Source of the DNA: Macrostomum lignano
Taxonomy: Eukaryota
Length of the DNA: 64,000 nucleotides
NCBI GenBank assembly: GCA_002269645.1
Contig: NIVC01000612.1
Coordinates: 124,001-188,000 of the forward strand
Direction: 5' to 3'
Part shown: positions 1 through 64,000 of the stretch, one piece after another
Layout: each line of letters opens with the position of its first letter
Numbering within the stretch: the stretch's first letter is position 1
Notes under the pieces: generated by a model
Seen by the model: the letters and a program-made list of their open reading frames with translations, nothing else
The model's database searches: none
What the model was told of the DNA's origin: nothing
Position numbers and translations under genes: made by a program

Positions 1-4
1 TAAT

Positions 5-47
<43 letters not shown>

Positions 48-64
48 TTAACTAACTAACTAAT

Positions 65-107
<43 letters not shown>

Positions 108-120
108 TTAACTAACTAAT

Positions 121-159
<39 letters not shown>

Positions 160-160
160 T

Positions 161-191
<31 letters not shown>

Positions 192-372
192 TTAACTAAC
201 TAACTAATTAACTAACTAACTAATTAACTAACTAACTAACTAACTGACTGACAAACTACCTAACTAACTGACAAACTAACTGACAAACTAACTGACTAAC
301 TAACTAACTAACTGACAAACTAACTGACAAACTAACTGACTAACTAACTAACTAATTAACTAGCTAACTAAT

Positions 373-439
<67 letters not shown>

Positions 440-500
440 ATAACTAACTAACTAACTAACTAACTAACCAACTAAATAACTAACTAGCTAATTAACTAAC
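1..500. repeat. (TAAC)n microsatellite filling IGHMBP2 intron 4
   Basis: Near-perfect TAAC array with TAAT/TGAC variants. On the minus strand the splice donor G|GTTAGT at 500 is itself the first unit. Confidence 0.97.
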
Positions 501-3500
501 CAGCAACAATGGCGGCCTCCCCAGTATTAGCTTTGGACATCTCAGAATCGTCAGACTCCAGCTCAGCCAAATCGCAGCCAGCAGTATCAACAAGCAGCAG
601 AGGCGGAAACTCGTCGTCGTTTTCGACGCCATCCGACACGGCGGCGAAGCCGGGCAGATCGGCCAGTCGGTGCCCGGCCACCGACTGGTGAGCAATCAGC
701 TGATTAGAATAAAAAGCTTCCGATGACCAGAGCATAATATCGCGATGCATTCGATACTGTACAGTCAGCAGCTGGGTGGCTTCGGCTGATCTAGGCAGCA
801 GGCGCTCCATCAGGGTGACAGCGAAGCCGGCAGCAACGGCGCGTTCGCTGCGCACAGTCGGCGGCAGCTGGTAGGGGTCGCCGGCCAGGATGCACTTGGG
901 AGCTCGGGGCAACGCCAGCCAGCAGGCTGCTTCCGTGGCCTGCGAGTGGATGGGGGCGATGGGTGCACTTTTAATAAAGAACCAAACAAATGTACTTTAT
1001 TACACTCACCTCACTCCAATTTCCTACCCCTCACTACACCCACCTTACTCCACTTTCCTACCCCTTGATACACTCACCTCACTCCACTTTCCTGCCCCCC
1101 AATACACCCATCTCACTCCAATTTTCTTCACCCCAATACACCCACCTCACTCCACTTTTCCTCTACCAATACACCCACCTCACTCCACTTTTCCTCTACC
1201 AATACACCCACCTCACTCCACTTTTCCTCTACCAATACACCCACCTCACTCCACTTTCCTACCCTCCAATACACCCACCTAACTCCACTTTTCTTCACCC
1301 CAATACACCCACCTCACTCCACTTTTCCTCTACCAATACACCCACCTCACTCCACTTTTCCTCTACCAATACACCCACCTCACTCCACTTTCCTACACTC
1401 CAATACACCCACCTCATTCCACTTTTCTTCACCCCAATACACCCACCTCACTCCACTTTTCCTCTACCAATACACCCACCTCACTCCACTTTCCTACCCC
1501 TTGATACACCCACCTCACTCCACTTTCCTACCCCTTGATACACCCACCTCACTCTACTTTCCTGCCCTCCAATACACCCACCTAACTCCACTTTTCTTCA
1601 CCCCAATACACCCACCTCACTCCACTTTTCCTCTACCAATACACCCACCTCACTCCACTTTTCCTCTACCAATACACCCACCTCACTTCACATTTAACCT
1701 TCGCCCAAATACACCCACCTCACTCTACCTTCCTGCCCCTCAATACAACCACCTTTCTCTCCACCCTCCCGCCCCTCAATACATCCACCACCCTCTCCAC
1801 CCTCCTACCCTTCAATACTAGTACACCCACCTCACTCCAATATTCTACCCCAACACATGCATAAGCCCGATCAAAAACCCGTGCACTCACCTGAGAGCAC
1901 TCGTCAATAACAGTGGCATCAAACTGTATTTCTTTCAACGTAGAATCGTCATTCAAGCCGCCAACAGTGAGAGTGCAGAGCACAGCCTGAGCTCTAGTCA
2001 GAATGGCTTTAACACAATTAGCTTCCCGTTGACGCAGCTCAGACCTGAGATTGCGCAGCTCGGCTCCTATTCGTCGATTCCGACCGCCGCTAAGCAGCTT
2101 GTCAATGTCGGCTCGAACGTCGGCAATAATTCGACGATCCTCGCTGCGAGCGAGTAAAGCGTCGAGCGAATGCTCAACTACCTGAGGCAGCTGTCTGGCC
2201 GGGTGACCGAGACGAACGCAGCGAACTCCGGACGCAATCAAGCGCTCGGCCAGATTGTCCACCTGTTTGGTGGGTTGTTGTTGAAAAAATTCGTCTAATT
2301 TTGTTATTAGAATGCTCTATAAATCTTACTAAAAGTAAGGCTTCAAATGATACTAGATTTGGAGATGGGGATTATTGCCATCTGGAGATGGGGATTGTTG
2401 AAATATGGAGATGATCATTGTCATCTGGAGAGATGGGGTTATTGCCATCTGGAGAGATGGGGATTATTGAAATCTGAAGATGGGGATTATTGAAATCTGG
2501 AGAGATGGGGATTATTGAAATCTGGAGAGATGGAGATTGTTGAAATCTGGAGAGATGGGGATTATTGAAATCTGTAGAGATGGAATTATTGAAATCTGGA
2601 GAGATGGGGATTATTGAAATCTGGAGAAGGGGATTATTGAAATCTGGAGAAGGGGATTATTGAAATCTTGAGAGATGGGGATTATTGAAATCTGGAGAGA
2701 TGGGGATTATTGAAATCTGCAGATGGGGATTATTGAAATCTGGAGAGATGGGGATTATTGAAATCTGCAGATGGGGATTATTGAAATCTGGAGACATGGG
2801 GATTATTGAAATCTGGAGAGATGGGGATTATTGAAATCTGGAGATGGGATTATAGAAATCTGGAGAGATGGGAATTATTGAAATCTGGAGAGATGGGGAT
2901 TATAGAAATCTGGAGAGATGGGAATTATTGAAATCTGGAGAGATGGGGATCATTGAAATCTGCAGATGGGGATTATTGAAATCTGGAGAGATGGGGATTA
3001 TTGAAATCTGCAGATGGGGATTATTGAAATCTGGAGACATGGGGATTATTGAAATCTGGAGAGATGGGGATTATTGAAATCTGGAGATGGGATTATAGAA
3101 ATCTGGAGAGATGGGAATTATTGAAATCTGGAGAGATGGGGATTATAGAAATCTGGAGAGATGGGAATTATTGAAATCTGGAGAGATGGGGATCATTGAA
3201 ATCTGGAGAGATGGGAATTATTGAAATCTGGAGAGATGGGGATCATTGAAATCTGGAGAGATGGGAATTATTTAAATCTGGAGAGATAGAATTATTGAAA
3301 TCTGGAGAGATGGGGATTATTAGAATCTGGAGATCGCGTCACTCACAGCCGTATTAGACGGAGCGCAGCACAGCAATCGTTCGCCCCTAGCAACCAACTG
3401 CCGAACTAATTCCACCACAGTGGTAGTCTTGCCAGTGCCCGGCGGTCCGTGTATCATTACAAGATCGCTTCGACGCAAGCCCAGTTCAACAGCGGCGCGC

Positions 3501-4566
3501 TGGGATTCGTCTAGATGGGGATTGAAGTACGAGACGCCTCGGCTGCTGCCGCTGGCTGCCGTTGACTCGCCAGAAGGTGGCGGCAGATCGCGTGTTGGTG
3601 CCAGCGACCGCTCGCCAAGCAGCAGGTCGGCAAGTGAGGGCGGCTTCTGCAGTAGCGCCAGAAGGCCTCTGGGCAGTTTGCGATGGCAGAGTGAAATTTC
3701 AATTATTTTTAGTCCTTCGTACTGGCTTGAGACACCCACCCCACTCCACTCTCTGCCCCGCTCTTAAGACACCCACCCACTCCGCTCGCTGCCCCGCTGC
3801 TGAGACACCCACCCCACTCCGCTCTCTGCCCCGCTGCTGAGACACCCACCCCACTCCGCTCTCTGCCCCGCGCTTGAGACACCCACCCACTCCGCTCGCT
3901 TCCCCGCTGCTGAGACACCCACCCTACTCCGCTCTCTGCCACGCTTCTGAGACACCCACCCACTCCGCTCTCTGCCACGCTTCTGAGACACCCACCCATT
4001 CCGCTCTCTGCTACGCCTCTGAGACACCCACCCCACTCCGATCTTTGCCCCGCTTCTAAGACATTCATCCTATTTACTCACTTTTTCAATCTCTTAAACG
4101 TAACATCGGATCCCAGCTTGACAACACTGTACTTATAGCCAACCTCAAGTTGACCATCGCCAGATGATGCAGCACTAGAAGCCTGATCCGTTTCCATGGC
4201 AACGCAGACAGCTCTAGCCAGAACCTTAGTAACAATACCAGAACCAATCTGTTGCTGTTCCTGTTGGGAATGGAAAATTCCGACAATATCGCCGGGTGCA
4301 ATAGAATGAGACGGCAAGTCTTTTGCTCTCTGATAAGTCTCAAATTCCAAAACTCGACGGCCGTACATTCCGGTCGCTTGAGAAGCTAAATAAATCTTGT
4401 GCAATGCCAGGCCCTTGTCCTGAAGAGCTCGGGCTGAGGATTTTAATAAATCCTGCTCGGCAGCCATCTCTTTTTGGCGTTCTAGCGATACCAGCTCAAG
4501 CTGACGCTGTACAAACTCTTCCAACTGTTCCATCGTTTTTATTTGTTCTGAATGGAAAATTTTCAT
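501..4566 (-). CDS. IGHMBP2: IGHMBP2/SMUBP-2-like SF1 (UPF1-like) helicase, 5' part; exons 4566-4082, 3668-3347, 2262-1891, 939-501; continues beyond the window start
   Basis: N-terminal 'LELVSLERQKE..GLALHKI..TGMYGRRVLEFE', Walker A 'IHGPPGTGKTTTVVELV', 'CCAPSNTAVDNLAERL', 'VRLGHPAR', Walker B 'VIDECSQ', 'ILAGDPYQLPPTV', 'LTVQYRMH', 'LLLVDTAGC'. GT-AG junctions keep frame (KRLKK|GLLALL, SNTA|VDNL, CSQ|ATEAACW). Confidence 0.93.
1000..1850. repeat. ~33-bp C/T-rich minisatellite (CACCCACCTCACTCCACTTTTCCTCTACCAATA)n, IGHMBP2 intron 3
   Basis: Tandem units read directly; explains ORFs 890-1821. Confidence 0.93.
2360..3330. repeat. ~23-25-bp minisatellite (GAGAGATGGGGATTATTGAAATCTG)n, IGHMBP2 intron 2
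   Basis: Tandem units read directly. Confidence 0.95.
3725..4060. repeat. ~36-37-bp minisatellite (GAGACACCCACCCCACTCCGCTCTCTGCCCCGCTGCT)n, IGHMBP2 intron 1
   Basis: About 9 tandem units read directly. Confidence 0.93.
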
Positions 4567-4729
4567 TTTAAAATTGTAATTAATTGGTGATTTTAGAGTT
4601 AGTATAGATCACTATCTACATTAGGGCAGGAACGACTCTGTAAATGACATGCAAGATATGCTGGACGAGTCGAGACGTCATGACACGATGCAAAGTTGTC
4701 TAAAATTCTCCAGAGAGGGGAGCCTAGGC

Positions 4730-5856
4730 ATTCTCTAAGATGCCGCAAGTGACTCTGGGATGCCGCAAGTGACTCTGGGATGCCGCTAGTGACTCTCTTG
4801 GATGCCGCAAGTGACCCTGGGATACCGCAAGTGACTCTGGGATGCCGCTAGTGACTCTCTTGGATGCCGCAAGTGACTCTCTAGGATGCCGCAAGTGATT
4901 CTCGGATGCCGCAAGTGACTCTCTAGGATGTCGCAAGTGACTCTCTAGGATGCCGCAAGTGATTCTCTAGGATGCCGCAAGTGACTCTGGGATGCCGCTA
5001 GTGACTCTCTTGGATGCCGCAAGTGACTCTCTAGGATGCCGCAAGTGATTCTCGGATGCCGCAAGTGACTCTCTAGGATGTCGCAAGTGACTCTCTAGGA
5101 TGCCGCAAGTGACTCTCTAGGATGCCGCAAGTGACTCTAGGATGCCGCAAGTGATTCTCTAGGATGCCGCAAGTGATTCTCTAGGATGCCGCAAGTGATT
5201 CTCTAGGATGCCGCAAGTGATTCTCTAGGATGCCGCAAGTGATTCTCTAGGATGCCGCAAGTGACTCTCTAGGATGCCGCAAGGGATTCTCTAGGATGCC
5301 GCTAGTGACTCTCTAGGATGCCGCAAGTGACTCTCTAGGATGCCGCAAGTGACTCTCTGGGACGCCGCAAGTGACTCTCTGGGACGCCGCAAGTGACTCT
5401 CTAAGATGCCGCAAGTGACTCTCTGGGATGCCGCAAGTGACTCTCTAAGATGCCGCAAGTGACTCTAGGATGCCGCAAGTGACTCAAGGATGCCGCAAGT
5501 GACTCTCTGGGACGCCGCAAGTGACTCTCTAAGATGCCGCAAGTGACTCTCTGGGATGCCGCAAGTGACTCTCTAGGATGCCGCAAGTGATTCTCTAGGA
5601 TGCAGCAAGTGACTCTCTAGGATGCCGCAAGTGATTCTCTAGGATGCCGCAAGTGACTCTCTAAGATGCCGCAAGTGACTCTCTAAGATGCCGCAAGTGA
5701 CTCTCTAGGATGCCGCAAGTGACTCTCTAGGATGCCGCAAGTGACTCAAGGATGCCGCAAGTGACTCAAGGATGCCGCAAGTGACTCAAGGATGCCGCAA
5801 GTGACTCAAGGATGCCGCAAGTGACTCAAGGATGCCGCAAGTGACTCAAGGATGCC
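4730..5856. repeat. 20-22-bp minisatellite (GGATGCCGCAAGTGACTCTCTA)n in the USP5-IGHMBP2 spacer
   Basis: Tandem units read directly. Confidence 0.96.
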
Positions 5857-6059
5857 AAAAAACTCTTAAAAGCTTATAATATCGACACAACGCCAATTGG
5901 AAACTAGCATATGGTTGTTAGTACTTTTAGAAAGTTAGAGAATTATATCAGAATTATGAGTTGTATCACAGAATCGATTAAATGGTTAACAAATCTCACT
6001 AAGAGTCACTAGACAGTTATTTACTAACTACGATTGCTGAACGTAGCTAAATTATTATG

Positions 6060-6220
6060 GCAACGCCTTGTATCAGGGGAGACTGAAGACACGGGAATTT
6101 TCTCTCATCGTCGTATGCTGAGTCTGATACCTGAGTCTGACCTGGAATCGAACCTAGAACCTTCGGCAGTCGGCACAGAAGATATGTCGCCAAGGCACAA
6201 GACAAGCCAATAACTACTAT
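6060..6220 (-). mobile_element. Possible degenerate tRNA-derived SINE head
   Basis: Minus-strand B-box-like GGTTCGATTCCAG at 6154-6142 with an A-box-like TAGTTATTGG upstream. Confidence 0.4.
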
Positions 6221-6825
6221 TCTACTAAAAACACTCTAGACAAATTAAAAAAATTAAGACAAAAGTTTCATCTGTAGCAATATCTTGTTTCTTTTAGCAA
6301 CAGAGCCAAGTTTTATTTGCTATTTTTCGAAAAAAATGTTCTCGTCATTATAACAAAACAATACAGTTTTAAGATACAGAACGAAGTTATAGCTGAATTA
6401 AGTATAGGAAAGTATCGATAATAAGAATATTACCAGTAGGTTAATATTAAATAACAGTTTAATTTGGGATTTTTTTCCTTTTAAAATTTTGACCAAAAAG
6501 TTTATGGCGTCATTTCTAACCGGACAAGTTGAGAAATGCAGACCGAACACTGGGATAAATAATTCCGAAAGCGTTACAACATTTACTTCCTATACTTATT
6601 TGAATGTTCGTCTAGTTACCGTGTAATATAGGCTACCTTTCATTTCAAGTTGTAAACAAAACAAAATACCGACTCTAATTTAGTCAGTGGATGCGAATAG
6701 CAAAATTAAACTTAATGCAAATATTAAAAAACCAATAGATCTTAATAGGTCTTAACAATCCTAGATTTTTTTGTCATTTAAGCGTGTTATTAACGGACAG
6801 GAGAAACTTCAGTCACGATTGGCAA

Positions 6826-7505
6826 ATCTGGGGAGGCTGCTACAGCAACTGGGGATCTGGGAGGCTGGCCCAGCAACTGACACTCTGGGAGGCTGGCCCA
6901 GCAACTGAGGATCTGGGAGGCTGGCCCAGCAACTGACACTCTGGGAGGCTGGCCCAGCAACTGAGGATCTGGGAGGCTGGCCCAGCAACTGACACTCTGG
7001 GAGGCTAGCCCAGCAACTGAGAATCTGGGAGGCTAGCCCAGCAACTGAGAATCTGGGAGGCTGGCCCAGCAACTGAGGATCTGGGAGGCTAGCCCAGCAA
7101 CTGAGGATCTGGGAGGCTGGCCCAGCAACTGAGGATCTGGGAGGCTGGCCCAGCAACTGAGGATCTGGGAGGCTGGCCCAGCAACTGACACTCTGGGAGG
7201 TTGGCCCAGCAACTGACACTCTAGGAGGCTGGCCCAGCAACTGACACTCTGGGAGGCTGGCCCAGCAACTGAGGATCTGGGAGGCTGGCCCAGCAACTGA
7301 GAATCTGGGAGGCTGGCCCAGCAACTGAGAATCTGGGAGGCTGGCCCAGCAACTGACACTCTAGGAGGCTGGCCCAGCAACTGACACTCTGGGAGGCTGG
7401 CCCAGCAACTGAGGATCTGGGAGGCTGGCCCAGCAACTGAGAATCTGGGAGGTTGGCCCAGCAACTGAGAATCTGGGAGGTTGGCCCAGCAACTGAGAAT
7501 CTGGG
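6826..7505. repeat. 28-bp minisatellite (GGGAGGCTGGCCCAGCAACTGAGGATCT)n just 3' of USP5
   Basis: Tandem units read directly; explains ORFs 6809-7564. Confidence 0.96.
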
Positions 7506-7623
7506 AGCATGTTGTGTATACATCTACACAAAAGAATTTCCACAATGTCCCGGACATTTAGCACTCCGTCTCCAATCTTCCAGGGTTAAATAACAGTAAC
7601 GAATGCAGGTAATAAGATCCGAA

Positions 7624-10600
7624 TCAAGCCGAAGCCACCCGTTCATAGCAGTACAAATAGCCCATATGCTTCGGCGGCTCCTCAGACACACAAACTTTGT
7701 CGTCGTTAAATATGTACCAGACATTGTTGCGCCGCAGATGGCACACGTAGTGGCCGCTATGAGTGGACGCGCCCATATGGCTGATGAAGCCAAGTAGCCG
7801 ATAGCTCGGCGGGCCATCAGTCAGAGCCCCAGTGTCAGCGGCGGCAGCGGCAGCTGGCGGCGCCTCATCAGCTGGCGCATTCAATTCGTCCATATGGGAG
7901 AAAATCCAATCGACAGCCCGTTCGGGATTGTTGTCCGTCTGGCTCAGCGCTCTGCTGGCCTGCTCCTGGGTGAAGCCCATGGATACTATTGTTGCTAGGG
8001 CTTCCGGGTTCGGTTCGAAGCCGGCTGTCTTCTGCTTCTGCTGCTGTTGTTGCAGTTGCTGGGGCGGCAGATCGAAGTCCGCGTCCTGACTGTGGTCCAT
8101 GGCCCAGTTGAGGGCGGCTTCCAATCCGCCGCCTTTGGTTGCCAGGACAGCCCTGGTGGCGCCGTTCTCGCTGAAGCCCAGCTCGCGCACCTGGGCTACA
8201 AGGGACGGGTCCACCTGGAGGGTGTGAGGGGTAACGGGGTGCCGAAGGGATAAGTATAATATATAAATATAAATATTATATTTAGATAAATATAAAATAC
8301 ACGCTTGTATACAAGCCAATAAATCCAAAATCTGCACAGGTCTCAAATTCAGAGAGCTCTATTATCTAGATCCTAAAATCTTATAACATTCTAAATGCTT
8401 TAAACATTCCACAATCTAAATCTAAATCCCAAATAAAATCCCAATCTGGATCCCAAATAAAATCCCAATCTGGATCCCAAATAAAATCCCAATCTAGATC
8501 CCAAATAAAATCACTATCTGGATCACAAATAAATGCTAAACTGGATCCCAAAAAAAATCCCAATCTAGATCCCAAATAAAATCCTAATCTGGATCCCAGA
8601 TAAAATCCCAATTTGGATCCCAAATAAAATCTCAATCTGGATCTCAAATAAAATCCCAATCTGGATCCCAAATAAAATCCTAATCTGGATCCTATATAAA
8701 ATCTCAAACTGGATCTCAAATAAAATCCCAGATAAAATCCAATCTGGATCCCAGATAAAATCCCAATTTGGATCCCAAATAAAATCCCAATCTGGATCCT
8801 AAATAAAATCCCAATCTAGATCCTAAATAAAATCCCAATCTGGATCCCAAATAAAATCCCAATCCGGATCCCAAATAAAATCCCAATCTGGATCCTAAAT
8901 AAAATCCCAATCTAGATCCTAAATAAAATCCTAATATAGATCCTAAATAAAATCCCAATCTGGATCCCAGATAAAATCCCAATTTGGATCTCAAATAAAA
9001 TCCCAATCTGGATTCCAAATAAAATCCCAATCCGGATCCCAAATAAAATCCCAATCTGGATCCTAAATAAAATCCCAATCTAGATCCTAAATAAAATCCT
9101 AATCTGGATCCTAAATAAAATCCCAATCTAGATCCTAAATAAAATCCCAATCTGGATCCTAAATAAAATCCCAATCTAGATCCTAAATAAAATCCCAATC
9201 TAGATCCTAAATAAAATCCTAATATAGATCCTAAATAAAATCCTAATATAGATCCTAAATAAAATCCTATTATAGATCCTAAATAAAATCCCAATCTAGA
9301 TCCTAAATAAAATACTAATATAGATCCTAAATAAAATCCTAATATAGATCCCAAATAAAATCCCAATCTAGATTCTAAATAAAATCCCAATCTGGATCCC
9401 AAATAAAATCCCAATCTAGATTCTAAATAAAATCCCAATCTGGATCCTAAATAAAATCCCAATCTAGATCCCAAATGAAATCCCAATCTGGATCCTAAAT
9501 AAAATCCCAATCTGGATCCCAAATAAAATCCCAATCTGGATCCCAAATGAAATCCCAATCTGGATCCCAAATAAAATCTCAATCTAGATCCCAAATGAAA
9601 TCCCAATCTGGATCACAAATAAAATCCCAATCTGGATCACAAATAAAATCCCAATCTGGATCCCAAATAAAATCCCAATCTGGATCCCAAATAAAATCCC
9701 AATCTGGATCCCAAATAAAATCCCAATCTGGATCCCAAATGAAATCCCAATCTGGATCCCAAATAAAATCCCAATCTAGATCCCAAATGAAATCCCAATC
9801 TGGATCACAAATAAAATCCCAATCTGGATCACAAATAAAATCCCAATCTGGATCCCAAATAAAATCCCAATCTGGATTCTAAATCAAATCCCTAAAATCC
9901 CACAATCAAGATCCCTCAAATCCCTAAAATCTTACAATCCAGATCTTCAAAAATATGTGAAGTTTCTCAATTCTTAATCTAAATTCCCAAAATCCCTAAG
10001 CCGAAAATCCTCTCACCTGCTCAGCAGCAGATTTAGGCTGATCCGCAGGAAATTTGAGCTCGACTTCGCCCGGCTGCAAACCGCCGCAACCGCGCAAAAA
10101 TCCGATATCGATAAACTCCGGCACGTCTAATTCTACGTCCAATTTCTTCGGGCACCAATTATTATCGATGGTGAACTTCCTGGCGTGCAACAGCAGATAG
10201 TCGGTAAAGCTGGCCAAGCGACTCTGCTTACTAGCCGGTCCTTTAGCTTTAGTGGCTGGACTATAGAAATCTTCGATGCATTCAACAGCACCGAAGGCTT
10301 CTAGGCAGGCTTTGAGAGACACCCGAGGCGGCGGGGCGCCCGAATCTCCAGTGCCAGCTCCATCCAAGGGAATGGGGAATGACAGGGACAATTCCCGGCG
10401 ACTCTTGTAGGCCACCTGACCCGACTGGCCGCACTGAAGCCGGTCTTCGACATCGAAAGCGAACACTCGGCCGGGGTTGTCGGCCTGAGCCAGGCTGCTG
10501 CTTCGCTCCACCAGGGTGAGCAGGTGGAGAAAGAACTCGAAGGAGTCCTGCTGCCGGCTGGTTGAGAACTCCGGGTGGCCGCGACCCACCTGTCGAGGTT

Positions 10601-13129
10601 TGCGTGGGTCAGCTAGTGGGTCATTGATATGCGTCAGCTGGGTCAGCTAGTGGGTCATTGATATGCGTCAGCTGGGTCAGCTAGTGGGTCATTGATATGC
10701 GTCAGCTGGGTCAGCTAGTGGGTCATTGATATGCGTTAGGCTGGGTCAGCTAGTGGGTCATTGATATGCGTTAGGCTGGGTCAGCTAGTGGGTCATTGAT
10801 ATGCGTCAGCTGGGTCAGCTAGTGGGTCATTGATATGTCAGCTGGGTCAGCTAGTGAGTCATTGATGTCACAGCTGTGTCAACACCAAAACGAGTCAACT
10901 ATCCCTGACTCACCAGAGTCCTCAGCATCTGCGGCCGGATACCATAAGCTGGAGCCAGATCTCCCGGTTTCGGAGGCTGCTCAGGCTGCTGACCCTTAGC
11001 GGGTGCCGAGTACTTTCCAGACAGAAGTCCATCAGCCAGCTTAGCCAACTGAATATCCAGACTCGATACGGGATCGGACCTTTCCCTCTCCAATATGCCC
11101 GATCTACCATCGTAGTACCTTCGCACAAATGATGGCACAGCGAATAGCAGCTGCAGCACCGAGTTGATGTAGCAGGAGTTACCCAGATTGCGCAGACCGG
11201 TGAGACCCGGCCCACCAGCAGGCACCAGGGCTTTGCCAGTCTCCTGAATCGAATCCCACTCGCGCATGTTGGCTTCAATCTCCAACTCATTCATAGTTTT
11301 ATCAACTTTTCTCATAGCATTTAAATCGATACCAAAATGCTTGAGATGCTGCTCAAGCTTACTATCCAGCACCATATTATCCTCGGCATAAGAGTACACA
11401 TCGGCGCCTTGAGCACAGATGGTGCCCAGTTTAACAGCCAGAGGATAGCCAGTATTCTCATAGTGCTCAACAGCGTGGTTGTTGCCGCCGGAGCCGTCAA
11501 AGTAGCGCCGGCCGCACAGGATGGTGCCATCAGTCAGGTTTAGCCAGAGATTGTCGCGCTTATCACACTTGGCGCACTGCCAACCGCTGGGTGGGATTTT
11601 AATCCCATTGTCCAGCTGGACTAGGCTGGAAGCGTGCTTGGACTCTTGGCGAGTCTCGCCCTCCCACGTGTTGCTGGCCTGGAAGGGTAAAGTACATATT
11701 AACAACTTACTTTGTAGCTCAATATGCAACCTTGTACTTCTGGTCTGCTGAATATCCTGCTGAATTCTAAATTCAAAACTCAAAACTCGAAACAGCGGTC
11801 GAACTTTACATATTGCCGCAATACAAAGTGGGCTATCTAGGGAATATTAAGATCTATGGTTGTAGCCTAGTGGTTAGAGCATCAGACTCACGACTAAAAG
11901 GTCGGGGGTTCGATTCTCAATCAATCCACTCGGAAAAATTTGTGACTTTATTGAAGCCAGACACTTAACTCTCTGCATTGCTTCAGTTCACCCAGCTGTA
12001 AAATGGGTGCCAGCATTAGCTGGGGTAATTGAGGGTGAGGCGGCGTTTGACTTTAACTTATTTGAATGACTCGATGAACTTATGTGGATTTGAGCTGACT
12101 GACTTATTTTGCATCGCAACTTGTTTATTATATTTTCTGTTCTTACTTATTTTATTCCTCTACAAGTACATACTCATTTTCTCTAGTACACTCTGTCTAC
12201 CTGTGTGCGCCTTGCCCACCACCCCAAATATTGTCACCTTCCACCACTCTCTCCTGATCGCTATATAATATACAACTATCGCTCTTTGAAATAAAGAATT
12301 TATCTCGCCTCGTTCTAAAACTCACAGAATGAACTTTTCTTAGTCATTTGCGACACAACAGAGGGTGTGTTTAGCGACCCACGACTTCTGGGATTGAACA
12401 GCCAGCAAGCGCCAGCAAAAAAATGCCCACTTAAAAATTACAATTACAGACGTCCAACTAATTAGATGACGAGGTAATTAGCCCTAATAATTACAGTTGA
12501 AGTTACTCCTGCCGTTTACCTAAAACTACGGTAATTTTTGCTGTTTCCTTTATAAGATACGCCGCATTTTTGGTGTAATCAGTTATTATTATTGTGTTTA
12601 TAAAAGTACAGTATGCTCTTTCCACTCTTTCCAGATAAACTATTCTCACCTGAGCCAAAAGCTCCAAAGTGTGAGCCGATTGAGCAGCCAAAACTCCATC
12701 AATGCTTAATCTAATCCGTTCCGGCAAACAGTCATTTGGCAACGGCATAGCAACAGCTTCCGGCATCAGGTACAAAGAGTTGGATTCTTCAAACGAATAC
12801 TGAGACTCATTGCCAGCAAAGCCATCGGCTGTGCCAATAGCCAATCTAGTTGGTTTCTTAGCTGGCGGATCTTCAACAACATTCGCTGGCACCTCTTTCC
12901 ATCGACGAATGCGGCGATGCTGCAGGTACAGTCTATGGCCGAACCTGGAGTAATACAACGGCAAGAAGTCTAGACCGACGCCGTGAAACGATTTCAAACA
13001 GATGAATAAGCCGTTAGGGCTCTCGGGATTGTCGCACGAATAGAGGCATTCGTCTTTGTAGACCCGACTGTGCTCAGTTGGAATTGAGCAGTGGCTATCC
13101 GCTAGGCTTGCTAGGAGTTGAGCGTCCAT
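7624..13129 (-). CDS. USP5: Ubiquitin carboxyl-terminal hydrolase 5/13 (isopeptidase T), complete, ~802 aa; exons 13129-12650, 11678-10914, 10589-10017, 8214-7624
   Basis: Cryptic N-terminal ZnF 'VYKDECLYSCD..GLFICLKSFHGVG'; ZnF-UBP '[39 protein letters not shown]'; Cys box 'GLRNLGNSCYINSVLQ'; 'QQDSFEFFLHLL'; two UBA domains; His box 'SHMGASTHSGHYVCH'. All three introns are phase 0 GT-AG. Confidence 0.95.
8410..9880. repeat. 24-bp minisatellite (GGATCCCAAATAAAATCCCAATCT)n, USP5 intron 3
   Basis: About 60 tandem units; source of the GFYLGSRL-repeat ORFs. Confidence 0.97.
10607..10866. repeat. 34-bp minisatellite (CTGGGTCAGCTAGTGGGTCATTGATATGCGTCAG)n, USP5 intron 2
   Basis: About 7 tandem units. 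Confidence 0.95.
11857..12030 (+). mobile_element. tRNA-derived SINE with a CORE-like central domain, in USP5 intron 1
   Basis: A box TAGCCTAGTGG, B box GGTTCGATTCT, then 'GTGACTTT..GACACTTAACTCTCTG..CTTCAGTTCACCCAGCTGTAAAATGGG', resembling the CORE-SINE motif. Confidence 0.7.
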
Positions 13130-13289
13130 GGCTTAGGTTGAAGTTTTTAGTAAGCTCAGTTGCTTTGCGTTGGCTTAATATAGTAGTAAAATAAGCATGA
13201 AGATAAAGTGATTAAGTTTAAGTTGGTTTTAATTAAGGACATTTCCAATGATGAATAAACATTTTCGAATAGGAACTGGAAAATGCTTT

Positions 13290-13660
13290 TTACAGATGGA
13301 AACGGACATTTCCACAATGGAAACGGACATTTCCACGATGGAAACGGACATTTTCACAATGGAAACGGACATTTTCACAATGGAAAGCGGACATTTCCAC
13401 AATGAAAACGGACATTTTCACAATGGAAACGGACATTTCCACAATGGAAGCGAACATTTCCGCAATTGAAACAGACATTTCCACAATGGAAGCGAACATT
13501 TCCATAATGGAAGCGAACATTTCCGCAATTGAAACAGACATTTCCACAATGGAAACGAGCATTTCCACAATGGAAGCGAACATTTCCGCAATTGAAACAG
13601 ACATTTCCACAATGGAAAGCGGACATTTCCACAATGGAAACAGACATTTCCGCAGTCGAA
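13290..13660. repeat. 21-bp minisatellite (ACATTTCCACAATGGAAACGG)n upstream of USP5
   Basis: Tandem units; explains the METDIST-repeat ORFs. Confidence 0.95.
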
Positions 13661-14282
13661 ATTTTCAAAACTAAAACGACATTTTGAATTTCGGAAACCA
13701 GTTTTACTAACAACTGATTATGACAATTATTTATCCTAATTATTTAACTACATCAAAGCCTAATTACTCAGGATAAAAAGTTAAAATAGACGTTTAACAA
13801 AACAAAGCTTTGCTAGAACAGAAAGTGAAAAGCTATTTATTAAGCTCTTTAAATTCACTTTATTGCACTATTTACTTAAGCCTTATAAAGTTTAAAACAG
13901 TATAACAGTTCTGAACTTAGATGTAAGAAGATAAGTAAAAAAGTGCTTTAGAAAAGCTTGATAAAATAATATTATGAGTATAAAAAGAGATACAGAAAGG
14001 ATTACTTTTTCAAAATGAAAGTGATAAAATTTATCAAAAAAGTTTGGGCAATGTCTGCAGTGTAATATTGGAAATCAGTGCTACTTAGGCAAGAAGACTG
14101 CTAGATTAGTAAACGCTTAATATAACAGATAATAAAAATATAAAAGATATAAAGATTGTTTTTGAAATATTAATGTTATAAATAAAATCGCTCATAAAAA
14201 GTTATAATATTAGAAACTATATATAAGACTGACAAAAATTTACGATTTGCGCAATTTGGGTGGAGTCACGTGTCTTCTGAAC

Positions 14283-14480
14283 GGGCAGGCCGGTAAAGTG
14301 GGGTGGTGGGTCTTGCGTGTACATTAGGGGGCAGACCGGTAAGAGTGGGGTGGTGGGTCTTGCGTGTACATTAGGGGGCAGACCGGTAAGAGTGGGGTGG
14401 TGGGTCTTGCGTGTACATTAGGGGCAGGCCGGTAAGAGTGGGGTGGTGGGTCTTGCGTGTACATTGAGGGCAGGCTGGTT
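14283..14480. repeat. ~47-bp G-rich tandem repeat (GGCAGACCGGTAAGAGTGGGGTGGTGGGTCTTGCGTGTACATTAGGG)n
   Basis: About 4 units. Confidence 0.9.
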
Positions 14481-14694
14481 GGAATGGGGTGGTACATTAC
14501 TCGTAGGAGCAGGCTGCTGTTTTGTAATAATAAACTGGCAACCTCAAGATCACTCGGTTAAGATAGATAACACGACAAAGACGGTGAAAAAGCAGGTAGT
14601 AGTAAAAAACTTGAATAAGCATCGACTAGATGATGTTTTGATTGCTTTTATTAGGTTCCAAAAAGTAATCCATAAAAAAAGATCTACTTTTTAA

Positions 14695-15096
14695 TCAACC
14701 CTGATGCTGATCAGCCTGCAGCTCGGCAACAGATTTCTCCGACTTGTTCATTTTGGCCATATCGATACCAAAATGCTTGAGATGCTGCTCAAGCTTACTA
14801 TCCAGCACCATATTATCCTCGGCATAAGAGTACACATCGGCGCCTTGAGCACAGATGGTGCCCAGTTTAACAGCCAGAGGATAGCCAGTATTCTCATAGT
14901 GCTCAACAGCGTGGTTGTTTCCGCCTGAACCGTCAAAGTAGCGCCGGCCGCACAGGATGGTGCCATCAGTCAGGTTTAGCCAGAGGTTGTCACGCTTGTC
15001 ACACATGGCGCACTGCCAACCACTGGGTGGGATTTTAATCCCATTGTCCAGCTGGACTAGGCTGGAAGCGTGCTTGGACTCTTGGCGATCAGACAT
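14695..15096 (-). CDS. Stand-alone ZnF-UBP (ubiquitin-binding) ORF, 133 aa, partial paralog of USP5 exon 2
   Basis: Near-identical to USP5 11325-11650 with mostly synonymous changes. Own ATG, upstream polypyrimidine tract plus TTAG acceptor at 15121, TGA stop and AATAAA ~45 nt downstream (14652-14647). Confidence 0.65.
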
Positions 15097-15269
15097 GTTT
15101 TCCAGTATAGAATAAAGCAGCTAAGCAGAAAAACAATAAAGAAATAATAGATTAATTTTTTCATAAGATTTGATTTGCATATTTAATGGCCCTTTAATTG
15201 CCTCTGAGGGCCTGTCGAAACCCTCCCTGACGCTTTATCGGGTAGTGTCTCTACACCCTCCCCGATTCT

Positions 15270-15490
15270 ACAGGTGACTGCTCTATCCCCTCCCTGATGC
15301 TTCAGCTGGCACTGTCTCTACGCCCTCCCTGATGCTTCAGCTGGCACTGTCTCTATCCCCTCCCTGATGCTTCAGCTGGCACTGTCTCTATCCCCTCCCT
15401 GATGCTTCAGCTGGCACTGTCTCTATCCCCTCCCTGATGCTTCAGCTGGCACAGTCTCTACCCCCTCCCTGATGCTTCAGCTGGCACTGT
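15270..15490. repeat. 35-bp minisatellite (CCCTCCCTGATGCTTCAGCTGGCACTGTCTCTATC)n
   Basis: About 6 units. Confidence 0.92.
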
Positions 15491-16092
15491 TTTTACCATT
15501 GAATTGAGTAAAAGCAAACATTGTTGGTATAAAAATGAAAAGGAAAACACTGAAAAAGCTACATCAGATAAGTTGTAATTCTGAATACTCATTCTAGCAT
15601 TTATTTTTTCGTTTATTTCAGTCTGAAACGAGCAAGCAACTAAATTCAGGTCCAAGACTGACAGAACATTTAACAGGTTTGAAATCGCATTAAAATGATT
15701 GAAAAAATGCATGTTTGCCATAAAGACAGCATATCAATACGGCTACGTTTATGTTTCCTACTATAAAATATAAAATATTACACTAGTAATCAACCAGACA
15801 CCAATCTCTTTCAACAGCGACCCAATAAACTCTAATATCATTAACTGACTTTTTGATCTTATTAACTGACATGTAAATCTCAATCTCATTAACTAATCTC
15901 TCAATCTCACCTGTACGGTCCATCTCTAATTCTTACCTATGGAATCCATCTATCAATCTCACCTGCACAATCAGTCTAACAATCTCACCTGTAAAGTCTA
16001 ACTCTCAAAATCGCTCTCATTGAATTGAACTATTCTAAAAACCCAGTCAAAAAAGAGAGTACATGAAGTACCTACATACACTGGTAGCTTTA

Positions 16093-16662
16093 TTAAACAC
16101 TTAAATCGATTTTTCTCAACCATTTACACAGCAGCAGGCGGGCAGGCGACACCAGCGTAGCCTCGGGCCTGTGCAAGTTTCTGAAACTCAGCCAGACATA
16201 ATTGGCCCGATCAATCTGCCACAGCAGAGACCGATAGCCAATCAGCGGCAGGAAGCACAGGCGGGCATCAGCTGATAGGCAGCCAGTAGCTGCTGCTTTT
16301 TCCAGATCGGCACTCAGGCACTGGTGATGCGCCTCGGCAGATCCGACAATCTCCTTGATCAGATTGGCCAAGCTGTTGCCATGCTCATTCGGCTGCTCGG
16401 CGGTGGCTTTCGCGGCCGAGTGTAAGTTCTCCGGCGAGGCAATGCCGTGCCGTCGGAGTTCGGCTTCGGGTAGTTCGCAGCGACCACGGTTGATCATTAT
16501 GTTGGCTGAGGCTGACAGGAAGCGGATGAGACCGACCAGCCTGGATGAAGGAGTTGTGGGGCGGCGACAGAATGCAGGCAAAGACAGACACAGAAAAAAA
16601 ACACAAAGACAGACAGCCACAGACAGATAGATAGACAGACAGAGAGACACAGACAGACAGAC

Positions 16663-16694
<32 letters not shown>

Positions 16695-17176
16695 GCAGAC
16701 AGACAGACAGACAGACAGACAGACACACAGACACAGACAGACAGACAGATACAGACAAACATAACGAGCGTAAGACAGACACAGACAGATACAGACAAAC
16801 ATAACGAGCGTAGAATGCTGGTAGAGTCGCTCGCTTGGCGAGAAGAATAAATAGAAGCTTAATATCAACATCTGAATATGATTGCAATTTCTAACAACTT
16901 CAACGCGTTTCGCACGCCATGGTGCATCGTCAGGATTTTATTAGACCGACCCGAGAAACTGAGATTGAAAGCGATTGATTTCGTTCTGAAACAGACAGGA
17001 TTATCAATCGCTTTCAATCTCAATTTCTCAAATCGGTCTAATAAAATCCTGACGATGCACCATGGCGTGCGAAACGCGTTGAAGTTGTTAGAAATTGCAA
17101 TCATATTCAGATGTTGATATTAAGCTTTCTATAACGAGCGTAAGACAGACAGACAGACATACACAGACAGACATAC

Positions 17177-17213
<37 letters not shown>

Positions 17214-18025
17214 GCTGCTCTCACCTGCCAGCGTGACTAGCGGCCGAAAAGGCGGCCGGACAAGAGTCCTTAGTGACGCCGGCAGACAGCAGCATACAGT
17301 AATAAACAGGCGAGAATGCGGCCTCGCAGTAGCGATGCAGCTCAGCCAAGTCCGAGCAGATCCGGCCGCCAAGATACCGCTCCCTAGAGATGAGCAGCTT
17401 CTCTAAGTAATGCTTAGGCAGCTGATTACGGTGCACCACCTGTTCAAGCTCCCTAACAACCGGATATTCTCCAGGTAGGATAACAGGCCGATCAGCCTCA
17501 TCAGGACCAGCATAGATCAGATCTAAACAATCTCTCCAGTACTGCAGCCTCATCTGTGCCAGCTGTGCATCAGATGCAGCATCGCGAATCTGCGACAGTT
17601 CAATACTGTAGGCAGTCAGAGCCAGAGCGCACCGGCGCACTGCACTTGGCATTAGCAGTGCACAAGAATGAAAATGCGCATCGGTAGTGCGTACAATATT
17701 CGAACAGTATTCGCTAGGATTTTGATACTGACTATCTGTTGATGATTGTGTTGCTAGGCAACGAGTGGCTAGCCTAGCAACTGGAAGCCCAGTCGCTAGC
17801 AGACAGTATCTGGTAATAATAGCCTGAAATAATTTAAAGTTTTCAGGTGATGATTTGATTTTGAAAAAAATGTTTTATATTACTGTAAGTAGGACAGGCA
17901 TTAAAAAAATTATCTTTTACAGATGCTTAGAGAATTTGTTGCGCCAGCATGACAGTGTCAGCCACAATTTGGGGGCAGTAAACGAGTATATGTAATAAGC
18001 ATACCTTAAAAAAAGTTGCTTGCAT
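16093..18025 (-). CDS. NDUFAF6: NADH dehydrogenase complex I assembly factor 6 (squalene/phytoene synthase fold); exons 18025-18005 (predicted micro-exon), 17823-17225, 16540-16093
   Basis: '[84 protein letters not shown]|LVGL' follows the NDUFAF6 pattern. Phase-2 intron GTGAGA..CCAG keeps frame. Basic, hydroxylated N-terminus fits a mitochondrial presequence. Micro-exon is less certain. Confidence 0.85.
16585..16800. repeat. (GACA)n microsatellite in the NDUFAF6 intron (a second tract at 17143-17212)
   Basis: Direct reading. Confidence 0.95.
16852..17131. mobile_element. ~280-bp foldback/MITE-like palindrome
   Basis: Arms beginning AAGCTTAATATCAACATCTGAATATGATTGC are near-perfect reverse complements over ~120 bp, giving mirror ORFs on both strands. 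Confidence 0.8.
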
Positions 18026-18683
18026 GCTGCAACACACCTAAAAATTACCTTAGGTGTCTACTGTACTAGTATATTTTGAAAAAGGTACTGGTCTAACATA
18101 GCATATCTAAAATTTGTAGATATATATGTTTGCATCCACAGGTTTATCTAAAAGCTCCTTGTACATATCTGCACATTTTTGAAAAGCATAATCACAATAC
18201 ATACCTTTTCTACTTGATTTTGTCTTAAAATTCAGACTGTTAATGGTCAATAGGATATACACAATTCTTACAAGCATGCTTTTAAAAAGATTAGTTTCAA
18301 ACAAACAGATACTTAATATTTATATATACTAAAAGCTATCAAAATTAATTAACTAGGCCTCTCATAGCCTTAGCATATCTAGTAGAGTCTATACAAGTAC
18401 CATAATTGACTTGATACTCAAAAGTTGAGTAATCAACATTATTTTTTAATTTAAACTTGAGGAATCTCATACAATGTTGCTTTATACTAGAGTAGTTGAG
18501 TTGAGTCAAGTAGTTGATAAGATTTGAAATAGCTTATTTGATTATAACTTTTAAATGTAAACACTACTATATTCTAAGAAAAAGTAATTAAAAATTCTTA
18601 TTATGCTTGAAACAAAATGTTTTATTTATCAATATATTTTCACTATAGAAATCAGGTAAAGTGGCTTGCTTGATGAAGAGTAG

Positions 18684-18839
18684 ATAAATAAAGGTAAATA
18701 TCAACATGAAGTACCATTTGAGTTGCCGATGCATTTCGTCCATTTGCATTACGAAAACGATGACGATGTCCTAATGCAAATGGACGAAATGCATCGGCAA
18801 ATCAAACAACATTTCATGTTGATATTTACCTTTATTTAT
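18684..18839. mobile_element. ~155-bp MITE-like hairpin
   Basis: 27-bp perfect TIR ATAAATAAAGGTAAATATCAACATGAA plus inner IR GCCGATGCATTTCGTCCATTTGCATT. Confidence 0.75.
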
Positions 18840-19223
18840 TTTCACTATAATATAAGGGGTCTTTAATATACTTGATACAAAATCATCATATATTGAGGTT
18901 GCTCAGTTGCAACTATTTTGAAAATGATGGTACAAAATATATTATTATGTAGAAAGCTTAATCTTATCTGCATTTGTAAATGTTTAATTTCTATGTATAT
19001 TTAAAAGTTGATATAGGGGGCCTTGCTTTATAGGTTAAGACACAAAAAAGGAATTATGATTAGCTTTATGAATAGTTAATTTGGTAATATCTGTGTTGAT
19101 AACAGGTTACTTTAGAAGTTCAGTGCTAAATGTATATAGACTCAGAGAACATTCAATGCCAATTATTTTAAAGTTTTTGTTTTTTAAAGGTAATTAAAAC
19201 ATATATGAAATTAGGAATTCTGT

Positions 19224-19750
19224 TTGTTTCGCCCTTAAACCATTTTGGCCATGGACGTTTCACCCCTAGAAACTTTTGGCCCATAGTCTGTTTTGCCCAT
19301 AAACCAGTGTGGCTATAGTACATATTTTAACCAAAATGGTGATTATTTAATTAAGAGATATAGCCATATATATATGTATTTAATTTTGTCTTTTTTTATG
19401 CTAATTTTTAGTTTTAATGTCTAACAAAATATGAATTGTTGCTATAACATGAGTTATTATAATTGTGAATTATTACAAATTTTATTCTAAGAAAATCTCC
19501 TTTCAAAGTGTGATAAGCCTCTTTAATTAGAGGATGAGAAAGGGTTATGGTAAAACCAGAAACACTAAAAGAATAGATTTGTCAACTTTTTCCAAGTTAG
19601 GCATTCTTTGCCACCTTGGCCAAACTGGTTCAATTGGCTTAGAGTAAAAATGATCAATAGTCAAAATAGTCTATGGGCAAAATTGTCTATAGGCAAAATG
19701 GTCTGGGGGCAAAATATCAATGCTAAAATAGTTTATAGGTGAAATAACTA
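19224..19750. mobile_element. Degenerate element with inverted arrays of ~19-bp subterminal repeats
   Basis: Left TTCGCCCTTAAACC/TTTGCCCATAAACC units oppose right CTATGGGCAAAA/TTTATAGGTGAAA units; no clear TSD. Confidence 0.4.
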
Positions 19751-19889
19751 GCTACCAATTTGGACTACTTACCAAATTGAAGAGGACAACACAAATATTT
19801 TATTGCATGTATATTATATAAAATTATAATTTGAATTCTAATTACAAATATATACATCAATTAGGCTGCATATGCACACACAGGTGGAT

Positions 19890-19973
19890 GGACAGATAGA
19901 CAGACAGACAGGCAGACAGACAGACAAGCAGACACACAGACAGACTGATAGACAGAGAGACAGATAGACAAAC

Positions 19974-20028
<55 letters not shown>

Positions 20029-20090
20029 TAGACAGGCAGATACACAGACAGACACACAGACAGATAGACAGACAGACACACACACACATT
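19890..20090. repeat. (GACA)n microsatellite
   Basis: Direct reading. Confidence 0.95.
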
Positions 20091-21550
20091 ATGCATAAAG
20101 TAAAACAATAGGCCTAAAATCAAATAATAGCTAAGTTAATAAATTAATAATAACAAATAGAAATAAAAGCAAACAGTTAATCTAGAAAATAAATACAGAA
20201 TAGAAAAGTTAAAGAATTATCAAGACTCAAAATTAAACATCATCTTAAAAATGGTAAAAATTGTAAAATATTATAAAAATATTATAAAAAATATTACAAT
20301 AAAATTTGTAAATAATAGACACTCAATGACTAATGTTTTATAAAATATACATTTGGCCAAAAATACCCTATTACCAATTGGAAATATCTGAATATCTAAT
20401 CTCTTGAAGTAACATTGACATCAATAAGAAATGTATAGTCATTACTAACCATGGCTTCTTTTAGAGACATATTTCATTACAAAGTGGTTACTCTCCTATC
20501 TGCCCCTTATGTGATTAAGAGAAGGAAATATTGATTATTATTTTTTATGACATAACCAGAGAATGTTATTTTCTAGTTGAGTTGACAATCATTTTATTTG
20601 TTGCTAGTTTGTCTGGCACTCTTTTGTCTACCAAAATATGATGCAATCATTTTGTCAACAAAATATTAAATACAATGTCAGTCTAAAAGAAATATCTAGA
20701 TTGTATATCTTAAAAATATTCAAAACTAAAAATAAGGAACTCATTTTTAAAGTATGAGTATAGTTATACATACTATTTTAAGACTCACCAAATGTTGACT
20801 TGACATATAGGTCTACTTAAGTATATAATTTGAAGTTAAGTTTATATAAACTTTGCAACAGGATAGCAAATATTTTATTATCATTGGATTGGGATAGGGC
20901 CAGGAATCATAAAAATGCTTATAATCATATTTAACTACAAACTACTTTATCTTCTAATTCACTAACAACTAACTGTCACAAAACTTTTTTTCAACAAATG
21001 TTTATATTAAATATATTTTTTGAAATATTGCATTGAACAATATTATGCATGAAAAAAAGATATCCCTGATCCCATGACTCTTTACATAACTTGCTAGATA
21101 AACTCACCATTCTAGATTGCATCCATAACCTACATTTGTGATTTTTTAGGGCTCTAGATTAGAGGTCGGATGGGATTGAAATCTTTGGGCGAGATCGGGA
21201 TCGGGAATAATTTTTTTCTTGGGATCAGGATTGGGATCGGGATTCAGGAATTGGGATCAGGTCTTTTAGTGTATTGTCCATGTAAAGTTAAACAAAATTG
21301 AGAAAAGATTATCCAGATCAAGAAGTAAAACACAACGAAATTGATATGTGTAGTGTACGCTCTGTGCGGTAATAATGTACTTGGCTTGGTCGATGAACTA
21401 ACTCGTAGCAATACTCTTATTACGCAATGCTCTCGTGCCTATAAATACAGTATATTGAATTGAGCAATCGGCTCATTTAAGTGCATCGTTTCTCTCGCCA
21501 AACTAAATAGCTAGTCTGAGTCATTACATGGCGTCGCAAGCAAACTCTCA

Positions 21551-22384
21551 GTGAGGCCAACCCCCCGCGCACTGATAACGACCGGTGATTCAGCAAATAT
21601 GGCACAGGCCCTGCAACTCGCGGCACCAGACGCCTTTGACCTCGAAGGCGATCCTCTGACAAGAGCTCAGCGATGGAAAACCTGGACGCGAAGGTTCAAC
21701 AGCTACATACACGCAGCTGGCATCACAGATGCGACACAGCAGCTGGAGCTCTTAGTTTACACTGCGGGCGAGAAGCTGGAAGACTTCATGGACGATAACG
21801 GCGTCAAGAAAGGAGAGTCTGCGGAGGAGCTCATCAAAGAGTTGCAGGGTATCTTCGACCAAAAGAACAGCGTTGTCTTCCTCAGGTATCAGTTTGAAAT
21901 ATGCCGGCAGGAGGAAGGAGAGTCAATTGAGGCCTGGTATCATCGGCTACGCAAGGCTGCGGACCAATGCACATTCGGCGAACTCCGAGACTCGCTCATC
22001 AGGGACAAGATCGTGGCTCATTACCGGTCCGAGAGGATCAGGAGGGAACTCCTGCAGCTCAACGATGTCTCCTTAGACGACGTTTTGAAGCGAATCCGAG
22101 CGAGGGAGGCAGCGGAGCAGCAGGCCCAGGCCATGGAGATCGGCGCCGCAGCCGACACGGGCCATCCTTCCGCTTCGAATGTGGCGGCGCTGCGTCCACC
22201 TCGTAACCGACCATCCCATACAACCAGGCCGGCTGCCGCGGCAAGAGACAGCGGCATCAACTGCGATCGCTGCGGGCGACCAGGACATCAGACGTGCGAG
22301 GCAGCCCGTAACAAGGCGTGTCGACGCTGCGGCAAGATGGGTCATTTCGCTTGGGCGTGTCGAGAGCAGCTAAAGTCCCTCTGA
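21551..22384 (+). CDS. Gypsy gag with two zinc knuckles
   Basis: 'CDRCGRPGHQTC..CRRCGKMGHFAWAC'. Apparently once fused to pol; an extra GA near 22362 breaks the frame. Confidence 0.88.
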   Translation: MRPTPRALITTGDSANMAQALQLAAPDAFDLEGDPLTRAQRWKTWTRRFNSYIHAAGITDATQQLELLVYTAGEKLEDFMDDNGVKKGESAEELIKELQGIFDQKNSVVFLRYQFEICRQEEGESIEAWYHRLRKAADQCTFGELRDSLIRDKIVAHYRSERIRRELLQLNDVSLDDVLKRIRAREAAEQQAQAMEIGAAADTGHPSASNVAALRPPRNRPSHTTRPAAAARDSGINCDRCGRPGHQTCEAARNKACRRCGKMGHFAWACREQLKSL

Positions 22385-25300
22385 GGACCGTTGACGAACC
22401 GCAGGAGGAGGCTCCGCCGGGTCGAGTCGAATATCTGCAAGACGACCCCGTCGAGCACGAGCTATTCACCCTGAGGAACTGCGGCTCAGCTTGGACGCCT
22501 GCGACAATTAATGGGCTCAAGACAAAGGTGCTCATCGACAGCGGCGCGGCCTGCAACATCATCGACAGGGCGGCCTACGACAGGATGCCGCAAAAAGCCG
22601 CGCTGCAGCCCGCCAGCGACAAGGTCTACCCATACGGAAGCCAAGAGCCGCTGAGATTGCTGGGCAAGGCAGACCTGCAAGTCAGCGTGTTCGAGATCCA
22701 CGAGACACTACCGTTCTTGGTGCTCGACGGTGAGGGCGCTTGCATCATTGGCCGGAGAAGCGCTGAAAGACTTCAGATTCTGCGAGTCGGCCCGGAGAAC
22801 AAGGTGGCATACCAGCTGCGTCCGTCTCCCGAGGTCTCGCTAGACAGCATGCTAACAGGGATCCCAAAGGACGTCCTACATGCGCCGGGGGCACCGGCCC
22901 TGCACGAACTCCTAACGGAGAACGCACTAGTCTTCAGCGGAATCGGCAGGCTCAAAAACTATGCCGCCCGCATCTTCCTGGAGGAGGGAGCCAGGCCGGT
23001 CTGTCATCCCCATCAAGGGTGCCAATACATCTCGCACAGGCAGTCGACGCCGAGCTGCAGTGCCTCGAGGACCAAGGCATCATCGAGCCGGTGGAAGGCC
23101 CCTGTCCGTGGGTAGCCCGCATCGTCGTCGTGCCCAAGCAGACTCCAGGCGAGATCAGGATTACGCAGGACTTGAGAGACCTGAACAAGTCGGTCGTTAG
23201 AGAGCGGCATCCCATCCCGACATTCGAGGAGGTGACGGGAGACATGGCAGGAGCGCAGCTATTCTCAGAGCTCGACATCGCGAAGGCATTTTATCAAATC
23301 CCAGTCGCCGACGAATGCCGCCATCTTCTGACTTTTTCGACACCACGAGGCCTGCGGCGGCTGACACGGCTCTGTATGGGACTGTCTACGGCCCAGGAAA
23401 TTCTCCAGGCGGTCATGTCATCCGTGCTAGCTGGACTCCCGAAAGTAAAATGGATTCACGACGACATCATCGTGTATGGGCACAGCGTGGCGGAGCACCA
23501 CAGCAACCTGCAGGCATGTCTGCGACGACTGGCACAGCACGGGCTGACGCTGAATCCGTTAAAATGCAAGCTCGCCCATACCGAGGTCACGTTTATGGGG
23601 ATGCAGCTGTCCAGTGAAGGTGTCAGACCAACCCAGTCCAAGTTGGAAGCCATCCATGCATTTGCCGAGCCAAAGACTGCCACAGAGGTGCGCTCGTTCC
23701 TAGGCCTGGTCAACTATCTGGCCTCATTCACCCCCGGCTGGCGGATGTAGCGAGGCCACTGCGCAATCTGACTAGGAAAGGCGAGCCCTGGGCATGGACC
23801 GACCTCGAGAAACGAGCTTTTGACGACGTGAAGACCCGGATTGCGACCAGCGGCACCCTCGCCTTCTTCAACCACCGCCTAGCGACGCAACTCATCGTCG
23901 ACGCCGGCCCAGCGGGCCTGGGCGCGATCCTAACGCAGACGCAAGCGGACGGCACCAACCGGCCTGTCGCGTACGCCAGCCGGACGCTATCCGATGTTGA
24001 GCAGCGCTACTCCCAGACTGAGAAGGAGGCGCTGGCCGTCAAATACGGCTGCTTGAAATTTCAGTACTATCTGCACGGCGCTCCGACATTTACGGTGGTG
24101 ACAGACCACAAGCCGCTCATCGCATTGTTCAGCAGTGGCTCAAGGCCTCCCCGAGGATCGAAAGAATGGCGCTGCGCATTCAGCACATGAAATTTACAGT
24201 CGAATATCAGCCTGGCCCACTTAACCCAGCGGACGTGCTGAGCCAGCAGCCGCTGCCAACACGAGGAAGAAATGTCGGCGAAGAGCTCGACACCCTCTGC
24301 ATCGCTGCAATCGTCCAGGCGGCCATACCGAACGCGCTGTCGCTGTCCTCAGTGCAAGAGAGTTCGCTGCAAGATGCAACAATTCAAGCCGCTATTCGAT
24401 CGCTGGAGACAGGACGATGGAGCCTCGAGTCGGCGGAGATGCGATCGCTCCACGCCCTACGGAATGAGCTATCGGCAGCGGACGGCGTGCTCCTGCGGGG
24501 CCAGAGAATCGTAGTTCCAATGGCGCTTCGGCGCCTGGTTTTGGACCTGGCACACCGCGGTCATCAGTGCCTGCGCAAGACGGTTGACCGTTTGAGCACC
24601 AAAGTCTGGTGGCCAAGGGTGCAGGAGCTCTTCGTGCGTGCCTGCCGAGCCTGTGCAGCTACGTCGCACGCGGCCGACGTGACCGCCGCGCCGCTGAAGC
24701 CGACGCCGATCCCGAAAGCTGCATGGCTAACACTAGGGGCAGACCTGCTAGGCCCCATTCAAGGCAGCATGCTGCTCGTCTGCGTTGACCACTACTCGCG
24801 CTTCCCTGAAGTCGAGATCGTCCAGACCACAACGGCCGAAGCGCTGATTCCCAAGCTGAGGAATTCGTTCGCCAGATTCGGCATCCCACAGGTACTGGTC
24901 ACCGATAACGGCCCGCCATTCTCCTCGGCCCAGTTCAAAGGCTTTCTGGACAGCCACGGAATCCGGCAGCGTCTCATCACACCGCTGCATCCGCAGGCCA
25001 ACGGCATCACTGAGCGCCTGAACCGCTCCATCAATAAGGTTGTACGAGCTGCCATTGCCCAGAAGCGCGACTGGAGGGCGGCCCTTGACGAGTGGCTGCT
25101 GGCCTACCGTTGCACGCCGCAGCGAACCACCAACCGGGCACCAGCCGAGCTGCTCTTGGGTCGCGTCCCAAACGATGCCATCCCGTCAATCAGGCCGTCG
25201 AGACCGGTGGCCATCGCAGACAGGAGGCTCCGACAGCAGGACGCCAGCAGCAAGGCAAAGGGCAAGCGCTACACGGACAAGCGACGGCAGGCGAGACCGC

Positions 25301-25614
25301 ATGGGCTCAAAGTCGGCGACACGGTGCTCCGGTGCCGACTAAATCCGCTCAAGGGCGAGGCTCCATTCGAGTGGACACCCTGGCTGGTCGAGAGTGTCAA
25401 GGGCGACTCGATGACCATTCGGCAGGGCGCCAGAGTTTGCAGGCGGCACTGCACTGACCTGAAGCGGGTAGCACCAGATGCAGAGCCTGATTTTCCTGTT
25501 GGGGAGACCGCACCGCCGATCTTGCAAGCTGCGGGGAGCGAACCCGCGACCCCTCCAATTGCGCTGCGACCACACCCCCGAGAGGCCAAGGTGAAAGTGA
25601 ACTATAGGGTTTAA
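22318..25614 (+). pseudogene. Gypsy pol (protease, RT, RNase H, integrase) broken by several small indels
   Basis: PR 'VLIDSGAACNII'; RT 'SELDIAKAFYQI', 'WIHDDIIV'; RH 'LIVDAG', 'YSQTEKEALAV'; IN 'GADLLGP', 'LVTDNGPPF', 'NGITERLNR'. Spread over four frames. Confidence 0.9.
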
Positions 25615-26379
25615 CTATAACTCGCGCTTGGCAGACTGACGCTAATATCTTGTTTGATTTTGCTTTTGCGTCTTGAGATTGCGGATAGAAAATTGTTCAT
25701 TCTCCAGCTAAGGCATTACATGTACAATCAGTAACATTTTCTCTATTAATGTTTCTTCTTTGCAAGATTTTACTCGTATTTGTGGTAATTTTCAGTTTTT
25801 AAAAAAACCTTTTGCAGTAAAACTTTTAATCCAAAATGAGGAGAGATGTAGTGTACGCTCTGCGCGGTAATAATGTACTTGGCTTGGTCGATGAACTAAC
25901 TCGTAGCAATACTCTTATTACGCAATGCTCTCGTGCCTATAAATATATTGAATTGAGCAATCGGCTCATTTAAGTGCATCGTTTCTCTCGCCAAACTAAA
26001 TAGCTAGTCTGAGTCATTACAATATGAAGTTTTGTAACCAACAAAGTAAATAATGTAACAAGTACAAGTTAAAGCAAAATACCTTCAAGTAATCACTAAT
26101 TCTATAAATTTTTAATCAAAAGACCTGTTCCCAAATCTCGAGTTTTTTAGGGTTAGGATTCTGGTCCCGCGGGAATTCAATTTTCCTTGGGATCCCGAGA
26201 TTTTGGGATTGGGATTGGGATCCCGTCCGACCTCTACTCTAGATAGATGAAGATCCTTGGACTAGATGCCACTTTTGCAAGCTTTTCTGTTGCTTGCATG
26301 GGACAGGTCATAGGTGGGTGTGGCCCTAAGTAAGGGCAAGGCTAAAGATACCTTTCTATTTGCCATAGTCCGGATGGTG

Positions 26380-26935
26380 TAATGTGGTACGCCGGAAGGA
26401 AAAAGGAGGATTCCCAAGTGGTACGCCAGTGGTACGCCAAAAGAAAGACGTGGGGGTCCCTTAGTGTATAACGTTGCGGCACTAAAAATTTCGACTTTGA
26501 AAACGGTAAAATATGGCGGACAAACTTTAACAATTATTAAAAAATAACAGATATAATCAGCGCTCAGAAATTTATTTACCAATAATACTAGGCTAAATTA
26601 TTTTATTAATATATTTATAAAATGATTAATCAAGTTATACAATGCAGGAAAAAATATATGCAATTTTTTACGTAAAATACATTGTCGTGTGATGTAGTCG
26701 TATCTTGTATGTCGTAATTTACGCATAATTACAAAAAGTTTTTACTCTGGCAACGATTTTTTTGCCTGGTGGTGCCAATGGTACGCTAAAAGTGGTACGC
26801 CAATTCAACTTCAGCTTGGTGGTACGCCAAAGGTGGTACGCCAAATGCTTTTTCGAATCGGTGGTACGCCAATGGTGGTACGCCAATTTTTCGGAAAACT
26901 CATTTGGTACGCCGGAAATCTCCGGCGTACCAGTC
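26380..26935. repeat. Dispersed GGTACGCC motif array ending in a 12-bp perfect hairpin
   Basis: About 10 copies of (GT)GGTACGCC; TGGTACGCCGGA-AATC-TCCGGCGTACCA at 26905-26932. Confidence 0.7.
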
Positions 26936-29316
26936 ACCTTCCGGAGTATGGTCTATTTGTAGCTTAAGTTCATAGGTTGCAAATTGCAATAGGGGCTTTG
27001 CGGCTTTAGCCTAGGGCCTATTGTAGCATTTTGCCCCCTAGCATAAGACAGTTAATAAAAAAGTAATCTATCACCAAACTTTTAAAAAATAATTAGTTTG
27101 TGCTAGGCCTAACCTAAGGCCTATTCCTAGTATGTGCATAGTGCATAGAAGTATATATATAGACCCTAAGACTAGGGGAATAAGATCAAGTAAGTAATAT
27201 AGATCATAGGCCTATTCATGGTGTTAGGGGCCTATATAATAATACAAAATGACTCATGAGTTCATAGGATGATAGGACTTTAGGAGTATATAGAACTACT
27301 CATGTTCTTATACAAGAGACTTAGGCCTAATATTGTGCTATTGTAAACATAAAAAATTGCCTATAATCTTCTAGCTAGGCCTAGGTAGGCCTAGTAAATC
27401 TACATAACATTCACATAATATTTAGGCCTAAAGTAAAAGACATCCAATACTAGGCCTACTGTCATTGACTCATTAGAATTTATGGTTAGACCAAGCATAC
27501 TGCATTGCATAGCAAATTAGCAGTGCATACTGGGATGATACTGCCTAGGCTAGGCCTACTCAAATATAGGCCTAATTCTAATTCGATGCCAAATACCAGA
27601 TGCCAGATGACTATAAATATAATGACAATGACAATTAGTATATCCGTAGGTAGGCTTGCGTACATATACATGGCAAGGACCTTGAAGGACGACTTAGTAC
27701 TACTTATGTCGTCCTTGATATGATACAAGGCGCGTGAAGGCGGTAGAAGTATAGTCCTTGGACGATAAATGACCATCTTCTTGTTAAACGTAACCCCGTA
27801 ACCAACAATTACTCTTAACTTAAAAATACGCCGTAGAAGGCTGAAACTAACGTTGATTACATTATTTGATCACCCTTTATTTAAAAAAAGTGAGTAGATT
27901 AAGTAACTACATGAATCATTAGTAAATTTGTTATTATTTCCCTTTAAAGGCTATAAAATATCAAAATGCGGCGTATTTTGTAGAATTCTGACCATACCAA
28001 GGACTATACAAACATCTATTAAATTAGCTTGCTACTATTTTACCCTCACTACCCCGGTAGCAATAATCAATACACACCGATATGGATTTTTGCACTTCTT
28101 ATGGATCTGCTGTCCTAGCTCCCAAACCTTATCTCCCCTATTGCTTTTAGGGAATTACCCACCTTTTTATTTCTTTTTCGTAGAATCTTAATGTACAATA
28201 TTCTTTTATCTGCTTTCCACCTAGCCAAGGACCTATATATATAATTGGTCCTTGATCTTAGCTAGCACATGCGCAAAAGCGCACACTGCCCAGCTCTTTC
28301 ACTGCGCAATTATCACAGCCTGCAATTATCATTTACTGCTGTAGCACAATTGTAGCATGGGAACACTCGATCAGTTTGCATGATCTGTGATCCCCGACTA
28401 GCCTTTCCCATTCCATTTAATTACTCGAGCAAATAATCATCTTCTATACTTCTCAACCTTGTTAAGTGACTAACTATAAATGCTCGCAAAACCCTTGCCA
28501 GAGTTGCTCGCTATACAGCAATGTTTCCTTCTTATTTCCTGCTGTTATTTCTACTTGTAGACATGGAGCATTTGGCAGACACTCCCACACTTTTTACCTG
28601 CGCACCCAACTGTCCATGCAATTCTTCCCATGTTTGTTTTCAACTCCCCGCCAATTTATTTCATTTTCTTCTGCTATTACTCTGAGTCTGACTGCTCACT
28701 ATTGTGTACATGTATGTTCCTCCCGAATTCTCTTTTAAACTCAACTGCACATACAGAGTGCTTAACTAGTAGAGTCGCACACCCTACTCGCGTGATCAGG
28801 CTGGCCCACATCCTCTCCATTTCTTCATTATTTCAGCAGTCCTGCCCCCCTCCCAATTTTTGTGCACCCTTCCTCTTCCCCTGTGACTCATGCTTCTCAT
28901 GCTTATCGCCTAAACACCACTATATGCTTCGAGCACCAACCCCACTTTTCTATATTTCAAAATAATTCATGTGTGTGACAATTAATTTATATCATCCCCT
29001 ATCTCCCCAAGCCTTAATCTTCCTGCAGCTGTTATGTAATCCCCCATCATAAATCATTTTCTTCGTTGTGCCCCACCCCAATTTCTCGGCTAATCGCAGC
29101 ACGTCTGGCAGGTGACGTCACCAGGTTTGCTTGGTGACATAGGGCAAAGACAAGTCACGGCTTTTAAATATCACGCATCATATGCGCCTCACGTGATCGC
29201 GTGGCACGTGATCTGAGGATGATCTTGTAGATAAGAGCTCGTTTTGAGCCCTGAGCTGTCAAAACCTGTCCTAACCTGTCTGAACCTGTCCACTGGACTT
29301 TCTCCTTTCTCCCACT

Positions 29317-29499
29317 CAGGGACTACTCAAACACCGGGACGGGAAACTAGGAGTTTTTCACGAGGCTGGTCTTTTAGCAGCTGACGAGGCTGGCTGGTTT
29401 ACTTTCATAGAGCGATGCGCTGTGTTACTTTGTTGTTAATGGTCATTTTCTACTGCTGCTAAAAAACCAGCCTCGTAAAAAATTCCTAAGTAGTCCCTG
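29317..29499. mobile_element. 183-bp hAT-type MITE
   Basis: TIR CAGGGACTACT plus inner IR AGG..TTTTT.ACGAGGCTGGT.TTTTAGCAGC; flanks CTCCCACT / CTGCCACT (7/8 TSD). Confidence 0.8.
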
Positions 29500-30699
29500 C
29501 TGCCACTCTCGTTTTACCCCGGCCCCTGACACCCGACCTCTTTCCTGACTCACTGCTTTTCCTCTGAAGGTGGCACTTCTTGATTTTACTCCGTCTCTCC
29601 CCTTTGCTAATTTACGAGTGTTTTGGCTGGGCTGATTGTCCGTGTGACTGCAGCCGCCACCGTGACCATCCCACGGACCACCGCGTCAAGCGCAGCAGCC
29701 CTGCCCGCCGGCCGCGTCTGTATTTTTTGTCTGTTGCGCTGCCCTTGGGTATAGTCAGCCCCGGTCTTCTCCCCCCATTGCTCACCATCTTCTAATCTTT
29801 AAATCATAGCTTATTAATTACATCTGTTAGGGCCAAGTTTAAGGGCCAGTAATTTAGGGCATTAGCTATATATTCAATTTACTATGAGTCGTGGTAGATG
29901 AAATATGAATAGTGAGTGCGCCTGTCGCAGGGCATGAAATCGAAGCTGAGGATCAGAGTGGAGGATCACCGAGTATGAGCCGAATTTAACCAATTATTAG
30001 TCGTGTAGCAGCAACAATACGAGCTACTTATAAAATAAGTCGCGTTAGGATGTGCACTGGGACCTGCAATTCCCCATCCCTGCTGCATCGAACCTTTCTA
30101 TAGGAGGAAAGACATTAAGATGACGTTATCTACTATCCATCCTTGGAATCCTGGGGCTTAGGAAGGAATTGCGTAGTCTAGGGTCGCTCATCAGCTGAAA
30201 GATCCCGCCTATGCAAGAGTCCTCATTTGCAGCACTGACTAGACTGTACTTGTAAGCCTCGCATTGAGTCACTTAACTTTAAGCTGCCGAATGATCAACA
30301 GAGCTGACCCGAACTTGCTGTCCAGATAATGGGATCTTGTTGGCCGCAACGCCAGCTACCGCACCATTCGGAGGCAGACAAAGTCTAGGGTACGAGGCCT
30401 GGCTGCTGTACCTCTCATCGTCAGAGCCCAGGGGGGTTTCACAGGTGTTTTCATACAGCCCGGGTTTACGCCATTCATTTTCTGATACTCACCCCATTGA
30501 CACGCCATTGTTCTCTCCTTTCACTCTATTTTTCTCGATAGTTTTACTCTCGTTTACTCTCGAACGGCATCATATCTATCAGTTCCTCAGAATTGCGTCA
30601 CTGCCTACCTGGATCTATCTTAATTTTCCACTTGTGACACGTGATGGCCCCATGCTTTTAGAAACAGGTCCGTGACGTCAGAATTAAGACCGGAGGCCA

Positions 30700-30703
<4 letters not shown>

Positions 30704-30745
<42 letters not shown>
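30704..30745. repeat. (GA)n microsatellite
   Basis: Direct reading. Confidence 0.95.
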
Positions 30746-30749
<4 letters not shown>

Positions 30750-31939
30750 TGTGACTTGGACTCGGATAGGACGCCATATGTCAGCTGAACGTCGGTTGTA
30801 ATGTAAAACTACATACTTTTAGACGCTGGATTGCTGTGCTGGTAACCTAACTGAACCCTACGGATTTGACCGACGACAGAGAGTACTGCTCGTCCTAACG
30901 CGCGGTCCACTTCAGCCATTTTACTGCTGCTTTTTGCAGTTGTCATTCTGACGTTTTGATCGACTTAAAAAAATACAAATTGAATCAGTTTGCAAAAATT
31001 ATTGGCTAAAAAATTTACCGCCTAAGCTTTAATAGAGTTGAATTTTGCACCATATGTATTTTGATTTATTGTAGGTCAAAATCGATCCGAAAAAATGGAT
31101 TAGCAAACCAGCTCACATCTGAGCACACCAGCTAACAAGTGCAACAACACCCTAGGCAGTCGCTGACATCAAGGCTGTGAGGTCGCTGGCAGCAGCGGGT
31201 CCTGCTGGCCCAACAGAAGCTGGCGACAATTTAGGCCCAATAAAATAAACTGGGGAGGTCAGCTTCATGGAAATGGGCAGAGAGGGCAAGTTCAAGTGCA
31301 TGTATAGCGATGAAGCTGCACGCAGATTCCCATGATTCCCACAAAGGCGCAGGCCAAGCAAGACTTGGGATTGGAAGATGGGGAAGCCTATCCAAGAACA
31401 TGCATCACGTGACCACTGAGCAGACCATAAAACCGCCGCATAGGCGACCTGTGATGTCATCATACCGATTGGAGTTTGGGGAGCAGCGCTATCAAAGCAT
31501 GCAAAAAAACAAAAAAAACAAAAAAAAATTGGGCATCAAATTGATTAAACAAATAATTACAAAAATCTTGGATAAGCAAGGAGTAAGCGTGAGGAAAAAC
31601 AAGCAAAGGTTTGGGTTGAGCTATTTTTTTAGTCAAAAGATGTACCGCCACGGAAAAATTTCTGATCGAACAGTGCAAGTTCGAAGAAAATCGGTTCAGC
31701 CATTTTGCTAAAATCGATCGCTACCTAGAAAGATAGATAGATACCTACCGACAGACCATTTTTAGTATATGGAAGATTCGCTCTCACTACCACTAAATAA
31801 ACATTGTTTTGTGTGCAGATTCCACGTCATTAAATATTTCCTCGTTGCTCCGTGCATCTGCAGTCGCGTGATTTGACGCCAGTTTTTATGGCAGTCTGAA
31901 CGAGTCTTAAGAACTTTACACGCTTTGGTGGGTCCAGGA

Positions 31940-32945
<1,006 letters not shown>

Positions 32946-34130
32946 GGTCCAGGGTCATGTTAGAGGTGATCGTTACGCGCACGTGGGGTCTCATCCTAAG
33001 GTCTTAAGATCGGAAGAATTTGTTTGGCAATATTTAACATGACAAAACATAACATATAACATTAACATAACATAACAAAACATAACATAACACATTAACA
33101 AGCAGAGGAGAAAATCGTGAATCCAGGGTGACAGGGTGACAGGGTGACAATTATATGTTAAAGTTCGATAAGGCAAGGCTTATTTTTAGGAAACTTAACT
33201 GGGGTCAGAAGTCTCACCAAGAATGACAGAATTCAATGTGCATAGGTAACAGCGAACTAAGATACCCATAAATTTAAATATCATCTTTAATTTACATTTA
33301 ATTCACTGGGAATTAGCAATTTGATTCCATTAACTAGCTACACAAACACAATGCGCAGGAAGACAAATTCAAATTCATGAAATTAGAAATATTATTAAGG
33401 TTTACAATAAAACAGCAAATTAGAAAAAAACTGGGTTTGAAATAGCTAGTATCAAATAATTCTTCGTAGATTTCGACAGTTCTCAATAAAAAAATCAAGA
33501 CAGAGGAAAAGTTGATCGATGAGGGATAATATGCGCTATAATGCTGGATAGCTAAGTTACAAAAATTAACAATATTCCACCCCACTTTTGAATACTCTGC
33601 AACATTATTTAGCAACATAATCCATTGAACTATTCACAACCGGGATTTGCAATGCCATTAAAATAATTAAAATAAAATAATAATTTAGTTGCAACTTTTG
33701 GTGAATTGAACACGAACAGTATAAGCACCGCCAATTAAGATCAGCATTTAAAAATCCTATTTAGCAGCATTTGTACAGAAACGTCAATCAGCCCTCTTGC
33801 ACAGAACCGACTTCATTACCTCTATTATGAAATGCCATGCCTATAGTAGCTACGAGCTAACAAATATTTACTATAGCGGCTGGCGTCATATGGTGGTTTA
33901 ACCATTTAACAATAATTTAAGTTTTCTTACAATTTTACGAGAATATTCGCAATTTTACCACTTGTATTTCATTCCTAACTATAAAATGCTTCAATTCAAA
34001 CTACTTGTAGTTATCTTCACTTACGGTTTTAAGCTTACTTTAAGCTAGCAACATAAACAACCAACCAAACATTACCAACAGAAACCTCCAGTGAAAAATA
34101 CAGTCAGTTGGTTTGCCTTTAGCCTCAAAA

Positions 34131-37100
34131 TTACCTTCTTAACTTAAAAATGTTGGCTATTGCGTCAAAAAAGACAACACGATTTGTGCGACCAGAACTT
34201 GACAGCCGATCGAAAACCGGCCTGCTCTGAAATTGTTCGCAGATTGATAAAACTGACCGACTTGAACTATCTCTGTCCGTGAGACAGTCTGGTCCGAGCT
34301 CGTTCACCAGCCACTCGAGTGCTGAGCTGCTCACAGCATTGAAAGCAGCACAGTGCACTGCAGTCTTGTTTTGCCTTCCTCTCAGCTTGAAACACTCGAC
34401 TCCATTCATCTTCTCTTTGATGAACTGCATTGATTCCGCCTTCTGGACCTCAGCCGCAAGGTGGATGACTGTGTCATTGTTAGCATCTCTGTCAGTGAGA
34501 CAGTCTGATCCGAGCTCGTTCACCAGCCACTCGAGTGCTGAGCTGCTCACAGCATTGATAGCAGCACAGTGCACTACAGTCATGTTTTGCATTCCTCTCA
34601 GCTTGAAACACTCGACTCCATTCATCTTCTCTTTGATGAACTGCATTGATTCCGCCTTCTGGAACGCAGCCGCAAGGTGGATGGCTGTTTCATTGATTGC
34701 ATCTCTGTCAGTGAGACAGTCTGGTCCAAGCTCGTTCACCAGCCACTCGAGTGCTGAGCTGCTCACAGCATTGAAAGCAGCACAGTGCACTGCAGTCCTG
34801 TTGTTCTATCCTCTCAGCTTGAAACACTCGACTCCATTCATCTTCTCTTTGATGAACTGCATTGATTCCGCCTTCTGGGATATGGCCGCAATGTGGATGA
34901 CTGTGTCATTGTTTGCATCTCTGCTAGTGAGACAGTCTGGTCCGAGCTCGTTCACCAGCCACTCGAGTGCTGAGCTGCTCACAGCATTGCAAGCAGCCCA
35001 GTGCACTGCAGTCCTGTTGTTCATTCCTCTCAGCTTGAAACACTCGACTCCATTCATCTTCTCTTTGATGAACTGCATTGATTCCGCCTTCTGGAACTCA
35101 GCCGCAATGTGAATGACTGTGCTATTGTTTGCACTTCTGTCAGTGAGACAGTCTGGTCCGAGCTCGTTCACCAGCCACTCGAGTGCTGAGCTGCTCACAG
35201 TATTGATAGCAGCACAGTGCACTGCAGTCATGTTTCGCCTTCCTCTCAGCTTGAAACACTCGACTCCATTCATCTTCTCTTTGATGAACTGCATTGATTC
35301 CGCCTTCTGGAACTCAGCCGCAGTGTGGATGACTGTGTCATTGTCTGCATCTCTGTCAGTGAGACAGTCTGGTCCGAGCTCGTTCACCAGCCACTCGAGT
35401 GGTGAGCTGCTCACAGCATTGAAAGCTGCACAGTGCACTGCAGTCTGGTTTTGCCTTCCTCTCAGCTTGAAACACTCGACTCCATTCATCTTCTCTTTGA
35501 TGAACTGCATTGATTCCGCCTTCTGGAACTCAGCCGCAGTGTGGATGACTGTGTTATTGTTTGCATCTCTGTCAGTGAGACAGTCTGGTCCGAGCTCGTT
35601 CACCAGCCACTCGAGTGCTGAGCTGCTCACAGCATTGAAAGCAGCACAGTGCACTGCAGTCCTGTTTAGAATTCCTCTCAGCTTGAAACACTCGACTCCA
35701 TTCATCTTCTCTTTGATGAACTGCATTGATTCCGCCTTCTGGAACTGAGCCGCAATGTGGATGACTGTGTCATTGCTTGCATCTCTGTCAGCGAGACAGT
35801 CTGGTCCGAGCTCGTTCACCAGCCACTCGAGTGCTGAGCTGCTCACAGCATTGAAAGCAGCACAGTGCACTGCAGTCTTGTTTTGCCTTCCTCTCAGCTT
35901 GAAACACTCGACTCCATTCATCTTCTCTTTGATGAACTGCATTGATTCCGCCTTCTGGAACTGAGCCGCAATGTGGATGACTGTGTCATTGTCTGCATCT
36001 CTGTCAGTGAGACAGTCTGGTCCGAGCTCGTTCACCAGCCACTCGAGTGCTGAGCTGCTCACAGCATTGAAAGCAGCAGAGTGCACTGCAGTCCTGTTTA
36101 GAATTCCACTCATCTTGAAACACTCGACTCCATTCATCTTCTCTTTGATGAACTGCATTGATTCCGCCTTCTGGAACGCAGCCGCAATGTGGATGACTGT
36201 GTCATTGCTTGCATCTCTGTCAGTGAGACAGTCTGATCCGAGCTCGTTCACCAGCCACTCGAGTGCTGAGCTGCTCACAGCATTGAAAGCAGCACAGTGC
36301 ACTGCAGTCCTGTTTAGAATTCCTCTCAGCTTGAAACACTCGACTCCATTCATCTTCTCTTTGATGAACTGCATTGATTCCGCCTTCTGGAACTGAGCCG
36401 CAATGTGAATGACTGTGCTATTGTTTGCATCTCTGTCAGTGAGACAGTCTGGTCCGAGCTCGTTAACTAGCCACTCGAGTGCTGAGCTGCTCACAGCATT
36501 GATAGCAGCACAGTGCACTGCAGTCACGTCTTGCCTTCCTCTCAGCTTGAAACACTCGACTCCATTCATCTTCTCTTTGATGAACTGCATTGATTCCGCC
36601 TTCTGGAACTCAGCGGCAGTGTGGATGACTGTGTCATTTTTTGCATCTCTGTCAGTGAGACAGTCTGGTCCGAGCTCGTTAACTAGCCACTCGAGTGCTG
36701 AGCTGCTCACAGCATTGAAAGCAGCACAGTGCACTGCAGTCTTGTTTTGCCTTTCTCTCAGCTTGAAACACTCGACTCCATTCATCTTCTCTTTGATGAA
36801 CTGCATTGATTCCGCCTTCTGGAACTGAGCCGCAATGTGAATGACTGTGCTATTGTTTGCATCTCTGTCAGTGAGACAGTCTGGTCCGAGCTCGTTAACT
36901 AGCCACTCGAGTGCTGAGCTGCTCACAGCATTGATAGCAGCACAGTGCACTGCAGTCACGTCTTGCCTTCCTCTCAGCTTGAAACACTCGACTCCATTCA
37001 TCTTCTCTTTGATGAACTGCATTGATTCCGCCTTCTGGAACTCAGCGGCAGTGTGGATGACTGTGTCATTTTTTGCATCTCTGTCAGTGAGACAGTCTGG

Positions 37101-38425
37101 TCCGAGCTCGTTAACTAGCCACTCGAGTGCTGAGCTGCTCACAGCATTGAAAGCAGCACAGTGCACTGCAGTCCTGTTGTTCCATCCTCTCAGCTTGAAA
37201 CACTCGACTCCATTCATCTTCTCTTTGATAAACTGCATTGATTCCGCCTTCTGGAACTGAGCCGCAATGTGGATGACTGTGCTATTGTTTGCATCTCTGT
37301 CAGTGAGACAGTCTGGTCCGAGCTCGTTAACTAGCCACTCGAGTGCTGAGCTGCTCACAGCATTGAAAGCAGCACAGTGCACTGCAGTCATGTTTTGCCT
37401 TCCTCTCAGCTTGAAACACTCGACTCCATTCATCTTCTCTTTGATGAACTGCATTGATTCCGCCTTCTGGGATATGGCCGCAATGTGGATGACTGTGTCA
37501 TTGTTTGCATCTCTGCTAGTGAAACAGTTTGTCCGAGCTCGTTCACCAGCCACTCGAGTGCTGAGCTGCTCACAGCATTGCAAGCAGCCCAGTGCACTGC
37601 AGTCCTGTTGTTCCATCCTCTCAGCTTGAAACACTCGACTCCATTCATCTTCTCTTTGATGAACTGCATTGATTCCGCCTTCTGGAACTCAGCGGCAGTG
37701 TGGATGACTGTGTCATTTTTTGCATTTCTGTCAGTGAGACAGTCTGATCCGAGCTCGTTAACTAGCCACTCGAGTGCTGAGCTGCTCACAGTATTGATAG
37801 CAGCATAGTGCACTGCAGTCCTGTTGTTCCATCCTCTCAGCTTGAAACACTCGACTCCATTCATCTTCTCTTTGATGAACTGCATTGATTCCGCCTTCTG
37901 GAACTCAGCCGCAGTGTGGATGACTGTGTCATTGTTTGCATCTCTGTCAGTGAGACAGTCCGCTTCGAGTTCGAACATCAGCCATTGGAATGTCGATCCA
38001 TGATCTGTGAGATTCTCAGCTGCCTTATGCATCACTGTTTTATGCCTGCTATCTCTTGCTTCGAATGGGTTCCAGTCCGCTTCTATTGCCTGCAGCTTCT
38101 GTTTCAGGAACTCCATCGTCTCCGCAGTCTGACTCTTCGCTGCCAGGTGAGTCACCGAGTCGCCATCGCTATCAACCAGCCGAAATATGTCGACCCCGTG
38201 CCCCATCTCCAGTAATCGTAGAACCGGCAGTCCGTCTCTGTCCCGAGCTGCAGCAAACATGACGCCTTTGGCGAAGTCTTCTCCAGGTCCGACGATGTTC
38301 TCGGACACCTGGAACAGCAGATCATCAGTCAGCCGTTCGTCTCCGGCTGCTACCGCCTGCTTGATCTGCCTATAGAGATGCTGGGAGGCCTCGTATTCGC
38401 TGGACTCGCTGGGACTCAAAGCTCT
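34131..38425 (-). pseudogene. Ankyrin-array gene copy 1: N-terminal cap plus ~17 units of 216 bp (~34 ANK); 1-bp deletion near 37530 and in-frame TAG at 34806-34808
   Basis: Units 'DAxxxTVIHxAAxxQKAESMQFIKEKMNGVECFKLR' and 'GxxxxTAVHxAAxNxVSSSALEWLVNELGPDCLTDR' match the ANK consensus. Acceptor TTTCAG at 38426. Lesions could be assembly errors. Confidence 0.85.
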
Positions 38426-38459
38426 CTGAAATCGGATTAGGCAGATGGTTATAATTAGT

Positions 38460-39008
38460 ATAGGGTAGTTAAAGGCCTATGACATTGGCCGTGAAACTTA
38501 AGGACATATAGGTAAATTGCGAAGGGCAGAGCAGGGACTACTCAATAGGACTACTCAGAGTAGTCCCTGGGGCAGAGCAGAAACATTTCCGCTCGGTTCG
38601 GTCGTGAGTGTCGTGCTATGTGACTGCAAAGTGGCAGAGCAGTTGTTTTCCGCTATCATGTTGATGGGCTGCCGTGTCATCACCTGGCAGCCTCTCCGAC
38701 TTTTTCGACATGATCTTTGTTGGTAAAGCGTGATGTATGAGAAAGCAGCGTTTCCGTTTGTCCGTTGCTCAACTTGGTGGTGCCGCTATCTACACTTCCT
38801 ATCAACGACGTCTACGAGTACTCTCTGCTTCGGCGGGGTGTGTGCAGAAACTAGCAGAATGCGCGAGAGACAGACGGTGTGTTTGTCTAGGCCGATGATA
38901 TCGCCCTGCTGTCCTTTAACCTCTACGCGACGGGTGGTGCTTGGCATCACCCTTGTTGCCAACGGCTGTGCCGAAATCGGGACATAGACTGTTTGACAAT
39001 CGCTACAG
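38460..39008 (+). mobile_element. Truncated 5' part of a Harbinger/PIF-like element, paralog of 63270-63750
   Basis: High identity to 63270-63750, which runs into a Harbinger DDE ORF. Confidence 0.6.
38532..38569. mobile_element. 38-bp minimal hAT-type insertion
   Basis: 12-bp TIR CAGGGACTACTC/GAGTAGTCCCTG, perfect 8-bp TSD GGGCAGAG; the paralog near 63331 has a single GGGCAGAG (empty site). Confidence 0.92.
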
Positions 39009-39527
39009 TTGCTGCTGCAGCACCCCCTTTCCCGCCCAAAGGAGAAGGACAAGTTGTAGATCCTGTCTCAGTAATGAACTTCAGGAATACTCTTTTATAT
39101 GTTTCAGTGCGAGAATATATTTCGGTCTACTCCGAGGCTTAGATCTTATATACTATCTATAGTCAGAATAAGTGTATTGCCAAAAGGTATTCGTGCAGAG
39201 ACACGCATATTCATATACCACACTAGTGCTCAACAAGCAACTGTGTCCTTAGCAACGCCCAGGCAGCCACTTTTTGCCGAGACGCTGATGTGAAGACAAC
39301 AGAACTTCTTGTCATGTCAGCATTTTATCTAGCTAGGAGTTCTAGTTTCTGATGCAGACATTGCTGCGGACTTGTCTATGCTGCTTGAGGGCATCCTTGC
39401 GACTCAAGGCCAACCAAAACGCGTCTAGCTGTAAAACGCCACGACCTCGAATTAAAAAAAATTGCTCGGGTGCAAAATTGCAAAATATTTTTTTAGCCTG
39501 CCTGATTTGCCAAGCCCTGCACTCTCA

Positions 39528-40747
39528 ATGGACTCCACGTTAGGCAGCATGACCGTGCAGGCCCTCAAAGATGCCTTACGCGAGAAGGCCTTACCTACAA
39601 GTGGTAATAACGAAGAGCTGATAGGCCGCCTGCTCGCTGCAAGCCAGGCCGAACGAGCTCCCAGCGACGACGACGGTGACGACGACCAGGACGAAGATGA
39701 CGTGCGGCGAAGCGGCGTCGGTGGCGCGTGTGTACAAAGGCATCCGAAAGGCCTGCCCATCGTGCGGGCGCCTCCTGGCAGCCACCAACATGGCACGCCA
39801 CCTACGCAGCTGCGAAGCGAAGTAAGGGTCTCCCGGTGAGCTACGCCGAAAGGCGATAAAAAGCTAGAAGAAGAAGAAGAAGAAGAAGAAGATGACGTGC
39901 GCCGGGCTGCACCAGCGGAGGCCACAGAAGCGCAGATTCGGCAGACTCAGAAGAGGATCGAGCTGCTGAAACTGCAGAAGGCTGAGGCCCAGTTGCGGGA
40001 TGAAGTGCAGTCGATCCGCAGGGGCGCCGCATCGCCCCCGCTGGCCAGGGGAGAGCCGGACATCTACGCCAGCCTGTTCAGGGACCAGGGCCGACAACAG
40101 ACGTTTGATTCGGCCGGAGCCCAGCGGCCCCCATCAGCGCTGCTCATCCCGGACTTTCTGGACGAGAGGCAGCAGTCGGGAGGATGGCTGATGCAGGAAG
40201 GTGGTCGCCTGATTCTGAAAGGCGCAACGCCGAGCCTGTCCGGAGTCAACCTCGGCCAGTGGGTGGCTACCAACGCGCGGATCATGCAGCGACTGCTGGA
40301 GACCGGCCAGCTGGTGGCGCCCGGTACGGGTGGTCAGCCCGACTGCAAGAGGCTGAGCGCCTACCTCAACTTTAACATTCACATCGGCGAGCTGATCGAC
40401 GCTGGCTACGACTGGAAGGTGGTGCTCCAGTACGACCAGGACATGAGGCTGCAGCAGCACTCGCGACAGCGCGACTGGAACAGCCCCGATCTGAACCTCA
40501 TCATCAAGCATATGACGTCGCCCAAAAACCTGCGAGCTGCTGGCCCAGTGGCGGTCGGTCAAGGAGTCCAGGGTCACCGTAGCAGGGGCCAGCTGTCATC
40601 CGCTGGACAGGTCATCTGCGGCCTGTTCAATAGCAACAAAGGCTGTCACAGACACACCTGCAATTTCGTCCACATCTGCCGCATCTGCGATAAGGGAGCC
40701 ACTCAAAGCTGCAACACAGCTGGGTGGCTGCCGAATCAAAAAACTGA
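39528..40747 (+). pseudogene. DIRS gag-like ORF1 with N-terminal SAP domain and C-terminal CCCH-type finger
   Basis: 'MTVQALKDALREKALPTSGNNEELIGRL' (SAP); 'YDWKVVLQYDQDMR'; 'ICGLFNSNKGC..CNFVHICRIC'. In-frame TGA at 39837 and a probable 1-bp deletion near 40696. Confidence 0.75.
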
Positions 40748-42630
40748 GCAAAGAGGCGGGTCGCGGCGGCACCAGTGTTAGCCCTAAGCGGACGGCGTCT
40801 GATAGACAGTCCAATGTTTTAATTCCATGCGAGACAGCTGCTCGCACTGCCACTGGCCCTGCCGCTCGCCCTGCCGCTCGCCCTACCACTCGCCCTGCCA
40901 CTCGCCCTGCTGCTCGCCCTGCCGCTCGTACTGCCGCTCGCACTGCCACTCGCCTTGCCACTCGCCCTGCCACTCGCCCTGCCGCCGGCCCTGCTGCCGG
41001 CCCTGCTGCCGGTCCTGCTGCCGGTCCTGCTGCCGGTCCTGCTGCCGGCCCTGCTATTGGCCCTGCTGCCGGTCCTTCTGCCGGCCCTGCTGCCGGTCCT
41101 GCTGCCAGCGCTGCTGCCGGCCCTGCTGCCGGCCCTGCTGCCGGTCCTGCTGCCGGCCCTGCTGCCGGTCCTGTTGCCGGCCCGGTGGCTGCACTCCGAA
41201 AACGTTGGCCGCTGTCAACTGCTGCTTGGACACCAGTCCTGCACGGAGACTCGGACGCGGAGTTTCTGATCGCGGGAATTCGCGATGGCTTTCGCATCAT
41301 CGACGCGGCTCCGACCAGCGAATCCCAGCGCGAAAATCATGCATCCGCCCGCTGCGAGGCGAATCGGCATGCCGTTGAGCTGCAGATCAGAGAGGAGGTC
41401 GTGACTGGCCGGTACATCCGCGCAACTGACTTGGGCATCGCCAGGCCGACCATCATCAGCCCACTGGGCGCCGTCCCGAAGGCAGACGGCGCCATCCGCC
41501 TGATTCACGACGCGTCCGCGCCACAGGGCAACAGCCTCAACGATCTGTACAAGCCCCACCAGAAGATGAAGTTTGCCAATGTCGAGGATCTCACCAGGCA
41601 GCTGGCACCAGGCTGGTTCCTCAGCAAGGTCGACCTTCGCCACGCCTACCGAAGCGTTCAGGTGCACCCAGACTGCTATCAGCCGACGGGGCTCCGGTGG
41701 ACGTTCGAGCGGGACGGTCAGCCAACCTACCTGGTTGACACGCGACTCCCATTCGGTGCGGCGGCATCAGTCAATATTTTCCACCGCCTAACGCAAGCTG
41801 TCAAGCGCTTCATGTACAGGCAATTCTCACGTCTGTCCAAATTCACCATCATCGCATACCTCGACGATTTCTGCATAGCTGCCCAGGACTACGAGGTCTG
41901 CCTGCAGCCGCACAATTTTCTGCTGGCCACCCTGCAGCGCCTCGGCTTTGAGATCAACTGGGCCAAGACGCAGAGCCCAGCCACTTCGGTCACTTTCCTA
42001 GGTGTGCAGATCGACACATTGACTGGCCTGCTGTCACTGCCCACCGAGAAGATGGACGGCCTTAGAGAACTTCTCCAGGACTGCGCCAACTCGAAGAGTC
42101 TGCAAAAACGTCGCCTTCAGCACCTAGTCGGCAAACTGAACTGGTTCTGCAAAGTGGCCAAACCTGCAAAGGCCCTGCTTCGCGCGCTCCTGGAGATTAC
42201 CATCGCTATTCCCGAGCAGCATCATCGAGTACCGGTGCGCGGCGAGCTACTGGCCCAGTTGCAGTTCTGGCAGCGGTCGAGACGGACGCCTGCGTCAGTG
42301 CCGGTGGCATGATCCTGAGCATCTCTGATGGCCAGCGCGAGTTCCGCCTCGTCGACTTCTGCAGTGACACCGGTGGCATCTTCCTGAGCGAGCACGTCAA
42401 CGCCAAGGAGACGGTACTGCCGCTGCTCGCTATCATTCTGTTCCAGGAGCAGCTGGCCGGCGGCAAGGTGGCCTGTTACATCGACAGCAGCGCGGCGGTC
42501 GGCACCATCAACCGCGGTGCCTCCAGCAACCCGATCGTCATGACCCTGCTCAAAACGGCCACTCTGGCAGCGCTGAGGCACGACTTTCAGTTTCGAGCTC
42601 ACCATATGCCGGGGTCCTGGCAGCTGCTGA
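40738..42630 (+). CDS. DIRS pol: PAAG-repeat linker, RT and truncated RNase H
   Basis: Frame is open from the gag overlap through the (PAAR/PAAG)n 12-bp repeats into '[15 protein letters not shown]', '[10 protein letters not shown]', 'LPFGAAAS', 'AYLDDF'. RH '[24 protein letters not shown]' follows after a frameshift. Confidence 0.8.
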
Positions 42631-43122
42631 GCGACCCGCTGTTGCGCTGCCTGACGCATCCCTGCCACATGCTGCTGTTTCTGCTGCGCTACTTCGGCCG
42701 GGCCAAGGCGCAGCCGGAAGATCTGCGCAGGGCCTGCCTCAATGAGTCAACGACGGCCCGGTTGCTTGAGCAGGCGTCGCTCGCGCTGAGCCCCGGTCTC
42801 TGGCGCGGTTCTCGAGCGGAGCGAGTTGCGACGGCTGAAGCAGATCCCGAGCTCAGGTGCGAGTCTTAGAGCTAGTGCTTTGACCTGGCTTTTTTGGCTT
42901 GGTTTTAATTTCTTCTGCGGCTCGTTGATTTGATTTTACACGCTTGTCTCCGTCCTCCCTCTTTCTGTTGGTGTTGGGGTTCGTTTCCCCTTTCTGGGCC
43001 GCGTTTGCCGGTCTTTTGTGCCACTTGCTTTTCTCTGCGTTAGTTTTTTGGGGTTTAATATGTATATGTTTCAGCGCGAGAATATATTTCGGTCTACTCC
43101 GAGGCATAGATCTTATATACTA

Positions 43123-45360
43123 CGAGGCCAACTCCTCCGTTGGCGGAGTAAGGGGATAGAACTCCCATCGGCTGAAATCCATCAGCTGAATCCAATGACA
43201 CGAATCCCATCGTCCAAATCCTCTCCAAATCCTCTATTAACCCCCCAAAAATCATGTTGTTTTACCTGTTTGCAAAAATTGACTGCCTGCCATTGTCCAG
43301 ATTGAGACTCTCGTCTGTCCCTCTCTCCTCTTTGCTCTCTCATCTCTAATCTCTCCTATCTCCTCTCTGCTCTCATCTGCTCGTTTATCAATCATTTCTC
43401 ATCTCATCTCGTATCTCTCATCTCTACTCTCTTATCTCTCCTTTCTGCACTCTCATATCTACTCTCTTCTTTCTCCTCACTACTTTCTCCTCTACTTTTT
43501 CCTCTCTTCTCTTTTATCTCTTCACTCTCCTCTCCTTTATCTCCTCTCTGATCTCTCATCTTTCTACTTTCTCCCCTCTCCTCTCTCCCTTATCCTCTCG
43601 CTTCTCTCTCCTCTCTCTCCCCTCATCTTAACTCTTTTATCTCTTCTCTCTCGTCTTTTGGCTCTACTCCCTCCTGTCTCCTCTTTCTCCTCTCTTGTCC
43701 CCTCTCCTCTCTCCTCTCAATTCCCTCATCTCTTCTCTCGCCTTTATTCTCTTTTTCTTTTCTCTAATCTGTCCCTTTTGATTCTCTCTTTTTATGTTCT
43801 CTTTCATCTAATATTTTATCCACTCTTTCCTTTTCTCTTTTCTCTATTCCCTTTCATTTAGCCATTTCATCCTCTCTATGAAACAGATATAATCAAAATC
43901 CTCTCCATTAAACTGCAATCCAGCGTGTATCATATCCTTCAAGCTACAATCCATCAATTAAAAGAATATTATCTCTATCAAATTTCAGTCACTCAAGACT
44001 ATGAAACTGAAGTCTATAAAATATGCTTTTTACTTGTCTGGGTATACGTCAAAAAATTTAAAAAATCCTCCATAAAACCTCTGAAATATCATAGCATGTT
44101 TTCCCTGTTTGCAAAAATTGACTGCCATCGTCCAGTCTGAGACTCTCCTGTCTCCTCTCTCCTCTTTGCTCCTTTATCTAATCTCTTCTCTCTGCTCTCA
44201 TCTCCTCTCTCATCTCTACTCTTACTTTCTTATCAATCACCTCCCATCTCCCATCTCTCCTCTCTGCGCTCTTATCTCTTTTTTCTTATCTCTAGTCTCT
44301 CATCTTTCCCCTTCGCTCTCTCATTTTTCCTCTCTCCCCTCCTTTCTTCCCTCTACATTCTCTTCTCTTCGCTCTCCCTCTTCATCATTCCCGCCTCACT
44401 CCCCTCTTCTCTCCCCTCTGTCGTCGACTCGTCTTTAATCTCACAGCTCTCATATCTACTGTCTTTTCTATCATCTTTCTATCCTCTCTTCTCCTTGAAA
44501 TATTTTCTCTCTACTCTCTTATCTGACGGACTGAAAGCGCCGATAATCAAACCAATTGAAATTTATCACCCGCCTCTTCCATTACTGAAATTACTCAAAT
44601 GATAGCTGGCTTGAATTTGTGTACGCAACCTTCCCCCCCCCCCCCCCAACTACAATCTTGGCAGAAAGTTTAAAAGTATGGAAATCGTTTTTTCAATGCT
44701 GTGCTTTTTGTTTTCATATTTAAAACAAATAACTTATATCCCCAAACTCAGCGTTGCAAGATCTTTCCAGCAATACAAATTCTCTCCTCTCAAAGCTTAA
44801 AACTCAAGGAACAGTTAGCGTTTGAACTTCCCGCTCGCAAGTTTATTCATTGAATTTAGCTGCCCAGCTAATACACAGCCTTTTGAAAGACGCCGATAAT
44901 AAAACCAATTGAATCTCGACACAGTCCTTATCGATCTGTTTACACAGTACATTGCTATGTACACTCAGCCCAAACCAACCCCCCTATTCCGGGGAATCAT
45001 TAAATTTTACTGCACCCCCAACACGCAGGGGTTTTATTAGCATTGAACCCAGAACACGCGTCACCCACCCCTCCAAAACACAGCGACCCGCGGGAGGAGG
45101 TTGGGGTGGTTGTTTTTACAATTATGCCACTACCCCTCCACTGGAGAGGCAATGTGGCCAAAGAAGGTTAAGAAAACAGTTTTCTGCTTTTTTAACTGAC
45201 TTAATTTTGGAAATTTCAACATTAAAATAGCCTATTTGTTGCGTAGGAAAATTCTACATTGATATATATAAGTCTCGCATTTGAGTTGGCAGCCGTCTAG
45301 GAGGAGATACGCGTTAAACCCGGCCGGTCGATCGATCGACCCACTCAGCTTTAGATATAA
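43123..45360 (-). mobile_element. Non-autonomous Helitron-like element A
   Basis: Minus-strand 3' hairpin CTCCG-CCAA-CGGAG followed by CTCG; 5' 'TATATCTAAAGCTGAGTGGG..AACGCGTATCTCCTCCTAG' resembles Lep1-type Helitron starts; pyrimidine-rich internal tracts. Confidence 0.65.
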
Positions 45361-46573
45361 CGAGGCCAACTCCTCCGATGGAGGAGAAAGGGGAAGAACT
45401 CCCATCACCGGAATTCCATTCCCTGAAACCCCTTAGCTGAATCCCATGACCCGAATCCCATCATCAAAACATCTTCAAATCCATCAAACTCCTCTCCGCG
45501 AAACAGAAATCCTCTCCGTGAAACTGAAAACCATCGAAATCCTCTCCGTAAAACTGGACTCAATCGAAATTTTCTCCGTCAAAAAGAACTCAACTCTCAG
45601 GGTTCAGTGCCATCAGTGGTCTAGGGTTAGGGTTAGAGCTGCACAGAGCTGCGGGTTGAAGGCGCCGATAAGAATATTGAATTAATTGAATCAATTTATT
45701 GCGCAACCGATTTCTCATTTAGTCAGTATCAGGCTCAGGTAAAGTTAACAAAATGATTGCGCAATCTAAATCAACCCTCCAATACACAGTGGCAGTAAGA
45801 AGTTGAACCCTTCCCATAACTTTATCTATTACGTCTCGCGAAACTAAGTGTAATCTTTGCAGAAAGTTAAAAGTTCGGAAATAGTTTTTGAATGCTGTCC
45901 TTTTTGTTTTCATATTTAAAGCAAACAACTTATACCTCCAAACTCAGTGTTGCAAGCTCTTTCCGGCAATATAAGTTTTTTCTCTTAAAGTTTAGAACTC
46001 GAGGAGCAGTTAGCGTTTACAACTTTCCGATTTAAAGCATTGAAATATCGAGTGTACGCTCACCGCCTGTTAAAGCGACTCGCAAGTTATGCAATGAATT
46101 TAACTGTCCTACAATACACAGGCTTCATATTGAAAGGCAGAACAACTTAACAGTAGCCAAATCATTGCGCAATCATCTATACAGTGCGCCAGTGAGCTAG
46201 GGTCCAATTGTACACACGCAGCCACTTAGAACGCCCCATCCCCCAACTGGAGAGAAATGCACTGGCGAGATAGGAGAAAGTTATGGCGCAAGCAATCAAA
46301 ATTGATGCATTTTATCAGCTCCGAGCAGAAAGAGGGGACAAATAAGATTATCAAAGGTCAAGATTGCAGTTTTCTGCTTTTTTAGGGATCTTAAAATGTG
46401 AAAATAAAAAATTGAAATAGCCCACTGCAGTCCCCGGAAAATTTGCAGTTTACCCATATAAGTTTCAACGCTGACTTGCAAGTATTCTAGGAGGAGTTAT
46501 GCAACACACAAACAAACAGACAAACAAACAAACAATCATCGCACCAACTTTAGTATTAGGAAGGAGAGAAAGA
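45361..46573 (-). mobile_element. Non-autonomous Helitron-like element B
   Basis: 5' TC abutting the CTCG end of element C, (GTTT)n near the 5' end, same 3' hairpin, internal homology to A (44705-44840 vs 45900-46030). Confidence 0.65.
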
Positions 46574-48160
46574 CGAGGCCAACTCCTCCGTTGGCGGAGT
46601 AAGGGGAAGAACTCCCATCGCCAGAATTTCATTTTCTGAAATCCATCAGCTGAATCCAATGACACGAATCCCATCGTCCAAATCCTCTATTAAGCTCCCA
46701 AAAATCATGTTGTTTTACCTGTTTGCAAAAACTGACTGCATGCCATCATCCAGACTGACTCTCGCCTGTCTCCTCTCTCCTCTTTGCTCTCTCATCTCTA
46801 ATCTCTCCTATCTCCTCTCTGCTCTCATCTCCTCGCTTATCTATCATTTCTCATCTCATCTCTCATCTCTCATCTCTACTCTCTTATCTCTCCTCTCTGC
46901 GCTCTCATATTTACTCTCTCCTTTCTCCTCACTACTTTCTCCTCTCTCCTCTTTTATCTCTTCTCTCTTCTCTCTCATCTGCTTTATCTCCTCTCTGCTC
47001 ACTGATCTCTCTACTTTCTCCCCTCTCCTCTCTCCCTTATCCTCTCGCTTCTCTCTCCTCTCTCTCCCCTCATCTCTACTCATTTATCTCTTCTCTCTCG
47101 TCTTTCGGCTCTACTCCCTCTGTCTCCTCTTTCTCCTCTCTTACCCCCTCTCCTCTCTCCTCTGAATTCCCTCATCTCTTCTCTCGCCTTTATTCTCTTT
47201 TTTTCTTTTCTCTAATCTGTCCCTTTTAATTCTCTCTTTTCATGTTCTCTTTCATCTAATCTTTTATCTACTCTTGCCTTTTCTCTTTTCTCTATTCCCT
47301 TTCATTTAACCATTTCATCCTCTCCATGAAACAGATATCATCAAAATCCTCTCCGTTAAACTGCAATCCAGCGTGTATCATCTCCTTCAAGCTACAATCC
47401 ATCAATTTAAAAAATATTATCTCTATCAAATTTCAGTCAATCAAGACTATAAAACTTAAGTCTATAAAAATATGCTTTTAACTTGTCTGGGTATACGTCA
47501 AAAAATCTTCAAAATCTTCCAAAACCTCCATAAAACCTCTAAAATATCATAGCATGTTTTCCCTGTTTACAAAAATTGACTGCCATCGTCCAGACTGAGA
47601 CTCTCTCCTGTCTCCTCTCTCCTCTTTGCTCCTTTATCTAATCTCTTCTTTCTGCTTCCTGCTCTCATCTCCTCTCTCATCTCTACTCTTACTTTCTTAT
47701 CAATCACCTCCCATCTCTCATCTCTCCTCTCTACGCTCTCATCTCTATTTTCTCATCTCTATTCTCTCATCTTTCCCCTTTGCTCTCTCATTTCTTTTTT
47801 CATCTCTCTCTTCTCTCCCTTCTCTTCTCGCTTCTCTCTCTCTCCCCATTCTTTACTCTTATCTCTTCTCTCCTGTCTTCTCTCAATTCTCTCATCTCTT
47901 CTCTTCTCTCTCATCTCTTATCTCTACTCGCTTATCTATCGCCTCTCCTCTACCCTGTCCTCTCTCTCTCTCTTCTCTTTTCTCTATCGTCTCTCCTCTC
48001 TGCTCTCATTTCTCATACTCCTATTTTCTCTCTTACCCTCTCCTTTTTCATCTCTCATCTTTCCCCCTCCTCTCTACCGTCTCGTGTCTCATCTCTCCTC
48101 TGTACTCTCTTATCCCTCCTCTCTCCTCCCATCTTTCCTGGCCTCTGCTCTCTCATTTTT
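46574..48160 (-). mobile_element. 5'-truncated Helitron-like element C
   Basis: Colinear with A 43123-44450, including the hairpin/CTCG end and C/T-rich tracts. Confidence 0.65.
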
Positions 48161-48307
48161 CCGAGCCACGATCTCGAATTTAAAAAAAATTGCTCGGGTA
48201 GCTAATGAAGACTGTGTTCCTGCCTGCAAGATAGGTGACAAGCAGGTCGCTAGCATGGAACTCTATCGCATCGCAAAACTGAGCTGGTAAGGCGATATTA
48301 TTAGGTG

Positions 48308-49470
48308 TGCAAGGAGTGACTGGAGCACGCACAAGTGTGCAGGAATGGCTGGAGCACGCACACGTGTGCAGGAATGGCTGGAGCACGCACAAGTGTGCAG
48401 GAATAGCTGGACCACGCACAAGTGTGCAGGAATAGCTGGAGCACGCACACGTGTGCAGGAATGGCTGGAGCACGCACAAGTGTGCAGGAATAGATGGACC
48501 ACGCACAAGTGTGCAGGAATAGCTGGAGCACGCACAAGTGTGCAGGAATGGCTGGAGCACGCACAAGTGTGCAGGAATAGCTGGAGCACGCACACGTGTG
48601 CAGGAATAGCTGGAGCACGCACAAGTGTGCAGGAATGACTGGAGCACGCATAGGTGTGCAGGAATGACTGGAGCATGCACAAGTGTGCAGGAATGACTGG
48701 AGCATGCACAAGTGTGCAGGAATGACTGGAGCACGCACAAGTGTGCAGGAATGACTGGAGCACGCACAGGTGTGCAGGAATAGCTGGACCACGCACAAGT
48801 GTGCAGGAATAGCTGGAGCACGCACACGTGTGCAGGAATAGCTGGAGCACGCACAAGTGTGCAGGAATAGATGGACCACGCACAAGTGTGCAGGAATAGC
48901 TGGAGCACGCACAAGTGTGCAGGAATGGCTGGAGCACGCACAAGTGTGCAGGAATAGCTGGAGCACGCACACGTGTGCAGGAATAGCTGGAGCACGCACA
49001 AGTGTGTAGGACTGGCTGGAGCATGCACAAGTGTGCAAGGAGTGACTGGAGCACGCACAAGTGTGCAGGAATGACTGGAGCACGCATAGGTGTGCAGGAA
49101 TGACTGGAGCATGCACAAGTGTGCAGGAATGACTGGAGCATGCACAAGTGTGCAGGAATGACTGGAGCATGCACAAGTGTGCAGGAATGACTGGAGCACG
49201 CACAAGTGTGCAGGAATAGCTGGAGCACGCACAAGTGTGCAGGAATAGCTGGAGCACGCACAAGTGTGCAGGAATGACTGGAGCACGCACAGGTGTGCAG
49301 GAATAGCTGGAGCACGCACAAGTGTGCAGGAATAGCTGGAGCACGCACAAGTGTGCAGGAATGGCTGGAGCACGCACAGGTGTGCAGGAATGACTGGAGC
49401 ACGCACAGGTGTGCAGGAATGACTGGAGCACGCACATGTGTGCAGTAATGGCTGGAGCACGCACAGATGA
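48308..49470. repeat. ~29-bp minisatellite (GCTGGAGCACGCACAAGTGTGCAGGAATA)n with internal palindrome
   Basis: About 40 tandem units; explains three overlapping pseudo-ORFs. Confidence 0.95.
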
Positions 49471-50715
49471 GCAGGAGTTTTACTCCTGTACGCGTACGTG
49501 AATGATTCGAATTCACCCGAATAACACCCGAATTCGCTACTCGACGGACAGAATGCGCGATTGCAGCGCATCCACACCGAGGCGGATAGCTGCACAGTCA
49601 CAGAGGAAGTCTGCTTGCGGATCGATCAATGACCCCTAGTTCTTGACCTTCCTGACAGCCCATAACGACACCATTTCTGCGCTAGGCGGCAAGCGTGGAG
49701 GTACCGGAAGTTACGTTGCACTCAACCGAAGAAATGCTGGTAAAGCGCGCAGCTGGTTTTCGCTGCGATGGAAATCCGTAGCGATACTAATGCTGCTGTC
49801 TCAAGACGGTGCATTGCCTACGCTGCAGCGCCCCGGCTACGCGACGCCGGGGCACCGGACACTGCCAACGGGGCGGACTTCGTCCGCTCTCAGGCTCTGC
49901 GGTGCGCCATGTGACGCACCCTGCTCTAACTGTTGTGTCAAGACTAGACGATATGTATGACTCATTTGACGCATCCTCTCGGCTGCTCCAGGTTGATCGA
50001 GTTCGAGCGTTCGTGCTTTCTTGCTTTCGTATCTGTCCGGGTTGCTGCCTAAGGTGCTGACATTGTGATGTGATGCCATGTGATCGCCCTTGTGGATCAT
50101 GCAGGTCTGAAATGCTGCGACTCAAAGCGCCACTGAGCTGCTTGTCGACTTCGCGGCAGCTCCTGGGTGCATCGATTGCGCATAACGCAAGCAAACACAA
50201 ACGGCATGATTCTTAGCCGAAGATGCAAATCTTGTATTTCCAAATATATGTAGAGGGTGAAAGCTAATAAGTACAAATACTGAGACATAAAGGGTTTCAG
50301 GATACGAGATTATTATGAAGCACAATGTATTTAAAAATAACAACTATGCAAAGTTTACGTGGAAATTTAAATACACAACTCATATAACTATAGCCGTGAG
50401 GTAATAAAAAGAGCAAAATGCAGATTTTATGAATTAATTATGGAATAATCAGAAATTCTTCCAGATTAATATGTGTCCCCAAATTTTGCAATTTATACAA
50501 AACGCAGTAGACAGACAGTGCTCACCTCAGCCATGGAGCTGCCCGAGTCCTGCGTGCCGCAGGTCTGCTGCTGCTCAAGGGCCGGCTGATTCACCCGATC
50601 GCTGCCGATGTGCTGACGGAGCTGAGGGACTGTGCTGAGTTTGAGATGCGTCTGAGAATGCAGAAGGGATTCGAAATGACGGTGAGGTAATATTGGAGAG
50701 ACTGACATACATAAG

Positions 50716-51790
<1,075 letters not shown>

Positions 51791-52422
51791 CACTCACCGG
51801 TTATTCTATTTTGTCAGGGTTGAGCAGCAGAAGTGTACTTGCAGTCAAATTGAATGAATTCTGGGCTGCTAATTTTACTTTGACTCACCGATGAGAACGA
51901 GTCGAATATCAGGGTGTGAAAGCCAACTTTATTTACCGTTTCAATTTAAGGAGGGGTGGAGCACTGATAAACGGGCCAGGCAAAAGCAAGACGAGTTGAT
52001 AAGGTGAACAGATAAAGAAGGTTGGTTTCTGAGTACAGGTGAAATGGATAGGGCAAAGAGAGACAGATTTCGTAGAATGGTTTTTGCAAAAGACGGTGGT
52101 TCAGTGCTTAGAAAAACGTGGGCTGCATCACTCATTTTTACAAGAACACTCGGTGCCAATATTCAAAAGCAGAAGAGTGACATGATGAATGAATTCAATT
52201 ACATGACATTGAAATAAGTGAATATTTGGCCTGAGTGGTGAATGAACGTGAGCATAAGTAAATAATATTACACAATAGAACGAACGAGTCCATCTCATTC
52301 CACGACAGTAATGTTTTCCCTATAGCTTTTCGGCTCGAAGATGGTTCAAGTTTGGCTTGGCCGTAAGTACTTAGGATTAGGAACTTTAGGTCAAAGAGCC
52401 ATTAATTTACATATGTTGTCAG

Positions 52423-52815
52423 CACCTGACCGAGACACCTGACCGAGGCACCTGACCCAGGCACCTGACCCAGGCACCTGACCCAGGCACCCGACCGAGG
52501 CACCTGACCCAGGCACCTGACCCAGGCATCTGACCCAGGCACCCGACCGAGGCACCTGACCCAGGCACCTGACCGAGGCACCTGACCCAGGCACCTGACC
52601 CAGGCACCTGACCCAGGCACCCGACCGAGGTACCTGACCCAGGCACCTGACTGAGACACCTGACCCAGGCACCTGACCCAGGCACCTGACCCAGGCACCC
52701 GACCGAGGCACCTGACCCAGGCACCTGACTGAGACACCTGACCCAGGCACCTGACCCAGGCACCTGACTGAGACACCTGACCCAGGCCTCCGACCGAGGC
52801 ACCTGACCCAGGCGC
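52423..52815. repeat. 13-bp minisatellite (GCACCTGACCCAG)n
   Basis: About 30 units. Confidence 0.95.
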
Positions 52816-54084
52816 CTGGCGAGCAATCCTATGAGTCATGCGAGTCCACTGCCCACTGCAAGAGAATAACTGATGGGGCAAGAAGAGAGTCTGGAGCTGG
52901 CCTAAGTCAAATATGTCTCTGGATTGGAACGTTTGCCTCTGTCCAAGACAGCAACCCGACTCGGCTCACAGCATGCCGCTGCACATCACGAGAGACGCTC
53001 GAGCAGCTCACAACGAGAAGTTCGGCTGACAACAAGTCCTGTGAATGGCACTGCGGCAATATGGCTAATCAATAAGGCTACGAGCGGGTCTGCACAGAGG
53101 CAAGAAAGTCTGAAAAGTTGCCCTGGCACAAGACGGCACGATAAGAGTCGCCGAGCCGAGCAAAAAGCGAAAAGCACCTGAGAACACAGGGGTGACTGCT
53201 CGATAAGACAAGCCAGCCTAGCCGGGGTCCGAGCGGGAGAACTGCCAACAGCATCAGCACCTGATAAGGGAGATCAGAGCGAGCACAGCTCGACTTGTGT
53301 ATGAACTGACTTTTGCCATTTTGTGAAGAAAGCGCTAATTTGGGCTTTTATGCCAAGTGATAAACTCTCGTTCTACGTATACACCTGCTTACTAATTTTG
53401 GAAGGGCAGAAAATCATTCGATATGCGCTGTTTCAGACTTTCATGTCTTTTGCGTTTTCCTGTGATGGGATTACAACACTTTACGGTCTCTTTTCAGTAA
53501 TCTTCGACCTCTCTCGCCTCCAGCCTGTCATCTTTTCTCTAATCTCTCTTCTCCTCTTTCCTCTTCTCTGCCCTCTCTATTAACCCTCCTTTTTCTCTCA
53601 CCTGGCGAGCCGCCATGGGCAAAATTATTTACCTGGCCCTTGGGGTAAAAATGCTCCTGCTTTAAACCCTTGGTAGTGTGCACGTACACATGCAGTAGCT
53701 ATTGACGACGTACATGTAGCAATTCAATATTACACTGCCTGTATTGTATTATATTAACTAGCATGATATTTTCTAATTTAAAATATGATTTTGAAAAACG
53801 AGCATCCAGTAAGTGGCGGTGCCTGGGGCTCTAAACCTCTAACAACTTTATACATATTGTTTTTTACATACAATTCTGCTCACGAGCATCATAAGGTAGG
53901 CAGAAATTTTTTAATAACTCTAAAAATCTTATTATACAATTTATAACTCTAAGTCAAAGTAAAGCAGGACGTTGACTGCCCAAACATTTCCAATGCAAAA
54001 TTTGGCTCAGCTGCTCAGTAATGTGCATGATTTTTGTCCTAAATACAATACTTACTGTTACACCTTTTTGCGTTCGACTTCGAT

Positions 54085-54760
54085 AAAACTGCATTCCATT
54101 TCGGCAAACTGGCTTTCATCTTCGGCATCAGCTAGGGCCGCACATCCAAACTGCATTCGAATTCGGCAAACCGGATTCAGTTTCGGCAAACTGCATTCGA
54201 ATTCGACAAACTGGATTCAATTTCGGCAACTCGAGTTTCTATTTAGACAAACTGATATTCAAATTCGGCAAACTGCACTCGATTTCGGCAGCCAGCACCT
54301 CGTGCCACAGACTGTCTATGGAAATAGACGCATCTAAACCCAAAACTGCATTCAATTTCGGCAAACTGCACTCGATTTCGGCAGCCAGCGCCTCGTGCCA
54401 CAGACTGTCTATGGAAATAGACGCATCTAAACCCAAAACTGCATTCAATTTCGGCAAACTGCACTCGATTTCGGCAGCCAGCGCCTCGTGCCACAGACTT
54501 TCTATGGAAATAGACGCATCTAAACCCAAAACTGCATTCAATTTCGGCAAACTGCACTCGATTTCGGCAGCCAGCGCCTCGTGCCACAGACTGTCTATGG
54601 AAATAGACGCATCTAAACCCAAAATTGCATGCAATTTCGGCAAACTGCACTCGATTTCGTCAGCCAGCGCCTCGTGCCTCAGACTGTCTATGGAAATAGA
54701 CGCATCTAAACCCAAAACTGCATTCAATTTCGGCAAACTGCACTCAATTTCGGCAGCGCC
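54085..54760. repeat. 93-bp satellite (~5 units, 54270-54760) preceded by ~20-bp AAACTGCATTCGAATTCGGC subrepeats
   Basis: 31-aa periodicity in the ORF track; direct reading. Confidence 0.92.
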
Positions 54761-54768
54761 AATCTAAA

Positions 54769-55045
54769 AGGGAATAAAGACAGAAGAGGGGGATTTTCTT
54801 GAGTCTGCACAAGTACCGCCTTTGGAGTGCAGTTAAGGTGTATGTAATTGAACGCGCAAAAACCTGTGCACTCATCACCAAGCAATAGCTGCCATCTGCC
54901 TGGCAGTGTCTCCACAGGCTGGACTTGTGCTACGTGAGGGGAATTACGAAGGAGTTGTTTGCGCGTTCAATTACACCTTAACTGCACTCCAGATGCAGTA
55001 CTTGTGCAGACTCTAAGAAATCCAACTCTTCTGTCTTTAGTCCCT
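54769..55045. mobile_element. ~277-bp MITE-like foldback
   Basis: About 100-bp imperfect arms AGGGAATAAAGACAGAAGAG..GAGTCTGCACAAGTAC..GGAGTGCAGTTAAGGTG..GTAATTGAACGCGCAAA and reverse complement; no clear TSD. Confidence 0.7.
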
Positions 55046-56221
55046 CCTGGTCTCCTGACTGACGTCCTTGGCTACCTTGACTACAATCGCAAGATTGGAG
55101 AGCTGCTGGCCGAACTTTGGACTCGATTTAGTCTGAGGATTTGACCGACGACAGAGCGTGTCGCTCCTGACTCCAGTATGAGTCCATGCAGTCCACTCCT
55201 ACTCCTACTTTTGCAGCTGCCATTCTGACGTGTCAATCAACTTAAATAAAACAAAAAATAGGCTGAAATAATTTTCAGTTACAAAGTTATCGCCAAAGCG
55301 GTAATAGCGTTGAGTGTTAAATCGACTAACTCTTCGAAACCGAAAAATAACTAAGTAGGCAAAAATCGGATGCTTGTAGCCTTCAATACCTCTGCGTTCT
55401 CGCGCAGGCAAACAAAACAACCAAGTTAGCAAAAAACACGCTGACCAAAAATCACGCCCTTTTTAATTATTATTTAACGTGGGGTGGGGTTAGCAAATCG
55501 AGGGGGGTTCGCTCATGTACATTAAATAAAGAGAAAATAAATGTACAATTAAATAAGTAAAACCCCAAAAATATGACAAAAAATGAACCTCCAGAACATT
55601 CCCCTCTTCCTGATTGGGGCCAATCAGCAAAAAAGCAGAAAAAAATTGCCTCCTTGAAACTTACGTGCAATTAATTAAAACGGTTGCAAGCATAATTCGA
55701 AAAAAACAGTAAACTCCTGTAAACAAAAAATAAATCGCGCGAAATCAGAAATTAACATTAAGAACGCATGCAATGTGAAGTGTCAATTGGGATCAAAAGA
55801 TAGTGTGCCAAATATAAACCTTTGCAATCGCTATAGCCAACTCAAAAACTCCCTACTAAAAAACGAACACAAACGAACTCAAAGACTGCTCAAACGATAA
55901 TTAGTGAAATAACACGGGATGAGAAATGTCTTGAAAACTTAAGTAATCCCTACTGTAAACATATGAAAAAATCAAAGCACAAAATCTGCCAAAAGAACTC
56001 GCATTCAAGCAAGCAACAAGTCTTTTTACTCAGAATAAAAAACACAAAATACGCAAATATAAGCAACCCGTCACCACTTCAGCTATTAGGTGCAAAAACG
56101 GCAAATAATGACACGAAAATATAGATTATACTAACCATCATGAACTAGACGTCAAAAAAACTACGTCTGAAAAGTCTTGTTTAGCATCGAAAAGTCCATT
56201 TTAACAATAAGTCAACAGTCA

Positions 56222-57236
56222 CTATTCACCTCGCTGCAGCAGACACAACTTCGTCACGGGTCGCAGCACTGTCCCACCGCCAGTCCGCACCTTAGCCACG
56301 CGCACATGGCCGTCTCGTCCAGGAAATACCTCGAGAACTCGCCCGAGCGGCCAGTGTCCTCGAGGCGCATCCGCTCGTAGCGCCAAGACGATGTCACCGA
56401 CGGCGAGATCCGGCTGCTCCTTGACCCACTTGGATCTGGCGTTGAGTCTTGGCACCCACTCACGCAGCCATCGGTGCCAGAAGTGCCGCACCAGCTCTTG
56501 GACACGTCGCCACCGCCGGCGCGGGTCGCGGCTGATCTCGGTCGAGACTTCCGTAGCAAAGTCACCACCCAGTTGACCATGCAAGAAATGGTTTGGCGTC
56601 AACGGCGTGTCGTCCTTTGGGCTTGTGGTTTGGTATGTCAACGGCCTGGAATTGATGAGCGCTTCCGCACCGGTGAAGGCGGAATGCAGCTCTTCGTCGG
56701 TGATGTCAGCGTTGCTAAGGATGGCGCGCACAGCTCGCTTAGCGGCGCGAACCATAACTTCGTGGGCGCCGCCGAAATGGGGCGCCGACGGAGGCTGGAA
56801 GCGCTACTTGATGCCGCGCTCAGCTGCCGCTCTCTGGATTTTGTTCTGCTGCTCGTTTTCGAATTCTCGTAGTTCTCGCTCGCCTTTGACAAAATTGCCG
56901 CCGTTATCGGAGTAAACTTCGAGTGGCCGGCCTCTACGGTTGATCATGCGCGCGAAAGCATTCAGAAATGAGTCAGAATCCAAGCTGTACGCCATTTCCA
57001 GGTGCACGGCTCTCGTCTCCAAACAGGTGAACAGGGCCAAATACCTCTTCGTTCGCCGTCTTCCGCGCCCTTGTACCGTTTCAAACGGACCACCGAAGTC
57101 GACTGCCACAAAGCTGAACGCTCGGAGCGAGTTCTTCAGCCTGGCCTCTGGCAGCGGCGCCATCTGCTGCACCTCCGGTCCTGCTTTTTGCCTTCTGCAT
57201 CGCGCGCACTCCTTCTCCCATTCTCGAATGGCTTCG
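56222..57236 (-). pseudogene. BEL/Pao LTR retrotransposon integrase fragment
   Basis: '[81 protein letters not shown]'; one in-frame stop near 56804. Confidence 0.92.
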
Positions 57237-57521
57237 CCTAGATAGCTAAACCCTAGATAGCTATTAGAAGGGCAAACAGAAGCAGCTTTAAGATAATTAA
57301 TCAACTGTCAAGTCAATTTGCATAGCCGAATCTAATAAAGCCCCTTTCCATTCCAGTTAGTAGCAACACCCCGCCGCTGGCACAATGGCGCTCAAACCGG
57401 CTGGGAGAAGCAAACTGAGCAGCGGCCAGCTTAGAGAACAACGCGGCACGCGGCAGACTCTGGCGCACAATGAGGGTTTTGTGAGGCCCACCTACAGATT
57501 CCTACCCAACCCGTAGCTGAG

Positions 57522-57595
57522 GGAGGCCGTAGCCCAGCGGTAGCGCAGCTGCTCTGGTGTGCCAGCGACCCAGGCTCGATTCCAAGTGCAGTCAC
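57522..57595 (+). mobile_element. tRNA-like SINE head or tRNA pseudogene
   Basis: A box TAGCCCAGCGG and B box GGCTCGATTCC at tRNA-like spacing; the cloverleaf does not pair cleanly. Confidence 0.5.
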
Positions 57596-58554
57596 ATTAA
57601 TTTGGGGCTGAATTGGAATCTCGGCTTGGCTCTGCTCGTGCAATTAACGGCCTTGAGAGCCAACCCCCCAAGGTGCAGTGAAGTGTACATGCCTAACGAT
57701 AATATAAAGTTAGGGCCGCTGTACACTCCTGTGTGAGTGTGTGCCTGCGTACGTATCCGCGCGCCTGTGTGCCTGCTCAGGGGAGTCGGCGGAATGGGCA
57801 GTAATGCCTCTCGCCGGTTGTGTGCCTATGTCGCTTAAAGTGCGCCAGGGTGCACACAACCCCCCTGCCTCTAAAAAAAAACCCGAAGCTGCCAAGAATG
57901 CGAGATCAACCCCAAGAAGCTTGACAACCGAGAGAGAGAGAGAGAGAGGACTGTTTAATCATCCATGGAAGAGTTAAGAGACGGAAAATTAAGCTCTTTT
58001 TCTATAATCTTTCTATCCTAAATTTTATCCAACTCAATACATAGATTTGCGAAACCCCGAATAATCTCTAAACCTCACACTTAGCAACCTATTAGAACTA
58101 ACTAAATTAATGTACAACTAGGGAACTGAGCCCCAGATTTTTATTGCTTAAAACCCCCCGCCGTTGCTAACCACGCGAAGACACCCCACCGGCGGCGGGG
58201 GGAGGTCGAAAATGCGAATCCGTATAAAATAGACGCCCATCTCAAAGTGGAGCGGCGCTTCGTTTTTCTGGCGCAGTTTCCAGATCTCAACTCGCTCGTT
58301 TTGTATTGGTCTCTGGACTATCCAGTTGGCACAAATCCAAGTCTTCAACCCAATTATTCGCCTTAAAGATACACAGCGAAATATTCGTGAGATTAAAAGT
58401 CAGCCTAGATACTAGGAGATCCCGTCAGTTTATACGGTTTTCTCTGGCGGCCTGATAGAAGATATAAGAGCTGTAAGAACCTTAGACCGCTAGACATCTA
58501 TCTTACGAAAGTAAGAACACAAACTCAAAGGCCCCGGAGACAAACGCGTATAAA

Positions 58555-58995
58555 TTTATTGTAGGCAAAAATCATTCAGGCAATAAAAATGGATCAGCAA
58601 ACCAGCTCACATCTGAGCATACCAGTCTACAAGAGCAAAAACAGGCAGTTATGTACGATATGTACTTTAATTCATTGTAGGTAAAAATCGATCAGGAAAT
58701 AAAAATGGATCAGCAAACCAGCTCACATCTGAGCATACCAGTCTACAAGAGCAAAAACAGGCAGTTATGTACGATATGTACTTTAATTCATTGTAGGTAA
58801 AAATCGATCAGGAAATAAAAATTGATCAGCAAACCAGCTCACATCTGAGCATACCAGTCTACAAGAGCAAAAACAGACAGTTATGTACGATATGTACTTT
58901 AATTCATTGTAGGTAAAAATCGATCAGGAAATAAAAATGGATCAGCAAACCAGCTCACATCTGAGCATACCAGTCTACAAGAGCAAAAACAGGCA
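58555..58995. repeat. 116-bp tandem repeat (~3.7 units); single-copy homolog at ~31065-31150
   Basis: GTAAAAATCG recurs at 58681, 58797 and 58913. Confidence 0.92.
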
Positions 58996-60718
58996 GTCGC
59001 TGACACTAAGGGAGGCCGTGAGGTCGCTGGCAGCAGCGGGTCCGGTCGGTCACAGTTCACGGAGCAGTCGGTGCCGCTGGCCCAGCAGAAGCCGACGACA
59101 ATTTTGGCCAGTAAAAGAAATCGGGGAGGTCAGCCTCATGGGAATGGTCGGAGAGGGCAAGTGCAAGTGCATGGCAGCGATGAAGCTGCATTGCAGATTC
59201 CCATTGACGCCTCGAAAGGCGGGCAAGCAAGACTGGGATTGGAGGGTGGGGAAGCTTATCCAACAACATGCATCACGTGACCTTTGAACAGACCTTGAAC
59301 TCCGCTGCTTAAGCAACCAGTGACGTCATCACACGAGTGCAGCCGCGATTGGCTGGGGTGCGATGAGAGTTTGGGATCGTGGCACCATCATGGCGTGCAA
59401 ATAAGAGTTCGCTACACAGAGTAAAACAAATGTGGGCATAAAAGTGATTAATAAATAGTCACAAAAATCTGAATAAGCATGCGTAAGCCTGGGTAAAACA
59501 AACGGAGGTTTAATATTTTAGTCAAAAGATTCGTTCACACTGCCACAAGATGAACATCGCTTTTGAGTGCAGATTCCACGTCTTTTAAATATTTTCTTGT
59601 TTCTCTCTCTGTGCATAAGTCGCATGGCTTGGTGGCACTTTTCACTTTTCATGGCAGTCTAAACGCGTCTTTTGACATGCCTAGGTGGGTCATGTTAGTA
59701 GTGAGTTGCGCGCACTCAGTGTCAGACACCCAGTGTCAGAAGCCACTGTAAATGAGAGCATGAGTTTTACGAACAGACAGCAATCAGTCAACGAAAAAAT
59801 AAACAACTTGGCATTAGCGATGCACAAAACGGATTAAATTAATCTGTGTCACCAAAAGTTATTACTGCGATCATTTATAGAACTCTTTAAATATTGGGAG
59901 GTCTAACGAAACAAAATCTTTATTAAAAAATTTCATGGCTTCGGTACACGACAATCAGAAAATCAGAAATCTCAATTTAGAAATTAAATATAAAAGGAAA
60001 CTTAAGTGCTCATGAGTAGTGTCGCCATGAATTCCAAGAATCTAGGTGTAGGTAGCAGCGAACTAAGGTACCAATAACCTACCAGGTACCAGGCACCAAT
60101 TAGAATATGATTAAAGATCACGATAAAGCGATCGAATAAATGTAACAAACAAAATGAAGGATATCAAGATCCATTTAAAGCAAAAAACCTAACTTCACAC
60201 TACAACAGGGTCTGAGATATTTTTTGAAAAAGTCTTCAAAAGTTGTGTTAGATAATAAACAAAGCAAAGGCAAAAGCTGGGGAATACTCATATGCGTACA
60301 CATTGAATCAGTATATTAGAAACTAATGGAATTCTACCGCACTTACTAGTATACCTACTCCGCAACCATTATTTAGTAGTAAATTCTGGTGAAAAACCAA
60401 ATAGGACTCCCAGTGCCAATGAGAACTTCCGCATTTAAAAGTCCTATTTAGCAGCATTTTGCAGTGTCAGCCACAGAAATACACAGAAACGTCAGCCAGC
60501 ACTCGCACAGAACTTGCTGACGTTCGCTTTCTACGAGCTACCTCTATTGATGAGAAGCCATGCTCAGCAATAAATTATACCAGCTGAATTTGCTTGGCGG
60601 TTCAACAAACCATGGAATTAAAAAACATCACCAACAAAAAAACGCGTGTTGCCTTGCCAATAGCCTAAAATATGCACTATTAACATAAATACAGTTGTAA
60701 GTGCGCAAAAAGCAGATT

Positions 60719-63232
60719 TTAGCGAACTAATCTTGACAGTCGATCGAAAATTTGCCTGCTCTGACGTAGTTCGCAGATTGATAAAGCAGACAAACTTAAA
60801 TCACCTGTGTCAGTGAGACAGTCTGGTCCGAGCTCGTTCACCAGCCACTCGAGTGCTGAGCTGCTCACAGCATTGCCAGCAGCACAGTGTATTGCAGTGA
60901 TGCCTTGCCTTCCTCTCAGCTTAAAACACTCGACTCCATTCATCTTCTCTTTGATGAACTGCATTGATTCCGCCTTCTGGAACTGAGCCGCAATGTGGAT
61001 GACTGTGTCATTGTCTGCATCTCTGTCCGTGAGACAACCTCGTCCGAGCTCGTTCACCAGCCACTCGAGTGCTGAGCTGCTCACAGCATTGAAAGCAGCA
61101 CAGTGCACTGCAGTCATGTTTTGCCTTCCTCTCAGCTTGAAACACTCGACTCCATTCATCTTCTCTTTCATGAACTGCATTGATTCCGCCTTCTGGAACT
61201 GAGCCGCAATGTGGATGACTGTGTCATTGTCTGTATCTCTATCCGTGAGACAGTCTGGTCCGAGCTCGTTCACCAGCCACTCAAGTGCTGAGTTGCTCAC
61301 TTTATTTTTAGCAGCACAGTGCACTGCAGTCCTGTTGTTCATTCCTCTCAGCTTGAAACACTCGACTCCATTCATCTTCTCTTTGATGAACTGCATTGAT
61401 TCCGCCTTCTGGACAGAAGCCGCAATGTGGATGACTGTGTTATTGTTTGCATCTCTGTCAGTGAGACAGTCTGATCCGAGCTCGTTCACCAACCACTTAA
61501 GTGGTGAGCTGCTCACTTCATTGCAAGCAGCACGGTGCACTGCAGTCATGTTGTTTATTCCTCTCAGCTTGAAACACTCGACTCCATTCATCTTCTCTTT
61601 GATGAACTGCATTGATTCCGCCTTTTGCAACTCAGCCGCAATGTGGATGACTGTTCTTTTTTCTGCATCTCTGTCAGTGAGACAGTCTGGTCCGAGCTCG
61701 TTCACCAGCCACTCGAGTGCTGAGCTGCTCACTTTATTGCATGCAGCACGGTGCACTGCAGTCATGTTTTGCATTCCTCTCAGCTTAAAACACTCGACTC
61801 CATTCATCTTCTCTTTGATGAACTGCATTGATTCCGCCCTCTGGAACTCAGCCGCAGTGTGGATGACTGTTAAATTTTTTGCATCTCCGTTAGTGAGACA
61901 GTCTGGTCCGAGCTCGTTCACCAGCCACTCGAGTGCTGAGCTGCTCACTTTATTGCATGCAGCACGGTGCACTGAAGTCATGTTTTGCCTTCCTCTCAGC
62001 TTAAAACACTCGACTCCATTCATCTTCTCTTTGATGAACTGCATTGATTCCGCCTTCTGGAACTGAGCCGCAATGTGGATGACTGTGTCATTGTCTGCAT
62101 CTCTGTCAGTGAGACAGTCTGGTCCGAGCTCGTTCACCAGCCACTCGAGTGTTGAGCTGCTCACTTCATTGCAAGCAGCACAATGCACTGCAGTCATGTT
62201 GTTAATTCCTCTCAGCTTGAAACACTCGACTCCATTCATCTTCTCTTTGATGAACTGCATTGATTCCGCCTTCTGGAACTGAGCCGCAATGTGGATGACT
62301 GTGATATTGCCTGCATTTCTGTCAGTGAGACAGTCTGGTCCGAGCTCCTTCACCAGCCAGTCGAGTGCTGAGCTGCTCACAGTATTGATAGCAGCACAGT
62401 GCATTGCAGTTATGCCTTGCCTTCCTCTCAGCTTAAAACACTCGACTCCATTCATCTTCTGTTTGATGAACTGCATTGATTCCGCCTTCTGGAACTGAGC
62501 CGCAATGTGGATGACTGTGTCATTGTCTGCATCTCTGTCCGTGAGACAACCTCGTCCGAGCTCGTTCACCAGCCACTCGAGTGCTGAGCTGCTCACAGCA
62601 TTGCAAGCAGCACAGTGCACTGCAGTCATGTTTTGCCTTCCTCTCAGCTTGAAACACTCGACTCCATTCATCTTCTCATTGATGAACTGCATTGATTCCG
62701 CCATCTGGAACTGAGCCGCAGTGTGGATGACTGTGTCATTGTCTGCATCTCTGTCAGTAAGACAGTCCGCTTCGAGTTCGAACATCAGCCATTGGAATGT
62801 CGATCCATGATCTGTGAGATTCTCAGCTGCCCTATGCATCACTGTTTTCTGCCTGCTATCTCTTGCTTCGAATGGGTTCCAGTCCGCTTCTGCTGCCTGC
62901 AGCTTCTGTTTCAGGAACTCCATCGTCTCCGCAGTCTGACTCTTTGCTGCCAGGTGAGTCACCGAGTCGCCATCGCTATCAACCAGCCGAAATATGTCGA
63001 CCCCGTGCCCCATCTCCAGTAATCGAAGAACCGGCAGTCCGTCTCTGTCCCGAGCTGCAGCAAAAATGACGCCTTTGGCGAAGTCTTCTCCAGGTCCGAC
63101 GATGCTCTCGGACACCTGGAACAGCAGATCATCAGTCAGCCGTTCGTCTCCGGCTGCTACCGCCTGCTTGATCTGCCTAAAGAGATGCTGAGAGGCCTCG
63201 TATTCGCTGAACTCGCTGGGACTCAGAGCTCT
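60719..63232 (-). CDS. Ankyrin-array gene copy 2, intact reading frame: N-terminal cap plus ~9 units of 216 bp (~18 ANK); N-terminus must be supplied by splicing
   Basis: Uninterrupted ORF from acceptor TTTCAG|AGA GCT CTG at 63232 to the stop at 60719; same unit as copy 1. Confidence 0.88.
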   Translation of the reverse strand, partial: RALSPSEFSEYEASQHLFRQIKQAVAAGDERLTDDLLFQVSESIVGPGEDFAKGVIFAAARDRDGLPVLRLLEMGHGVDIFRLVDSDGDSVTHLAAKSQTAETMEFLKQKLQAAEADWNPFEARDSRQKTVMHRAAENLTDHGSTFQWLMFELEADCLTDRDADNDTVIHTAAQFQMAESMQFINEKMNGVECFKLRGRQNMTAVHCAACNAVSSSALEWLVNELGRGCLTDRDADNDTVIHIAAQFQKAESMQFIKQKMNGVECFKLRGRQGITAMHCAAINTVSSSALDWLVKELGPDCLTDRNAGNITVIHIAAQFQKAESMQFIKEKMNGVECFKLRGINNMTAVHCAACNEVSSSTLEWLVNELGPDCLTDRDADNDTVIHIAAQFQKAESMQFIKEKMNGVECFKLRGRQNMTSVHRAACNKVSSSALEWLVNELGPDCLTNGDAKNLTVIHTAAEFQRAESMQFIKEKMNGVECFKLRGMQNMTAVHRAACNKVSSSALEWLVNELGPDCLTDRDAEKRTVIHIAAELQKAESMQFIKEKMNGVECFKLRGINNMTAVHRAACNEVSSSPLKWLVNELGSDCLTDRDANNNTVIHIAASVQKAESMQFIKEKMNGVECFKLRGMNNRTAVHCAAKNKVSNSALEWLVNELGPDCLTDRDTDNDTVIHIAAQFQKAESMQFMKEKMNGVECFKLRGRQNMTAVHCAAFNAVSSSALEWLVNELGRGCLTDRDADNDTVIHIAAQFQKAESMQFIKEKMNGVECFKLRGRQGITAIHCAAGNAVSSSALEWLVNELGPDCLTDTGDLSLSALSICELRQSRQIFDRLSRLVR

Positions 63233-63269
63233 CTGAAATCGGATTAGGCAGATAGTTATAATTAGTCTA

Positions 63270-64000
63270 GGGTAATTAAAGGCCTATGATATTGGCTGTG
63301 AAACTTAAGGACATATAGGTAAATTGGGAAGGGCAGAGCAGAAACATTTTCGCTCGGTTCGGTCGTGAGTGCCGTGCTATGTGACTGCAAAGTGGCAGAG
63401 CAGTTGTTTTCCGCTATCATGCTGATGGGCTGCCGTGTCATCACCTGGCAGCCTTTTCGACTTTTTTCGACATGATCTTTGTAGGTAAAGCGCGATATAT
63501 GAGAAAGCAGCATTTCTGTTTGTCCGTTGCTCAACTTGGTGGTGCCGCTATCTACACTTCCTATCAACGACGTCTACGAGTACTCTCTGCTTCGGCGGGT
63601 GTATGCAGAAACTAGCAGAATTCGCGAGAGACAGCCGATGATATCGCCCTGCTGTCCTTTAACCTCTACGCGACAGGTGGTGCTTGGCATCACCCTTGTT
63701 GCCAACGGCTGTGCCGAAATCGGGACATAGACTATTTGACAGTCGCTACGAACAACTTTGTTAGTTTTCCTAGGAGCCACGTTGAAATCAATCAGACCAT
63801 GGCCGGGTTCCATTTGATTGCCGAACTGCCACATGTCATTGGTGTTATCGACTGCACAAATGTCGCTATCAAGAGTCCAACTAACAATGAGTATGTTTTT
63901 GAGAACAGAAAATCGTTTTATTCTATTAATGTTCAAGCTGTGTGCAGTGTCGCAATGTCATTCACGAACATTCTAGTACGCTGGCCGAGAAGTACACACG
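63270..64000 (+). mobile_element. Harbinger/PIF (HARBI1-like) DDE transposase remnant running off the window
   Basis: Own translation from ~63751: 'NFVSFPRSHVEINQTMAGFHLIAELPHVIGVIDCTNVAIKSP..ENRKSFYSINVQAVC..VRWPRSTH', the Harbinger 'IGAIDCTH..NRKG.HS.N.Q.VCD..WPGS.HD' pattern; upstream part is degenerate. Confidence 0.85.

Follow-up and report, generated by a model that had tools for sequence, protein, structure and literature searches.

A small ZnF-UBP-only gene next to USP5 in Macrostomum lignano, intact at both duplicated loci and partly overwritten by gene conversion

Why should an open reading frame that encodes little more than a ZnF-UBP domain lie beside a complete USP5 gene? This question is raised by the window analysed here (the whole stretch of 64,000 nucleotides from contig NIVC01000612.1 of the Macrostomum lignano assembly GCA_002269645.1). 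According to the list of open reading frames and the sequence itself, this mini-gene is an intact ORF of 133 codons followed by TGA, on the minus strand (15096..14695; ATG at 15096-15094, TGA at 14697-14695). The coding sequence (14695..15096) specifies a product of 133 aa, composed of a ZnF-UBP domain (residues ~4-118) and a C-terminal tail of 15-21 residues. The annotation of GCA_002269645.1 includes it as a gene, with a PF02148 match, on this same contig; its annotation cluster is Mlig023582, and GenBank already lists the product as a 'hypothetical protein'.

A preliminary description of the locus had placed the ORF upstream of USP5 and had regarded it as a stand-alone gene, and both statements were borne out. 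A tblastn lead combined with a splice model defined the USP5 gene (BOX15_Mlig008614g2; 7624..13129, minus strand), whose four coding exons (13129-12650, 11678-10914, 10589-10017 and 8214-7624) encode a product of 802 aa, 100% identical to PAA79868.1 in GenBank. The mini-gene lies 1,565 nt (1.57 kb) upstream of the USP5 ATG (13129) on the same strand, outside USP5 and not in an intron, and the exon that it matches is exon 2. A duplicated exon within intron 1 of USP5 was considered and ruled out, since exon 1 (13129-12650) is located downstream of the mini-gene ORF. The RNA-derived GenBank annotation likewise keeps the mini-gene separate at both of the duplicated loci described below. The neighbouring USP5 protein contains PF17807, PF02148, PF00443 and UBA domains, whereas the mini-gene product contains PF02148 only: the USP catalytic domain with its Cys and His boxes, the N-terminal cryptic UBP domain and the two UBA domains of the USP5/IsoT architecture are absent from it, the stop codon is placed 21 codons past the ZnF-UBP domain, and no USP5-like coding sequence was found 3' of this stop or 5' of codon 4. 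An Rfam scan of positions 11000-17000 and a tRNA scan gave no significant match.

A second copy of the mini-gene (copy B; Mlig023582g1, PAA83292.1) was identified on contig NIVC01000424.1, 2.1 kb upstream of USP5 copy g1. It carries two replacements (R4L and Q84P), and the two USP5/mini-gene loci are collinear at 73-100% identity. A small, separate ZnF-UBP-only gene is thus kept intact at two duplicated loci of M. lignano, a species described as a recent hidden polyploid (PMC10468722). The presence of the mini-gene at the same position in both loci indicates that the gene is older than the recent genome duplication of the species.

A polyploid, repeat-rich genome that is hard to assemble could yield a chimeric or collapsed contig, in which a stray copy of exon 2 is placed upstream of USP5, and minisatellites do flank the mini-gene ORF (TRF detected a 46-bp repeat between the mini-gene and USP5, 14283..14493, and a 35-bp repeat upstream of the mini-gene, 15221..15490). 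We consider an assembly artefact extremely improbable, however: the same arrangement occurs on two contigs with diverged flanks, both mini-gene variants also adjoin USP5 in UniRef protein models derived from an earlier assembly, and a mis-joined exon 2 could not have created a private start, a private tail and fixed differences.

The same protein models bear on another explanation, namely that the ORF is an exon of a longer gene, either a 3' exon of the upstream gene (squalene/phytoene-synthase family) or an alternative 5' exon of USP5, which would add a second ZnF-UBP domain. One ab initio model (UniRef A0A1I8GJS3, 1232 aa) fuses the upstream gene, a micro-exon, the mini-gene and USP5, and another (UniRef A0A1I8GVD1, 670 aa) fuses the mini-gene and USP5. 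Moreover, a pyrimidine tract with an AG, recognisable in the sequence as a candidate 3' splice or SL trans-splice acceptor (15121..15150, minus strand), precedes the ORF. The AG, at which the ORF would be spliced in as a 3' exon of the upstream gene, ends at 15121, 24 nt 5' of the ATG. Relative to the ORF it is in phase 0, so that the position and frame given in the preliminary description are confirmed. This AG is conserved at both loci (here it closes an in-frame TAG, at the other locus a CAG), with 21/24 identity from AG to ATG, and together with the pyrimidine tract it is a partial match only to the reported M. lignano motif [T/C]TNCAG.

Nevertheless, membership in a longer gene appears improbable. 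At locus B the RNA-derived GenBank annotation does not merge the three genes, and in the window the mini-gene and USP5, at least, are also distinct. The upstream gene stops at its own stop codon, which overlaps an AATAAA, and the 'micro-exon' corresponds to a single repeat of a 26-bp minisatellite (4 copies here, ~25 at the other locus) that contains CAG/GTGAGA by chance. These consensus donors, 0.8 kb upstream, had also been considered as the end of a leader exon, and were rejected because they are minisatellite units whose copy numbers are very different between the loci. A join to USP5 would need the donor G/GTTGAT, which resembles neither the GTGAG donor found in each of the three USP5 introns nor the species' GT[G/A]AG motif, and it would have to skip both the mini-gene stop codon and the AATAAA behind it. 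Finally, the annotated 5' end of copy B is situated ~12-14 nt upstream of the ATG and not at the AG.

RNA-seq and de novo transcripts were the source of the GenBank gene models for this assembly, and peaks of SL and poly(A) reads were used to cut the gene ends (PMC5730564); transcription of the mini-gene is shown only indirectly, through this transcriptome-derived origin. The gene identifiers Mlig023582 and Mlig008614 did not occur in the full texts and supplements of the M. lignano papers that were searched. Neither mini-gene has an annotated 5' end at the AG. In the window, the annotation labels the copy as a complete ORF; judging from the way in which ORF callers mark partial ORFs, its transcript model seems to extend beyond the AG in the upstream direction. 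The SL of M. lignano ends in ATG, and such an ATG would be in frame with the mini-gene ORF. An alignment of the two loci revealed an invariant island of 21 nt, CCATTAAATATGCAAATCAAA (15169..15189, minus strand), which is TATA-like and includes the octamer ATGCAAAT; the 5' flank around it is poorly conserved, and the island may serve as a promoter element. At the opposite end, the stop codon is followed 42 nt later by AATAAA (14652..14647, minus strand), in agreement with the stop and nearby AATAAA reported previously. This poly(A) signal is not positionally conserved: the other locus is devoid of AATAAA there, and has one within ~10 nt of its stop.

The spacing of the genes is also of interest. 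One criterion for M. lignano operons asks that genes on the same strand be separated by less than 1 kb once repeats are subtracted, and that the downstream gene be SL-spliced (PMC8629364). The distance from the stop of the upstream gene (16093) to the AG (15121) is ~970 nt, or ~560 nt without TRF repeats, and that from the mini-gene poly(A) region (~14630) to the USP5 ATG (13129) is ~1500 nt, or ~900 nt without them, so that after subtraction the spacing is below 1 kb on both sides of the mini-gene. Polycistronic precursors make up ~7% of the assembled M. lignano transcripts (PMC5730564). The 5' end of the mini-gene mRNA may be produced either by an own promoter or by SL trans-splicing within an operon-like unit.

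A blastn comparison aligned positions 15088..14761 of the mini-gene with 11652..11325 in USP5 exon 2, without gaps and with 97.6% identity over 328 bp; within the window, the mini-gene region had no match besides this block. The homogenised block (14761..15088, minus strand) and its partner, the ZnF-UBP-coding part of exon 2 (11325..11652, minus strand), differ at 8 positions of the 328 bp, as shown by blastn and a four-way codon alignment, and the block includes 82% of the mini-gene ORF. In the codon alignment with the adjacent exon 2, seven of these differences are synonymous and one is a replacement (K>M at codon 31). The preliminary description had listed about eight synonymous changes and this replacement; the replacement stands, and the synonymous count has to be corrected to seven. 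The long identical stretch mentioned there was found as a run of 159 bp (14919..14761), which is only mildly unusual given 8 differences (P = 0.04).

The comparison of four sequences (both mini-genes and both USP5 copies) was more informative. If a difference is termed fixed when it separates both mini-genes from both USP5 copies, then all six fixed differences (five synonymous, plus K>M at 15005) fall into an older segment (14920..15005, minus strand), i.e. they are clustered within 86 of 327 bp (P = 0.005). This segment is bordered by the latest conversion tract (14761..14919, minus strand), identical to the same-locus USP5 exon 2 and containing the locus-specific N/K site 14890, and by a second tract without any fixed difference (15006..15087, minus strand), which contains the locus-specific synonymous site 15028. 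At sites 15028 and 14890 the mini-gene agrees with USP5 inside each locus, and the loci differ from each other (P = 2e-4). Variants which are common to the mini-gene and the neighbouring USP5, and yet specific to one locus, indicate that conversion took place after the loci had split.

At codon 113, just after FGID (which ends at codon 112), the identity of mini-gene and USP5 DNA drops sharply from 97.6% to ~39%. Tracts that differ in history and meet at sharp boundaries, as found here, are characteristic of interlocus gene conversion, and the mosaic origin proposed earlier is upheld by both the clustering and the locus-concordant variants. These data support the conclusion that the core of the mini-gene has been repeatedly overwritten from USP5. 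Sharp tract ends, clustered fixed differences and sharing within a locus are features common to the mini-gene and other partial duplicates subject to this process. Most of the latter are pseudogenes, whereas the mini-gene has a complete ORF with limits that match a structural domain, is present at two loci and exhibits a dN/dS of 0.13.

Beyond the block there is an unconverted tail of 21 codons (14698..14760, minus strand), whose homology to the USP5 linker between the ZnF-UBP and catalytic domains is detectable at the protein level only. Tail DNA is ~39% identical to USP5 and cannot be aligned (dS saturated, dN 0.8). The encoded peptide, which aligns to residues 283-302 of human USP5, has 5/21 residues in common with M. 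lignano USP5 and is identical at 9/21 positions, in a fixed register, to the consensus of 110 animal USP5s. An abrupt divergence of the DNA with protein homology kept had been described before, and we found the same; both tail strings quoted at that time are exact. The tail retains consensus residues that are missing from M. lignano USP5. The idea that it is, as a whole, nearer to the animal consensus than the corresponding part of M. lignano USP5 turned out to be wrong (9/21 versus 12/21). Between the two loci the tail is 95.5% identical, compared with 73-87% for the adjoining flanks. The saturation of its synonymous sites relative to USP5, the consensus residues retained in the tail and the fact that the gene predates the split of the two loci support the view that this is an old paralog.

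The two mini-genes differ by eight synonymous and four non-synonymous changes (Sd = 8, Nd = 4; dN/dS = 0.13, P = 0.001 against neutrality, with only 12 differences). Their alignment has no gap in 402 nt, as against 13 gap columns per 135 nt of the 3' flank and 20 per 100 nt of the 5' flank. Changes private to the mini-gene lineages are mostly synonymous (3 non-synonymous versus 7 synonymous, P = 0.0014), which indicates that the ORF itself is under purifying selection. Neither a broken frame nor a neutral pattern, the marks of a pseudogene, was observed in this small sample, whose core is under conversion: the ORF is intact and indel-free at two loci. Purifying selection, as originally claimed, is thus supported by the low dN/dS and by the lack of indels between flanks that are full of them. 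Two circumstances temper this result. Since the donor of conversion, USP5, is itself constrained, the apparent conservation of the mini-gene core is inflated, and since identity between the loci is patchy (some non-coding blocks reach 95-100%), the contrast of ORF and flanks is weaker evidence than it appears.

The mini-gene might accordingly be a transcribed but functionless relic, whose frame survives only through conversion repair from USP5 and which is transcribed by accident, as could result from read-through or operon-type transcription in a compact cluster of same-strand genes. Conversion clearly operates at the two loci, and the convertible block covers most of the ORF; the replacements in copy B, the predicted disorder of the tail, the lack of a known orthologue outside the species and the frequency of polycistronic precursors point in the same direction. 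A relic accounts poorly, however, for the ATG, the first three codons, the 21-codon tail and the stop, which lie beyond the protection offered by conversion and are nonetheless intact and indel-free at both loci, next to flanks with ~3 indels per 100 nt. The excess of synonymous changes among the private ones is equally difficult to reconcile with it, as is the ratio of five synonymous fixed differences to one replacement, the more so as the replacing M is seen in USP5 of other species. We regard a relic as unlikely, though far from negligible. The evolutionary reading of a stand-alone, old, converted and constrained mini-gene is supported.

What might such a protein do? The product aligns without gaps to residues 174-302 of human USP5 (72% identity; human numbering = mini + 170) and to PDB 3IHP/2G43 (E = 1e-60, again without gaps). 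The zinc ligands C29, C32, C49 and H62 (human C199, C202, C219 and H232) are retained, as are the predicted pocket residues N37, W39, R51, Y53, Y89 and Y91, all identical to human N207, W209, R221, Y223, Y259 and Y261. The USP5 pocket residues for the free C-terminus of ubiquitin have been named previously (10.1101/676668), and so have the key Arg and aromatic residues of the ZnF-UBP pocket (PMC13493902). In an alignment of 50 sequences the zinc-ligand positions are invariant, and the whole set of zinc and pocket positions is invariant or nearly so. The replacement K>M is located between the first two zinc-binding cysteines, and M at this position is also present in USP5 of other species.

An AF2 model of the product (pLDDT 87.9, pTM 0.79) gave, as best Foldseek matches, crystal structures of the isolated USP5 ZnF-UBP domain (2G43/6DXT; target-normalised TM 0.96-0.97, rmsd 0.8 Å, 77% identity). 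Residues 119-133 were modelled with low confidence (pLDDT < 50), and these last 15 residues are predicted to be disordered. The earlier proposal of a ubiquitin binder free of a catalytic domain therefore holds as a prediction, since no zinc ligand or pocket residue has been lost and the model agrees in fold with the solved isolated domain. We infer that the mini-gene is translated, that its product binds ubiquitin and that it could trap free ubiquitin C-termini in trans; the sensing, sequestering or antagonising roles put forward in the preliminary description are likewise putative, and the product may be a natural free-ubiquitin "sponge".

The closest known counterpart is the isolated USP5 ZnF-UBP domain (BUZ, PF02148; PDB 2G43, 2G45, 6DXH). 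Residues 4-121 of the mini-gene product align to residues 12-129 of 2G43, and the likeness comprises a near-equal span, 72-77% identity to human, no gaps and a 0.8 Å superposition of the predicted fold. The structural constructs were made in the laboratory, whereas the mini-gene domain is encoded by its own gene, and carries K>M as well as a private, probably flexible tail of ~15 residues. Other members of the same domain family (HDAC6, BRAP2 and USP3/13/16/20/22/33/39/44/45/49/51) have the domain inside multi-domain proteins; HDAC6 and several USPs likewise read free ubiquitin C-termini. The mini-gene product is clearly of the USP5 type (E = 1e-60 to USP5, versus 1e-6 to USP49 and 6e-4 to HDAC6).

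In vitro, USP16, USP15 and USP21 became more active when a ZnF-UBP 'sequester domain' was supplied in trans, through its uptake of the ubiquitin product (PMC13493902, Alexandrovics et al. 2026); the catalytic domain of USP5 was not among the enzymes stimulated (PMC13493902). This work is a concrete biochemical precedent for a possible action of the mini-gene product in trans. The common feature is a free ZnF-UBP able to capture ubiquitin with a free C-terminus, which for the mini-gene product is predicted. The sequester domain (PMC13493902) is an engineered high-affinity variant of that of USP16, whereas the mini-gene is a natural sequence.

Searches of a large protein database were performed with the mini-gene product, full USP5 and exon 2, and returned proteins seemingly within ~1.75 times the query length. 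The best matches outside M. lignano (75%, 50% and 63% identical, respectively) were all ordinary USP5 exons or genes, and no mini-gene orthologue from another species was found in this database, which seemingly contains no Macrostomum congener; given this absence of congeners, the lack of an orthologue is uninformative. Short ZnF-UBP-only matches (130-175 aa) were considered as stand-alone genes and rejected, being USP5 exons read into introns and ending just after 'M.KV'. A limited, non-exhaustive literature search yielded no described single-domain ZnF-UBP gene or protein.

Taken together, we favour, with a probability of roughly 0.55, a genuine small gene of M. lignano: a partial duplicate of USP5, converted and constrained, with a putative ubiquitin-buffering product. 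It would have originated as a DNA-level duplicate of ~0.4 kb from inside USP5 exon 2, which acquired a private ATG, three codons ahead of the homologous part, and a stop 21 codons past the domain. The core would then have been overwritten by conversion from the neighbouring exon 2 in tracts of different ages, while the start, K>M, the cluster of synonymous differences and the tail remained mini-specific. The product spans almost the very segment of USP5 that is expressed in structural work as an autonomously folded, ubiquitin-binding ZnF-UBP. As a soluble protein of ~15 kDa it might cap the free Gly-Gly C-terminus of mono-ubiquitin and unanchored chains in trans, by which free ubiquitin would be buffered, and USP5 might face competition from it for unanchored chains. 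Alternatively, it may be a product sink that relieves the inhibition of USP enzymes by their product, ubiquitin.

More tentative, and to our mind still rather doubtful, is the stronger form of this reading: a dedicated, separately expressed ZnF-UBP-only protein which acts as a trans-acting trap for free ubiquitin C-termini, is coupled to USP5 by position and conversion, and tunes free ubiquitin and unanchored chains or relieves product inhibition of deubiquitinases. If this were true, conversion would let the binding pocket of the mini-gene product track that of USP5, the ubiquitin pool would be tuned in this way in a highly regenerative animal, and this would be the first single-domain ZnF-UBP gene to be described, with the engineered 'sequester domain' as its artificial counterpart.

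To our knowledge, ZnF-UBP domains are known only as modules of larger enzymes, in which their roles are still being worked out. The case presented here is lineage-restricted, and it is from sequence that we infer a functional role. The locus illustrates, in compact and textbook form, how a domain-sized gene is born from a partial duplicate and then evolves in concert with its parent, and the availability of RNAi and transgenesis makes M. lignano a tractable model. If a natural ZnF-UBP-only gene is maintained by selection at two loci, this would point to the ability of cells to employ a trans-acting binder of ubiquitin tails.

Compared with the whole window by blastn, the intact minus-strand mini-gene (133 codons; ATG at 15096, TGA at 14697-14695) has one further copy: 15088..14761 and 11652..11325 are 97.6% identical over 328 bp without gaps. 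A human USP5 query was used in tblastn as a lead only, followed by explicit splice-site modelling. The resulting minus-strand USP5 (exons 13129-12650, 11678-10914, 10589-10017 and 8214-7624; 802 aa) matches GenBank PAA79868.1 ('hypothetical protein BOX15_Mlig008614g2', Macrostomum lignano) at 100% identity. This four-exon model places the mini-gene outside any intron, on the same strand as USP5 and 1,565 nt upstream of its start codon, with exon 2 as its partner, which corroborates the arrangement proposed in the preliminary description. The AATAAA noted nearby lies 42 nt past the mini-gene stop.

An exact-sequence look-up identified the 133-aa product as a called gene on NIVC01000612.1 (GCA_002269645.1), directly upstream of USP5. 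Another member of its 90% cluster, PAA83292.1 ('BOX15_Mlig023582g1, partial'), is a second copy encoded on NIVC01000424.1 (stretch L002), 2.1 kb upstream of a second USP5 copy, Mlig008614g1. These two loci, A (the window) and B, are collinear over more than 20 kb, at 73% to 100% identity. M. lignano became a "hidden polyploid" recently (PMC10468722) and both loci carry the mini-gene, which is therefore most simply read as older than the genome duplication.

The GenBank annotation of GCA_002269645.1 is not ab initio: it was built from StringTie/TACO RNA-seq assemblies and a de novo transcriptome; genes were trimmed at spliced-leader and poly(A) read peaks, and non-coding and repeat-overlapping models were dropped (PMC5730564). 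The calls at both loci are therefore indirect evidence that the mini-gene is transcribed as a separate mRNA. Ab initio UniRef models from an earlier assembly instead fuse the upstream gene, the mini-gene and USP5 (1232 aa), or the last two (670 aa). Their joins rely on a non-consensus donor, G/GTTGAT (the M. lignano motif is GT[G/A]AG, and all three USP5 introns have GTGAG), and on one unit of a 26-bp minisatellite, (TACAGGTGAGATTGATAGATTGATTG)n, taken as a micro-exon. Each unit of this minisatellite (about 4 copies at 15896-15993; about 25 at locus B, L002 8460-9100) holds a perfect 5' splice-site consensus, CAG/GTGAGA. The RNA-based model of the upstream gene at locus B ends at its own stop, which is overlapped by an AATAAA. 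In the window this gene, of the squalene/phytoene-synthase family (3' end at 16093-16887; UniRef name 'Phytoene synthase'), lies on the same minus strand as the mini-gene and USP5, again with an AATAAA overlapping its stop; we take it to be probably the NDUFAF6 orthologue.

The predicted product consists solely of a USP5-type ZnF-UBP domain. Its only Pfam domain is zf-UBP, and blastn, tblastn and Pfam showed no catalytic, cryptic-UBP or UBA sequence in the mini-gene, in agreement with the suggestion that it lacks a catalytic domain. Human USP5 174-302 aligns to residues 4-132 without gaps at 72% identity; residues 4-121 likewise match the 129-residue isolated ZnF-UBP construct (2G43/2G45, crystallised both free and with ubiquitin). 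The zinc ligands (C29, C32, C49 and H62) are present, and the pocket residues N37, W39, R51, Y53, Y89 and Y91 are all identical to human N207, W209, R221, Y223, Y259 and Y261 (USP5 pocket residues are named in 10.1101/676668, the key Arg and aromatics in PMC13493902); these positions are invariant or nearly so among 50 homologues. The AlphaFold2 model has a pLDDT of 88, with only residues 119-133 below 50, and in Foldseek it is closest to crystal structures of the isolated USP5 ZnF-UBP (TM 0.96-0.97, rmsd 0.8 Å), with USP13, USP49 and HDAC6 ranking lower. The domain clearly belongs to the USP5-type family, and the gene clearly does not encode a USP5 enzyme. To our knowledge, the ZnF-UBP proteins described so far (12 USPs, HDAC6 and BRAP2) are all multi-domain, and a limited literature search found no single-domain one.

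The history of the gene was examined by comparing mini A, mini B and exon 2 of USP5-A and USP5-B (the copies at each locus) site by site over 327 alignable bases. Six sites set both mini-genes apart from both USP5 copies (five synonymous and one K>M replacement), and all lie within 86 bp (15005-14920; P = 0.005 for such clustering). No fixed difference occurs on either side of this segment, including a run of 159 bp identical within locus A, the long identical stretch noticed earlier. Of the differences originally counted against exon 2, the K>M replacement stood, while the synonymous changes numbered 7 rather than about 8; other organisms' USP5 proteins can also have Met at this position (CNMCD, CSMCD). 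At 15028 (synonymous) and 14890 (Asn/Lys) each mini-gene matches its neighbouring USP5, with states that differ between loci; a chance match in position, base and phase has P ~2e-4. Judged from these sequences, this is the signature left by conversion between a mini-gene and its adjacent USP5 once the loci had separated. The USP5 position equivalent to mini-gene residue 69 is the site that co-varies in this way, and three distinct M. lignano USP5 database variants (P0121, P0242 and P0244) carry Asn, Lys or Arg there.

Similarity to USP5 collapses at codon 113. Over the last 21 codons (the tail, 14698..14760) synonymous divergence is saturated and dN is ~0.8, and the tail lines up, gap-free, with residues 283-302 of the human linker. 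In fixed register 9 of its 21 residues equal the consensus of 110 animal USP5s, among them A2, D17 and Q20, which are changed in M. lignano USP5 itself; the two tail peptides quoted in the preliminary description were correct. Together with the tract pattern, these features show an old paralogue whose core, the block alignable with exon 2, was homogenised with USP5 more than once, in line with the earlier proposal of a partial paralogue partly re-homogenised by gene conversion. An earlier event spanned the whole block, the 86-bp segment of which has a synonymous divergence of roughly 0.25; later ones took in the two outer tracts.

Purifying selection, also proposed earlier, is supported by the comparison of loci, in small counts throughout. 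Between mini A and mini B there are 12 differences over 402 positions and no indels (8 synonymous and 4 non-synonymous by Nei-Gojobori; dN/dS = 0.13, P = 0.001 against neutrality), similar to USP5-A versus USP5-B in the same region (dN/dS 0.11). Changes private to the mini-gene lineages, which cannot come from USP5, number 3 non-synonymous and 7 synonymous (P = 0.0014), and at both loci the parts beyond the reach of conversion have stayed intact. Identity between loci is 95.5% in the tail, against 87% (13 gap columns) in the first 135 nt past the stop and 73% (20 gap columns) in the 100 nt before the acceptor-like AG. This flank contrast alone is not decisive, because identity is patchy: a ~470-bp non-coding block in the spacer that separates the upstream gene from the mini-gene (15530-16006; L002 about 9100-9560) is 95-100% identical, far more than the immediate flanks (73-87%). 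Neither a long ORF of a known family nor an Rfam match was found in it; a regulatory region, an unannotated transcript or recent exchange between the loci could each account for it.

The acceptor-like site described earlier is present: a pyrimidine tract and an AG ending 24 nt 5' of the ATG, in phase 0. It could be a spliced-leader acceptor within an operon-like unit. The AG is conserved (TAG in the window, CAG at locus B), and identity between loci steps up from 73% to 88% exactly there. The 35-nt leader, trans-spliced to ~30% of M. lignano genes and ending in ATG (PMC8629364), would add 9 residues in frame if joined at this AG; that leader AUGs can create ORFs is a recognised problem (PMC9851317). 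Under the published limit on distance (<1 kb once repeats are subtracted), such a unit could comprise the upstream gene, the mini-gene and USP5. However, agreement with the reported acceptor motif is only partial, the annotated 5' end at locus B lies 12-14 nt upstream of the ATG, and the annotation treats the window copy as a complete ORF, so its transcript model seems to continue upstream beyond the in-frame TAG that this AG creates. An island of 21 nt, CCATTAAATATGCAAATCAAA (15169-15189, minus strand, ~75 nt upstream of the ATG), is unchanged between loci amid otherwise diverged sequence, and its TATA-like element and octamer ATGCAAAT could form a promoter element. The 200 nt upstream of the USP5 ATG (13130-13330; L002 12320-12523) are 98% identical, which is consistent with a control region of its own. 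They extend into a 21-bp minisatellite (13296-13651) that is likewise conserved, and an AG lies 2 nt before that ATG (CCTAAG/CCATGG). The coding conclusion for the mini-gene is unaffected by these observations.

Several other features were recorded in the window. A tRNA-like, SINE-like sequence in USP5 intron 1 (11858-12010, plus strand) contains no tRNA according to ARAGORN, and its sole Rfam match is far below threshold. Ty3/gypsy-like ORFs (21551-25614, plus strand; gag with zinc knuckle, protease, RT and integrase, split across frames) are surrounded by 7.4 kb (17134-24547) with 97.3% identity to the other locus, implying that either the insertion is older than the locus split or it was homogenised later. 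A second retroelement-like ORF set (39897-42869, plus strand; reverse-transcriptase motif YLDD) is flanked by GC-rich low-complexity repeats. Two very long minus-strand ORFs of up to 942 aa (34131-38419 and 60719-63115) consist of near-identical tandem ankyrin-like repeats of ~72 aa, each paired with an antisense ORF of similar periodicity.

The ZnF-UBP of USP5 reads the unmodified C-terminus of the proximal ubiquitin, which confers specificity for unanchored chains (reviewed in PMC7659471). A free copy would be expected to bind mono-ubiquitin and unanchored chains without cleaving them. It might plausibly compete with USP5 and other readers of the free C-terminus, so that chains are protected or sequestered. 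Alternatively, it might act as a product sink: an engineered ZnF-UBP supplied in trans removed inhibitory free ubiquitin and so made USP16, USP15 and USP21 more active, whereas the USP5 catalytic domain was not stimulated (PMC13493902). Which outcome prevailed would depend on the affinity and abundance of the mini-gene protein. A physiologically meaningful role as a trans-acting ubiquitin-tail binder is a tentative reading, to which we assign a probability of about 0.3. GenBank and UniRef already list the protein, unnamed and hypothetical; what is new here is its interpretation as a domain-sized partial paralogue, under selection and evolving in concert with its parent, USP5.
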